Shown here in pieces: positions 1-64,000 of a DNA stretch of 64,000 bases. How positions within the stretch are numbered: position 1 is the stretch's first letter; the number at the start of each line of letters is the position of its first letter. This DNA comes from Amoebophrya sp. A120 (lineage: Eukaryota; Protista; Dinoflagellata). A program made the translations under genes and the position numbers. The stretch is taken from NCBI GenBank assembly GCA_905178155.1, contig CAJINV010000001.1:14880142-14944141 (forward strand), read 5' to 3'. The notes below the pieces were generated by a model, which saw only the letters and a program-made list of their open reading frames with translations, was not told the origin of the DNA and ran no database searches.

Positions 1-1821
1 GACGACGACGCACCGTCCGCAGCACTGTCCGCATCCGCCACATTCTGCTCTCCTTGTGCTGCCCTAGCGTCGGGTCCGTGGTTGTTGCCCCCGGTCGTGG
101 AGGTAGTTTGATTGACTAGGTTGACGGCATCGAGAAGTGAGCGTCCAAGCCCAGCCCGCTTGCGGTTCTGGAGAAGTTTCGTTTCGCTGCAGTCCGCTTC
201 GTTGATCATGATGGCAGCCTCGCAACTGACTCGGACGCACTTCGTAAAAAGACGACAGTTTTTGGAGGCAGTCTTGGGGTAGAACACCGCAAATGGCACG
301 TAAGGATACGTCACTTTTTGCTGATCCCCGTATACCCCCTCAGCCATGACCTGGGCCAATTCCGTGGTGTTCACGTCAGCCGCCGTTTTTAACCCAGTTT
401 GAAACACCGCAGCATCCTCGCCATTCAACTGTAGGAAGTTTCAAATCCAGAACTTGTTCACTAAATGGCCGTGACAACAACAGAGAAACAGAAAGAAAAA
501 AAGACCACGACAAAGAAATAAACGACATTAATTTCTTCCTCTGTAAAGCAACACATCAAGAACGCAAAGCAGAATCAGCAAAACTACATCAACATCTTGA
601 GCTCAACACAAAGCTATAATGCGGTCGTGTTGTGCTGCTGGACTACACTTTCTCACTTTTTCATATCAGCGCTGTACCACTGCCTACCGCTACCGACTGA
701 CAAGATAGTAGCTTTGTTTTTCATCACGACTGTACCTGAAATGCGTCCAACTTGGTCTGGCACTCCGCTGAAGTGGACACAGTGAAAACGGCCCGGTAGT
801 CGTCCACAGCCTCCATATCCTTCCCGTGCGCGAAGTTAACGGGGTCCATTTCGTTGCACACCTCGTCACTGCTTGTTTTAGTGTTACCCCGTGCGTGCCC
901 ATGCTTGCTGCGGTACTCACTTGGGCTCCGGCTCGACAAGCAGCACGCGTAGAATACAACGCAGACCATGATAACAGTGCCACAGCAGAATAGCATGAGC
1001 GGCAGGCTGCTCTGCGGAGTCGGCTGTCGTGCGGCCCGCGGAGAGACGCGGGCACGTCCGCCGGCCTGATTTCGGGCGGCGGCCTTTCCGCGCGGAGTTT
1101 GCGCGGGGGAGGCGCCCGGCTGCTGTGCGGGGAGGCCGCTACCCGGGAGCGCGAACGCGGTAAACTGCGGTTGAGGCTGTTTTCGGTTTTGTTGGCCTGC
1201 CCGCAATGCCGAGGCTCGCTGCAGCTGGGACGAAGCAGCGGCGTACTCCTGCGCCTGCCGTGCCTTCTCCTGAGCGGTCAGCTGGTCCGCAATGTTCTCG
1301 AAACGTTGGAATTGGTCGACATCTAGATCAACCTCTTGCGCCCCCTCGCCAGGACTCGATGCTGCCTGCTGCCCGTACTGCGACCCGCCCTCCGGCTTCC
1401 GCGCAGACGCGCGGGCCGCGCCGCTTTGCGAGGGGCCACGGGGGGCCACTTGCTCTTGTTGTACTTGTGTAGACGGTGGACGTTGGGACGGTCCACGACT
1501 CGCAGCAGCTTGGGATGGTGCGCGCGCGGCCGCCAGGTCCAGTTGCAGCTGCGAGGGCTTGCGCGATTGGTCGGCGGAACTTGGAATTAAGCTCGCGGCC
1601 TGCGAGGGCGGTCGTTGCACACCGCTTTGCGATGGCCCTCGGGCGGCGCTCTGCGACGGTCCGCGAGCAGCGCTTTGCGAAGGTCCCCGCGGGGCGACTG
1701 CATCCTGCTGACTCTGACTCGGCCCTCGAGGCGGGCTCGGAATCACAGCCGGCGCTTGCTGAGGCTCGTCGCTCAGGGGCTCCTCGGACGAGGTCAGAAT
1801 TTCTTGAGAAGACTCCGCCAT
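1..1821 (-). CDS. Hypothetical single-pass membrane protein with RGPSQS-repeat N-terminus (3' end runs off the window)
   Basis: ORF 724..1821 has repeated (A)RGPSQS and a hydrophobic segment LPLMLFCCGTVIMVCVVFYACCL. A GT-AG intron at 429..735 joins in frame (FQ|LNGEDAAVF) to an open exon that continues to base 1. Confidence 0.7.
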
Positions 1822-2694
1822 AATTGAATTTGGTTTGTCTGCTTACTTTCTTTGTGCTGCTGAGAAGCGAAGATTCAATTTCAGAGATATGAGGACGAAC
1901 GAAAAGTAACTTAAACTTGATTTAATTGCTGAACGTTGTGGGGATAGATGATTGTACTTAAAAGGAAATTTTCAAATGGTGTAGAAATGCTTCGACTTGT
2001 ATGGAAGTAGAGGCACTGGCTCAAGATCAAAATTTTCGAAATATCACCTATACGTACAGGCAAGAGTACGATAGCGGAGCTAATCATGCACACTGAAGAG
2101 AAGCGGAACGAAGCAATGGACGATGCAAATTTGCGTGGCCGTTTGGAACGAAGCAAAACACCGATGAAACGTGGAGGACGGACGAGGTACGAAGTATAAC
2201 CGAGTAAAAAGTTGCTCCAACTGCTACATCGAACTTTACGAAGTGAAATTTGAACGACAAAGTGCGAGTGGTCGACGAAACAATGCACTTATTACATTAA
2301 GTAGAAATACCAAGACCTACACGACACCGGTTCAAAAACGAAAAGGAGAACGACAACATTGTTTGGTGTGGTTCCTTTCTTGCTGTGAGCAAGCTAGTAC
2401 GACCTCAATGAAACTTAAGCTTGTCAACACAACGTCAAGTGGTCGAGGAACATACAGTTACAGTGTAGCAGAATAATCAATGCAGTCCCTACAAGACGTG
2501 ACCGGCAACCAGCTGCGGATTTTAGTTTTTGCAGTGCCGATCAAAAAGAACTTCAAGTATCGTAATGCTATGTCGTGTCCTCAATCAAGCGGCATTCAAC
2601 ATCCAATGCACGAGTCTACGCGGGTACTACGCACTAGCGATTGCGTAAGTCGTTTTTGGGAAGTTGTTGATCTTGAGCAGAAGTCTGATATATG

Positions 2695-5600
2695 TCATCT
2701 CCGATTGGCAGTGCTCCCGACTCTCGATCGTGTCGTGCTTCGCAGTGCGATCGCCCCGGCTGTCAAAGCGGTGATTCCCACTGTCGCTGCCCAAATTGCC
2801 TTGCGGTTGTCGTAAAGGAAAGAGGCAACAACGGATGATGCAGGTTCCGCATCTACTCCTGTATTGGTATTCTCTACTTCCACACAGGGCTGCGGTAGGG
2901 CATCCGGCCCGTGGTCTTGCCAGGCGGCGAAAGGAATCTCGAGCTCATCGAGAAATTCCAAGGGGACGTCATCGTTGCGGAGGTGATTTCTGGATGAGGT
3001 TCCAGAAATCACACCTCCGGAAAGACCAGCAGACCCTGCGTCTGCTGGGAGCGCATCTTCTTCCAGCGGCTTGATCAGATATCGCCCAACTCCGAGCTGC
3101 TCGTAACCAAGCTTGCGGTAGTAGTTGCGCACACCCACACCGGAGATCACCGCAATCTTTTTGCTGCCGTGTCGCTGCGCAATCGTCTCCGCAACGCACA
3201 TCAATAACTTTCCGATCCCGCCGTGCTGCGCGGAACCCTGCTTCCCCTGGTCCGCGTGCTTCCTGCGGTAGTACGACCGCGGTTCACGAAAAGAAGATGA
3301 GGAGGCTCCACCTTCAAGAACATCATTCGGCGAGACTGCAATTGCGGGGGCAGAAGCTGCTGCATCAGCACAAGTGCCGCTCGTCGATCCTACTACTACT
3401 TCCTGTTCAACTTCCAGCGTTGGATCGTCGTTGAGCGTCACGCCCGCGGTTTTGTTCTTATCGTCAGCACGGTACACCGGCCGGACTTCCCCGTACACGT
3501 GCAACTCGCGGATCAGAGCGGAATTTTCCAGCTCAGGGAACATTTCCCGCACCGCGGAGGGATCGTCGTTCAGGCGGAGACGCAGTAGGCCGTACAGTGC
3601 CCCGTTGTCGCGGTTTTTCTCGACGATCACCTCTTCTGGTGTTGTTCCACTGCTTCCGTCACCAGCCGCATCTTCTACCACCTCCGTGCACACGTTGGCG
3701 CTGTTGACGTACTTCCTAGCGTCCTGGTAGCAGTGGAAATCGTATTTCTTACCCTTGTACAGGTACGTGTCGCTGGAAGTCGTGTTTTTCAAATGACGAT
3801 AACTTGCTATGGAATCGGGTGACCCGACACTGGAAAACTGCGGTCCCTCGGAATCTGTGGCAGTCAGCAGCGTGAAGGGGGCGTCCTGTCGTCGAGTGTC
3901 AAGATTCCGCTCCTTGTGAACTTGGATCGCGCTTTTCTTCAAGGTATTTCTCTTCTCTACTTTAGCAGAAGAGGAACTCGAAGAAGAACCCGTAGCTCCT
4001 GCATCGGCGCTAGGAACTGGGATGTGTTGGTCCAAGCCGGAGAACCGAAACAATGCGTCTCGTGTGGAAGCCACCAAATCTTCTGATGTCGAATAGACGC
4101 TTCCAAGCGCGCTATTGAAAGTTCCCTTCAAGTTTGCCAGCAAGGTGGGCTTATTTTCTGCTTTTGATGCAGAAGGCTGTTGGTGTGTCTCCTGTCTGCC
4201 AGCTTCGACTTGGAGGTTGTCAGACGACAGGCCGTTCCCAGCGGTCGTGTTTGATGCCTCGTCGATATCGAATAGATCAAACGACATCATTTCTTGCTCT
4301 TCTGGCAACGTCGGCACGTCGACCGTTCCAACGACCTGTCCTACCCTTGTCGCCGTCTCCCTACTTGTTCCCTTTTTCCCTTTGCCCTTGTTTTCCGCAT
4401 TTCTCGCCTGCTTGTTTGCTTGTTTCTTCTGCTTCCGACTCATTTTCCCGTCGGTCGCCCGCTTTTCCGCGCCCCCGCCTAACCCTCGGTCAGACCCCTC
4501 CACACTGCAGAAAAACTCCCAGCCGTTGGAGGACCGGTATTTCCGGACGCGCACGACCAACTGGTCCAGCGGCTCCCCGTACCTGCGCACTTCCCGGCAC
4601 CGCGTGCACTTGCAGCTCTCGCCGCACTTGCTCAGCTGGTCGAACAGAACCTGGCGCAGATTGGTGTTCTGGTTGCCCGCGATGATGCTGACCTCCGGGA
4701 TGTCTCGAATCACGCGGTTCAGCCGGATCCAGGGGTGCACGTTCACCTTCACGTTGCACAGCAACCGGATCATGGTATCGGGGTCCGTGTCCGTGTAGGG
4801 GGTGTAGCTGCCCTCACTGTGCCACTTCTCGATTTGGGTAAAGGGCGTCACCTCACACGGGTAAATCTTCCAGTGGTCCGCCTGAAGCGCGTCGGAATTC
4901 AGCACGTACTTGAACATCTCCCAATCGGCGTCCGGTGTGGCGCCGGGGAGGTCCGGCATCAGGTGAATGTCGACCTTGAAGCCGGCGGTTTTCAGCAGCG
5001 ACACCGCTTTCACCGCACGGTTGACGGAATGTCCGCGGTTCACTTTTTTCAGAATTTCATCATCCGTATGCTGAACTCCGATCTGCACGCGCGTGCAGCC
5101 CAGAAGACGCAGACGACGGACCTGTTTTTGTATCGAAAAGGTCGAAAAGTTACTTCCGGGTATGGATGTCAATGTGATGAAAAAGCGCGTAGTACCAGTG
5201 CAGCAAATGCAAAATTACATATATTTATTTGAATGAAATTACGGTCAAACACGAACAAAATCGGCATTATTGTTACCTCGGCTTTCGTGATGTGGTCTGG
5301 TCTGGTTTCCAGCGTCAGCCCGATGATTTTGCACTCACTGAGTTCGTTCAGCCGCTGTTCTTCCGGTAGACTCATTCTCTCCCGCCCCTGCAAGTCCCAG
5401 ACACTCGACTTCCCCCGGCGGAGATCGTCTTCATTCAGGAACGTGTTGGCCGCGTAGAACAAATCTCGGCAGAATTGGTCTTGGTACTCTTTGCTGTAGG
5501 CCGACCACGTACCGCCCAGCACGATAATTTCTACCTTGTCCACCTCGTGCCCTTGCTTTGCCAGTGTGGCCGCGCGATCGTAAAACTGCTTGACCGGGTC

Positions 5601-6524
5601 GAAGTTGTTCTGGTTTGCGCGCTGCACGGCAGGCTCGGTGGAGAGGTAGGACCGCGGTTGCCCGGGTTCATCCGGGCAGTAGTAGCAATCATGCGGGCAG
5701 GAGAACTTTCCGGGCGCTGTGACGACTGTGATGACGACCACTCCGCTGTTGCTGCGCACGGACTTCTTCTTCAGGATCCTTTCCACCGCCGTGCCACGAG
5801 GGAGGACGGATTCAAAGACGAGCTGGGAGAGGGTTTTCACCAGGCGAGACTTGGGCGGCGCGCACTGGAAATGCCGCCTCGCGTTTCTCACCGCGTCATC
5901 CCAGTGCTTCTCGGTAACGGCATTCAGGAAATCCGCGACAATTTCGACACTGGTGGCGCTATTTGCATGACCATCTGAGGTACTGTCATTTGCAGCCGGA
6001 TGAACAACGTCAATCACGAGGACGTCGTCACCAGACACCACCTTCTCCTCGGTACTGTTGCAGCTTTGATGGTCCTCTACCTCTATTTCTTCCCCAGATG
6101 GCGAGTTCAGTGGCGATTCCCCCCGACTGGAGGCCGGAGTGTGCGTCGCCGTTGTCGCAGCACCACTGGTGCCTGTTGACACTTGCTGCAGGAAAGCGAT
6201 CGCTTGTTTCGCCTTCTGTTCCAGCTCGTGGCGCGCCTCATCGGACTCATTACTCAATCTCTGTGTCAGCACCTGCTCGACCAGCAGACAGAGCACGTGC
6301 CGCAAGAATTCCTCCGCCGCCCGGATCTCCGCGGGATCCTCCGCCTCGTGCTGGTACGACAGCCAATCCTTGGAACCGGCCTGAAACGCAGCTAAGTGCT
6401 TCGCCTGCGCCTCTGTCGTGCACGCGATGTCTTCCGGTCGGATCATGTTGACGCGGCCGACCTTCGCCGCCTCCGATTCCACGGAGCTCACGGCGTCGAT
6501 CTTGGTTCGCTGATCGGTCGCCAT
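2695..6524 (-). CDS. ELP3: Elongator protein 3 (radical SAM plus GNAT acetyltransferase) with a C-terminal transmembrane tail
   Basis: Motifs: CPHDCYYCP, PRSYLSTEP, KVEIIVLGGTW, GLTLETRPD, GCTRVQIGVQH, HLMPDLPG, IRELHVYG, QHGGIGKLLM, AVISGVGVRNYYRKLGY. One GT-AG intron at 5122..5276 joins ITKAE|VRRLR. Confidence 0.97.
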
Positions 6525-6754
6525 TTTTGGTAAAATCGAATTAACTCTGGAGGATTCAAAACGAACTAATCAGTTCCTCGTTGCACGGTAGGGGGTTTGA
6601 AATTTGAACTATTACATGGCCTATCTTGTTGTACTTATTAGTGATTTTTCTTCGCTGTCCCTAGGAAAATCGATTATTTTTCAAGGAGGTCCTGTGGAGT
6701 CGAATTTCGTGAAACACAAACGCGTCAACAAAACCAAAAAGTTCGTTTGACCTG

Positions 6755-6925
6755 CAATCAGATCTGATCTTTCCTCAGTGTGAGCCGATCGGGATCGATT
6801 TCCTTCTGTGTTTCTTTGAGGATCTTCACTTGTAAGAGGAAGTACTTAAACAATGTCGGGATCTGTTGATCTGTTTCGCGTAGGCGTTTTCTCTGAACTT
6901 AACTTGAATCATATTCGGACGATCT
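6755..6925. promoter_or_regulatory. GATC-rich cluster upstream of ELP3 (candidate promoter/TSS mark)
   Basis: 8 GATC in about 165 bp. Similar clusters precede the eS31 and eS4 genes. Confidence 0.4.
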
Positions 6926-7335
6926 CAGTCTATCTGGCATAGCAATTTCACTTTTATATTCGACCGATGTGCTGAAGGGATATGCATATGCCCAATCTAT
7001 CAACAAGGAACACCCAACTGTATCTGATGCTGATTTTGCTACAGTCGCGTAATGAAATGTAGACGCATTACGCTCTACTGTTGATCCTTCTTTTTCTTCT
7101 TCGAGCCTACTCACAGCGCCTGGCTGCAGAGACAAAAACGTCAAAAATCATGCTGAAAAAAAGCACCAAGTTCCTCTTTCCTTTTGCGATACCCAAATTT
7201 TGATTTTGTGTGTGACGTCGGAATGTTGGGACCCACTGTATCGTCCACATGTTCGATTAAGGGATCGATTATTTTTCAGTCTCGAGATGATAATTCAAAT
7301 TCCCTCAGTGAACTAACCGCTCAACACCCCAGTTC

Positions 7336-8116
7336 CTATTGGATTTCCGGACTTTGGTCCATTCCCTCGCTCTGAGCCCACTTGCACATGTCGATGCAGA
7401 CGCGGACGGCCATGGAGAAGGGCACCCCGTCGTTTTCCGAGTAGCCGCCGACGACAAGCAAAGCTTTCCCCGCCAGATGGTAGTCGCTGACCACGATGGC
7501 GAAGCCCTGCTTCCCCTTCCGCGCGGCGTTCATGACCAGGTAGTTGATTTCCTTGTTATCGCCCTCCTCCTGCTGTTTGCTGGGAATAGTGTGCTTGTTG
7601 CTCCCGATCCACAAGCCGTTCGGCAGCGGGCCCTTGGCCAAGTCGTGCGTGATCGCGTTCAAAATTGTTTGGTACTCAACGATTTTCACCTTTTTATTTT
7701 GAAAGTTTTGATTGTTCTCGTCCTTTTTATTTTGTGTTTTCAAACTGACTCTTCAAGTTTTTTCTGTCGCTGCCCATGGTCATGAGGAAAAACAAGAAAA
7801 TGAATTTACCTACTTATGAGCGATTCTATACCGGAACTTCCGAGCCATCGTCCTGCATGATTTCGCGATCCTGGTCTTCCGCCCAGACCTTGGACCAAGC
7901 CAGTTCCGTGTCCACCCCCAAATCGCCTTCCGCAGTAGTGCACGCCGCGCCCCAAAACCCAGAATGTTTGCCACCCTCCACCTTCGTCCCAAGGCTGAAG
8001 TCCTTGGCCCCGATGGCGGCACACGTAACGCAATTTTTGAAGTTCCCCGTCCACGAAGCTATGCTGTCGTCGGGCTCCACCATGTTCTGCAGGAGAATCT
8101 CCGCCCAGGAGGACAT
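7336..8116 (-). CDS. Profilin, apicomplexan/alveolate type
   Basis: Exons 7832..8116 and 7336..7689 with a GT-AG intron at 7690..7831. MSSWAEIL...AWSKVWAEDQDREIMQDDGSEVPVKIVEYQTI...PNGLWIGSNKH resembles the Toxoplasma/Plasmodium profilin pattern (WSKLY, acidic hairpin, PNGVWIGG). Confidence 0.85.
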
Positions 8117-8889
8117 TATGCTCGCGAGTTGAAAACGAAAATGTACTTTTATAGGTGGCGTTGAGGTAAAAACTGCTAGTACAGGGAGGTGAACGGTACT
8201 ACATCATGGTCAAACACAATTGAAATTGGAAATAATGAACATTAGAGAGCGACTGATGAAGTACATATCTTTCCGTTGAAAAGAAACAGGGCAAAAGGCA
8301 AATTATTTTATTAGTCCGCAAGCTGGATAAATGACAAAATGACTATGGTATGGCCGGGCATCGACGAAGCAAGAGCAATGGATATGGTTATGGAATATGG
8401 CGAATACAAAAACCTTGACCGACATAATTCGCGTGAGCATCAGTCATGTTTTATGATGTATCAGCTTTTATCATATGCAAGTCCACCGATTGAATTTAGC
8501 TACACGTCCGATCTCCGATTCTACCGAATTCTGAGTGATGGGCAACTGCATGCGACCGACGATGACGAAAGAGGCACAATGACAACTGACATGGCAACTA
8601 CATGTACATATGCACAGTGACTACAACCGAGATGATCTAAGCTGTAAAGTGCGCAAGCTACATCCTACTAGATCCGAGCGTTTGATTTTTCTCAACGCCG
8701 ATCTCTGTGGTGAACAAAATTGAAATTCCTGAACAACACACAACAGTCAAAGTAGTAATAGCGCGCCTGCGCATACGGTCGAGTCGAAGCAATCCCACGG
8801 TCCCGACCAGTGCTGATGAGGCGCCGCACCAATCTAAACCAAGAGCGCAGGCTATATGGCTATCGTGCTACAACACACAAATGAAAGGC

Positions 8890-10240
8890 GCCCAGAAGTC
8901 ACAGCTCATGGCAATTTCCGCGGCAACTGATTCTGCGGGCGGCCGGCGCCGGTAGGCAGCAATTCCCCCGGCGCCCGCGCGCCAATGCCCCAAAAGGCAC
9001 GCGCGCCCGCACGCCGGGCTTCGCGGCTTTGCATGCCATGCCTCCCGAAGGCCCAGGCCTTCTCTCGCCAAAGCTTCGCGTGCCCACACACCGCCCAAAC
9101 GCCGGGCCTTTGCCTTCCTTCGCCCGAAGGCTTCGGGCGGCGGACCGACTTGGCCCCCGGGCGCGGACTTCTTGCATGCGGAGCCATCAGCCCCAAAGAG
9201 ACGTCTTCCGTTTCGTCGCTAATACTTCGCCTGGCTGCGGCCAGGCGGTCGCCACAGTCGGGCAGCCGCCATTCAGCCACAACAGGCTGGCGCCTTCCAT
9301 ACCGCACGGCCTCGGTCCACGCTGCAAGGCGCTGGCTTCCCTCGCTCGGCGCCCCAAGGTTCTCCACATCCAAGACGCCAACAGGAGCACCAGACCGCGC
9401 CCGGCCTCCTCCAAGCATCTGGGCGCGCCAATGTGCCCAAAGCCTTCGGGTAACCATGGGCCCTCATTCCCCCGGGCCTGGGCAAATGGCAAAACAGGCG
9501 CAAGGGGCAAGGGGGGCGGGCCTTCTATTTATCTTAGTGGCAAAAAGGGCGGCGGTGGCCAAGCCACCCAGCGAAAGGGCCCCGCCCCATACGTAGCCGC
9601 CAGGCCTTCCGCGGCCAATCGTTCCTCCGCCCAACTACTTGGCGGGGCCCCTACGCCCGCCCTAGGAAGGCGACAGAAGCTGCGCCCCTCAAAGCAACCG
9701 GCCGACGCGCCCGACGGTCGCCACATTTAAAACTTTCAGCAGAATGCTGCGCGAAACCCCCCCCCGCAAGTTATTCATCGAGATCCTCCCCGGCCCCGGC
9801 TTTTGTAGACTATTCCAAAGCAGGCCCGACGGAAAGCCGCGCCTTCCTCGCTGTCTAGAAACTCAAAACAAGCCTACCCATGCAAGTTCAGGACATTCGC
9901 CCCAACCTACCAACCCACCGACCGAGGGGGCTCGTGCAGTCGTATGAGCTGGCCGCGGTCATCCGTTTGCGAGGACTTTTTTAGGCCGTGGCCATTAAAA
10001 ACACTGACCGAGAAAACGCGAGGACGCTGACGGAGAGCATACACATACGCATGGCCCTGCACGCAAATGCTCAAGGTCCGCGCTCGTCTCCTCGGAGTCG
10101 GACCCGGCGCGGCCCTGAACCAAGTCGCTCACCTTCAAACGAAGGCGGCCCGCAGCGCGCTCCACACGCAAGGCACGCGCTTCAACCCTGCGCAACGCGC
10201 TGCGAATTTCTCGGCGGGAAAGTTTGGCCATCTTAGGCGT
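8890..10240. other. GC-rich compositional island, probably a decayed gene or mobile-element relic
   Basis: Abrupt shift to GCC/GGC/CCC-rich sequence with homopolymer runs and only short P/R/A/G-rich overlapping ORFs. A plausible start (MAKLSRREIRSALRR, 10231, minus) decays into stops. Boundaries are approximate. Confidence 0.4.
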
Positions 10241-10635
10241 TGGCAGTGTTCTTCGTCAACAGAGGAAGCCTGTGGGTCCTCTGAACGCAGCGACTAATCA
10301 GTAATATGCAGGGGCCAAATGATTGGCGGAACACGTTCACGCTAACATAAGTACATCTGCACGTGGCGGTGGTCGTGGTGCAAAAAGTTTGCACGAGTGG
10401 CAACGTGTTTCTTAGCTAGGTACTAACTTAGTGACACCAAGACCGTCCGCACGGGAAAGGGAGTTGCGGTCATCTCCACCTTGAATTTTGAAGCAGCAAA
10501 CCGAAATCATCGAGTTTCTTTGGCAAACAGTTCAGTAGCAGCGACAGTATACATTAACATTACGCATTGACATTTAGACTCTTTATTCTCGAGCTACTCA
10601 CTCTATCACAGCGAAAATCTAGCTGCCCTGCTTCA

Positions 10636-11436
10636 CTACGTATGTACCCACGGCGAGCAGTAGTACGCCGACATGTACCCCGCCGGCGGCGAAATATCCA
10701 TTCCCGGAAAAAACGGACTCAGGTCATACGGTACCCAACAGTCGTAGAACTGTGGTATGCGCCCGTTCCAATAGTCCTGCATGTAGTCATCCTCCTCCGG
10801 AAGCTCGATTTCCGGTGGCGCTGCCCTCGACCTCCGCTCAAGATTGTTCTGCTGCTCTTGCAGGCTCCCAAAATGCTCCAATGCATCTACCGGCACGACG
10901 GTAATGTAGCAGGTGTCAACACTCGGCGTCTTGTGGTTTCGGTCGGTCAAAAACGCAGATTTGGAAACAACTTCTCGGTCGAAGGAAGTGTCTGAGAGTG
11001 TCCTTGGTGTTGTCGTGTGGGGAACCGTTGTTCCTGACCCGCTTTGTTCGACCGCTCCGCGGTTTTGAAGAAATCGGGGCTGTATTTGCATCTGAGGTAC
11101 AATAACCTCTTCCCCTGCAGTGCCGCTCTTCTCGTCTCCGATACTCTGTGCTTCCTCCTCTACGTCTTCGACGGTTGTAGCACTTTTCGTCGCACGTGCC
11201 TGCTCCTTGTTCTCCTTGTTTACTAGACAGGCCGCGATTGTATCAGCGCTTCGCAAAGTCCTCCCGTCGGCCGTCGCTAAATGAACGAATAGTGGGCGGC
11301 CAGACCATCCTCTGTGGGCAACGAACTTGTCCTGTGTCTGTTTTCGCAGGGGCCCTACGAGCGCCTTGGCCAGTACTACGGTGCGGTAGAGCTCCTCTCC
11401 CGAAACCAAATGAAAGCGGATGTCGACACGAGGCAT
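10636..11436 (-). CDS. Hypothetical protein, possible N-terminal ubiquitin-like fold
   Basis: Part of ORF 10636..11781 with a likely ATG at 11436 (MPRVDIRFHLVSGEELYRTVV...LATADGRTLRSADTI). The fold is a guess from pattern only. Confidence 0.55.
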   Translation of the reverse strand: MPRVDIRFHLVSGEELYRTVVLAKALVGPLRKQTQDKFVAHRGWSGRPLFVHLATADGRTLRSADTIAACLVNKENKEQARATKSATTVEDVEEEAQSIGDEKSGTAGEEVIVPQMQIQPRFLQNRGAVEQSGSGTTVPHTTTPRTLSDTSFDREVVSKSAFLTDRNHKTPSVDTCYITVVPVDALEHFGSLQEQQNNLERRSRAAPPEIELPEEDDYMQDYWNGRIPQFYDCWVPYDLSPFFPGMDISPPAGYMSAYYCSPWVHT

Positions 11437-12427
11437 GTGCGTGAGCTCAATTTCCTTTTCCGCTACGACTTGCCGCACGGGCAGCAAAGATGCTATGCTG
11501 CAGCCTGCCGGTTCGCACTGCGGTGCTGGTCGCTCCAGAGCAGCGGAAACTCGTGCCAGATGCTCCTCGCCAAACGAAAAAGTTGTAGCCCGTCGTAAGT
11601 AAGGCAGAGGATGCTCCCGGCCGAAGGTGGTCCCGACGCGCAGCGACGGTGGCGTCGCTGATGCGAGAATCAATGCCGTCGGACAGGTCTGATGCGTGGT
11701 AGTTCCCAGTAGTTCTAGGAACGTGAGCGAAACTGGAAAGAACCAAAACAGGAAACGAACAAAATTGAAACACGACAACATTTTTTCTCACTGACTCTTG
11801 AGCGCGGGAAACCTCGTCAGAACGTACTAAAACCAATCTTCGAGACCCTGAAAAATTCAAAACAATCAGCAAGACGAAAAAGAATCAAAGAGATCAGCAA
11901 CACAATCAACTGTCAGAACACCAGCTGATTCATTGCTCCTTCGGAATAGAGGCGAGCTCCCTTTTTTGTTTCGCTGTTTTCTGACGAGTGCGCCATCCAA
12001 GTTTATGTTCTATCGTACATGTCCAGTTATTCGGGCTGTCCGCAACATCTGCCGCCCGTGTTCTTGTAATCCTATTCGACAAAGCGATGTGCATTTCTGC
12101 TTGATTAACAAATCCTAATTGACTCAAATGAAGATTTGAGTATACTAGAAGCATATTTGACAAAAAGCAAAGTTGTTGATGTAAGAAACTGCAACATAAA
12201 TACGAATCGAGAGAAGGAGCCCTTACTGACCTTCTAGTACTAGGTCAGGCTTCTGATTTTGCATTTCAAGTTAAAGGTCAGTTTTTGTTTTGTTCATTCG
12301 GCCTATTAGAAGAAGAGACGATTGGTTTTCTGTATTATAGACACTGGTTGACAAACTTTTTTCTCGCATCGAAGTTCGTTTTTAGCGAGCGAAAAACTCG
12401 GTTCATTTGGAGAAAGTCGAAGACCGG

Positions 12428-15400
12428 CTAGTCGACGTCAAAATCTTCGCCGTCGGCGCCTTATCAAATGTAAAAATGTCTGGGTCTGGAAGAATTGGAA
12501 CTTGTCATGCTAGATCTGAAGCATGCAAAAATCTGTGTTGCATGATTACCAAAAGTCGTCGAGTTTTGACCAAATCGGGAGGGGGTTTCTCATGCAGGAT
12601 AGGCATGAGAGAGATCGCACAGAATCTGTCATGCTAGGTCCTGCATTCCAGACCTCATGGGTCATGGAAAAGCTGCATGACAAATCGCGCATTCTTCCAG
12701 ACCCAGACACGTTTACATTTGATACGCCTGCCATGGGCGCGATCGTGTGCTCCGCTTCCATGTCGGGAGCCGGTTCTGTATCAAATGTAAAAATGTCTGG
12801 GTCTGGAAACTTGTAGTGCTGGGTGGCGTCTCATGATGAGGCTACAAATGCTGGCTCAGCATGACAAGTTTCTGAGCTCCTAGGTGTTGCCTATTCTGCA
12901 TGACAAACTGCGCTTCTGCATCACAGAAAAGCGGAGCTCTTGGGTAACGTGCATGACAGATTTAAGAGTCATGCCAGACAAGCATGACAAACATGAATTC
13001 TTCCAGACCCAGACATTTTTACATTTGATATTCTGGCGGTTTTGGCAATTCCGCGTCTAAGACGGACTGGTCCAAGAGCGACTGACCCGTAGCGACCTCT
13101 GACGCGAGGGGCCCGACATGGTCGTCAGCCTCCGCCAAGGACAGTTCGGTCCCGCCCGGCGAGGGTTCCGCGGCGATCTCGGCCTCCGCGTCCACATCGA
13201 CTGCAGGTCGTGGTGCTGCAGCTGCTTCCTTGCTTTCCTCGGCAGGTTGTTCTTCTGGTGGTGGAGATACTTCCGCTTCCGCTGCGGGTTCATCTTCCCC
13301 CGTTGGTGCCGCACCCTCCGCATTCTCCGTTTGCGCCGTGTCGGGCCTGTTTTCGTCCCCAGGCGCCGGAGCTGCTGTCTCATCGGGTGCAGGGGTGGCT
13401 TCCGCCGTGTTGTCCCGCTCTATGGACGCATGGTCACCTTCAGTCTGCTCCGCGTCACCAGCGCCGCCCGCTTTCTCTTCCGCGTCCACCGGCGCTGCAG
13501 ATTCTGGTTCCTCTGCTGGAGGCGCAGCCTCTTCTGTGGCTGGAGCGGCCGGGTCAGCTTCGCCCTCCGCAGCACCGCCGGCCGTATCTTCGCCTTCATG
13601 CACACCCTCGGTTTGTTCCGCTGCAGCTTCGCCAGCCGCAGCAGCCTCCTCCTGCTCTCCCGCAGGTGCTTCTGCTTCGGCGCCCGGAGCTGCGGCCTCC
13701 CCGCCCTCTGCCGCAGGGGTGGCTTGCTCACCGGCCGCTACCTCCTGCTCCTCCGGTAGCGTCTCGAGTAGTGTCGAGGGTTGCGCCCCTTCCAGCACTG
13801 TTGACTGCATGGCAGACTGCGTTTCCTCCCTCATCGTACTCTGCAGCGAAGGCCCGTCAAGCGAGCCTTCCTGGGTGGGGAAAATATCGATGTGCTCTGT
13901 TGGTCCGGCCACCGCGGCGCCGGCCTCGATAGAGTCGGCGTTTAGCACCATGCTGGATCCCTCGGGCCGCTGGGAAACGGTGAGCGAAGTGGTCTGCCCA
14001 AGCTGTTCGTGCGCACCCTCCCGCACACTGGCTTCGACCTGGTCCGTCGAGGCTAAAGCGTCCGCCGCCGCTGGCTCATGCGGCTGTGCATCTTCCGCTT
14101 GTGGGGAGTCCGCAGGACGCCTGTGAATGGTGACAATCATACAGATAAGTACTCGATCTCACATACCTAATTCCGTTTTGACCCAAGCTGACTCCATCGT
14201 ACGCAAAAAGCCAAAAGATACGACGAAAGTACTCTGACGAATCCGGTCTTTCTGGAGCGTTCATTCCCGGTATCTCGACGACGACCGGGGCGTTCGCAAG
14301 AGCCTGCAGTTCGTGTGCCTCTGCCTCCAGGCGCGCTCGTGTATCTGTTGGCTTCTCAAAAAGCCTGGGCATCTCAGCCAGCACTTTGCGTGAAACCTTA
14401 TGTTGAGGGAAAAAGCAATCTTTAAAATGTTGCAACTCAAACTTTTCCAGCTGCGCAATTTCATTTTCATGATAAGTTGTTCGCAATCATTTCATTATTA
14501 TTTGCCGCAAATTTCACAAAAAAAAAATCTTCATTATTACCGCAGGCCTAATGCCGTCGAGGTTCATTTTTCGCAGCGCTTTATTTCTGAGTGAGTTTTC
14601 GGAATGATGCAGCAAGTGTTCCATGGGCAATTCCGCCTTCATGTGTTGGATAAGATCTTCTGTTGCGTCTCTCAAAGCCTTTGTGATGCCGATGTACTCT
14701 TTGCGGCCGACATCGAAGCTCAATGTCATGTTGGAGTCGTCCGACGGATCAATCGCGACCGGCCTGTTATTTTGAATTTATTCAGTAAAAAAATTGCTAC
14801 GGATCAGTGAAGCGAAATCATAAAAAAGGATGAGAGAGTATAGTGTGAGATTTGCAAAACCAAACATAACCAATACCGCTTCGCCGCACCGGGAAGGAAG
14901 CCCTTAATAGGTTTGTAGATCTTTCCTGCCATCTGCTGATAGTTCTGAGCTGCCCGCAGAACCGCAGGATGCTCATCCGCGATGTCTGCTGGCTTTGCGG
15001 TCAAAAAGTCTACTCGGTTTGGACTCTTGGCTGTTGGCGACTGTTTTATTGGGGGAAGTTTTTTATCCTCCGACACCGACACGCCAGTGACGCTAAACCT
15101 CTTCTCAAAACAAACTCACTATCTATGCAAAGCTGAAGAACAGCGATGAAAAAACGACCACTACACACAAAAATTCTCAATACGTGCGAGGGCTCTGCTT
15201 TTTTCTTAATTGGTTGCCCATTCGTGTCGAACATCGGTTCCAGGTCGAACATTTCGAATCCGCCCTCGACCCACTTGTTCTGCCCCGGTTTCTCGGACAA
15301 TTCTTTCTCCTTCCGTGCGATCCTATGTTCGTCCATCGCAATCTGCTCGTTCTCCATATCCTTCTGCTTCTTTTTCGCTTGGTCGGCCAGTTGCCGCTGA

Positions 15401-17014
15401 CTATACGTGCCAATCGCCGGCGGTCCGTCTGGAGCCCCATTTCGCGTGCTCGACGAGTGTGAGGGATAGTTCTGCAACATTTGCTGACCTGGGGATGAGA
15501 CCATATCACAGTTGATTTGCAATTTCCATTGACGTTGTACTCTTACCCTTTCTTGAATTGTTATCCGAGTCCACAAGTGTAACGCGACAAAATTCTTCAT
15601 CCAGCAATACACTTTTATACCTGACTTGAAGCTCCTACCATAGATCAAATCTCCACTGTTGCTGCTTCGCAGCGGTTGAAATTTCCTCGCCATGTCGGGC
15701 TGAGCATTGTAGCTGAACGGCTTTGGCACGGCGTAGGGCAGCGTCCTACCGACAATTTTCGGAGCTTGGCTTAACGACGGTAGCTCGGGGAGGGAATACT
15801 GTCCGGGACCGGGTGCGTCAGAAGACGTGTGCTTCTTCACTAACGCTTTTGACTCCTCCATAGTCTCCGTAGTATGGTGGAATGCCTCCTGGGCGAAATC
15901 GCGGCGGGCTGAAAGCAAAAATTTCCATCAATCTGCTTTTTTTTCCAATGTCAGCATTGTACTGTTGAAATTATGCGGATGAGAAACTACAAAAGATGCG
16001 AACAATTGCTCTCTTTTTCGAAAACATCTAACCTGGTAGCATCTGTGGTGTGTATGCCCCCGGGCCCGGATTTGCTTGCGTTACGAAAGTCGCCTCGTCA
16101 AAATAGCCGTGCTGTGGCTTGTGCTGGTTGAGCCAGTTTTTTCCGCCCTCTGGTACGAAGGGGTCAAGAAATTCCTGTGCAGACATGACGTCGTACTTCC
16201 CTACCCCTGGACCGTCCATCGTGGACCGGAATGGCCTCGGAAACTTTGGCTGCTTGCCGAACTTGTCGAGTTTTGCCAATCGCGGCCGTACGTTGGTCAC
16301 GTCTGGGAAGTAGGTTCCTGGATCAGGAAACTTTGCCCCCGCATACTCTTTCAGCATGCGCGCCGCATGCTTCGGACCGATCAGACCCTTGCCTTGCATC
16401 ACCTGATTGAAGATTGTAAACAAAATTTCGTCTCCTTCTTCGTGTTTCATTCAAAATCGAAGTCGAAAGTTATGCAACCATGCATTCACTGTAGTCGTCA
16501 ATCGCGATCGCTGCTGCAACACTCTAAACAAAGTATCATACCTTTGTCCTATCTTTTTGGTAAACCCGGCCTCCCTGTGGCATTGGCATGTCACCTGGTT
16601 CGTAGACGAAAGCCGAGTATTGTCCGGGTCCGGGTATATCCGCCCCCGATAGATCCGTGAAGCTTGGATGCTTCCCATCCTTTATGAGCCCGTTATCCAG
16701 CTGTTGCTTCTTTGGCGGGAGCTGTTTGTGCGTTTGCGTTTCTTTAGACAAAAATAAGCTTCAAGGAAACCGATGTCCATCTCCATGCTGCAGATGAGCG
16801 TTCTCGCATTAAGACAGAGAGGACCAACAGTGTTAGAGTTCTTTACTAGAGAAGCAAAAACATCGAGTATCAGTACGTTTGGATTGTAGGTGTTTGGCGC
16901 GGGGCTGAAGTAGTGGAAGCGTATCTGGTCCTCGATACTGTGCCCGGATGGTGCCAGGTCCGCCGGAGGTGCTGGCACCCCGCTTCGGCCCGGAATATTC
17001 GCAGGGCCCACCAT
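12428..17014 (-). CDS. SHIPPO/STPG (PGPGxY-repeat, ODF3-like) axonemal protein with a long Ala/Glu-rich tail; multi-exon
   Basis: Repeats SPAPNTYNP, IPGPGQY, PDPGTY, GPGVGKY, PGPGAY and APGPGQY lie in 15700-17014. Downstream exons appear to chain through GT-AG introns into ORF 13019..14140, then across two inserted elements to ...PPEPAPDMEAEHTIAPMAGADGEDFDVD* (TAG at 12428). It could be two genes. Confidence 0.65.
12462..12724. mobile_element. Non-autonomous TIR element / introner, family A copy 1 (263 bp)
   Basis: About 34-bp TIR TATCAAATGTAAAAATGTCTGGGTCTGGAAGAAT. The 5-bp TSD CGCCT is at 12457-12461 and 12725-12729. The interior is homologous to 49241..49502. Confidence 0.93.
12779..13030. 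mobile_element. Non-autonomous TIR element / introner, family A copy 2 (252 bp, divergent interior, probably inverted)
   Basis: Perfect 30-bp TIR TATCAAATGTAAAAATGTCTGGGTCTGGAA. The TSD TTCTG is at 12774-12778 and 13031-13035. Confidence 0.93.
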
Positions 17015-18419
17015 GTTTGTTTACCCTGGACCTCCTTCAAACGAGATCCTTTGAAGATTCACGCCTTGTCCTGCCCAGCCATCCTCTGTCCGCCGTGTCA
17101 CAACCAGCCCATTTCCTACTAGATCACGGCTGACTCTGGCTTATTTTCTCTTGCGAGCATAATTGGAATCAACAAGGCAAAACGAAAGGGGCGACACGAA
17201 AAGCTCGCTCAAGAAGACGATTGTCCGAGCGCTGTCCCGCTCTCGTCTCGACAACGACAACTCTCACTGCTACCCATTCATTCTATCGTGGATTCACGTT
17301 CACAGTCGAACCCGAAAAACTTCTCAGAACAATCAACTGCGAAAACTCCCTCAAACGACGAAGCAGAACGACACAAAATCGAATACTCCCGGGAAAAAGA
17401 ACAAACGTGGAACTTCCAAGACTACCCAGTGAGTAGCAAGTGCAATCGTGTGTGTACTTATTTTTTTTTTGCACTGCTGAAAATGAAAATTGAAACCACG
17501 AGCGGAAAAAAGTTGAGGACATTTGCATTGTAGCTCAATCAAATAATGTACACGACATTCACTCCGCCTGCATACCGCCGCTAATCGGAATCAGCTCCTC
17601 GCTCCTCCTCCACCGCGACAAGGAAGATCGGAATGTTGTCCTGAGCTGCTGGTTTCTGTTTGCTAGGCAATAATCGTTTGAAAACGACGAAGACGATCTT
17701 CGTAGCGACATCAAGCAGTTCTTCGCATATAACAAATCTGTTTCAAGTGCGTTTCAGGATAGTTGGTATAAGGATAAAATTACCTTGAGATTGTTGTAAT
17801 CACAATTGCGTAAAATTTTTGACAAGGATATTGAAAGTTCGGTGTAAGGTACTGGAAGTGAGTTGACTCGTAACGAGCTCCTCCTGCATAGAGTCTGTGG
17901 GTGCTAACCTGGGGCGGAGAGTTTGGAACAAAGGCGAGGAAAAAGAGGGTAGAATTCGGAATAGGTGACCTCAAGATCAGAGGAAATCAGGTTGTGACAA
18001 TCTTGAGGACACCCACTCCCTGCTGAGCTCACTGGGATATACCGCGAGCCTTCTCTCTAGTCAAAGTCTGCTAAAGCTTTAACCGATTGAAACTCAAAGT
18101 CTGCTGTCTGATAAAACTTTTCGTAATCTTGGATTGATTCTGGTCTGGTGTAGTCTGATAAGTCTATTTGATAAGGTTTGATGCTAGCAAAGAGTGTATC
18201 ACAATCTTGTCTGGAGCTGCATGCAAGCAGCTGCTGTGTGATATCGAAAATAAATCTTGGATTCGTTTAACTGCAATTACCAGGCAAAGAGCACTGTGCT
18301 CGGAAAGGCAAGCTAGAAAGCTATGCATTTCAAGCGCAAGAGTAAGAGATAGTGTGTGCTCCGCCTTGCAGAAAAAATACAATTTGACGTTGCTCTTGTA
18401 GTCATCCGACCGCAACCGC

Positions 18420-20727
18420 TCAATCATCATCCACGTCGTCCCGAAAGATGACGGTTGCCGCGCGGGACGCACCAGATTCACGCAGCAGTGTGACCACAGC
18501 GGAGTTCAAGGCACCTTCTGCATGATCCAGCGCGGTCCTGGAACTCTCGTCCTGCTTGTTCAAATTGGCTTTGCGTTCCATCAAAAACTTGATGAAAAAC
18601 GCGGGGCACTCCGTCGCTGCAGCGATCAAGCACGTCTCACCACGCTTGTTCGTTTTGCTGTAGTTTTTGTTGGGGCTGATGGTACTGCGTGCTTGTACCA
18701 ATACTTCTTCCGTTTCCGAGGGAGTAGGCACAGCATACACTACACATACACTTACACAAACGCATCGATTTGCAAAAATTAAATTGTCGTAGTGCAGACA
18801 CGAAAAAACTTGATGATACCAGAAATTCTCAAAAAAAAGCAGTACTTGATATCCAGTCCCTTATCCAGGAGCATGGAGCAGAGCGTTTCGTCCGAAAGTG
18901 ACACGGCGTCGAAGAGGCAGGTTCGACCGTCCTCGTCCACTTGGTCGATCTTGTCCATCTTTGTAAGCAGGTATTCGACGACCTGTGAGTGCAGTTTATG
19001 GCTCGCTGCATGGTAGAGAGCGCAGTAGAGCCGCTGACTTTGTGGCTTTGTTTCATCTATTATGGTACTGCTTATGCATGGAAAAATTGAAGACAAGAGA
19101 CTAAAAACACAGTGACAGTACGTCTGTTCTCCCTGTTCGGCAGGCAAGGTGCAGGGCAGTCTTCCCCGTCCTGGTCGCCGGGTCTACCTTCGCGTCGTTC
19201 TTGATGAGAGCCTCCACGGTTTCCCTGTGTCCCTCCGATGCGGCCCACATCAGCGCGGTTTGGTAACTGATAGAGTTGAGCTCACAATCACATTCAGATT
19301 CGGTGATACATCATCGCATAATTATTTTTCCTGTCCCTCAGGATGAATCAGCATGCCAGGCAGAGTAAGCTTTATTTCGTCTTCATTATACATTTAAAAC
19401 CAAGATGAAGAAGCAAAGAAAAAGAAAAGAAAGCCGTTACTTTGAGTCGGTCTGATTGACTTTTGCGCCTTCCGCCAAGAGCAATTCGCACACCTCCGTG
19501 TGACCGTTGGCAGCCGCTTTTGACAGTGCACTTTCACCACCCTCTGTAACATAGTTCCCTGGGACGGAGTACTGCTTGATCTGTTGAGCCGAAATTTAGT
19601 TTTTTACTTATGTACGATTTTGATGCAGCTTGCAAAAGCACGAACAAATGCTGATTCGAAATCTTCTTCAGCTAACTACAATACAACGCAGTAAAAAAAT
19701 AAACGAGGCCTGGTAACAAAACTATACCAAAAGCTCGCAGATTTCATATTGGCCAGCGACCGCGGCCCACATGACGACGTTCCACTGTTCATCGTCTTTT
19801 GCTTCTACGCTGGCCCCCTGCTCCAAGAGAAATCGCACAGTGTCGTACTCCCCGCATTCGGATGCTGATAAGTTTTTGAATCCCGATCGCGCACAACAAT
19901 GTGTTTTATTTGAGAATCGAATAGGAGAAACATAGGAAGTGAATTGCTTTTGCTTCAAATTGATTTGCATGAGAAACAGCGCTACTTGTTTTACTTTCAT
20001 TCTCTACCTTTCATTAATGCGGTGATTCCCTCGTCGTCCTTGGCATCGACCACTCGCGATCTTTCCCTTTGTCCCACCTCTCCGGAGCTTCCCAGCTTTT
20101 TTGGCAAACTGGCAAGTGCTGCAGTTATCAAAAACTGCATGATGTCAATGTTCCCTTCCTGTTTTGGTTTTTTTCCCGTGATTTCGCTTGCAGTTCGAGG
20201 AGATTAAGGAGCCTCCTGGTGCTGCTATTCATCGTCACTCGCGAATAAGTATTCTTTGCAAACCTCAGGGATCACATTCATCGTGCTATCGGTACCTTTG
20301 CTGCTTTCATGAGTGCGTTTTCTCCTATGTCGTCCTTTCCGTTTATTCGTGCGCCTTGCGAAACGAGGTATTCACATATGTCGAGGTAGCCTTGCTCTGC
20401 CGCGTGCATCAGGGGTGAGCAACCGTCAGCATCCTTCTGGTCAACCTGGATTTTCGGGATTGTTTCAATTTTTCAATTCCTGCGCTTTGCCATTGCCATC
20501 GGAGCACGTAAATCATATACTTATTTTCAGCAACAACGAATCAAAACACTTCAAAAAAGTCCTTTCGATATCACGCTTACCTTTATCTTCTCATCCTTGT
20601 ACACTTTCTGAACACGCTCGACATCTCCCGTAAAAACGGCCTCAGTGAGGGGGGAGAAGTTTTTTGCAGCTGCAAGGGCTCCAGCGCTGTTCTGCGCCCG
20701 CAGCGCAGCCAACAACGTGGACGTCAT
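18420..20727 (-). CDS. Ankyrin-repeat protein (multi-exon)
   Basis: Ankyrin units across GT-AG-separated exons: DADGCSPLMHAA, DDEGITALMK, LLEQGASVEAKD, QTALMWAA, DEDGRTCLFDAV, LMERKANLNKQDESSRTALDHA. ATG at 20727. Confidence 0.9.
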
Positions 20728-21599
20728 CTTAACAAAACTGAGCTTCTGTTTCTCCCTTTGAAACGAGAAAAAAGAGTACCTAAACAAGGGTGATTTTACA
20801 ATGAGTTCGTTGTGGTTTCTGCAACGATGAAGGACGTGTCAGTTTAAACACGTGTTATGTATGGCACCGCCCCCCACGAAATCGTTGCGATGTTATTTCG
20901 TCCTGTCTCTCACTTACGGAGCGATTCTCTACATCGATTTCCCGCCCCGAAATTCGACGTACGTCACTGAATCTTTGCGCAGTAGTACTTCTTACTTTGG
21001 TTTGACGTACAGCTCAGTTCTACTGTCTGTACAACCTGTGGCACAGGCACACCGACAAGGAAGGTCGTTATGGATACAAGAACACACACCGAACTGGTTG
21101 TAGTTGGAGCTACGTTGTAGCTGGAGCTACGTCGCCCTCGATTCTCTCTCATGCTGCCGGTTTTCGTTGCGATCTCTCTTTGAAGCAATACTTAATTCTT
21201 CAGTACATGCTAGATTCACAGAACACGGAAAGCTTGTCTTGGCTTCCGCAAGTATTTTATTTCGTCCGATGCAAAATTTGAATTTTCTGGGAGGTGGCTC
21301 GTCTGGTACAAACAACGGGTAAAATATTGCCGCAGGAATGGGGATATTCCTGTGAGTGATCTTGCAGGGGCTCTGTTCTTAGGGAGTCTGCTGATACTTG
21401 AAACTTTTATTGAAACGCAAGCGTCCTTTGGTTTACCTCAATTACAATGGCTTCAATTACATTCCTGCAAAAAGAACTTTCTGTCACAGTCACTGATTCA
21501 GATAATCAGTTGTGGGAAGATCATACATTTTATGCAAAAGCAGAACCACCGCAAACCCGAATTGAGTCATTGTCATCACACAAGATGTGACTATTACGG

Positions 21600-24500
21600 A
21601 AACTCCTTTCCTGTCTGATCTTCGGGGGGTTTCGGCTTCTTTGCTTGGCCGGGTCGGGGACTGTGGCCCTCCACGCGGATGGAGTTTGGCGGAGCCGGCA
21701 CCTCGTGTAGATTCAGTGGCTGCAGGTGACCCGTGCCGTCCCGACGCGGTGACTTCGATGGATCCCTGGACTCATGCGGAGATACGTAAGCAGGCGGCTC
21801 CAGACGGATCCACCTTTGATTTTGGATGTCATGCTAAACTTTAGTTTGCACAAAGTTTTATTTCACACTAACTTACTTCGGACGTCGGGAAAGCCAACAA
21901 CGCTGTCGAAAGCAAAACCGATAGAAGTTAGTAAGTACTTGCTCGCAGCATCCAGGTTCACTCTGGGGGAGTTGCTTTGGGAGTGCAAAACCTTCCCTCC
22001 CCGAGGCGCATCGCGTTGCATCATGACCATATCCAGCTGCTGTTCCTGTAGCTCCTCTGCCTCCGCGGCGCTCAAACCAACCTTTTTCTTGTCTTGATTC
22101 TTCGTGCTCGCCGGCTGATGTTGCTGGTCCCCCATAGCGAAGGGGTCATTCAGAGTTATTATCGTGCCCGAAGATTGTCCTGCCGCTTTCAGCGGTTTCC
22201 CGCTGGCCTCCGTCTGCTGCAGCACTTGCCGCGGAGGGCTAAATTCCGACTGCGTGCTGTGCTTGGAATTCTTCCCCGACGGCCCGCCGCCCTCCTTGGA
22301 ACGGACCCGCCGCCCTGGCGGTCGTTCAATGCCGATGAAATGGCTACTTGAGGGTGCGACAGCGCCCACGGTTTTACCGGGCACGCGGACGGTGTTCTGG
22401 TCTCCGACCTTGGCCACCGGGACGAGAAGCCCTTCCGCAAGCGAGTTGGCCAGCGATTGCCGGGCTAGGTGCTGCGCCGCGGCCTGGAGGAAATTGAATT
22501 TGAAAGTAAGTCTGCATACTTACGATCGAAATACACGACAAGATAAAGATTTTGAACGTACAACAAAAAACAAGCGAGGATCACACATCAAACAAAGGTA
22601 CCAGCTCAGCGGCCTCCCGCATCTCGCTGGTCTGGTGCTGCTCCGCTGCTGCAAGATTAACGGCGGCGGCCTGATAAGCACTTTCGCGCTTCGCCCGTTC
22701 CACAGCCTGCTCCTTCAACCCTAGTGGATCCGTCACCGAGGCTTTCGCCATGGTTTTCTCAAAGCTCTTGATCGGCGACACTTTCTCTCCGTACGCTGCC
22801 TGTTCCAGTGCAATATCGCTGGCTCGCTGTCGGTCACTTCGCGGCGATCGCGAATGCGAGTGTCCCCGCCGCTCCACGCCTGAATTTCAAATTTGATGTG
22901 ATTTTGCTCATTTCAAAAGAGACACAGGCGCCATTATCATCGCAAAATTGAGTGATGGAACGTGCACGTCTTGGTCTTCACTCTCTCACAACACTGCTGC
23001 CCGCATGATAAAATCACCGACGTAAGAATAAGAATTCGTCCGTATGAATGTACCTTTCACGTACACCAGCGGCGCTTTCTTTTCGTAAGTCGTGTGCATG
23101 GGGCTGCTACTCTTCCCTGACGGACTTTTAACGTAGGCGCGCAGCGCGTCTAATGTGGTAATCTCGCCTTCCTTCACTTCGCTGCTCGACGTCACGTTGA
23201 GTGGCGGCACTTTCTTACGGTTGAAGCCGTCCATCCGCGTGCGTGCGGGGGACGAGGTTTGTGAAACACTTCCTCCGTGTGACGACCTCATGGCCGCCTC
23301 TTGCTCTCTTTCTGTGACCATGTTGCGCTGCTGGCGGCTGCCGGGCGGCTGCAGTTCGATCTCGAACATCTTCGGGCTCTGCACCACGGGTCCTTCGTGC
23401 ATGTGTGGCGCGAATCGCGGCGGCGACCCCCGGGCGCGCGTGCCTTCGGACTTCCGCGCCTTTTCCCGCGGGGAGATTTTCTGTGTGATCTGGTAGCTCT
23501 CCTCGACAAAGTTCGCGTCGACGACCTTTCCTGTGGAGGAGTACTCCTTCACACCGAGTTTCCCGTGCAATTTCTGCCCTACGCGCGAAGATTCGATCAC
23601 GAACGATTTTCCGTCCGACTTCGGCTTCGGCGAGAATTTGTTCGGTATGGGCGGACCCACCCAGCGACCAGAGGCATCCTTCCGGTGCTGGAAATTATCC
23701 TGGTTAGAATTTCATTTGAAAGGTTCGTCGAAGAGAGCTTCGACTTTTGGTTTTGAATTTCATAATTGAACACCTTCTGCGCATCAATCTTTCTTGTTGT
23801 GCAGCATAGCGAATCGCTAGAAATACCCTCGTCCTGTTCGGGCTCTTAATCGGCGTGCTTCCAATGGCACCCTGGATGACGTCGCCGGGTCCTGCAAAGG
23901 AAACATCTTCTTCCACCGTGCTTGTCGTGGCCTCGCGCGGACTTTCCTTGGCCCACTCCACGTCGGCCTTCCATTCTTCGTAGTCTGCGCGGGCCAGATT
24001 TGGTGACATCTTTCCATACAACAGCTTCGAAAACGCCTTGTGCCTCTTGATGACGGCGCCACTGTTGTGGATAAAATGAATGCAAGGTCTTCAACCAAAA
24101 TTTCGAACAAACCAGGCATACGTCTACAAACACGTTGAAAAACATTTCACTTAGTCGGGCACCAGCATCCGAACAAAAAGATCGAGAGAAAACATCATAC
24201 GGCGAAGTCCTTGGCGACGCGTGGGGCGAGGCGGGGTAGGGATCTCCCTTCAGTGCTTCCGCCTTTTCCTTTGTGTATTCCTCGCCCATGATGCTGTAGT
24301 AGATCTGCAGGAAGATCTTCTCCTTTTCGTTCCAGGCCTCCTGTTGTTGCTGCTGTAACCGCACGATCCGGTCCCGCGCGTCCTGGTACAGCCGGTCCCA
24401 GGTTTTCCAGAATTTGTACTTGTCGTAGCCGATTGACTTCCCCGCGGGGCCGCCCTGGATTACGTCGTCCAAGCCTGCGTCCTTCATGGCGGACGTTTCG

Positions 24501-26310
24501 ACGCCAGCCTTCTTCAAGAGATCCTTCAAATTCACGACCCGGAGACGCAGTTCCTCCAGCGCCACCTGCAGCTGCTGCACCTCCTCCGTCTTCGCAGCGA
24601 GGTCTTTCGATTCCGTCTCCTTCTTCTGTTCCGACTTTGCGATCTTCGCGTCTCGCTGCCGCAGTTGCTCCTCGAGGTCTTTGATCCGCGCGTGCGACTG
24701 CACTGGGTCTGTGATGGCGCTGGGACTGAGGTCACCCTGCGCCGCCGCGCCCGCGCCGCCTCTTTTTCCCGCGCCCCCGGCGGCCGCCGCTTGCTCGGCG
24801 GCAGCGGCCTGTCTTGACGCGTCCGCGGCGGACTTCTTCGCGGCCGCTACCTCTTCTGCCGCGTGCAGTTTCATCGCCGCTTTCTCCTCTTCCGCCCGGT
24901 TTAGCTGTCGTTTCATCTTCTCCAATTCCAACTTCATCTCGTTCATGGTTGGCTCGCCAGCTTTCCCGCCTGCCGCACCACCGGCCTTTCCGCCTGCCTC
25001 CACGGCCGCTTTCATAGACACGTTCTCCTCCTGCGTTTCTTGGAGCTGCCGCTTGAGCATTGCCAGTTCGTCCGCCATCTGCTCGGCTTTCATGGCGGCC
25101 GCCTGTTCCGCCCGCGCGGACTGCGCGCTACTTCTCCCGCGCGCGCCGCCTTCCGCGACCTCGGCCTCGGAGACTTGCAGCTTCTGCTGCGTGTCTTTCA
25201 GGTCTCTTCGCATCTTATCAATCTCCTCCCGCAGATCGTTCGCGACTTCCTTGGCCTGATCCCGCTGGTCCTTTGCCTTCTGCAGCTGCTGCATCAGCTC
25301 TTTGATGTCGGCCTGCTGGCTGGCGAAGTTTTGCTCTTCGTGCTCCGCGTGGAATTGGGCCCTGTTGGAATTATTTCAAAAAAAATGGCTCCAGTACACT
25401 GGAGGAGGCTTTCCTTTCGTGTTCCGAGCAGCTGCAAAGACGCCCGCCCATCTCCATCATGCACTTTTTTATCAGAAAGATCAGAACTTCCAAACGTATT
25501 TTCATTCAGTTTCTGTCCCAACAAAAATGAAAATCAGTACCTCATTTTTTCCTTTTGTTTTGCGCTCGCCTCCTCTTGCAATTGCAGTTGCTCCTGCACT
25601 AGTGCGTTCACAAGCTCCTTGATATCCGGATTCAGGTCCTCCTGACTTTCGTAGTACATCGGCACTTCGCTTGCGTTCGCCACGGGGTCGCCGTCGTATT
25701 TTGTTTTCTTCAACGCCTCTCTTAACGCCATAGTTTCCTTCAGAAACCCTTTCCTTTGCTTGATCTCCACCTCCTCTAAATGCTTCCGCTTCGCCTCGAA
25801 ATCCGCAATAGCCGCCTGCAATTGCGCCCCGTTGTCCGCTAATTTCGCGTCGCACTCTTTTTTCACCTTGTCGGAGAGCATTTTTCCCTGAAAGTACCGG
25901 CTGATCACGTCCAGGATGTATTCGCAGAGGAACTTACTGCACTCGTCGAAGCACTTGCTCAGCTGCATGTCCAGCTCAAACTGAAACCTCCTGCCGAGCA
26001 GGTTGTGAAAATCGTGCTCGGACACCCGCGACATTAGGTCCCGGATTTTCAGTAAATTCTTCTGACTGAGCAGCCGGTAATACTCGTATTCTTCGGATAC
26101 CGGCATCTGCAAGTCCGAGGGGGGCTCGTCCGGGATTTCCATCTGCGTGGGGTACACGAGCTCCAGCGTCGCGTCAAAGTCCCGGAGGTCCCAGGGATCC
26201 CACGGCGTCGCTCGCAAGTGCCCACTGGCATCCTTCTTCTTCGGGATGACCTGGATCTGCGTGGGCGGCGCTGGCCCAGAGGAGCTATGGTCCTTAGCCA
26301 CGGATGGCAT
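21600..26310 (-). CDS. Large coiled-coil / low-complexity protein (multi-exon; 3' end uncertain)
   Basis: ORFs 25534..26325, 23846..25294, 23704..24021, 22986..23660, 22581..22877 and 21863..22417 are linked by GT-AG introns. E/K/Q heptad-rich middle and SP-rich tail. ATG at 26310. Confidence 0.7.
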
Positions 26311-26333
26311 TGTTTCGGCGTCCACTCACTTAC

Positions 26334-26562
26334 TGTCAGTACGCTCGATGTTCCACCCGATCCAGATCCTCGCGTCTTTGTGTCTCGTCTTCATAAGCTC
26401 GTCGTGAGCAAGATCACGACTTGAACCCTTTGAACACTTTGGTACGACTTTACAGACTCGAGGCAGTGAACTCAGTCACTGGACCGATTTGAGAACTTTC
26501 AGAACCTTCAACCTTGACGTGGTTCCTCTCTCCTTTCGTTCTCACGTGTTCAGGCTCTAACA
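26334..26562 (+). repeat. 5' LTR
   Basis: TGTCAGTACG...GGCTCTAACA, a direct repeat of 32303..32531. Confidence 0.97.
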
Positions 26563-26564
26563 TT

Positions 26565-26574
26565 CTGCCTAGAG
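26565..26574 (+). other. Putative primer-binding site, self-complementary to the LTR (not TGG-type)
   Basis: CTGCCTAGAG starts 2 nt after the LTR. It is the reverse complement of CTCTAGGCAG at 32426-32435 (CTCGAGGCAG at 26457-26466 in the 5' LTR). Confidence 0.6.
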
Positions 26575-26711
26575 CTTGACGCAGAAACATTTTTTTTTTC
26601 CCTTCTTTTCCATTTTGCGTTGGTGATTGGCCGCGGGCAATCCTCAAGACAAACAACTACCACGTCCCGACCACCCACAGAGCGGGACTTCAACAGCACA
26701 AATTTGACAAC

Positions 26712-27861
26712 ATGGCGAATTCGGGCGCGAAGGTCGAGCTCGTGCCGATCCACAAGAAGGCCGAGTGGGAGACTTTTGAATGGCGTTTGCGCAGCAACAT
26801 CATCAACGTCGTCAAGGTCCCCGCCCAATGGGCTGCCTTTATGGCAGACGACAACTTGGTGGATTTTCAGCCCGCTTTGACCGCCCGCCAACAAGCCAGG
26901 CTGGGACAATTTGGAGTCCGCTTTTACCGCCGCAATCCAGGGTGACGCGCTTCTCTTGGTCCAGGGTGCCCAACGAACTGGCGCTCTGCAAGTTTTCCGC
27001 TTTTTGAAGCGTCAGTGGGGCCAGGAGAACAACCAGATCGACCAAGCTGCTATGTTCGCGAAGTTCACCACGGAAAAATTTACTTTGGGCGGTAAGGACA
27101 CCCCGGACTTCACGTTGTGGATTTGGGACAAGTACAGTTTGGCTTTGAAAATTCCCAACTACATCCCGGTCGGTGCCCAGCTGGAACACCACATGCGCCA
27201 CATCTTGCGACACCTTTTGGACCCGGACTGCATGGGCAAGATCATGTCCGAACTGCGTGCCACCCCGGACGCCCAGTTGCACTGGGAGAATGTCGGAATT
27301 CCCCGCGTGTTGGACTTTATCTCCTCCGGACAGGCATCCCAAGAGAAGGAGGTCCAGGCCCGTGTCAACATGGCCTTGGGGAACAACAACAACAACAACA
27401 ATGCCTACGACGGCAACCACAACAACATTTTCCCGGGGATGGACAATCAGCAGGCTTTTGGCACGTTGTGCCAGGGTCAGCAGGTGATGATGAGCATGAT
27501 GGCGCAGAGTATCCAGATGCAAAACCAAATGCAGAACATGAATAACGGTGGTGCCAACGCTTCCGCGTTTTTCGGTGGTCATCAGCTGTTTAGCGCCGCG
27601 GATGGCAAGCCCATCAAGCCCGGAAACATGTGGTGTGCCAACTGCCGCGCCAACACCAACCACGACACCAGCCACTGCTTTCACAAGAAAAAGAACCCCC
27701 AGAACAACAACCACCAGAACAACCACCAGGGTGGTGGTGGCGGCAAGGGCGGTGGCAAAGGTGGTGGTAAGAAGGGCGGTGGTAACGGCAAGGGCAACAA
27801 TAAGGGCGTGCAGAAGGCCGGCGGCAAGCACGGCAAGAAAGGTGGTGTGAAGAAGCGCTGA
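26712..27861 (+). CDS. gag: Gag (one +1 frameshift near 26881-26910)
   Basis: The ATG ORF at 26712 overlaps ORF 26911..27861 in the +1 frame. Zinc knuckle CANCRANTNHDTSHC (CX2CX5HX4C) and a basic GGK-rich tail. Confidence 0.85.
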
Positions 27862-30800
27862 TCACCATCTTGCTTTTACCACGACCCGGATTGCCATCGA
27901 TGTTTCGATGCTGATGAAGCAGAGTCGATTGTTGATTTGAATCAAATGGATGTTTTGAATTTGTATGACGACAAGTTTGCTGTTGAAAACGAGAAGCACG
28001 ATTCGAGCTTGTTTGCAAGTTCATCGTGCACGAACAAGAACGACCAAGAATCATCTTTCGATGATGACGAGAACTACTACTTCTTTGCGAATAATGAAGT
28101 AGTTCCGAACGACGACACAAAGACACGATGTGAAATTGATCACAAGATGCCAACTTTCGACGTGAAAATCAATTCTACAATCTTTTCAGAAATTTTCGCG
28201 CAGGGGCCAGATCTTGAAAAGAAGCCGCGATTAGCGCGCGACGTTTTGGACTCAGGCACGACGCACGTTGTGTCTGCAGTCGCGTCCGATTTTGTCTCCT
28301 TTAGGGCCAACCCGGTTAGGATAAACGGAGTTGGTGGAGAGGTAAAAGCGAAAGACCCGCCTCGTGTAGGTCGGCTACGTTCCAATGCCTTTGGCTACAA
28401 TGTTGGAATTTTTCACAAAGCGCTTCCAGTGCGTAGGTTGCTGCCGACGACTGACCTCAACAGCCAAGGTTGGGCAGTCCATCTAGATGAGCCAGGGAAG
28501 CCATCTACGATTTCTTCGAGGTTTTCAAAGGTCGTTTTTCCGATACAAAATTCCCCACCCGAACTGCCCTGGATTCCAGATGGGATACTTTTTGGAGGCA
28601 AAGGGGAACAGGTTAAGTATCGCGAACTCGCTGAGAGTCTTTCTTGGGATGAATTAAATCAGGCATCAGGGTCTGTCAGCAGTTCGCTAGTGCGATCGAC
28701 AAACTGCTTTTCCGACAGTACAAAAATGCGCCGCGTTGACAACGATTCAGATTTAGAGTGCGTCTTGGCCGACCGCGTAGAGGATTTTGAGCATTTATGC
28801 TACCTGTCCAAGCTTGACCGGCATCGTCGCCGTGGGCACATTTGGGTGCCAGGGGAAGATATCTTCTGCCCGGAATGCGCTCTCGCAAAGGGTCGCAGGA
28901 AGGGTTGTAGAAAAGAACGACCACAGAAGTATATCGATCCAGCCCCTTTGAAGCAACTTGATGCGGACTTTTGGGGGCCAGTTAAGCCCGTCAGTGTTGC
29001 CGGGAATGCATGGCTTTTGGTTTTCATTTGCCCCAATGTTGGCCGTGTTTTCGAATTCCCTCTGGTTCACAAAAATCAAGCCTACGCAGTCGCAAAGGAT
29101 CTCATTTTGAAGCTGCGAGCTTCAGAGAGTGTCGCAACTAACGAAAAAGTTGCTTGGTACATTCGCAGTGACAATGATCCCGCATTCAGGGCACAGAAGT
29201 GGGAATCAACTCTCCAAGACCTCGCCGTTTTCTGGGAGCACTCTGTCCCATACACACCACAGCAAAATGGTGTGTGCGAGCGCTTTATGGGTACACTGGG
29301 TCCCGGTCTAAGGGCTATTTTGGTAGGTGTTGACTTAAGGCTTTGGGACTATGCCGCGAGTTATTTTGTTTACACCTGGAACAGGATTCAAAGAAAAACC
29401 TACAAGCGAGCACCTCAGTACAATGGAATGTCCCCCATTGAGGCTTGCGCAGCAAGAAAGTCACTGAAAGCTGACCGAAAAGTTTCTCGCTTAGAACCTC
29501 AAGAGCCCGACGAGATGAAAACGACATCTGATTTTGACTCCAAGATGCGCCGCTTCGGCTGTTTGGCGTATTTCTTGAAGCAACCAGTAGAAGAGGTCAA
29601 GAAACTTGTAGCGAAGTACGTGAAAGGAGTCTTTCTGGGATACTGTGAAAACTCATCATGCTACCTGGTAGGCAGTTACGTCGCAGACGATAGATACACA
29701 AAGAAAGGAGACACCAGGTGGGCAGTGTACGAAACTCGCAATGTGAAATTTGTGGAGTCAGTTTTGATAGACAATATCGACTCGCTACGCCCAGGGTACT
29801 CCGGTGGTGTTGTCGTTTCAGACGACCAGATCTTGCGGGCGATCAGTGGTCCGAAGGATACAAGCCAGGTGGTCAATTCTGCGCAGGATAGTGCTCCTGT
29901 GCCTTCCCATCTGGGTGGTTCTATTGCTTCAGGATCTGGGGGGGGTGTCAAAGCTCCTCTACCACTTTTGGATGTCGAAAACAAAAGTTCTTCGCAAAAG
30001 AACATTTCCGACGCCGTTGACTCTCCTGTTGATCTTTTGCCCGAGCTACCTGTTGATGTAGATATGAAAAATGCCAGTGAGGACAGTTTGCATGATGACC
30101 CTGCTCCCGCCCCTGCCCCGCCCGAACCTGCTAAAGAGCACCTTCCCGACGTCGTGTACGGTCGGAACAAGAAGCAGGAGCCAGTGCAGTGGCGAAAACG
30201 GGGACGACCAAAGGGGTCGAAGGACAACAAACAGCGTGTCCGCCACACAAAAGCCCAAATCGCAGCAGATGAAGAAGGCGAAGCATTTTTCTCCGAGATG
30301 GCTGATAGCATCGAGGATTGCTTCTTTGCCCAGTCTCTGTATCATGATTTTGATGAAGGCGAAATCGTTTCCGATGTCTTTGTGCAATTTGCCCAAAAGG
30401 CTGTTTTGAATTCGCCCGAAGGACCCCACTGGCTGGAAGCTGCAAACCAAGAAAATTGCAAGCTGAAGGCTTTTGAAACGTGGAGGAAACCAACCGACGA
30501 AGAGATGGAGCGCGCCAAGAAAACGGGCGCTATTCCGATTGCCCTTGTATTTTCCAAAAAGAGGTGTGGAAAATACAAGTGCCGAGCTGTGGTTCTCGGA
30601 AATTTGTATAAGCCTGGCTCCGATCTCGAAGCTTATGCGCCCGTAATCAGCTTTGGAGCCTCGCGCTACCTGCTGACCGAAGCCGCTTCCAACGGTGATG
30701 CCATTTGCCTTTTTGACATTGACAACGCATTTGTCCAGTCTTTGATCGATTCGGAAATTTTTGTCCGACTTCCGCCCCTATGGCGTGCAGAAAACGATGA

Positions 30801-32110
30801 TGGGATAAGGAAATTAGTGCGCGCTTTGTATGGTCTGCCACAGTCCCCGAGGCTGTGGGCGAAGCACTATGAAAAGAAACTCATCGAACTTGGCTGGGAA
30901 CAATCATCCGAGAAAGGTCTTTGGCGGAAGCTTTCAGGTGTTTTTGAAGGAAAATTTTTGAAGTTGGGCGTTTATGTAGATGACAACACCGCTACCGGCC
31001 CCGACCAGGATGAGCTTAGGCATGAAGTAGATATAGTTTTGAAGGCGTTTCCGGGCAAAATCATCGAGCCCGAGGTGCGTAAGAATGGCGATCTTTTCTA
31101 TGATCAGCTTGGTGCGGATGTCCTTTACAACCGAAAGCGCAGGACTTTGAAAGTTTGCATGAGAAGCTACATCGAGAAGAAACTTGCGCCCAAGTTTAAC
31201 ATGGTGGGTTGCAAGAAGGTGGACAGCCCGTGTTTTGTAGAATCCGACTTGCATGATGAAACTTCCCCGGAATGCAAATTTCCTTTGCGGGAGTGTGTTG
31301 GTGCTTTACAGTGGTGCGTGACCATTTGCAGAGCTGACGTGGCCCAGCCCGTCAACTGCATTGCCAAAGTCGCGTCTAAGCCATGCACTAAGAAGGTTGC
31401 CCAGTGCGTGAAGAAAGTGCTTCGGTATTTGATCCACACTCCTGACGTTGGTCTGGAGTATTCCCCAGAGAACGAGAAAAAGTTTCAGGAGATTTCTGGG
31501 TCTTTGCTTGAAAAGGGTAAAAAGATTAAAGATTGGAACCTTTTCACTGACGCAAGTTTTGCCTCTTGCTTTGTCACTTTGAAATCCACTTCAGGCGCTA
31601 TTTTGTATTACAAAGGAGTTCCGATCATGTGGAAAACAGCACGACAAACAGTGCGCGCCGACTCAACTTTTGCTGCTGAGTTCGTCGCTGGTTCTGATGG
31701 ATTGATCATGTCAGAGACTTGCACTTTCAAGGGCTTCTTCGAAAACCGCGAGCCGGAAGAAGACCTTTGGATCGACAACCAGACCGCCACCAAGGTCGCG
31801 AAGACGCCAGGCGACGCACAGCGCCCACGCAGCCGCCACGTTGCTCTTCGCTACCACAAAGTTGCCGATGAATCAATGTGATCGCATTAACTACTGTCCC
31901 ACTGAGCACATGAAGGCTGACTGTCTCACAAAGAACAGTCTTCCGCGCGAAGTTAGAGACCATGTCTTTCACCACAATCCCAACATGGTCAACAAGAGAA
32001 AACTTTTGAAACAGGCAAAGCAGGAAGAAGCAGAGGAAGCAGACTGCTGCTTCGCTCTTGTTGGCGTTCCCGTTCTTCTTTTCGATGCTGAAGAACTTTG
32101 GGAAATGTAG
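27862..32110 (+). CDS. pol: Pol polyprotein (protease, integrase, RT, RNase H) with a frameshift near 31871-31878
   Basis: Protease: VLDSGTTHVV. Integrase: HRRRGH..CPEC, DADFWGP, IRSDND, QQNGVCER. RT: DIDNAFVQ, ALYGLPQSPRLW, YVDD. RNase H: FTDASFA, WIDNQ, RHVALRYH. The terminal YCPTEHMKADCLTK motif lies in the next frame (31841..32110). Confidence 0.95.
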
Positions 32111-32291
32111 ACGCTTTTCGAGGATTTTTGAAACCTCTTGAGCTTTTCTATGCCGTAGCCCTGGTCGCATCCTGTCTTTGGGGATAATTTGTGATCTATC
32201 CTGATCCCGACCTATTTAAGGTCCGGGGGGGGTAGTGATTTTTGCTTGTTTAAGCTTTTGCGACTTGAAATTTTGAAAACGGCTTGCTCTT

Positions 32292-32302
32292 GGGGGGGGG
32301 AA
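32292..32302 (+). other. Polypurine tract
   Basis: G9-AA immediately before the 3' LTR. Confidence 0.85.
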
Positions 32303-32531
32303 TGTCAGTACGCTCGATGTTCCACCCGATCCAGATCCTCGCGTCTTTGTGTCTCGTCTTCATAAGCTCGTCGTGAGCAAGATCACGACTTGAACCCTTT
32401 GAACACTTTGGTACGACTTTACAGACTCTAGGCAGTGAACTCAGTCATTGGACCGATTTGAGAACTTTCAGAACCTTCAACCTTGACGTGGTTCCTCTCT
32501 CCTTTCGTTCTCACGTGTTCAGGCTCTAACA
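32303..32531 (+). repeat. 3' LTR
   Basis: Direct repeat of 26334..26562, followed by the TSD CTTAC. Confidence 0.97.
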
Positions 32532-33458
32532 CTTACGCTTACAGCTCTTGATGTGGGTCTACGTGTTCTTTCCGGCGGCGGCTCGACTTAGCGCCAGGCG
32601 ATTGACGGTTCGGACAACGTCATGCTCATGCCAAATGTTGAGAGAAGATTTTCATTCATTTGATTTCTTGTGCTAATTGTTAATTCGATTTCGAATTCCT
32701 TTTCCTCCGGTCTGCTAGGAAAATAGGCACGAAAACGCGAAACAGAAGAACCAGCAGACCGCTCATGCTCGACGTGCTCCAGAAATTCAAGTCTCACTCA
32801 GTAGACAAGCGCCTTCGAGACAGGACAACGATCATGATGAGACGAAGGCGACCAGATCAGAGCAGTGCCGTTGTAGCACCGCCAGCGCATCCAGAGCGGG
32901 AGGGGCAATCACGATGAGAACGAGAAGCGCTCTTTTGAGTTACTTATTTTGACGAAGTAATATATCAATATCCAACTTGTATGCTACAGGTCAACAAGTA
33001 GTCACCATTCATGCCACGACGAAGACGAAATTTTAGCCACGCATATCAGGCTGATGCCTTCATGGCTGTGAGTGCACCTCCTTTCCGTAATCTATCTGAC
33101 AATAACTGGATGATTATGATTCATTTGTCGCTATGAAGATTTCTTTTGATACACCCTGATTTTTGCTGTAACTAGAAGAACGAGAGCGAATCGTCTCGTA
33201 GAGAGACTTAAACGAAAAAGCAAATCAAAACGAATTTATGAAAAAGAAAACAACCTACCTGGAGTTTTGTTCGCACTTAGAAGATGGATCGATGCTGGTA
33301 AAAACATTGACAGAAAAAGAGCTTGTCCTGCTCCCTCTTGTTTGAATAATGAAAGACTAAAAAGAAACACTGGCTCGAGTACATCAAGCATCCATCGGAA
33401 AGCTACACAGACCGTACTCCTTTCAACAAAGAAACGCGATCTCAGAACGAAACATGAT

Positions 33459-35779
33459 TCACTGCACCGCACACTCCTGCACAGATTTTTTTCCGCCCGG
33501 TAGCGGCGTCTCCTCTTCCCATCGCTTCTTCGCGAACTCATGCCACTGCTCCGCGTCTCGCCGGGTTGACGCCGGCAGCGTGCCGAGTTGGAGTGCTCGC
33601 TCGAAGGACTTCATGGCCGCCTTAGAACGCTGCTGCATTCCAGAAAGGAGGAGCAAGGCCTGTCCGCGCTTATGGAAGCTCTTCGCATTCATCGGGTCCA
33701 GACTGTAAGAGACCACTGCGTCACGGTTCGCACGGAGGGCGAAGTACCTGTTGAAAGAAAAATGCGAAACGATTTAAACGTCGATGGACGTCGAATATTA
33801 CACTGCATCAGGATCAGCTTGCACATCCCATTGGAAAAGTCCAAAAGAAATCATGCCTGCGCATCTTTTACCTGACGTCTGGATCGATATCATCAGCAGA
33901 CAACGGCTTTCCCGCCTGGGCCTCTTTAGCGAGCATTAGATAGCACTGACACCGATTGCCGTACAGAATGCCCAAAATGGACTTCGAATGGTAATCGCGC
34001 GGACAATTTTCGTAGAACCTGTTTTCAAATTTACACAATAAGCTGGATCAGCATAGACATCTGCAATCATCCTTACCCGTATCTAGTGTTTTCGTATCTG
34101 CAGCACCACAAAAAACACGCTCGCATCGTCAGCAATGGGTTTAACAAAAGTCTCTAAAGAACGTACTGCGCGACTACCTGGCTTCAAACATAAGGATGGC
34201 TTTCGTGAAGTATTCCGCGGAAGTCTCGTATTCCCGTTCGAGGTACAGCCGGTTCCCTACGTTCTTTAATTCCTCTATCGCAAGCCGTTCCGTGGGGAGA
34301 TCGTCGCTGAACAGAACCATCATCTTCTTGAACTTCTTGCGCGATCGGTCCTGCAGCATCGCGCTGTCGGGAAGATGATTGGCGCCTGGTATAAATAAAG
34401 GTCCGAGCGAATGAACGATTTCATGCACTTCGCACTTGTTTGGTTTCTCAACGCCATCCATTTTTTCTCTCGCTCCATACGAAGCAGAGTCAGAAACAAG
34501 AAAGAGAAAAGCGCATATGCACATCACCGAAAAGTAAAAATTTACCAGTCTCGCCGTCTTCGGCCTGTAGGAGAAGCGTCTTGGGCGGGTACGGCGAGGC
34601 CGTTACCGTTTTGGGAGTGAGCAGCTGCTGCAGTTGCCCCGAGCCGGATTGGCGCGTGGACGGTTTGCGTCCAAAATTGTCCGGAACTCCTGACCGCACG
34701 TTTCTCTCTTGTTCGAGCTGCTGTGTCACCGCAGCTCGATCGTCCACGGGGCTCGTTGCGGCGTCAACCAATGATGGGGTCCCCGCAGCCCGCCTCTCCT
34801 GGTCATTACCCAGGCTTCTGCCGTCTGCGATGTTGGTTACCCGGGTCGACTTCGAACCCGATCCGGTTGACAGTGACAACTTCTGCTGCACTACAACGGA
34901 CTGCACCACGTCCCGCAGCAGAAGTTCCAGGTGCGTGTTGTTACTGGAAACTCGGTCTTCGATATCCTGCTGCATTTGCTGACTGTGCTCCCGCAGCTGC
35001 TCCACTAGCGCCGAACCCGCCTCGCGCTGCCAATATTGCTGCAGGGCAGCTAATCGCTCCTCCTGGTCGGCCAGCTTTTCGTGCAGACTCAGCTCCGCGC
35101 GCTGCTGGAACTCTTGCATTGCGACCAGCGTCTGCTCCAGTTGTGCCAGCGCCGTCATCTCCGCAGACTGAATCTGCCGCGTCATGCTTCGTTGCACCTG
35201 CGCCGCGGTGGGAACCGCGACGGGCACGGCAAACGAGGTGGTCGGAAGTATGCGCGAGGGCGAGGTTTGCTGCGACGCCAGCGGGAACATCACGGACGGC
35301 GTCGTCATCATGGGCTGTGGCGCGGTTAGCGTGCCCCCGGTGTTGGCCCGCGACGGCGCCTGACCGGGGTACGAGATGTCTTGTGTGCGCACCGACCCGT
35401 TTGCCACCGTGGCTGCAGCCGCACGAAGTGGAGAAACTTGATGTTGTTGTTCTGGGATGTAGTGTTCGGGTCCCAAGCCTTCTGCCGGCGCTGCACCTAC
35501 GAACGGGTCCGACGCCCAGAACCTCGTGGACGAGCCGCTTCTCCTCTCTTGCTGTGCCTGCGAGCCGCGCACGCTTGGGACGCGCGAGGGAAGATTTTGT
35601 TGTGTCGCGAAACCACGATCGCCCGGGCTTCTGTTGGAAAAGGACATTGTGCTGCGGGGTCCGCTGGGCGACGTGGTCGTCCGCGAGTCTGGCTGGAAGG
35701 AGTTGGAAGAACTGGACATCTGTTGTGTGGTCTTCCGGCGATCGCTTTTTCTCAGGCCGAGAAAAGCGGCAAGATTCAT
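33459..35779 (-). CDS. Coiled-coil plus TPR-domain protein ending in a CaaX motif (CAVQ)
   Basis: Four exons with GT-AG introns. TPR motifs EELKNVGNRLY, ILYGNRCQCY, LDPMNAKSFHKRGQA. Paralogous to about 46170-46750. Confidence 0.85.
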
Positions 35780-35848
35780 GTATGGCCTTGTCAACCGGGC
35801 GCGGGGTCAATTTTGGAGCACCCAGGTGAAGAGTCATTTTCGGAGCAC

Positions 35849-38806
35849 TTAGGTGAATCCAAGAGCGCGAATCCTTTCTGCCAATTCGGCTTCGGATAAT
35901 TTGGATCTAGGACAGGCTCCATAGATGGTGCAGAAACAATCGTGCTCGTGCGATTATCACGACAACCACATACACACACAATCACTTAATGTAAAAACCA
36001 TGCAAACATTGACCCAGTCCACAGTTGACCTGGCCATATCTGCTGCGTCGGCAAACTGCGATCGTTCATCTTCGCGGCTGTAGTGACAGGCTGCCTGTTA
36101 ATGTAGTTTTCATCGAACGTAGATTTATGATTTAAGTTTGTGCCCAAATCAATGGTTTCTCTCAAAATCATTACTATGGAAAATCGAAATCACGAGATGA
36201 AAAGCACTTGTCCGCTCCGCCGGCCCCGGACGTGGCACCTGCGTCTTCAATAGCGGTCCGGACCATGGTGAGGAGCTCTTCTGTTAGCTGCGTCTGGGAT
36301 TTTCTGTCCTCAGAAGCAGCAGACGAAGAAGACGCCGCCCCGCTGCCTGACGTGCCTGGTGGTTTCTGCTTCGGCGCAGGCCCCCACTCCGACGAGATCG
36401 TGACTTTCTTCTTGGAAGACCGCGGCACTTGTGTGGTGTTCGACGTCGTGGCAGCGTCAGAAACCACGGTTTTTCGTTCGGGATCGTCCATATTATTGAC
36501 GCTTTGCGCCGCTGCATCACCGCTGCCGCCCAGGCCGGCGCCAGTTATCGCACTACTATTACCCGCGGAGACTGCACCTCCAGAGGCGGTAGCTGGGCCT
36601 GCGCTTTGATGCAGCTGGCTCACAGGGGGGGAAGTACCGGTTGAGTTTGTGTTCCGCCGAACTGCTGGCGGCACACCGGTGCTTCTAGACGAGGGTGCGT
36701 ACGAAGTCTTTGCCGCTTCGGAACCCAATTTCGCCTCTCCAGCTTGGGGTTGCTGCACTTCCTCTGCTGGAGCTGCTGGAGGAACTTCCATCGGCGAGAT
36801 GGCAGACGCTTTCGATGATTTTTGGGTTTTCTCTACTGCGTTTACCGATGACTGGCTTGCTCTGGCCTCAGCACGTCGCTTGATCCTGTCTTCCAAGCCC
36901 TCTCGTTGCGCCGTCCCACTCCTGCCAGAAAGCGAGGTTCCTTTATCTGCGGATGCTGTTGTGGTGCCGACGACCGTTTCGGTCTGCAGCGCTGCCGCCG
37001 GCACTACACCAGGTCCCGCGGGGGCGGCAGCCACGATGTGACGCACAGACGTCGTTTTCATTTTTTCCTCGCCTGGTTCTACTTTCACGTCATCTTCCGG
37101 AGTCAGGAGCGAGGAGCGGTCGAGTTTTTCAGCATTACTATTCCGCAAATCCTCCGCAGTTGCCTCCAGAGGCATCATAGACCCTCGATCCATGTTTCCC
37201 GCATTGCTGTTCCGCAGCGTATCTGGGGTGGCGCCATCGAGCGACTGCATTGAAGATCGGTCTGGTTTTGTAGTTGCTGCACCATTATTGTTCATCTGTG
37301 GCTTAGAAATTATCACCGACCCTAGCGAGAACCGATCGTCCGCCTGGAACTCCTCCGCGGCCAGGGACCTCATGCTACCCCGTGACTTTCGGTACGAGCT
37401 GGAGTTCCGCTCAGCGTTTTTCGACGGTGCAATCCCCTTTTGCAGCAGCCCCGCGCCGTGGGTGTTGTTGATGTTATCTTGCGACAAGACGCGCGCTGGG
37501 GGCGCGTGCGGCTGCGAGGACAGAACCGTTTTAGCATCACCTGCAGGCAACTGCTCATCGTCCAACAAGGACCCCTGCGAGCCTGCCGACACGCCACTGG
37601 CAATCTCCGGCGGGGCACCAGCACTCGTCAACCTCTTCATACTACCGGGATACACGTGGTCTTCCGAACCTGGATCATTGTCGCGTGGAGCGCCATCAGG
37701 AGGGGCAGGGAAATTATCCAGGCTTTCATCGTCCTCCTCTTCCTCCTCGCTGTCCTCCTCCTCTTCTCCGTAGAAATTGTCCGCTGCCATCTGCTCACCC
37801 TCTGCGACCAGGCCTTGCTGTGTTCTAGAGCCACCTGCGAGTGTTTTTAGGGCTTTGCTTCTCGATAATTTGAACAAGTACTTTGATTTTTACACTCAAC
37901 CTATGAAACCCGGAATGAGAAGCAGATTACTTATCTCCACATCAAATCAGTACCATCAGCCTCGTCCTTGGGTTCTTCATCATCTTGCGCTTCATCATAC
38001 GGCTCGTCTTCCCCTGCAGCGTCTTCGTTTTCTTCATCGTAGTATTCTTGGCCGCTCATGCCTTCGTCATTCGATGCGCTTCCGCTCGGCGTTTCCTCAT
38101 AAAACAACATCGCCGTTGTGTTGTTTTTGACCTCTTCTGTCTGCGGTGTACTTTTTCGTGCTGCATCTACTTCTGGCTCGTCCTTCGCCGGTTCTGCTAG
38201 CACGACTGGAGGAAGAGAACCTGGTACTGAAGCAGAAAGACCCCGAGTATTCATAATTTTCCGGTGCGAGGCCCGCGGGACTGGCTGAACCAACGGAGAG
38301 TCCTCTGTCACAGACGAAGAAAAAGACCACCTCGAAGATATCTCTTCCTGATTTGGTGTGTCCGCCTCTCGCAAGAGCTGCTCCACGACCAGTGGCGTTT
38401 TCAAATTCTCCGTACTCACCGGCCACTCGGTTAGCCGAATTGGTGCCTGACTCTGCTTCGACCGCTTGGGGTAATTCAGGGTGCCCTTCTTTGGTGCCAA
38501 CTGCTTCCCCGCTTGCTTATTCTCGTAGCCCGGGCCATGTACTACGGTCCCGGGTGAAAACCGGAGGTTAGTGGTCGCTTTTATCTTTTCCTTCGCTTGT
38601 TCTCCATAGTCTACTGACTCCTCCTTTTTGGCCGCACTACTTGTGCTACTTGATTCTGGCAAATTGGCAGCCAGCGCTGCTCGGTGAAGAGCATCTTTTT
38701 TCTCTCCTTTTACGCGCGAGGACTGCCGCGTCAGTGCGGTTGAGGTCGCGGGGCTGTCACCAACCAGCAGACCCGGGCGAGTTAACGCTTCGGCAAACAT
38801 ACTCAT
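35849..38806 (-). CDS. Ser/Ala/Glu-rich low-complexity protein (multi-exon; 3' end uncertain)
   Basis: ORFs 37931..38977 (ATG at 38806) and 36174..37877 join through a GT-AG intron (EADG|GSRTQQ). Small further exons lie near 36030-36093 and 35850-35920. Confidence 0.6.
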
Positions 38807-39829
38807 TTTGCTTTTTCTAAGCAAGTCCAAGTTGAAAAAACGAAAATGAGTATTCCGTAACGTCCCTTCTACTTCATGTCGGTTTAAAGAAAACTGAAAA
38901 AGTGGCACTAGTCCCCAAGACGATGATATTACCTCCACGAATTGACCGAGAATAAGAAAAAGCTGACTTCCGGTCACAACGGCAATTGTAAGTGCTTTAT
39001 TGTAAGTGCTTTAGCTAGAATGAGAATGGCAGCACTACGACCGAGCAGACGTTATTATACTTTCATGCCATACATCTTCATGACGAACACGCCATACATC
39101 TGTCATGAAGGCAACGAGAACGACCTGATACGGCTAGTAGTAGCTTCCGAGGGAGGTAGAAGTCACGATCGAATTCCCACGAGATAAAGCCCGACGACTT
39201 TGCCTACGACCTTTTGAGGAACCGACGCACACGAGGTGCCTGCTACAATACTGATCTACCTGTCGTGCAACCAACCACGAAGAACGACCCGCGCTGTGCT
39301 GTTCCAGAATGGGTGTGGAGCTTCTCGTTCGCTTCTTGAAGGGAGTAGCAGAGGCCTGCTGCCTTTGGCAACATCCACTTTTTTATTCATCTGGTGCGAT
39401 ATTGATACTGAAAGTTTATACATAGAATGGGAGCGAAGTTCTGTGGTCTGTGACAAAAAGAAAAATTGATAATCGATCCTAGGTAGTAAATCCATTTCGA
39501 ATTCGATACTGAAGTCTTTCCTGTTGACCGTTGCGCATACCAATTTCTGGTGGAATAAGCTTTTGTTGAAAACTCAAATAATGGAATATTCATTTCTTGT
39601 ATTCGGTGGGATTGATTTTTTGTTTTTTTTTGCTTTTTGTTCTACGAAAAAGAGTGGGTGAAGAAATAGCTACTTAGCGTGACAAATGTAGAAGTATCTT
39701 CTCCCTATGTATGATGCGTCGAAAAGTCAGTACCATAGTATTCGAAAATAGTGGAAAAAAGTGCGAAATATTTTTTGATTTTGTGATCAAGAACTCGTGT
39801 CATAGACCTAACTCGAGATTGTACTCGTC

Positions 39830-41902
39830 TCAGTACTTCTTTCCCTGAAGTACCTGCTTCCCGGTTCCCTTTTTGCCCTTCCCTTGATTCAATGCCTCGG
39901 TCCGGCGGATCGCATCTTGGTACGCGACGATGTTCCGCGCCTCCTGATCCCCTTCCAAGGTTTCGACTCTCAGTACCTCCAGTGCTTTTTGGGCAGCCGC
40001 GTTTTTGGCACTCCTGGTGTGTTGTTTTTGCGATTGCATTTGAGATTGCAGAGCCCACGAACAACACACGGACAAATGAATTCAACTAATATACCGTTTC
40101 AGTGCATGCAGGCGCTAACGCTAAGATGAAACAAGAAAAGATCTCGCGAATATACTTTTCCGCCTGCGCCTTAGAGTCCTCCTCGCGCCATTCGATACCA
40201 TCGACGAAGAAAGCATCGCTGCCGTGGAAGGCCCAGCGTGCCTGCTGCGGAATTTTCATGCGACAAGAAAAGCACTGTGTCTCTTCATCGTAGTGCACTT
40301 CGTATTCGAGTCCGGGGTTGCTGTTTTGCAGTTTCTTCTGCAGCGCCAAATTTAACTCCGCAATCGCGTTGGGAGCTAGTTTGTTTCCAGGGGCTGCCGC
40401 GGTGGCGGTAGGTACCGCCCCGACCTGGCTCGCCTTGCTCCACGTTTGAGTGTCGTACTTGAGCAACGGAACGTAAGCAGCGGCAAGGTTCGGGAACGGG
40501 GGACCATCACCGTTCGTCGTCCACCACTGGCTTTCCTCACTATTTGCGTTTTGGGTAGGGTCCAAGCCCACGGCGGGGGACGGATCAAAAGACGATGACG
40601 ACGACGACCTGATGGTTTCCATTTATTCTTCGCGCCTTTCGTTCCTTTAAACAGAAACAGGTATTTCTGAAACATCAAATAGATTGTTCTTTGTATAATT
40701 CGCCGATGATTGAATTAGAACGTAGCAGTTTCGTCTATACTCAACATTTGGCTCCTCCGTAGGAGTAGCGCTGTCCGGGACCACAGCCCCATCTCCTTGT
40801 CCAGCGGAACTTTTTCCGGCCTGAAGGCTCGCACACATTGCCTCGACCTTCTGTTTGTTTTTCGCAGCACTCGTGCTGGCCGCTGCCGCCCCTTTTTTTT
40901 TCTTCCCGGGTTTGATGGTGATGAAGTCAGCCAGGGTCGCCGTCTCCTTCGGTGCGGAATATTCGGACACCTTCACTTTCACCTTCTTCTCCTCCTCCTT
41001 GGCTCCGTACTTCTGCAGCCACTCAACGGCGTCCCGGGCGACTTCCTCCTCCGCAGTTTTCTTGTCGTACTGCGGTCTGTTGCAGTGAATCTCCGTCACC
41101 GTTCGCCCGCTCACTGGGCAGCGAAAAAAGGGCCGGATGTTGTGGCCGATGTAGAGGACGGATTTGTAAACGGGATAGGAAGAACCAACAGCGCCGTACT
41201 GCTTCCCGGATCCCTTACCGTGATGCATCCATTCTTCGTTGGTCAAAATCTTGACATCGGGCACGCCGTTCACCGATTTTTGCATGCTGTTGTTTAAATT
41301 TTGCAGATTGTTCTCCGGGTTCTTCACCCAGATTACCGGCTGCGCAGGCTTTTTGTGAACGTTCGTCTGCATACTCGTGCCCTTGCTCGTCTGCCCAGTC
41401 GCACTGGCGTCTGCCATGGATTCCTGCTCCCACATTCGGGCTTGCGCCTCGTCCTCTTCGTGTCCAAACGTCGAAGCGAAACCCACAGCGTGCGCGTGAA
41501 CTGCCGAGAAGATTATTGATTTTACATTCACGTCCTCATGTGCATATGTCCTGTATATGAATGAAGTCCACCAATTCTCCTACAGAATGCAAACCCACTG
41601 ACCACGAACAAGTCGAGAAAAACAACGAGAAAAAGAGTACACGTCTTCTTCTGCTTCGAAGCCTCCTTCAAATTTTTGAACTTCTCGTGCATTTCGGCTT
41701 TTGCTTTCAGTGCGTTTTCTTGTCGGATCTTGTCGGCAATCTTGGTCGCCTTCTCATCGCGTTCCCGCTTCTCCTCAGCGTGGTAACGCCGCACCTCCTC
41801 GAGATTGAGGTCGCCGAACTGCGCCATAAAGTTTTCGAATCTGTCATTTTGATCCAGCTTCGGCTGGTGCCAGGAAGAGCCTTGGGGCGTGGCCGACGGC
41901 AT
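39830..41902 (-). CDS. Protein with two divergent double-stranded RNA-binding domains
   Basis: dsRBD-like helix pairs: NNLQNLNNSMQK...DKKTAEEEVARDAVEWLQ and NAIAELNLALQKK...RSAKNAAAQKALEVL. About four exons. Confidence 0.6.
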
Positions 41903-42608
41903 AATTTTCGACTCCAAGTATTGCGATGAACCCTACTACTACCCTAAACCCTTTTACTACAACAAAAAATTGCTGGAGATTATTCTCTCGGCCTAGAAAA
42001 GCGCTACTTCTGAAACTAAACCAATCCAACGAGAATGAGAGTTGTCCACACAGGTGCTTTTGTCTCCTATGTGTACAGCCTAGTACCGCATACTTGAAGA
42101 CAAGAGAAGACAGTGAGTGTCACGATACAGAATCACAAAAGCACGACAGCCTGTGAGAGAAGAACCGTAGTAGCCACTAGAGGTTGGTTTTCAATAGTTG
42201 ATTGGTTGCGTCCATCTTGATCTCGATGTGTTGACAATGACTTCAAGGCTCTGCACAAGAAACACTTGTTCTGTGTGGAGGCTCAGAAAGTACCAGAGGC
42301 AGGACGGGCTGAACATCTTACTCGGAAGATGCTCCAAAGCAACTGTAGATCAATTTCGATTCGGTTCCAATCATGGATGTGCTTAGCTACTGTGACGAAA
42401 GTTCGTCTGGTATCAAGTACGTCAAGGACGAAGCTGCTGCGTTTCCACATAATTTACGGAAAAAGCGACAACGCCCGTTCTGGAAAAAAAAATTCTTTCG
42501 TATGGGCATGCAGAAGAGAAGCCAGCTACACAGCAGCTGGCTCCTCTTGTTTGTCTATGTATTGTAGAAAGCAATAAGTTTGTGAATTGACTAGCACATC
42601 TTTAGCAA

Positions 42609-43745
42609 TCATCTCGGGGTGGTGTTCCGCCTTGGTGTCGTATCCCTACGGGGCGTTGTGTTCTGTCGCGGCGTTACGTTTTGTTGTCCTTGTCTAGGCG
42701 TGGTGTTGCGCTCGCGATAACTGTCCTGCCTCCGAGGCGTGGCGTTTTGTCTTGGAGTCGTGTTTTGCCGCCTCGGTGTCGTGTTCGAAACCTGTCCTGG
42801 TAGCTGCTGACCGTCCTGCCGCGGCGTCGTGTTTTGCCGCGGTGTCACTTTCGCCCGCCCGATGGATCCGAGCTGGCCGCTCACGTAGGAGTTGACGCTG
42901 TCACGGTTGGGATCCGTCTTGATGCGCACGTCTTGGTCCTCCTGCGGTTCATCCTCAATCGCCAGTGGCGCACCCCCACTCGGGGGCAGCGCGGGCGGCT
43001 TTCCTTTCGATCCGTTCCGCCCTTTCTGCTCCGTCGCCTCGCGCACCGGCAACAGCGTCACGGGGTCGTCGCGGTAGTAGCGGTTCCTCTCGTTGGCCGC
43101 CACGTCTTCGGGCGAGATCTTCATGGTTTTGTTTCCCTTCGGCGAAAACATGCCCCGCCACGCTCTTTTCGGCGACTCCACCCAGCTAAAGCCCTGGCCC
43201 GGGCCGTGCAGAGGGCTAGTGGGGAGGTACTTTGAGGCGGTCGGATGGTTCCGGAGAACCCAGACAATGCCGACGAGAAAAAGCAGAACGCCCATGGAGA
43301 TCACGATGATGATGATCGCCGTTTCGCTTACCACAACGCCGTCCGAGCCGTCCGCAGTCGTTGACGTTCCGCTCCCCGACAGCCCCAGTTGATCCGCACA
43401 GGTGACCAGACTATTCCGACCCGCGGCGCTGGTGTAGGGGTTCGTGCTCGCGGGTAGCCGCTGGCACAGTGTCGCTTGTGCCGCCGTGCTGGCGGAGTTC
43501 ACGTCCGCACACAAGTTGTTGCTGCCCCAGTTCAAAACAAGGACATTTGCGGCCCCTGGATCGAGCACGGCTTGCACCTGTGCCATCTGCCATGTGGAGG
43601 AGGAATCGACCGCCCATATGGTCTGTCCGATGCTGCACGCCGCAGTTAAGTCGCACCTCGTTCCCAGCTGAAGCAGCAGCGGAAGAAAGCGATGTTTCTT
43701 GGACGGAAACGAAAGTTTTGTTTTGGCTGTTATGGTGGAAGCCAT
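42609..43745 (-). CDS. Single-pass membrane protein with a C-terminal (N)TTPR(R/Q) repeat tail (5' exon uncertain)
   Basis: TM segment AIIIIVISMGVLLFLVGIVWVL, a Cys-containing N-terminal part, and about 10 TPR(R/Q) peptide repeats at the C-terminus. Confidence 0.7.
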   Translation of the reverse strand: MASTITAKTKLSFPSKKHRFLPLLLQLGTRCDLTAACSIGQTIWAVDSSSTWQMAQVQAVLDPGAANVLVLNWGSNNLCADVNSASTAAQATLCQRLPASTNPYTSAAGRNSLVTCADQLGLSGSGTSTTADGSDGVVVSETAIIIIVISMGVLLFLVGIVWVLRNHPTASKYLPTSPLHGPGQGFSWVESPKRAWRGMFSPKGNKTMKISPEDVAANERNRYYRDDPVTLLPVREATEQKGRNGSKGKPPALPPSGGAPLAIEDEPQEDQDVRIKTDPNRDSVNSYVSGQLGSIGRAKVTPRQNTTPRQDGQQLPGQVSNTTPRRQNTTPRQNATPRRQDSYRERNTTPRQGQQNVTPRQNTTPRRDTTPRRNTTPR

Positions 43746-44323
43746 GTTTTCTATTTAGGCTTAGCTCTACTTCCGGTACAAAGAATCAGCCTCTTGGTGA
43801 GGGTATCACCTGGAAGCGGTTTTAATTCTTGCGCTTGTCGCGAATCAATAGCAAGATGCAACTTGTTTGTACCAGAGGTGAATTACGCAAAATGAATTCA
43901 AGGTACAAAATTGCTAGAAGAGCGTCATAGCTGCACAACAACGATGGAGCAGGAAGAAGAGCAGCAAGAATAGTTCTAAATGCTTTCAAGGGTGGATGAG
44001 TGGGTTTCAATTTGTGGTTGAGGTCCTGGAAATGAAAACCTCAAGGCAAGATAATGTATAAAGGCCACGGAGTCAGAATAGCATAGGCGCTCGCCTTGCA
44101 CGAATTTATTTGAAAGCACGAGCGCCCGTTACGTTCTGACGATGCACGATAATGAAAAAACGACGATGTGTACGCCGGCATCGACGAGCAAAAATCATTC
44201 AGTACATGGTCAGAATGAATACTGAATAAACCGATTTCGCAAAACAAAGTTTGCTTGCGAGTTCAAAATTCCATCTCACCGAAAAGAATTTTGTGTTTCT
44301 CGAGATTCGGGTGAATTAGACCG

Positions 44324-44361
44324 ACGAGGTTGAAAAAATTCACGAGGTTGAAAAAATTCAC
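44324..44361. repeat. 18-bp tandem duplication
   Basis: ACGAGGTTGAAAAAATTC twice. Confidence 0.8.
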
Positions 44362-44652
44362 ATTTTCCAAACCGACACTCGTGCTGCGTGATTACAATCC
44401 AAACAGAGTACTAGCAACAGCACAGCAGATACGTGGAACAACAAGAGCGCTTCATAATTCATGGTCTTGCAACTTTCTCACAGGAGAGTGCGCATCGATT
44501 TTGATTATTTTGGTGCCTCACAGAACCATACATCATCTAATGCTCTGTTTAAGTCAAATGTGTCATCGGGGAAAAATTCTGATGCTGGGTAGGTAGAGTT
44601 ATTTCATCAACTCAGCAAAATATCTCTCGAAACTCTCGCTGACGAAAACGTT

Positions 44653-47600
44653 TTACCAGAGTCTAAGATTGACTGGATGTGTTAAGGTATGCCCAAGACT
44701 TCGTTCCTGGACCTGCAATTGACGAGTTTCTAGATGACGAGCTCTACTGTGATCTGCGGCTAACTCGTTCGTTCTTGAATACCTCGGCGCCACAGTATTT
44801 CTCGCGTCCCTGTTAATACTCCTCTGTCTTTCGGTCGAACTACCTGAGTTACTGTCTAAAATCTGAGGCAAGCCTTCTACCGGTACCGAGCTATGTGACC
44901 CTTCCTCTACTCTACTTCTTCGGCTGATGCTCCCTCCGGTCGATCGCTCGGCCGCCTCGACCTGCTCGCTGTTCCCGCCCGACCTCTCCGGAGCCAAATT
45001 GTACTCCTCAAAATCGTCTGCAAAGTCGTCGCTGTCCGGTTGCAGAACCACAGAACCGTTCGACTCATTTGACATTTCCGGACTCCGTAGACCGTCCTCA
45101 ACATCAGCTAGCACTCCTTGATGTTGCTCGACGTTGGCTAGCGACATGTGACCCTGCAGCTCCTCAATTCCTCCGAGATTCAGGGCTGAGTTGCGACTGC
45201 CACGCATGCTGGTGCTTGTTCCCGCCGTCTGCACATATGCAGTTTCCTCTATGGAGCCGGTTTGGTTGCCCGGCAGAAGAACATTCATTCCCGGGTACTC
45301 GATCTGGCCGCTGCCCGTGGTGCTCCTCCTGATCATACTGTTCTTTTTCACTTTGAGCTGGTTGGTACTTGAATTGGGATTCTCATTGTTCTCCCCTGCT
45401 CCGCTGAAAGAAGATTCACGCATATTTTCTATTTCGTCTATGCCATTGTGGACTGTGCGCTTCACGCTATCGCTGATCTCCCGCGACTTTACCTTCAAAA
45501 AGCCGTTGCTGTTCTCGTCGCTCGGTATTGGTTCCCGCACGCTACTGGCCCTGGCAGGTGGATATTCATATTGGTCAACCACCCGAACACTGCCAAACTG
45601 TACTTGCCCCCCCGCAACTACGCTATTACCCCGCCCATAATTCCCCTCATGGCTGTTGGGCGGGTCCGCGCCGCTGGCTTTAAAGTTCACCGACCCCCGA
45701 ATAGGGTGTGACTGCTTCGTTACTCGGTCCATGTCAGTCAGCCGCGACGCCGTAGGGGCGCGCTGCGAGGCCAGAGGCGAAAAATGGGTCACCGATCCTC
45801 GGACCGATCCGGTCTTCCGTGCACTCGGTCCTCGGGCTCCGTGCTGTTGCTCTACAACCTTCGCTTGCTCACTGACGATTCCGTCACTTTCAATCATTCG
45901 CACCTCGTCCGATGCGGGTGAGAGGTTGCGCTCGTCCGGAGATAGTTTTACTTTCTGTCCGCTAGGTCGAACCGACATCGAAGATTTTTTTCGCTGCGCC
46001 GCGCCGGGAATAAAACCGCTTCTCGTCGCAACACTATGGAGCTGCAACTGTTGTGCCGTCTGAGCGTCATCTCGGTCCAGCTGTTGTTGCGTCTGTCGAA
46101 CGCTGAGGTCATAATTCTGGTCTTCTTCATCTGTAATGCGTACCACTTTTTGATGTGCGAGGACCAGCGGCATTTCCTTTTCGTCAACGAACCGCTGCTC
46201 GGCGTACTGCAGCCACTGGCGGGTTTCACGCTCGACCTGCTTCGGCAGGTTTCCCAACGCCAACGCCTTCTTGAAACACTTCCCGGCTAATTGCGTGCGC
46301 TGGGACAAAGAACTCAACAACAGCAACGCCTGCCCGCGGCGGTGGAAGTGCTTTCCGTTGGTCGAGTCCAGGCCGTGCGCCACCGCCGCGTCGCGGTTAG
46401 CCCGAAGCGCGAAAAACCGCACGTCGACCGAGACGCAGTAGGGGTCGAAGGGCAATCCCTTCTGCGCCTGCTTCGCGAGCATCAGGTAGCATTGACAGCG
46501 GTTGCCGTACAACACCGCCAGTACCTGTTTGGAGGTCGCGTCCCGGGGACAGTTCTCGTAGAAGCGGCTCTCCACGACCGCAATCGCCTTGCTGAAGTAC
46601 TCCCCGGCCGTCTCGTAGTCGCGCTTCAGAAACATCGCATTCCCCAGCTCTTTCAGTTCCTCCACCGCAAGGCGCTCCGGCGGAAGGTCGTCGGACAAGA
46701 GACCCATGATCTTCTTCAGGCGCTTGCGCGTACTGTCACCGTTTGGTGCGCGGACCAGCAAATTCGGTGCGGTAGTGGCAGCACTCAAGTCAGTGTAAAG
46801 AACCCCCTGCTGCTCCTGGACCTGGTGTAGCCCCTGCTGTTGATATTGTCCGAGCATTTGCGGAAATGGCTCGAAACCAGGTGTCTGTGGCGGGGACCGC
46901 ACTGTCGCCGCAGCGCCGCCTTGTCGGAGGTTGACTTGCTGTGCAAGCTGTTGCGCCACTTGTGCTTGCTGTTTCTCTGATAGGCCAGCCTGAGCAGCAT
47001 ACTGCAGATTTATGTCGTCGTAGAAAATACCGGAATCGCCAAATGCAGGGACCGGCGTCGGCCCGCGCTGTTCTTGCCCTTGATGACCCCGGCCTTGCTG
47101 CGTTGGAGGCAACGGAGCAGCAGATGAATAACCCTGGTTATTGTACACAAATGTTTCAGGGGGAGCACCAGCTGGGTCGTAGTACATGATACCAGATTGC
47201 CCGACTGCCGGAACAGCCGTTGGGCCCGCTTGCCTGTTGCTCTCCGCTATCAAGGTTGTTCTCTGTGCGAGCTGCGAAACATCGTTGGACACATTTTGGA
47301 TCGCGTTCGCGAGATTTCTTTCCTCCTGCCAAGTTTGGTTGTTCAGCGACTGCAGATTTTGTTCCGTGGACGCGAGCCTGAACTCGATTTTCGAGCCCAA
47401 TTCCGGCAAAACGGCATTTAGACAGTTGTCGAGAAGCTGTTGGCAGTTCTGCACCTGGCGCTCGATATCGTCGATGCGGTTCACGCGATGCTGCAACTGC
47501 GAGACATACTCATCCAAATCGGCGTATTTTGCATCCAATTTCTGCCCCATCGCCGTCATGTGCTTTTGATACGGAGCCACCTCTTTGTCCTGAAAATTCC

Positions 47601-50600
47601 GGAGCTTCTCTTCGATCGAAAGGCCCCAGTTCAAAACACCCTGCTCCGTCTCGGTCAGTCGATTTTGTACCGACTGCACGATTTTGTTCTGCACAGACTC
47701 GACCGTTTTGAACATCTTGTCTTGCTCGTTCCCGAACCGGGTTTCCAAAAACGGGATCAACTCCGCCCGGGAAACTGTGTCGGTCAGCCGGTTGTCCACT
47801 TTCAGATCCACGTTGTGCAACAGGCTCTGCGTTTCCGACCGGAATCGACTCTGCAGCGCCTCCAGCCGGTTGTCCAACATCGGAGTTAGTTCTCGGTGCG
47901 AAATCGCGTGCGACAGCTTTTCGTCCAGATCCGTTTTCACCTCGGCGAGAAACTCGCGGGTTTCGTTCCTCGTCTCCGCTCGCACGGTCGCCATCTTCGA
48001 TTCCACGTACGGCAGCATCTCGTTCTGCTTCAAGCTCGCGATCTTGATCGCCACCTCGTTTTTTATCTCCGACATTTGCTGATCTGCGTCCTGTTTTGCC
48101 TCGCTTTTCACGTTGCGCAACCGGCTATCCAGGTAGGGAACCAGCTCGTCTCGCTTCACCGTGCCCGCCAGCGACTTTTGCAGCGGCGCGTACTGATTCC
48201 GGGAATGCGACTCCAGCTCGCCGAGCTTCGTGCCGACCTGTAAATATTCGGAAATTGAGGTTGAGTTTGAAAATGGAAACGGATTCGAAAGCAACATTGG
48301 TTTGGATATATTGGCGCTGACGGCATTCTTGCATGATAAATCGAAGCTACGAACATACATGACAACGTACCTGTCTCATCGTATCCTCTAAACGCTCGAA
48401 GCGATCCGCGTTTGCGTCCAGGTTCTTTTTCAGAAACCCGCTCATCTGACCCAGTGACGTCTGGTGCCGGTCCCCGACCCGCTGCAATTCGGCGGCGTGC
48501 AGGTCGTGCACCTGTTGCAACAGCGACTCCCGCTCCTGCTTGGCCTGCTGCAACTCCGTCGCGATCCACTCCGTGCGGTTCGCGACGTGCTTCTGCATGG
48601 AATTCAATCCGTCCTGGACCCCCTCCTTCACGCTGTCCAGCGCCTTTCGCACATTCTCCGGCGACAACTCGCGACTGACGCCGGTAGTTCCTTTCGACAA
48701 CTGGTCCTGTTTCACGCGCATCTCGGCCACCTGCTGCTGCAACGCCGCGACCTCGTCGCGGCGGTCCAGCACTGTCAAGGCTTGCCGGACGTCGCGACGC
48801 AGCACCACGTCCTCCTGTTTCAGTTCCTCCTTGAACTCCGTCCGCATCTGCGCCGCCTGGGATTGAATTGTTTGAGTAATCCGCTCATCCTCCTCGCGAA
48901 ACGCTTATCCTGAGTAAAAACGTACCCACACCAGAGTCAAGATGGGGAATCGGCTAGACAAATCCACGAGTTTTGGCTGTTTTGCATGACAAATTTGGAT
49001 TCGTAGTATAGTGCTGCTTCAGCTAGCTCAGCAGCATCACAGATCGAGAATACCATGCTGATTGGAGCATGACAAATTGCAAAACACGACTAGAAAATGC
49101 TTCTCATGGGGCTCCGCATGAGAAACATTCTCAGCATGCAGATTTGCATTACAACTCTGGTGTGGGGACGTTTTTACTCAGGATAACGCTTCGGACATTC
49201 TCTGGCTCTGTTCCCCGAACTGTTGCTCAATCCGCTCCCATATCAAATGTAAAAATGTCTGGGTCTGGAAGAATGCAACTTGTCATGCTAAATCTGAATC
49301 AGGCAAAAAGCTGTGTTGCATGATTGCCAAAGGTTGTGCACTTTTGACCTAATCGAGAGGCAGTTTCTCATGCAGGATAGGCATTGGAAAGGCTTCGCAG
49401 AATCTGTCATGCTATGTCCTACATACCAGACCTCATGGGTTATGGAAAACCTGCATGACAAACCTGGCAATCTTCCAGACCCAGACATTTTTGCAATCCA
49501 TATCCCACTGCAGCTTCTCCTCCCGCTCCAGCTGCAGTGCCTCGCGCCGTTGCTCTTCTTCGATCAAGAGAAATTGCTGCCGCTCGAACTCGTCAAAGTC
49601 CAGTTCGTTCAGCTCATCACTCGCGCCCTTAGACCGGTCTTTCTTGTTGCTTTTGCTCGATTTTTCCTTTCTCCTACTGCCCGTCACCTGCTCTATTGTC
49701 TGTTCCAGTTTCAGCTCTGGAAGAAGAGATGCCGCATTACCCCCTAGAAGACTAATCTCCTGCTCCACACCGGATTGACCCCAGGGAAGCTGCCCGGTCG
49801 GACCGCCCGCTCGGCTCAATATGGTCTCGCGGTCCACTGTACTGTCCGTGCGTGCAACGCTCGCACTTGGAAAGGGAGCAGCGCTTGCTCCTCGCATCGG
49901 ATCTTCCACCACTGCGGTACTGTCGCCCGACCAAAGACTCGGCCCTCGGTCGGCGAGAGGGTTCGAAGTTCCCAACAAGGATGGCTGGCTGAAGAGGGGC
50001 GGCGCCCCCACGGGATCCAACTTATCGGTCAACCGCTCTAGGCCGAAGGGATCGTTTTCTTTCGGCGCGAGAAGCCTGCTGCCTCGGTCCTCTGCAAAGG
50101 GCGAGGCCGCGAACAGAGCCCCCACCTGCTTCGCTGGCATCACTTTACCGCTGTCTTGCATCCTTTTCTCGCGCGATGCGAAAGAATCGGTTGTCAACAC
50201 GCTATTCGCAAGGCCCTGCTGTTGTAGTGTGTCTGCAGTGGGAATGGACAGGTCGATTGTTCCTTGGAAGGATTCCAATTTAGGAGCTGCGGTCATGCCC
50301 TCCAGGGGCGGCGCTGCTGCACTTTTTCGATTTTGTTTCTCCTTCACTTTCTGCATTTGGCTTTTTCGTGTGGCCGCAGCAGCCGCTTTTCTTTCTTTTT
50401 CGCGGTGCAACAACTCTCTTTCCTTTTCCTCGTCCGAATCCACTGGAATGGTGACAATTCCAGCCAAATCGTCTTCCTTGCCGGCGCGCGCGCGCTCTTC
50501 CTCTTCCTCCGCGGCGTTCTCCTCCGCGAACAGGTTGCTCTCCGCGTCGCTTTCTACTTGCACAACAAAACTTGTCCGCGTCGCCGGCTTAATATTTTCA

Positions 50601-53329
50601 CGACCGTTTTCCGGGTCTAATTCAGGCTCGTTGGTTACAACTACAGCCTCGTTTGGCGAGGATTCTTGTTCTTGGTCTTCAGAGTCATGCGATAGTTGTT
50701 GTTCTCCATTGTCTGCTGCCACTTCGTCGTGCTCCGTTTCGGACGCGGTTTCCTCGACGTGGACGATGAAACTTCCGCGCCGCGGCTGCGATTGCTCCAC
50801 TCGTTTGATCGTCGCTTCCACGTCCTCCGTGTCTTCGCTATCGTGTTGCTCCGTGGCGGCGGAGGTGTTCTCCTCTTCTTGTGTTTTCTTCCGCACTGCT
50901 CCCATGTTTGATGCGATGTCCGAGAACGGGACTGGCTTTGCGAGAAGAGGACTTTCATCCGCATTCTTGTTTGCCGGCAGAGTGCTGGTTGATGCCTGTC
51001 CAAAAGCGGTGCTTTGGGCTCCGAAGGAAACGCTTTGTCCACCCGGAAGGGGTGTGGACTTCTGCCCGAACGCTGTACTCTCCTGCGCCGCGAATGAAGT
51101 GCTCTGTCCACCCGGAAGAGGTGTGGACTTCTGCCCGAACGCTGTACTCTGCGCCGCGAATGAAGTGCTCTGTCCACCCGAAAGAGGTGTGGACTTCTGC
51201 CCGAACGCTGTACTCTGCGCCGCGAATGAAGTGCTCTGTCCACCCGAAAGAGGTGTGGACTTCTGCCCGAACGCTGTACTCTGCGCCGCGAATGAAGTGC
51301 TCTGTCCACCCGAAAGGGGTGTGGACTTCTGCCCGAACGCTGTACTCTGCGCCGCGAATGAAGTGCTCTGCCCACCCGGGAGCGGGATTGACTGCTGTCC
51401 GAAGGCACTGCTTTGAGCACCGAAAGAGGCACTTTGAGATGCGAAACCGGTGCCCTCGGCCGAAACAGTGGCTTGTCTGAAGGACGTGCCTTGGGCCCGG
51501 GGAAGAGGAGTCGACACTTGCCCGAACGGAACCGTGGTCTGGCCGAAACCGACCGACTGCGACGCAAACGACACACTGCTGGACTCAGGACTTTGGTTTC
51601 CATTTTCCTCCTCCTCCGGCCCCGAAGCCTCGTCTTTCAAAAAGTCGCCCATATCCATCGCGATTCCAACCTGCTGCTGCTCGCTGTTTCCACCGCCCGC
51701 AAGTTCTTCCTGTTCGGGCATAGACGCCGCGTGGGTTTGCTCGGTTCTCTTTTCAGTTGTCACGAATACGGGAGCTTCGGCGACTTCTCTTTCGTCTTGT
51801 TGATACTCGTCTTGCACGAACTCGCCCATGTCCATTACAGTTCCGACTTTCTGTTTCGCGCTTGTTAGCGTCTCGCGAAAGTCCGGCTGCGGGGACTCTT
51901 CTTCGGGCAGGGTGATATCCGCATTTTCTACATCAACGACGTCCGACGGAGCGGGTGACTCTGTCGGTGTCAGGTCTGCGTTAATATCTCGCGCGGCAGC
52001 GAAGCTGACGCTTGCTGTCGGTAATTCGCCTGCATCATCTTCGGGAGGAGCTGCAGCGAAATTCATACTTGAGGTTGGCAACAAAAAGCCTCCGTTTGGA
52101 TCGTCCGTGTTGCCAAAACTCACACTTGTAGTTACGAAAGCCGGCTTGTCAGAAGTCTCCTGATCCTCACGCCCACTTTGATGTGCGCCCTCCATGTTGA
52201 CTGAATCTGACATAGTCACTTCGGACTCGTCACCTAAATTCGCGGAAGCACCACGAGCCAAAGCTGACACGCCTACTTCCCCTTGCTGCGAATCATCCAG
52301 GCGAAAGCCATCTTTGGTTGCCAGGAGCGATGGCTGCTCCATGGTGTCACTCATTCCGTCGCCGTCCAGGTCAAACGACGCACTTGCGATTGCGTCACTC
52401 ACAACAGCAGATGGTGGAATATTCGCGCTATCTCGGGTCGGCGGGCGCGCCGGTTGTTCCAGGTTGGAAGCGGTGCTCTTTCTCATCACAGCATAATCCT
52501 TCAGCTCCTCTATCGCTGCGCTCAATGGCTTCGCTTTCGCGCCTTCTGTTGCTGTCACGCCCGAGACGGAAGCGCGCCGGCGCTGTGGAGGTTTTTGCAC
52601 GGCCTGTTCTCGCTCACTGCTGTTCCGCGCCGCATCGGACGCTGACGCGGAATTTTCTCGTGCGAGGTCCCGGAGGACGCTCGCATCTGGCAGCGAGGAC
52701 CGCGATTTTTTGATCGCCTTCCCTGCTGAAGCGTCCGACGTAGAGGCTCGCCGCTGGCTTGTTCGCTGCGCTCGTGAAAACCGCACCGAGGTGACGGTAA
52801 AATCTTGCTGAGTGGAGATCTTTTGAGATGATGATGAAATGCTACTAGAGGCGGCTGGTACTTGACTAGGCGCCTGCGTGCCGTTCACCTCTTGAACAGT
52901 CCTAGGCACTGCAAAACCATCTCCTCGAGGGCTCCTTGGTGCGACCGGAATAGACGACATTCCAAGATTCGTTGATCCGCCAAAGGCAACCGATCCGCGG
53001 CCCCGCACAGCCGCGGAGAGATCTTGAGAACTCGCGTCAAACGCGCTGCTCCTGCGGCGATTCCTAGCGTCTGCTTTCGCCGAGGCGGGCGGGACTGAAG
53101 ATGTGCCAAACGCGACAGAGCCTAATACTGCCGCCGTAGGAGCGTTTTCCTTCATCTGCTTTCCACCGTACGAAGAAGACGAGGAAGCCGACTCCTCGCC
53201 CGCTTGCTCACCCTCGGGCTGGGGTTTTTTGGCCTTTCGCGGGCGATCGGTTGGTCGTCGAGGTGCCTTTGTTCCGCTGCTGGAGGACGCTTCCCCCGAG
53301 GCTTCTGAGGCACTGTTAGCTCTCGGCAT
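44653..53329 (-). CDS. Giant (about 2660 aa) low-complexity / coiled-coil / TPR protein interrupted by two introners and one GT-AG intron
   Basis: ORFs 49433..53329, 48347..48847 and 44653..48360 become one frame (EKLQWERIEQQFGEQSQRMSEAFREEDERITQTIQSQAAQMRTEF...MRQ|VGTK) after removing each element plus one TSD and intron 48238..48370. TPR domain at about 46170-46750. Confidence 0.85.
48906..49185. mobile_element. Non-autonomous TIR element / introner, family B (280 bp)
   Basis: About 32-bp TIR TATCCTGAGTAAAAACGT(A/C)CCCACACCAGAGT. The TSD ACGCT is at 48901-48905 and 49186-49190. Confidence 0.92.
49241..49502. mobile_element. Non-autonomous TIR element / introner, family A copy 3 (262 bp; right TIR tip degenerate)
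   Basis: The left TIR matches copies 1 and 2 and the right end reads ...CCAGACATTTTTGCAATCCATA. The TSD TCCCA is at 49236-49240 and 49503-49507. The interior is colinear with 12462..12724. Confidence 0.92.
51036..51400 (-). repeat. 66-bp coding tandem repeat (about 5-6 copies; QSTSFAAQSTAFGQKSTPLSGG)
   Basis: Near-identical units, for example TGTCCACCCG at 51171 and 51237. One unit has a 3-bp insertion. Confidence 0.95.
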
Positions 53330-53967
53330 GGCTATGCCCCCCCGGCAGCGCTATTTACAGTTGCGACTTCTACTCCTCAGCAGACTGGACTGTAACGACG
53401 AGCGCCAAGGCATTTTGCGTTTCTATCTTTTTTTCCGAACGAAAAGATAGGGGTAGTGGGGATTTTCATGTTCATTTTCCTATTGTACAAGAAAAATTTA
53501 CGGATACGGGTGATGGGCAAATCAGGGGAAATCACTGCTGTGTGATAAACCAAACGTAACAAACTCTTGTGATTTACGCATGTCTGCACAAAGTCAGTGG
53601 CGCACGAAACAGGACGACGTAAACGACGCGGTTACGAGGAAACGCGAACGAACGCGGACCGAAGAACGTGTACGAAGGTTTGAGAAGGTATTGCAGAACA
53701 TGTTAACGAAGTCATTTGTACGATGATACATGAACAAACCCAAACGAATTGGCCGTTTCAGACGATGTTGACGAAAGCTGATGCCTGTACGACTACGAAC
53801 ACTTTCATCGAAAGTCTCAACCACATAGGTTCCCCGATGCGGCACGACGTCTACTTCCCTTTTACTTTTTTTGTCCCTGTTACTATACTATGTATGCAGT
53901 TACATGTTCAGATGAGTATGTTATGCTTGTCTGTGCGAAGCTGATGAAAAGATCATCGTTGGTAGCC

Positions 53968-54686
53968 TTAGGCCTCCTCGTTCTCCTTGAAGACGTAGGT
54001 GAGGGTGCAGCGGCCACAGTAGTAGCGGTTGTGGTGCATGGCCATAAAGACGCCCGGACCGCAGTTCGGGCAGTCCTTACGCAAGCGGGTGATCTTATCG
54101 GATCCGTCAACCTTGTAGAACTTGAGAACTCCAAGCTTGACCTTCTTGTGCTTGTGCGCGACCTTCTTCGGCTTGGTGTACTGCTTCTTCTTGCGCTTCT
54201 TACCGGCACCTGGGGGTTAGTTCGGAAGGAAAATAGTGATCGATATCATCCATTACAGACTCAGCAGGCAAAAAAATCGGCATACACAGTAACTACATCT
54301 TCAATGCGTGGGAAGCTAGTGCTTACTCAAACAAAAAAGACAATCGTATAGATACCGAGCAAGTCAGCGTTGACTTCGATGGTGCATTCGTTGGAGAAGA
54401 GAGCGCCGCAGGTGGCGATTTCCGGGCAGTCCTTACCTGTTTTGAAAATTGAAGAGTGATAATTTGGTGTGTCCACTCTGGTAAACGCTTCACATGTGAT
54501 GCAAGTCTACGTGATTGCAAAATCTCACACTAGTACACAAAAACGACATGATATTTTCGTACCAGCGTAAGACAAGTGGAATTCGGTATCCAAATCCAGG
54601 CTCTGCTTCAACTCCGCGACGGTAGTCGTTTCCTCGACAACCCGGGTGGCGGAGGAGCCATCAATGCCTCGCAAAAACAACTGCAT
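53968..54686 (-). CDS. RPS27A: 40S ribosomal protein eS31 (S27a) fused to a divergent ubiquitin-like domain
   Basis: Exons 54563..54686, 54356..54436 and 53968..54209. [13 protein letters not shown]...LKFYKVD...[27 protein letters not shown]. Confidence 0.95.
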
Positions 54687-54840
54687 CTTGCGTCTATGTA
54701 AACAGGGCACTATATGCTCCTATGTTTCCCTGTTGTTGAAGAATTTAGAAATAATGGATACCGAGAAGGTAGGCAGCATAATCAAGTCTCTCTCAAGACG
54801 AAAAAGATTTGTGGCATAAAGCGGGTTCATTTCTTGAAAA

Positions 54841-54920
54841 GATCTACTCTCTTCGGAAGGCGATCTCAATCGGGATTTAGATTTGGATCCGGATCTGGGC
54901 TGTGATCTTTTGTCATGATC
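54841..54920. promoter_or_regulatory. GATC-rich cluster upstream of RPS27A
   Basis: 6 GATC in 80 bp. Confidence 0.4.
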
Positions 54921-55455
54921 ATCATTTTCATGGTTACCTCACGAATTTGACCACGAACCGACACAGCCTGCCATCGGCAGAAAAATCGTCTCGTGCTGAT
55001 TTCCGGATCTTGTCAATTTTACACTTTTGTCTCTCACTCTCGCAGCACAGTGGCTGCAGATGAATAATCGACATTTAGAAAATGCTATCACTCTCCTTGG
55101 GATTGCCGCAAATTTGCAGACGAAGAGAGACGATGACGACAATGCAGGCCCGTTTTTGACGACATGCGACGACGACTTTACCCATATCCAGCCCCCTCAT
55201 GAACAGCTAGAACAAGGGCCTGTTTTAAGGCTTACAGCTCTGCTGCAAAACTCCCCTCTCGTCTTTTTTACTCTGCTAACAACTTGCAGCTCAGCTACTA
55301 GTTTGTTTTCATCCTCTACCGTAGATTCTAAAGGTTCTGTTCTGTGTTCCGATGGTGTGTTCCGATAGTTCTGAACGTGAAATCACTCTTCCTTCATCGC
55401 CGTGTGTTCTTAAAAAACCCAGCGGCTTGAAAGGGATCATCCCATGATCAGAGAT

Positions 55456-56675
55456 TTAGTTGCCCATGCGCTTCTTGCGGTCATCCCAGATGTTGAGCTT
55501 GATTCCGTTGCCCTTCGGCAGGGAGATCCACGGCTTGGTCTCCTTTCCGATCACCATCACGTTCTGCAGGCGGGTGGCGAAATGGTGGTCCTGGGCATCC
55601 TTCAAGTGGACGATCTCGAAAGATCCCGGGTGCTTCTCACGGTGGGTGATCACACCAACACGACCGATACTGTTTCCACCGGTGATCATGCACACGTTAC
55701 CTGGAATTTCGTTTTAGAAGACACTTTGGCTAAAAAATTACGGATAGTGCAAAGCAAGAGCAAACTTCCATAGATTCAAGCTAAAGCCACCTAAAGCACT
55801 GCAAGACCACCTAAAGAATGCAAACGCCGCAGCTACGCAGTACGGCAACAAACATTGAAAGATCTTCTTACCGTGCTCGAACTTGCAGTGGTCCAGGATC
55901 TTGCCGGACTCGATGTCCAGACGGATGGTGTCGTTGGTCTTGACATCCGGGTCCGGGAAGCGGATGGTGCGTCCGTCGTGGGTGACGACATGGTTGACAC
56001 CTGGTTTTGCGTTTAAAACGGAAATTACATCAGAAATAAATGCATAATGTTGCGCATGAAAAAAACGAAAACCTGTCTCAAAGAACTTACGCATCGAAAA
56101 TGTAACTTTCTAAGCATAAAAGAGCTCAACAATTTAGAAGTAAAGTACCCTTGGCGCCCTTCTCGACGGCCTTGACGCGGCACAACTTGTACTTGGCCTC
56201 CTCCGGGGTGATCTTGTGGATCACGAAGCGGCCCTTGGTGTCGTACAACAGACGGAAGGTCTCCTTAGTCTTCTCCAGAGAGACGACATCCATGAAGCCA
56301 GCTGTTTTTTAGATTTTTAGTTTGAATGATTGCATGTCAAAACAACGAAAAGTGTATCTACTGCTGCTGGAATCGTCAACTCTTGTTTGAGAAGAAAATC
56401 AAATCAAAAATTAATTGATTCATACCCGGGTAGGTGTGGTCGGTGCGGATCTTTCCGTCGACCTTGACCAGACGCTGGACGAGGATCATCTTAGCCTCGT
56501 TGTAGTTCAGGGCGTATTTCAGGCGGTTACGCAGCAAGACGATCAACGGCAAGCACTCACGCTGCTTGTGGGGACCGGAGGACGGCTTCGGGGCCCACAC
56601 GCCGGTCAATTTGTCCAACATCCAGTGGGACGGCGCAGCCATGCGCTTCATGTGTCTCTTCGGTCCACGAGCCAT
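55456..56675 (-). CDS. RPS4: 40S ribosomal protein eS4
   Basis: [23 protein letters not shown]...RNRLKYAL...[12 protein letters not shown]...[10 protein letters not shown]...[11 protein letters not shown], with three GT-AG introns. Confidence 0.98.
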
Positions 56676-56869
56676 CTTGTGGTTTTGTTGTGAGATTCAC
56701 AAATCTACGGTTGAGAAAAACAGAGCTGACTTGTTAGCAGCCACCTTAGTTGTCCCTGTTTTGTAAGGTAAAGTAAGAGATCGTATGAAGAGAGGTTTTA
56801 GAAGAAGTGCATTTGATTTAGAAGCTTTTTGCATATGAACTCGTGCGAGTGATTTCAAGCCTCGCATAC

Positions 56870-57195
56870 CAGATCTCCATATTTTCTCAGATCTAGTCTT
56901 TTCGATCTATCATGCGCCTTCCAGATCAGCATTTGGATCTTCACTGTGTCGTCTGACGTTACTTGATTTCATTTCTGCAACAACATACTACATCACGATC
57001 GCTCTCTATAATTTGAACCTCTTTCCGTAGTTTCAAGCATTTCTTTTGGAACTTATGATGGATCAAAACACCCTAGGAACCTTTTTTTGTTACTGCAGAG
57101 CACGGCGGATCGATTCTCACTTCTACGCTATTCATGTCCACATGCAGATCAGATCGTTCTATATCTTTAGGAACAGATTTGATTTGTCTGATCTT
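56870..57195. promoter_or_regulatory. GATC-rich cluster upstream of RPS4
   Basis: About 11 GATC in about 320 bp. Confidence 0.4.
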
Positions 57196-57700
57196 TCGCT
57201 CTCTATGCGGGTAGCCGTTTGAGTCTGTTTTATGTTTTCAACATTCCTTTATCCACTGCAAAAGCTTTGCCAAAATTGTACTGCTGTCTCGTCTAGGCCG
57301 AAGGCACGACGCGCTCCCCGCATCAGCTGAGACTTTACAAGAAGACTGATTGAGCTCTTTGCAGGGCTATTCAATGCAAAAGTGTGCTCCTCGTCGGTGA
57401 TTCTACTCTCTGTGATTTGGTGTCGTCCTGCAAAAGGCAAAGACAAACGGACCTAAAAGACACATAGACGGAAGAAACAACGTAATTCTAAAACAAACAG
57501 GATGGTTTAGATTCACCAGCTACCAAAAACTAAACTGGTCTGATTTGTCCCCTATGTGAGTACACAAAAACTTTGGCAAACACAGCATCTCCACCTCCAT
57601 GTGCTTGCTTACATTCTTAAAAAGTAATTTTTCACTCGTCTTCATTCCCGCGCGATATCCTCCATAGAGGAACTACCTCCGGGATAAGAACAGCCCGAAT

Positions 57701-57973
57701 TTAGCAACCGCAGCAGTCGCGAGCCTTCCCTGATCCGGCTCCGATTCGCGATCCCCGCGGCTGGGCGGATCCCGGCTCCATTGCAGCACTCCGCTGCGAC
57801 CGCAGCATCGCGGCCATCATGCTCGGCGTCATCGGCGTATCATCGCTGGAATAAACTCCGCTGGTAGCAGAGGTAAACTGACTCGCTTGTCCTTCCGGGC
57901 GTAAGCGCTTGGACCCGGATTGGGCTAGCGCTTTCCCCTTGCCTTTCTTACCTCCCTGCTTTCCTCCACCCAT
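57701..57973 (-). CDS. Small basic hypothetical protein (MGGGKQGGKKGKGK...DCCGC)
   Basis: 90-codon ORF from the ATG at 57973, preceded by a GATC cluster. It may splice to further exons. Confidence 0.4.
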   Translation of the reverse strand: MGGGKQGGKKGKGKALAQSGSKRLRPEGQASQFTSATSGVYSSDDTPMTPSMMAAMLRSQRSAAMEPGSAQPRGSRIGAGSGKARDCCGC

Positions 57974-58669
57974 CGCAGTTTTATTTGCCGTCAAAAGATC
58001 TATAGGGTACTTACGTTTTTGGATCGCGAAGGAAGAAATTCCGTCGTGAGCGTGGTGAATCAAATTCAGATAATTTTACATGAAAGGTTTGCACCAATCA
58101 TAGGTCACGTGACAATCTTCTCAGGACCTGATCCGGATCAAAGAGCCACGAGCAAGGACTGATCCTCATAGATCCACCTCTTCTGTAATCGGGAATGTAT
58201 GTTTCATGGCTGGATGGCCCTCCCGGGGCGACCGAACTTTTCGATCTTCACCTTCACAACCGATTCCGGTGCAAAAGCTTCTTGAGGACCGAGATCATGC
58301 GCTTGAAGTTGCAGCTGCACTTTTCAAATTCAACACAATTCACTTCGATCTTTTTCGTACACCTTCCGAACCGATTTGATTCCATCAACACGAAAATTTT
58401 TCTCGCTAGCAGTAAAAGCTTCCGCACCAACACGGAGCGGCGCGAGGATGCACACACACCGCACCGCATGCCTGACGGCTCTATGAATCTTTGTCTTTCG
58501 TGTCATTTCTTGCGCTCCATTACTTGTACTGCATTGCGTTGAACTCATGACTGCGTGTCGTCTGTTAGTTTTTTCTTCTTGGAAAGCCTGAACTTAGTGA
58601 GGAGAGGAATGTGCTTAGATCTCCTGCACGCTCGCAGAGGACGGCTTCCTCTACACAGAGAGCTGCTAA

Positions 58670-61605
58670 CTACATCGTGCGTGTGCCGAAGAGCCCACCC
58701 GCATTGTTGTTCGCAGCAGCGCGCTGTCGCAGTCCACCAACGCTCATCTGCTGCTGTCGCCGCTGTTCCGGGGTGAGGATGAAGCTGTCGTCTATTCTCG
58801 TCGTCGCTTGCGGGTGTGCGCCTGTGGAACCGAAGATGTTGCGGTACTCTGTGTCAGCTGCCCTGGGAACGGCCGGCTGCACTGGTGTCCGCAGGTTGCT
58901 GAGACCCTGCCTCTGCTCCTGATAGTGCTGAAAGGCGGGGCTGTTCGAAGTTGTGCCCTTATTGGTTGTTCGGACAAAAGGCGCCGCATACTGCTGCCCG
59001 CGCACGGTTCCCTGCTGTGGAAGTTGTCCATCAGATCCTCGGCCGCCGTCACGATAGCTCGGCATGCCGTGCTGTCTACCTGGAGGTAGAAGTGCCGGCC
59101 CCGGACTTCCCGCATAGTTCATAACACCCCCGGTACTCACGCCGAAGAGACTATTTGATTGTGCCTGCTGCATCTGCATTTCCCTACCCGCATTCGGAGG
59201 TATCGCACCACCACGAAGAATGGGCGAAGGCGGCACGCCAAAGAGGTCGTTAAAACCGCGACGCAGGCCCTGTTTCACTTGATCCCACGGCGTGCCGGCC
59301 TGTGGCTGGAACGCCGACGGTCGCTGCATCAGGGGCGTGCTAGGTTGGTAGCTCGCGTTCTGCTGCGGAAACGGCTGCATGTGATTCATTTGTGGTCCCG
59401 CCTGCTGGTATAATTGCTGCTGTAGTTGATTGTTCTGGAGACCTGCTGATGCGCTGTTCATCGGCATCTGCGGTCCTGGAAATGGCGCTGAGCTGCTCAT
59501 TGCAGGCCCGAAACCCGTCAGAGGTTGGCCACTTCCAAACTGCTGTGCTGCCTGCGGTGGCTGCGATTGGGCTGCAACTGCTCCCCCGCCCAACGGTGAG
59601 GCTGCAACTGGTACACTGCTGTGGAAGTAGCTGCTTGTCCGCAAAGAGCTCAGGTTAACCATGTTCTTGCCGGCGTCGCGCTTCAAATTGAAGAAGGACA
59701 GCGGGTACTCTGTCTCCCCGAGCAGCATCGCCAGCATCCGTGCGTGCTTCCGCGGCCAGTGATCCCTCACCGTAGACTCCCCGTAGGTCTCAATCTGCTG
59801 GGTGAGAGTCAGCTGCGTTTCTTGCGCGACTTTCTCCAGCACGAAGAGTAATTCGAGAGAATTATCCCAGGTGTGCGACCGGTACGTCGGGAACGTCTGA
59901 ATTGCGTTGATCAGGACTTCCAGCAAATCGCACCAGCTCGCAACGCACTCGGAAAGGTTTATCAGGCCACCTACGTTGATGGTTGTTGGATGTTCTTTTT
60001 GGGCACTCTTCGTTTTCATTCAGATGCGGTAGAAACGTCAGTAGAAAATCATGCCACTGTGACAGCATCATCTCATACATGCAGCAGGCAGTAGTACCTT
60101 TGTAGTCCATGGTTTTGCTCAGCGCCACAAACTCGCCCATTCCGCGAATGCCTCGCTCAAGCACAAACGCCTGCGAATGCAAGCCTGCGTAATCGCGATT
60201 TGTATGGACCTGAATTTGATTTTTTGATCTGGTCATAATCGTGCTGCAGAAGTTAGCCTCGCCTATTCTTCGCCAGTGCTCTGCGCTGTGAGTACTTCTA
60301 CTTACTATGGCCGCGGCGTGACAACACATTTAGAGAAGTTCAAGATATTTCCAACTCACCTTCTTAGCTGCGACAATCGCTGCCGTCCGCACGTGTCCAA
60401 AATAGGTTTGCAGGATGCTGCGTTCCCGAAACAGGGTTTCTGTCCACGCGGGCAGAACGCGGGGAACCTGCGAGAGAAAGACCAACGCCAGCTCTGCCTC
60501 GAATTCGTCGCCGTTTTGGAGCGCGCTGAGGAGGCGCTGCTGCCCCGCAATGGTTGGTTCAAGCCCAATGAAGCATCGCGCGATGTCGCCTAGCTCCTGA
60601 AAGGACAGGGCCTGCAATTCGAAAATCACTGACAGGACCACGGCTGGGATAAACCTGAGCGAGTAGTTGAAGATTCCATGGGAAAAGAAGCAGATGCGGT
60701 GCTGTGGCAGCACAAGCGCCGTCATTCTCATTCGCAGACGAAATGAATCTTCATGACACAACAGTCAAATGTAATAGATACCTCCACAGGTCCCGGGACA
60801 GCACAGCCCCAACTGCTGCTATCTTCATCGACACCAGCAACATCGCGGGGAATTCCGTCCTTAATCGCGAGAACAGTGCGGGCTTGGACCCGAAGCGGAG
60901 CAGGTACTGCTTCCCCAGCAGAAATCGGTACAGGAAGTGGATGAGTGTGACCCAGAAGAAGATATTCACGTCGTACAGTAGAGTCAGGAGCAGTGTCGGG
61001 ACGTAGAGGAGTCCTACGATCAGCGACCACAGGGTAAACAGCCCGGAAGACGTCGCACTGTTTGCTCTTGTGCCTCCTGCAGCGGGCGCGAAATCCCCGC
61101 CCGGAGCGGCGCCGGCGAGCACGCTGTCGGTTTTCTTTCGATTCCCGGTTGCGATCGCGGCCAGCCGCGGATCGTCCTTCCAGAGCCGGGCGAGAACGGC
61201 GTCATCATCCTCCTCGTCGCTGGGGGTTGTGGCCTTTCTCCTCTTTATTCCATCCTCCGGGAAGACCCGATAATGCGGTGCTGCAGCGGTGCCGTCGGTT
61301 CCAACAGAGCCTGGAGTCACGGTTGTCGGCCACAGAGTGAAATACGCGAAATTCGAGGCTGGGTCGAGCAGCGTGGACGGTATTTTCCAACTTACTTCTT
61401 GGTTTTGCTGACTGGTAGGATGTGATGAAAAGAAATCATAAGTGCTCAGCTCGTCGTCGACGCACAGCATCACCAGCACGGAAAAGACGCCGACAAAAGC
61501 CCAGTGTCGCTTCTGGTCGCACCACCATCGATACAGCACGGCCCAGGGAGCGGAGGAAGGAGAGTAGCTCTTCTTAGAGCGCACCTGTACAGTATTCGTA
61601 TGCAA
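58670..61605 (-). CDS. Multi-pass membrane protein, Ndc1-like nucleoporin candidate, with a Q/P/G-rich FG-containing tail (5' end uncertain)
   Basis: Hydrophobic N-terminal half (60751..61605, 60330..60761). Spliced GIRGMGEFVALSKTMDYKG|GLINLSECV and LTQQIETYGESTVRDHWPRKHARMLAMLL resemble Ndc1 C-terminal motifs. The tail has LFG/IFG/GLFG. Similarity judged by eye. Confidence 0.5.
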
Positions 61606-62021
61606 TAACTTTTGATTTCAAGTACGGCAATGCACGTCGCAATCGATTCAGGGCACGTCACTATCGATTCAGGTCAATTTGAATTTGTTCCAGCCATGCA
61701 TAGCCACTAACGTGAACATTCATTGCCACGACCCTCAACACAACAGCACATCTTTATACCAGTGCAGCCCGTGCAAAAAGCACCCATATGAGGCAGAGGC
61801 ATGCTACTAGTGTGTTCCGCGTTCCGGATATCGTGGCAGACCACAGGACGGCGAACAGTATCGGCCACACCAGGCTCCGCAGTACGTTCCAGTAGAATAA
61901 AGCCCGCATTCTTGGCAGCCTCTGTGTCTTTACTTACTGCATGCGGATGCGGAGCTTCTTGCCGTGTCGATTGTGATTGCTTCTTTGTTGTTTCGCTGGC
62001 CCCGGCAGCCGCCCTTTTGTT

Positions 62022-64000
62022 TCACTCGGACTGCTGTTTTCCAAAATGACGAATTGCCCGGAAGCTGTTGCTCAGTAAAGTCATGTACTTTTCTTCGTAT
62101 TTCCCAAACGCAGTCGAGCAAGATTGATTATGAAATGAAATTTGCTTCACGGTGGTGATGTTGCTGAGGTTCGAAAATCTTTCACCGTTAGCGTCGAGGA
62201 ACACCACCCATCTTCTGTATTAAACTAACCTTACTACTCGGGAGGCAATTTCAAAAGACACACGAATATGAGAAACAGATTGGCCGCTATGAAAAAAACG
62301 ATGAGCATATAGAAATTAGAGTGCGCGCCAATTTTCGTAGCCGCAGACCTGCAGCAATTTTCGCGTTGCTTGCTCCGGTTTTGCGTTGAACTAGCATGGA
62401 TCCACCAAAACAAGATCGGCAACGAACCAGGAGGAGCTTTGTTTCACGATCCGATGAAGATCACAGTTACAAAGTCCTTAGAGGTCCTCTGGCTGAACAA
62501 TCTTTTTTCAATGCCAGCGGCAGCAGCAGGTGGATTTCTTCATTCACAAGAGGACTTGCCTGGGATCAATTGCGTAAGTGGCCTCAGCACAGGATCATCA
62601 CTGTTCTTCTTTCCTCTACTTTTGGTTGTCATCTTTTGCATCTTACACAGGCAGAGAAGATCTACAAAAATTTCTTCGTACAATTCAAGTTCAACAAGAA
62701 AGTTGAAAGTCGGTACATTTTACACTTGGTGACTCCATCATAAATGGAACGCAGATGGATTTCCTTTTAAAAACTTTTTCGATGAGATGATGCATTCTTG
62801 TGAGCAACCATTCACAATTCCGCGAGCACATCGTGATCAGTGTGCATGGTGTCTGCATTCTTCGCTTCTCCCGCGCATCGCGTGTCGTCCGTTCCCGCCG
62901 CAGTGCATTCATCCCGCGCCTGGTTTGCTATTTCGGTCGCTTCTGAATCTGCTTCACTAGAACGACCGCTGCTTCCCGCTGCCGCCTTGCTACTTTTCGT
63001 CAGTCTTCGATCGAACACGATGCCCTTTTGCAGGGGAAGGACGCCAATCGTGGCTCCGGGTTCCGTGCTGCCAAAAGGATGTTCGTCGACTATGCGCGCC
63101 GTTTGCTTCCGGTACTCTCCGTTCTCCACATCGAAACTTTCGTAGCGCAGCTGGAAAACCCGCTGCAGCTGTTGGTCCTCACGCGAAGTGGCTGCAGAAG
63201 TGCTATTTGTCATGTTGTTTTTGCCGGTCGTGCTGTTCACTTTCTCTACACCTGATCTCTGACCACGGACTGTACCCGAAGATTTGGCGATAATTTTCTC
63301 CGTGCGTGGATGCCATTCAGGGTAACAGAGTTTCATGATTTTCTTGTACAGCCCTACTTGAGCCGCTCTTTTGTTTTCTTGGTCCTCATGCTGGCCTCGT
63401 GGATGACCATGATCATCCTCGAGTAAACTGCTCAACAGAAATTGCTTCGTCTGTCCCAAAATCCTGGTCGACTCACTTGTGGTCTTCGCGGCCCCAATTA
63501 CACTACCAGCTGCAAAGAGTCGGCGCGCGTTTTCCAGACGGATGCGCACCGCCTCGCCGAGGCGGTAAAGGCGGCCGAGGCTCGGAATCTTCAGCGGAAT
63601 AACCTCCAACCAGACGTCCTTCGTCTCGTACAGAAACTCGATTTCGTCCTGGACCGCAGTCAAGAAGAGGAGCCGACCAGCAGCGTCTAACGTCTGCACC
63701 TTCTGCAGGTACGAAAACGAATTTGCGAGTGCTCCCTTGTTCCGATTTTCAATCTTGCTGTCTCCGCCTCCCAACAGATCCCAGAAGTGAAATGGTACCT
63801 CGTCGAGCCGCTCGAGTCGGTCTGCAGTAGTGGTCTCCGCCGTCACGGGCTTGCCCGTCCGGTGCGGCTCCCGCAATAGCCCAATTTCGCTGGAGTCTCG
63901 CAAAAGGCAAGAGCTAAAAGAGAACTTTCTTTCTGCTCCTGCTGGAACGCAGCCCAGCAACGCGTCGACGACAAAGGTGCGGGCAGCTACTTCGGTAAAA
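62022..64000 (-). CDS. Hypothetical protein (5' end outside the window; multi-exon)
   Basis: ORF 62812..63960 is open to the window edge, with probable further exons down to a stop at 62022. No recognisable domain. Confidence 0.55.

What the first reader, a model, noticed from the sequence alone, without database searches (positions are those of the whole stretch)
12457..13035. TATC...GATA TIR elements inside a coding exon behave as introns; one has no canonical splice register
Seen: two elements with 30+ bp TIRs and 5-bp TSDs interrupt the C-terminal exon. Deleting each element plus one TSD gives ...KPPEPAPDMEAEHTIAPMAGADGEDFDVD*, while retention gives immediate stops. On the sense strand, copy 1 (TSD AGGCG) can be read GC-AG. 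Copy 2 (TSD CAGAA) offers only CA-TA, AG-AC, GA-CA, AA-AG, AT-GA or TA-AA. Known: introner elements with inverted and direct repeats and non-canonical borders are described in Amoebophrya, and the removal mechanism is unresolved. Inference: removal is guided by the TIR hairpin rather than by GT-AG, in a genome whose other introns are canonical.
Basis: partly seen in the sequence, partly recalled or inferred. Interest (0 to 1): 0.85.

Follow-up and report, generated by a model that had tools for sequence, protein, structure and literature searches.

The report
Hairpin transposons spliced without splice signals
Small hairpin-shaped mobile elements sit inside protein-coding exons and are missing exactly from the assembled transcripts although most have no normal splice signals; this is an already described oddity of the plankton parasite Amoebophrya, the likely source of this DNA, and these copies narrow down how the still unknown removal step likely works.

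Summary
Two elements (263 and 252 bp, TIRs of 30-34 bp, 5-bp TSDs) interrupt the last coding stretch. Transcript contigs from two samples lack exactly 268 and 257 nt; DNA contigs keep both. Two more copies in this window, neither with a canonical register, are also removed exactly, 285 and 267 nt. In another assembly, 93 of 105 copies have perfect 5-bp TSDs, both orientations occur in exons, and GT/GC-AG registers are at chance level.

The class is published: Amoebophrya A120-type introner elements (PMC7789003), mechanism unresolved. 'Other introns are canonical' holds locally only.

The locus adds constraints. At equilibrium the two neighbours are predicted to cross-pair (by 22-31 kcal/mol), which would skip the 49-nt exon, yet it is kept. 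A copy with mismatched outer ends is still removed. One copy ignores an equal-length GT-AG route. Best reading: stem-guided cutting and joining within the TSDs, committed during transcription (0.6). All RNA evidence is assembled cDNA, so a reverse-transcriptase artefact is not excluded. This scan noted similar elements in two other genomes (unchecked).

The parts
12462..12724 (.). Element E1, 263 bp; TIR arms 12462-12495 and 12691-12724
   Evidence: removed with one TSD (268 nt) in transcript contigs of X1 and X2
12457..12461 (.). TSD of E1, low-coordinate copy
12725..12729 (.). TSD of E1, high-coordinate copy
12725..12773 (-). 49-nt mini-exon between E2 and E1, kept in the dominant transcript
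   Evidence: joints 12456-12725 and 12773-13031, side 49
12774..12778 (.). TSD of E2, low-coordinate copy
12779..13030 (.). Element E2, 252 bp, reverse orientation to E1 and E4; TIR arms 12779-12808 and 13001-13030
   Evidence: removed with one TSD (257 nt)
13031..13035 (.). TSD of E2, high-coordinate copy
13031..14120 (-). Large Ala/Glu/Pro-rich coding exon upstream of E2; preceded by a GT-AG intron at 14121-14232
11969..12456 (-). Last exon: final codons, stop at 12428-12430, and 3' UTR
   Evidence: table 8
14121..16399 (-). Upstream part of the host gene with six GT-AG introns; the joined exons give one open frame of 892 residues from 16399; no Pfam family on the two exons scanned
48906..49185 (.). 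Element E3, 280 bp, different TIR family with the same terminal motif; TSD 48901-48905 and 49186-49190; no canonical register
   Evidence: 285 nt removed in the X2 contig
49186..49235 (-). 50-nt mini-exon between E4 and E3, kept in the transcript contig
   Evidence: table 8
49241..49502 (.). Element E4, 262 bp, 85% identical to E1; its two ends differ at 4 of the outer 10 positions; TSD 49236-49240 and 49503-49507; no canonical register
   Evidence: 267 nt removed in the X2 contig

Best explanation
These are non-coding DNA-transposon-like copies with terminal inverted repeats and 5-bp target duplications that sit in exons and are missing, each with exactly one duplication, from the assembled transcripts; they are likely excised from the pre-mRNA by a cut-and-join step guided by the element's own terminal stem rather than by splice-site dinucleotides, and that step likely commits while the RNA is still being made. 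Shown: anatomy, abundance, exact loss in cDNA assemblies, presence in DNA, independence from orientation and from GT/GC-AG. Inferred: (1) spread by a DDE-type transposase supplied in trans, not found here; (2) the two arms pair as soon as the second is transcribed, placing the two TSDs side by side at the foot of the stem; (3) an activity that reads the stem and the shared end motif TAT-N5-GY-AAA cuts both TSDs at the same position and joins the exons, undoing the insertion at RNA level; (4) commitment comes before about 200 further nucleotides are made, or ends are matched by their TSDs, because otherwise neighbouring copies would cross-pair. I favour a dedicated, non-lariat pathway like that proposed for euglenid nonconventional introns. 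The cut position inside the TSD and the enzyme are not determined.
For: Exact removal of 4 of 4 elements in transcript contigs that also lack GT-AG introns: 268 and 257 nt in X1 and X2; 285 and 267 nt in X2. DNA-like run X9 has unique contigs that run into the TIRs and no such joint among the listed rows. No GT/GC-AG register in E2, E3, E4. E3 offers a GT (+9) to AG (+13) route of the same 285 nt, but the contig matches the exon up to 48899 with 0 other letters, so that route is not used. E2 is reversed relative to E1 and E4, and all are removed. In another assembly: 93 of 105 paired copies have a perfect 5-bp TSD, 83 of 93 distinct; GY-AG in 14 of 184 strand-instances against 6.25% by chance, p = 0.44; deleting element plus one TSD keeps the reading frame in 23 of 24 copies with coding flanks (of 122 scored; chance one third), orientations 9 and 7; retention breaks the frame in 26 of 26. 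Each element alone folds into a terminal stem with pair probabilities near 1. The E2-E1 precursor at equilibrium cross-pairs (outer 0.995, inner 0.947; 21.7-31.4 kcal/mol better), while E2's own stem is the minimum until 190-200 nt past its end; the mini-exon is kept. Precedent: in Euglena a paired terminal motif is required and excised introns are circles (PMC12501133 abstract and discussion).
Against: No result here shows that RNA pairing, rather than the end motif read as sequence, directs removal: TIR symmetry is also what a transposase would maintain. The outer stem is often imperfect: E4 differs at 4 of the outer 10 positions and is removed exactly; 55 of 152 copies have 3 or more mismatches there. 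Registers ending in AG are somewhat in excess in coding copies, 18 of 26 against 13.0 expected (one-sided P 0.034, one of six features tested; 13 of 21 against 10.3, P 0.16, at the stricter cut-off), which a spliceosome would favour. All RNA evidence is assembled cDNA; contigs drop rare forms, and 56 and 39 joint rows were not shown, so minor retention or exon skipping is not excluded. E3 and E4 rest on one contig of depth 17 in one run; X1 and X4 did not cover that gene. The raw-read run X13 had no reads on the host exons. Folding energies are predictions.
Confidence: 0.6

Rival explanations
1. A modified major spliceosome removes them as lariats. It would read signals carried inside the TIR (GY-AAA at +9 as a displaced 5' signal, its complement TTT-RC about 10 nt from the 3' end as a branch-like site) and tolerate any terminal dinucleotides, as described for the tunicate Fritillaria.
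For: All 8 ends in the window have GT or GC at +9 followed by AAA; G9 is kept in 92 of 93 partner ends while positions 4, 5, 7, 10 and 15 vary. Mild excess of AG-ending registers, 18 against 13.0. Nearly all spliceosomal proteins are present in A25 and A120, with U1 undetected (PMC7789003 section 10). Fritillaria precedent as summarised in PMC11282704 (passages). That TTTRC resembles a branch site is recalled knowledge.
Against: No terminal dinucleotide is shared at either end across E1-E4 except the element's own TA at one end. E4 has no AG in any register and is removed. The +9 GT and a nearby AG in E3 are available and unused. The motifs would be buried in a 30-bp stem. The same motif may simply be the transposase site.
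Confidence: 0.25
2. The loss is a reverse-transcriptase template switch between the two TSDs at the foot of the hairpin. The real mRNA keeps the element, and the protein is either rescued by ribosome hopping between the duplicated codons or truncated.
For: The elements have the textbook signature of such artefacts: no canonical site, flanking direct repeats, strong structure (PMC10275267 passage). All RNA evidence here is assembled cDNA, and the main text of PMC7789003 has no occurrence of 'template', 'artifact' or 'RT-PCR'. A 5-nt duplication holds one whole in-frame codon in every phase, which hopping would need (hopping requirements recalled).
Against: One unbroken contig crosses both E1 and E2 in each of two samples at depth 244 and 99; a common retained form would be expected to break it at the repeat (inference). 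After heating and refolding in vitro, E1 and E2 should cross-pair, which puts unlike TSDs together and would not give the observed product (inference). Retention breaks the frame in 26 of 26 coding copies, including mid-gene E3 and E4; hopping over about 260 nt at very many sites would have to be very efficient.
Confidence: 0.08
3. The elements are absent at DNA level in the cells that gave the RNA (empty-site allele or precise excision), so nothing is spliced.
For: RNA runs (samples S1, S2) and the DNA-like run (S7) carry different sample and study codes. Precise loss of element plus one TSD is also the sequence of an empty site.
Against: The transcript contigs match the window's exons with 0 other letters in all listed host-gene pieces, so the strain is the same or nearly so; all 4 of 4 insertions would have to be absent; X9 shows no empty-site joint among the listed rows. 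Coding copies in another assembly break frames in 26 of 26 cases while both flanks keep coding signal in phase.
Confidence: 0.04
4. Ordinary GT-AG sites elsewhere are used, or the gene simply ends at the first stop inside E2.
For: E1 can be read GC-AG; frame-preserving GT-AG pairs exist inside each TIR pair.
Against: The transcript contigs skip exactly element plus 5 nt; the inner pairs would leave 6-45 extra nucleotides or change the exon sequence.
Confidence: 0.01

Closest known systems
Introner elements (IEs) among the non-canonical introns of Amoebophrya sp. A120 and A25 (PMC7789003; read: abstract, sections 5, 10, 11, 12, 16, 32, supplement part 2 and passages; figures not seen)
   Same: Inverted repeats at the ends, 3-5 nt direct repeats at the borders, A120 motif of TAT + 7 variable bases + at least three A (8 of 8 ends here), mean non-canonical intron length 240 nt in A120 (257-285 here), no transposase inside, RNA-supported removal, mechanism left open.
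   Different: TIRs here are 30-34 nt against the published 8-20 nt; the duplication is strictly 5 bp (0 of 93 extend to 6). The sections read treat splice positions as variable and do not test orientation, cross-pairing of neighbours or TSD randomness. The host's identity was not tested by sequence.
A120 introner families in PMC12130899 (read: passages; supplement file 8 parts 15-16, 32 of 58 A120 rows; files 13-14 not searched)
   Same: TIR DNA families of 252-261 bp with 30-33 bp or longer TIRs (fam12, fam100) and 278-279 bp with 30 bp TIRs (fam124), superfamily unknown, mostly non-canonical ends. In fam3 GT and AG ends are each 26%, near chance.
   Different: No sequence match could be made: the TIR words were not found in the 12 supplement files searched. 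The automated TSD calls there range from 2 to 6.
Euglenid nonconventional introns (PMC12501133 abstract and discussion; PMC11282704 passages)
   Same: No GT-AG, terminal pairing, TSD-like repeats, likely MITE origin, coexist with GT-AG introns. The best functional analogue.
   Different: Euglena needs a short CDG/CH'G pair at a fixed distance and a purine at the exon start; no register of E1 or E2 puts CDG at positions 4-6 (read). Circular excision products are shown there and untested here.
Spliceosomal introners of Polarella, Symbiodinium, Aureococcus and Micromonas (10.1101/2020.10.14.339549 and PMC9860276, passages)
   Same: MITE-like, TSD-flanked, some make introns in both orientations, no net change in the mRNA.
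   Different: Those carry or recruit G[TCA] and AG from the element or TSD, so their TSDs are constrained (GHNN, AGGH, NAGGH). Here TSDs are unconstrained and canonical registers are at chance.
Fritillaria borealis non-canonical introns (as summarised in PMC11282704, passages)
   Same: MITE-derived, with TIRs, non-canonical ends at genome scale.
   Different: Dominant AG-AC/AG-AT ends and a fixed exonic TAC, removed by the spliceosome; no fixed dinucleotide here.

Membership tests
Amoebophrya A120-type introner elements | Inverted repeats pairing the two ends of the intron | tested here: met
   26-30 of 30 terminal bases match in E1-E4; stems predicted. Longer than the published 8-20 nt.
Amoebophrya A120-type introner elements | 3-5 nt direct repeats at the exon/intron borders | tested here: met
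   Perfect 5-bp repeats in 4 of 4 and 93 of 105.
Amoebophrya A120-type introner elements | IR starts TAT, seven variable bases, then at least three A | tested here: met
   8 of 8 ends against the description in PMC7789003 section 11.
Amoebophrya A120-type introner elements | Removed from RNA with non-canonical borders | tested here: met
   4 of 4 removed in transcript contigs; 3 of 4 without GT/GC-AG. cDNA assemblies only.
Amoebophrya A120-type introner elements | Repeated across the genome | tested here: met
   Summed contig depth 1.1-2.6 x 10^5 over the elements against 25-34 on flanks in X9 (not a copy number); 106 distinct paired copies in another assembly.
Amoebophrya A120-type introner elements | Host is Amoebophrya of the A120 kind | not tested
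   No genome is held for the window and no protein-based placement was run. Inferred from the motif, element sizes, GC 52% against 51.2% and co-oriented genes.
MITE / non-autonomous TIR DNA transposon | Short, uniform, non-coding, TIRs, fixed-length TSD of free sequence | tested here: met
   105 of 106 copies are 240-293 bp; 83 distinct TSDs among 93; none extends to 6 bp.
MITE / non-autonomous TIR DNA transposon | Autonomous partner with the same termini and a transposase | tested here: inconclusive
   None found: longest paired copy is 972 bp with frames of at most 86 codons.
MITE / non-autonomous TIR DNA transposon | Empty-site allele in a relative | not testable with these tools
   No fetched locus matched the window's flanks beyond element sequence.
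U2-type spliceosomal intron | GT/GC-AG ends | tested here: not met
   Absent in E2, E3, E4; 1 of 26 coding copies against 1.6 expected.
U2-type spliceosomal intron | Lariat intermediate, U2/U6 dependence | not testable with these tools
   Needs raw or dedicated RNA data.
U12-type intron | AT-AC or GT-AG ends with an RTATCCTTT donor (consensus recalled) | tested here: not met
   No AT-AC register in 4 of 4; only a partial likeness at one register; minor snRNAs reported absent.
Euglena nonconventional intron | 5'-N3CDG ... CH'G N5-6 signature | tested here: not met
   No register of E1 or E2 has CDG at positions 4-6 (read by eye; signature).
Reverse-transcription artefact (falsitron) | Direct repeats, strong structure, no canonical site | tested here: met
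   description.
Reverse-transcription artefact (falsitron) | Deletion absent from reads made without reverse transcription | not testable with these tools
   No direct RNA run among the 15 runs listed.

The most novel reading that the evidence does not exclude
This lineage runs a second, non-spliceosomal splicing pathway that undoes transposition at RNA level: it catches a stem ending in TAT-N5-GY-AAA as it forms on the nascent transcript and rejoins the RNA across any 5-nt duplication, in either orientation and any frame. That makes exon insertions of a whole transposon superfamily silent and lets them pile up 25-100 nt apart.
Probability: 0.4. Interest if true: 0.85.

Novelty: already known. 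Interest (0 to 1): 0.52.

Why it matters
The class has been in print since 2021, so the elements themselves are not new. How they leave the RNA is still open: the searches run here (open-licence papers and bioRxiv only) found no paper that maps the cut, the excised product or direct RNA reads for Amoebophrya. This window gives four RNA-verified copies within two PCR-sized stretches that separate the models: opposite orientations, a neighbour pair predicted to cross-pair, a copy with unlike ends, and a copy with an unused GT-AG route. If removal needs no splice dinucleotides, it is a second splicing chemistry in a nucleus that also has a spliceosome, and it explains how a transposon can fill exons without killing genes. 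If it is a cDNA artefact, the annotation of tens of thousands of introns needs another look.

Tried and rejected
Whole-genome search: no genome is held, so copy counts come from read-laying and a collection scan.

Raw RNA run X13 (1 of 3 such runs laid): no reads on host exons, 78 reads on the element only; it gives no junction counts. X1 and X4 do not cover the E3/E4 gene.

Viral and stray hits: L134, L135 and L094 match only the 22-nt word and diverge after it; rejected as chance.

Autonomous partner: L032 (972 bp) and the one-ended L047 hold no transposase-length frame. The full-length Copia at 26334-32531 also makes a 5-bp TSD but has TG..CA ends, so it is not accepted as the partner.

E4's odd end as private decay: rejected; the same end recurs with other flanks.

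U12-type reading: rejected (membership test). Rfam: 0 matches in the window. Pfam: no family on 19 of 21 frames scanned, including the host exons.

Direct sequence match to published families: TIR words not found in the supplement text of PMC7789003 or in 12 of 14 files of PMC12130899; figures and the two unsearched files may hold them. PMC13149111 does not mention Amoebophrya.

The terminal consensus is partly circular because the search pattern fixed seven positions; one search is used instead.
Full report
Observation. The coordinates are right. E1 (12462-12724) and E2 (12779-13030) have TIRs of 34 nt at 94% and 30 nt at 100% and perfect 5-bp duplications. Deleting both gives the stated C-terminus; keeping E2 stops translation four codons in. 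The same scan finds four such elements in the window and none in 20 shuffles. The two extra ones, E3 (48906-49185) and E4 (49241-49502), split a frame of more than 2,500 codons in the middle, carry in-frame stops, and have no GT/GC-AG register. E4 is 85% identical to E1; E2 is a relative in the opposite orientation (69% reversed against 63% direct); E3 has an unrelated interior.

RNA and DNA. Fifteen runs were listed and five were laid. Runs X1 and X2 (two samples, one study code; RNA status is the tool's guess) each give one contig, 3582 and 3586 nt, that skips 268 and 257 nt with five ambiguous letters, keeps the 49-nt exon, and also skips six GT-AG introns, which shows that these are transcripts. 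Of 15 joints listed there, 13 are GT-AG and two are E1 and E2; 56 rows were not shown. In X2 a 5877-nt contig skips a 133-nt GT-AG intron, 285 nt (E3) and 267 nt (E4) with contiguous record coordinates (39 joint rows not shown; X1 and X4 had no cover). The DNA-like run X9 has unique contigs running into the TIRs at both pairs and no such joint among the listed rows; it may be the source of the window and is not independent. The raw-read run X13 covered only element sequence. All of this is assembled cDNA, so it shows the dominant form only and cannot give the register.

The family. Of 170 matches, 30 had no partner in reach and 106 distinct paired copies remained. Of 105 with both flanks, 93 have a perfect 5-bp TSD, 6 one mismatch and 6 worse; 83 of the 93 TSDs are distinct; GT/GC-AG is possible in 14 of 184 strand-instances, against 6.25% by chance. 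At the free end, positions 1-3, 6, 8, 9, 11-13 and 16-20 are kept in at least 91 of 93 copies, while 4, 5, 7, 10 and 15 vary. A coding model trained on window frames and on frames that cross no element was applied to each flank separately. Of 168 elements of all families, 122 had a perfect TSD and enough flank; 24 had coding signal on both sides, and 23 of these stay in phase after deleting element plus one TSD (26 of 28 with shorter flanks). Both orientations occur (9 and 7; 13 and 5 with shorter flanks). Among 26 such copies retention breaks the frame in all, GY-AG is possible in 1 (1.6 expected), and an AG-ending register in 18 (13.0 expected, P 0.034; 13 of 21 against 10.3, P 0.16, at the stricter cut-off). 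These copies have no RNA check. No autonomous copy was found.

How it likely works. Each element alone is predicted to form a terminal stem that sets the two TSDs side by side. Four facts limit the mechanism. First, orientation does not matter, so any signal is in the symmetric ends. Second, terminal dinucleotides do not matter, and E3 leaves an equal-length GT-AG route unused, since the contig keeps the exon sequence that this route would replace. Third, perfect pairing at the very end is not needed: E4's ends differ at 4 of 10 positions, and that end variant recurs elsewhere. Fourth, equilibrium folding is not what is read. E1 and E2 together are predicted to cross-pair by 21.7-31.4 kcal/mol across three flank lengths and two temperatures, which would join unlike TSDs and drop the mini-exon (574 nt, a frameshift); E2's own stem is the minimum only until 190-200 nt past its end. 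The exon is kept, so either the first stem is trapped or processed during transcription, or ends are matched by their TSDs. Five of 17 close pairs in the other assembly are predicted to cross-pair on both strands, so the case is not unique. I put stem-guided cutting and joining with early commitment at 0.6, a modified spliceosome reading GY-AAA at +9 and its complement at 0.25, a reverse-transcription artefact at 0.08 and DNA-level absence at 0.04. The enzyme and the register are inferred or unknown.

Comparison with what is known. PMC7789003 (sections read; supplement passages) describes non-canonical introns in Amoebophrya A25 and A120, 60-65% of RNA-supported introns, a subset with inverted and 3-5 nt direct repeats, an A120 motif of TAT, seven bases and three or more A, 29,850 repeated copies, U1 undetected, and no known mechanism. 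The elements meet five of the six defining features; the sixth, host identity, was not tested. PMC12130899 lists A120 TIR families of matching size (32 of 58 rows seen). PMC12005148 (passages) confines the odd elements to part of the genus, and PMC11453091 (passages) repeats the 2021 figures. Euglenid nonconventional introns are the closest working analogue but have a different signature. Other dinoflagellate introners recruit G[TCA] and AG from constrained TSDs; these do not. PMC10275267 (passages) shows that the anatomy is also that of template-switching artefacts. Two earlier notes of this scan report similar elements in other dinoflagellate genomes (not checked); a search by sequence found none.

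Verdict. Real, confirmed at transcript-assembly level, and an already described class. The value lies in the constraints and the ready tests. Eight literature searches were run; those aimed at register, lariats, co-transcriptional effects or direct RNA (46, 58, 73) found no such study in Amoebophrya, within a library that lacks most subscription papers. Supplementary figures of PMC7789003 (S19-S25) were not visible and may already show the end motif in more detail. Interest 0.52.

Noticed in passing
window 12725-12778 and 49186-49240; L001-L133: Elements cluster tightly. Both window pairs are 54 and 55 nt apart (two such pairs by chance 1.3e-5); in the other assembly 22 of 69 neighbour gaps are 25-99 nt, 4 are 100-149 and none 150-199. 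Suggests insertion next to an existing copy.
   Followed up: partly
window 26334-32531 (+): Full-length Copia-type retrotransposon against the gene direction: 229-nt LTRs differing at 2 bases, TG..CA ends, 5-bp TSD, pol frame of 1339 codons directly after a TGA that ends the gag-like frame, possibly read-through.
   Followed up: partly
run X13 reads laid at window 12462-12549: About 74 raw RNA reads hold the first 87 bases of an E1-like element (90-95% alike) between unrelated sequence on both sides, while the host exons have no reads. May be a one-ended copy retained in a transcript of another strain, which would fit a need for two ends and family sharing between strains.
   Followed up: no
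L001-L133: Many copies pair unlike end variants yet have perfect TSDs (55 of 152 with 3 or more mismatches in the outer 10 bases); several interior families share one terminal motif, as if one transposase served them all.
   Followed up: partly
window E1-E4 interiors: CATG occurs 6-9 times per element against about 1 expected per 260 bp, within a recurring GCATGACAA-like word, also in the unrelated E3. Possibly protein-binding subterminal repeats.
   Followed up: no
L032 2501-3472: A 972-bp copy with perfect TIRs and TSD: an E1-like element with about 710 bp of non-coding sequence inserted near one end.
   Followed up: partly
window 15620-16399 (-): The host protein's N-terminal part has four PG-rich tyrosine motifs that recall sperm-tail PG-rich/ODF3 repeats of flagellar proteins (recalled); Pfam gave no hit on the exon scanned.
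   Followed up: partly
window 17461-20851 (-): Neighbouring expressed gene with seven GT-AG introns, ankyrin-repeat-like by eye; serves as the canonical control.
   Followed up: no
window 33480-33760 (-) and 46300-46640 (-): Two similar TPR-like coding stretches by eye in different genes; not aligned or tested.
   Followed up: no
window 2698-5214 (-): Frame with Radical_SAM and Radical_SAM_C domains, a candidate marker for placing the host.
   Followed up: no
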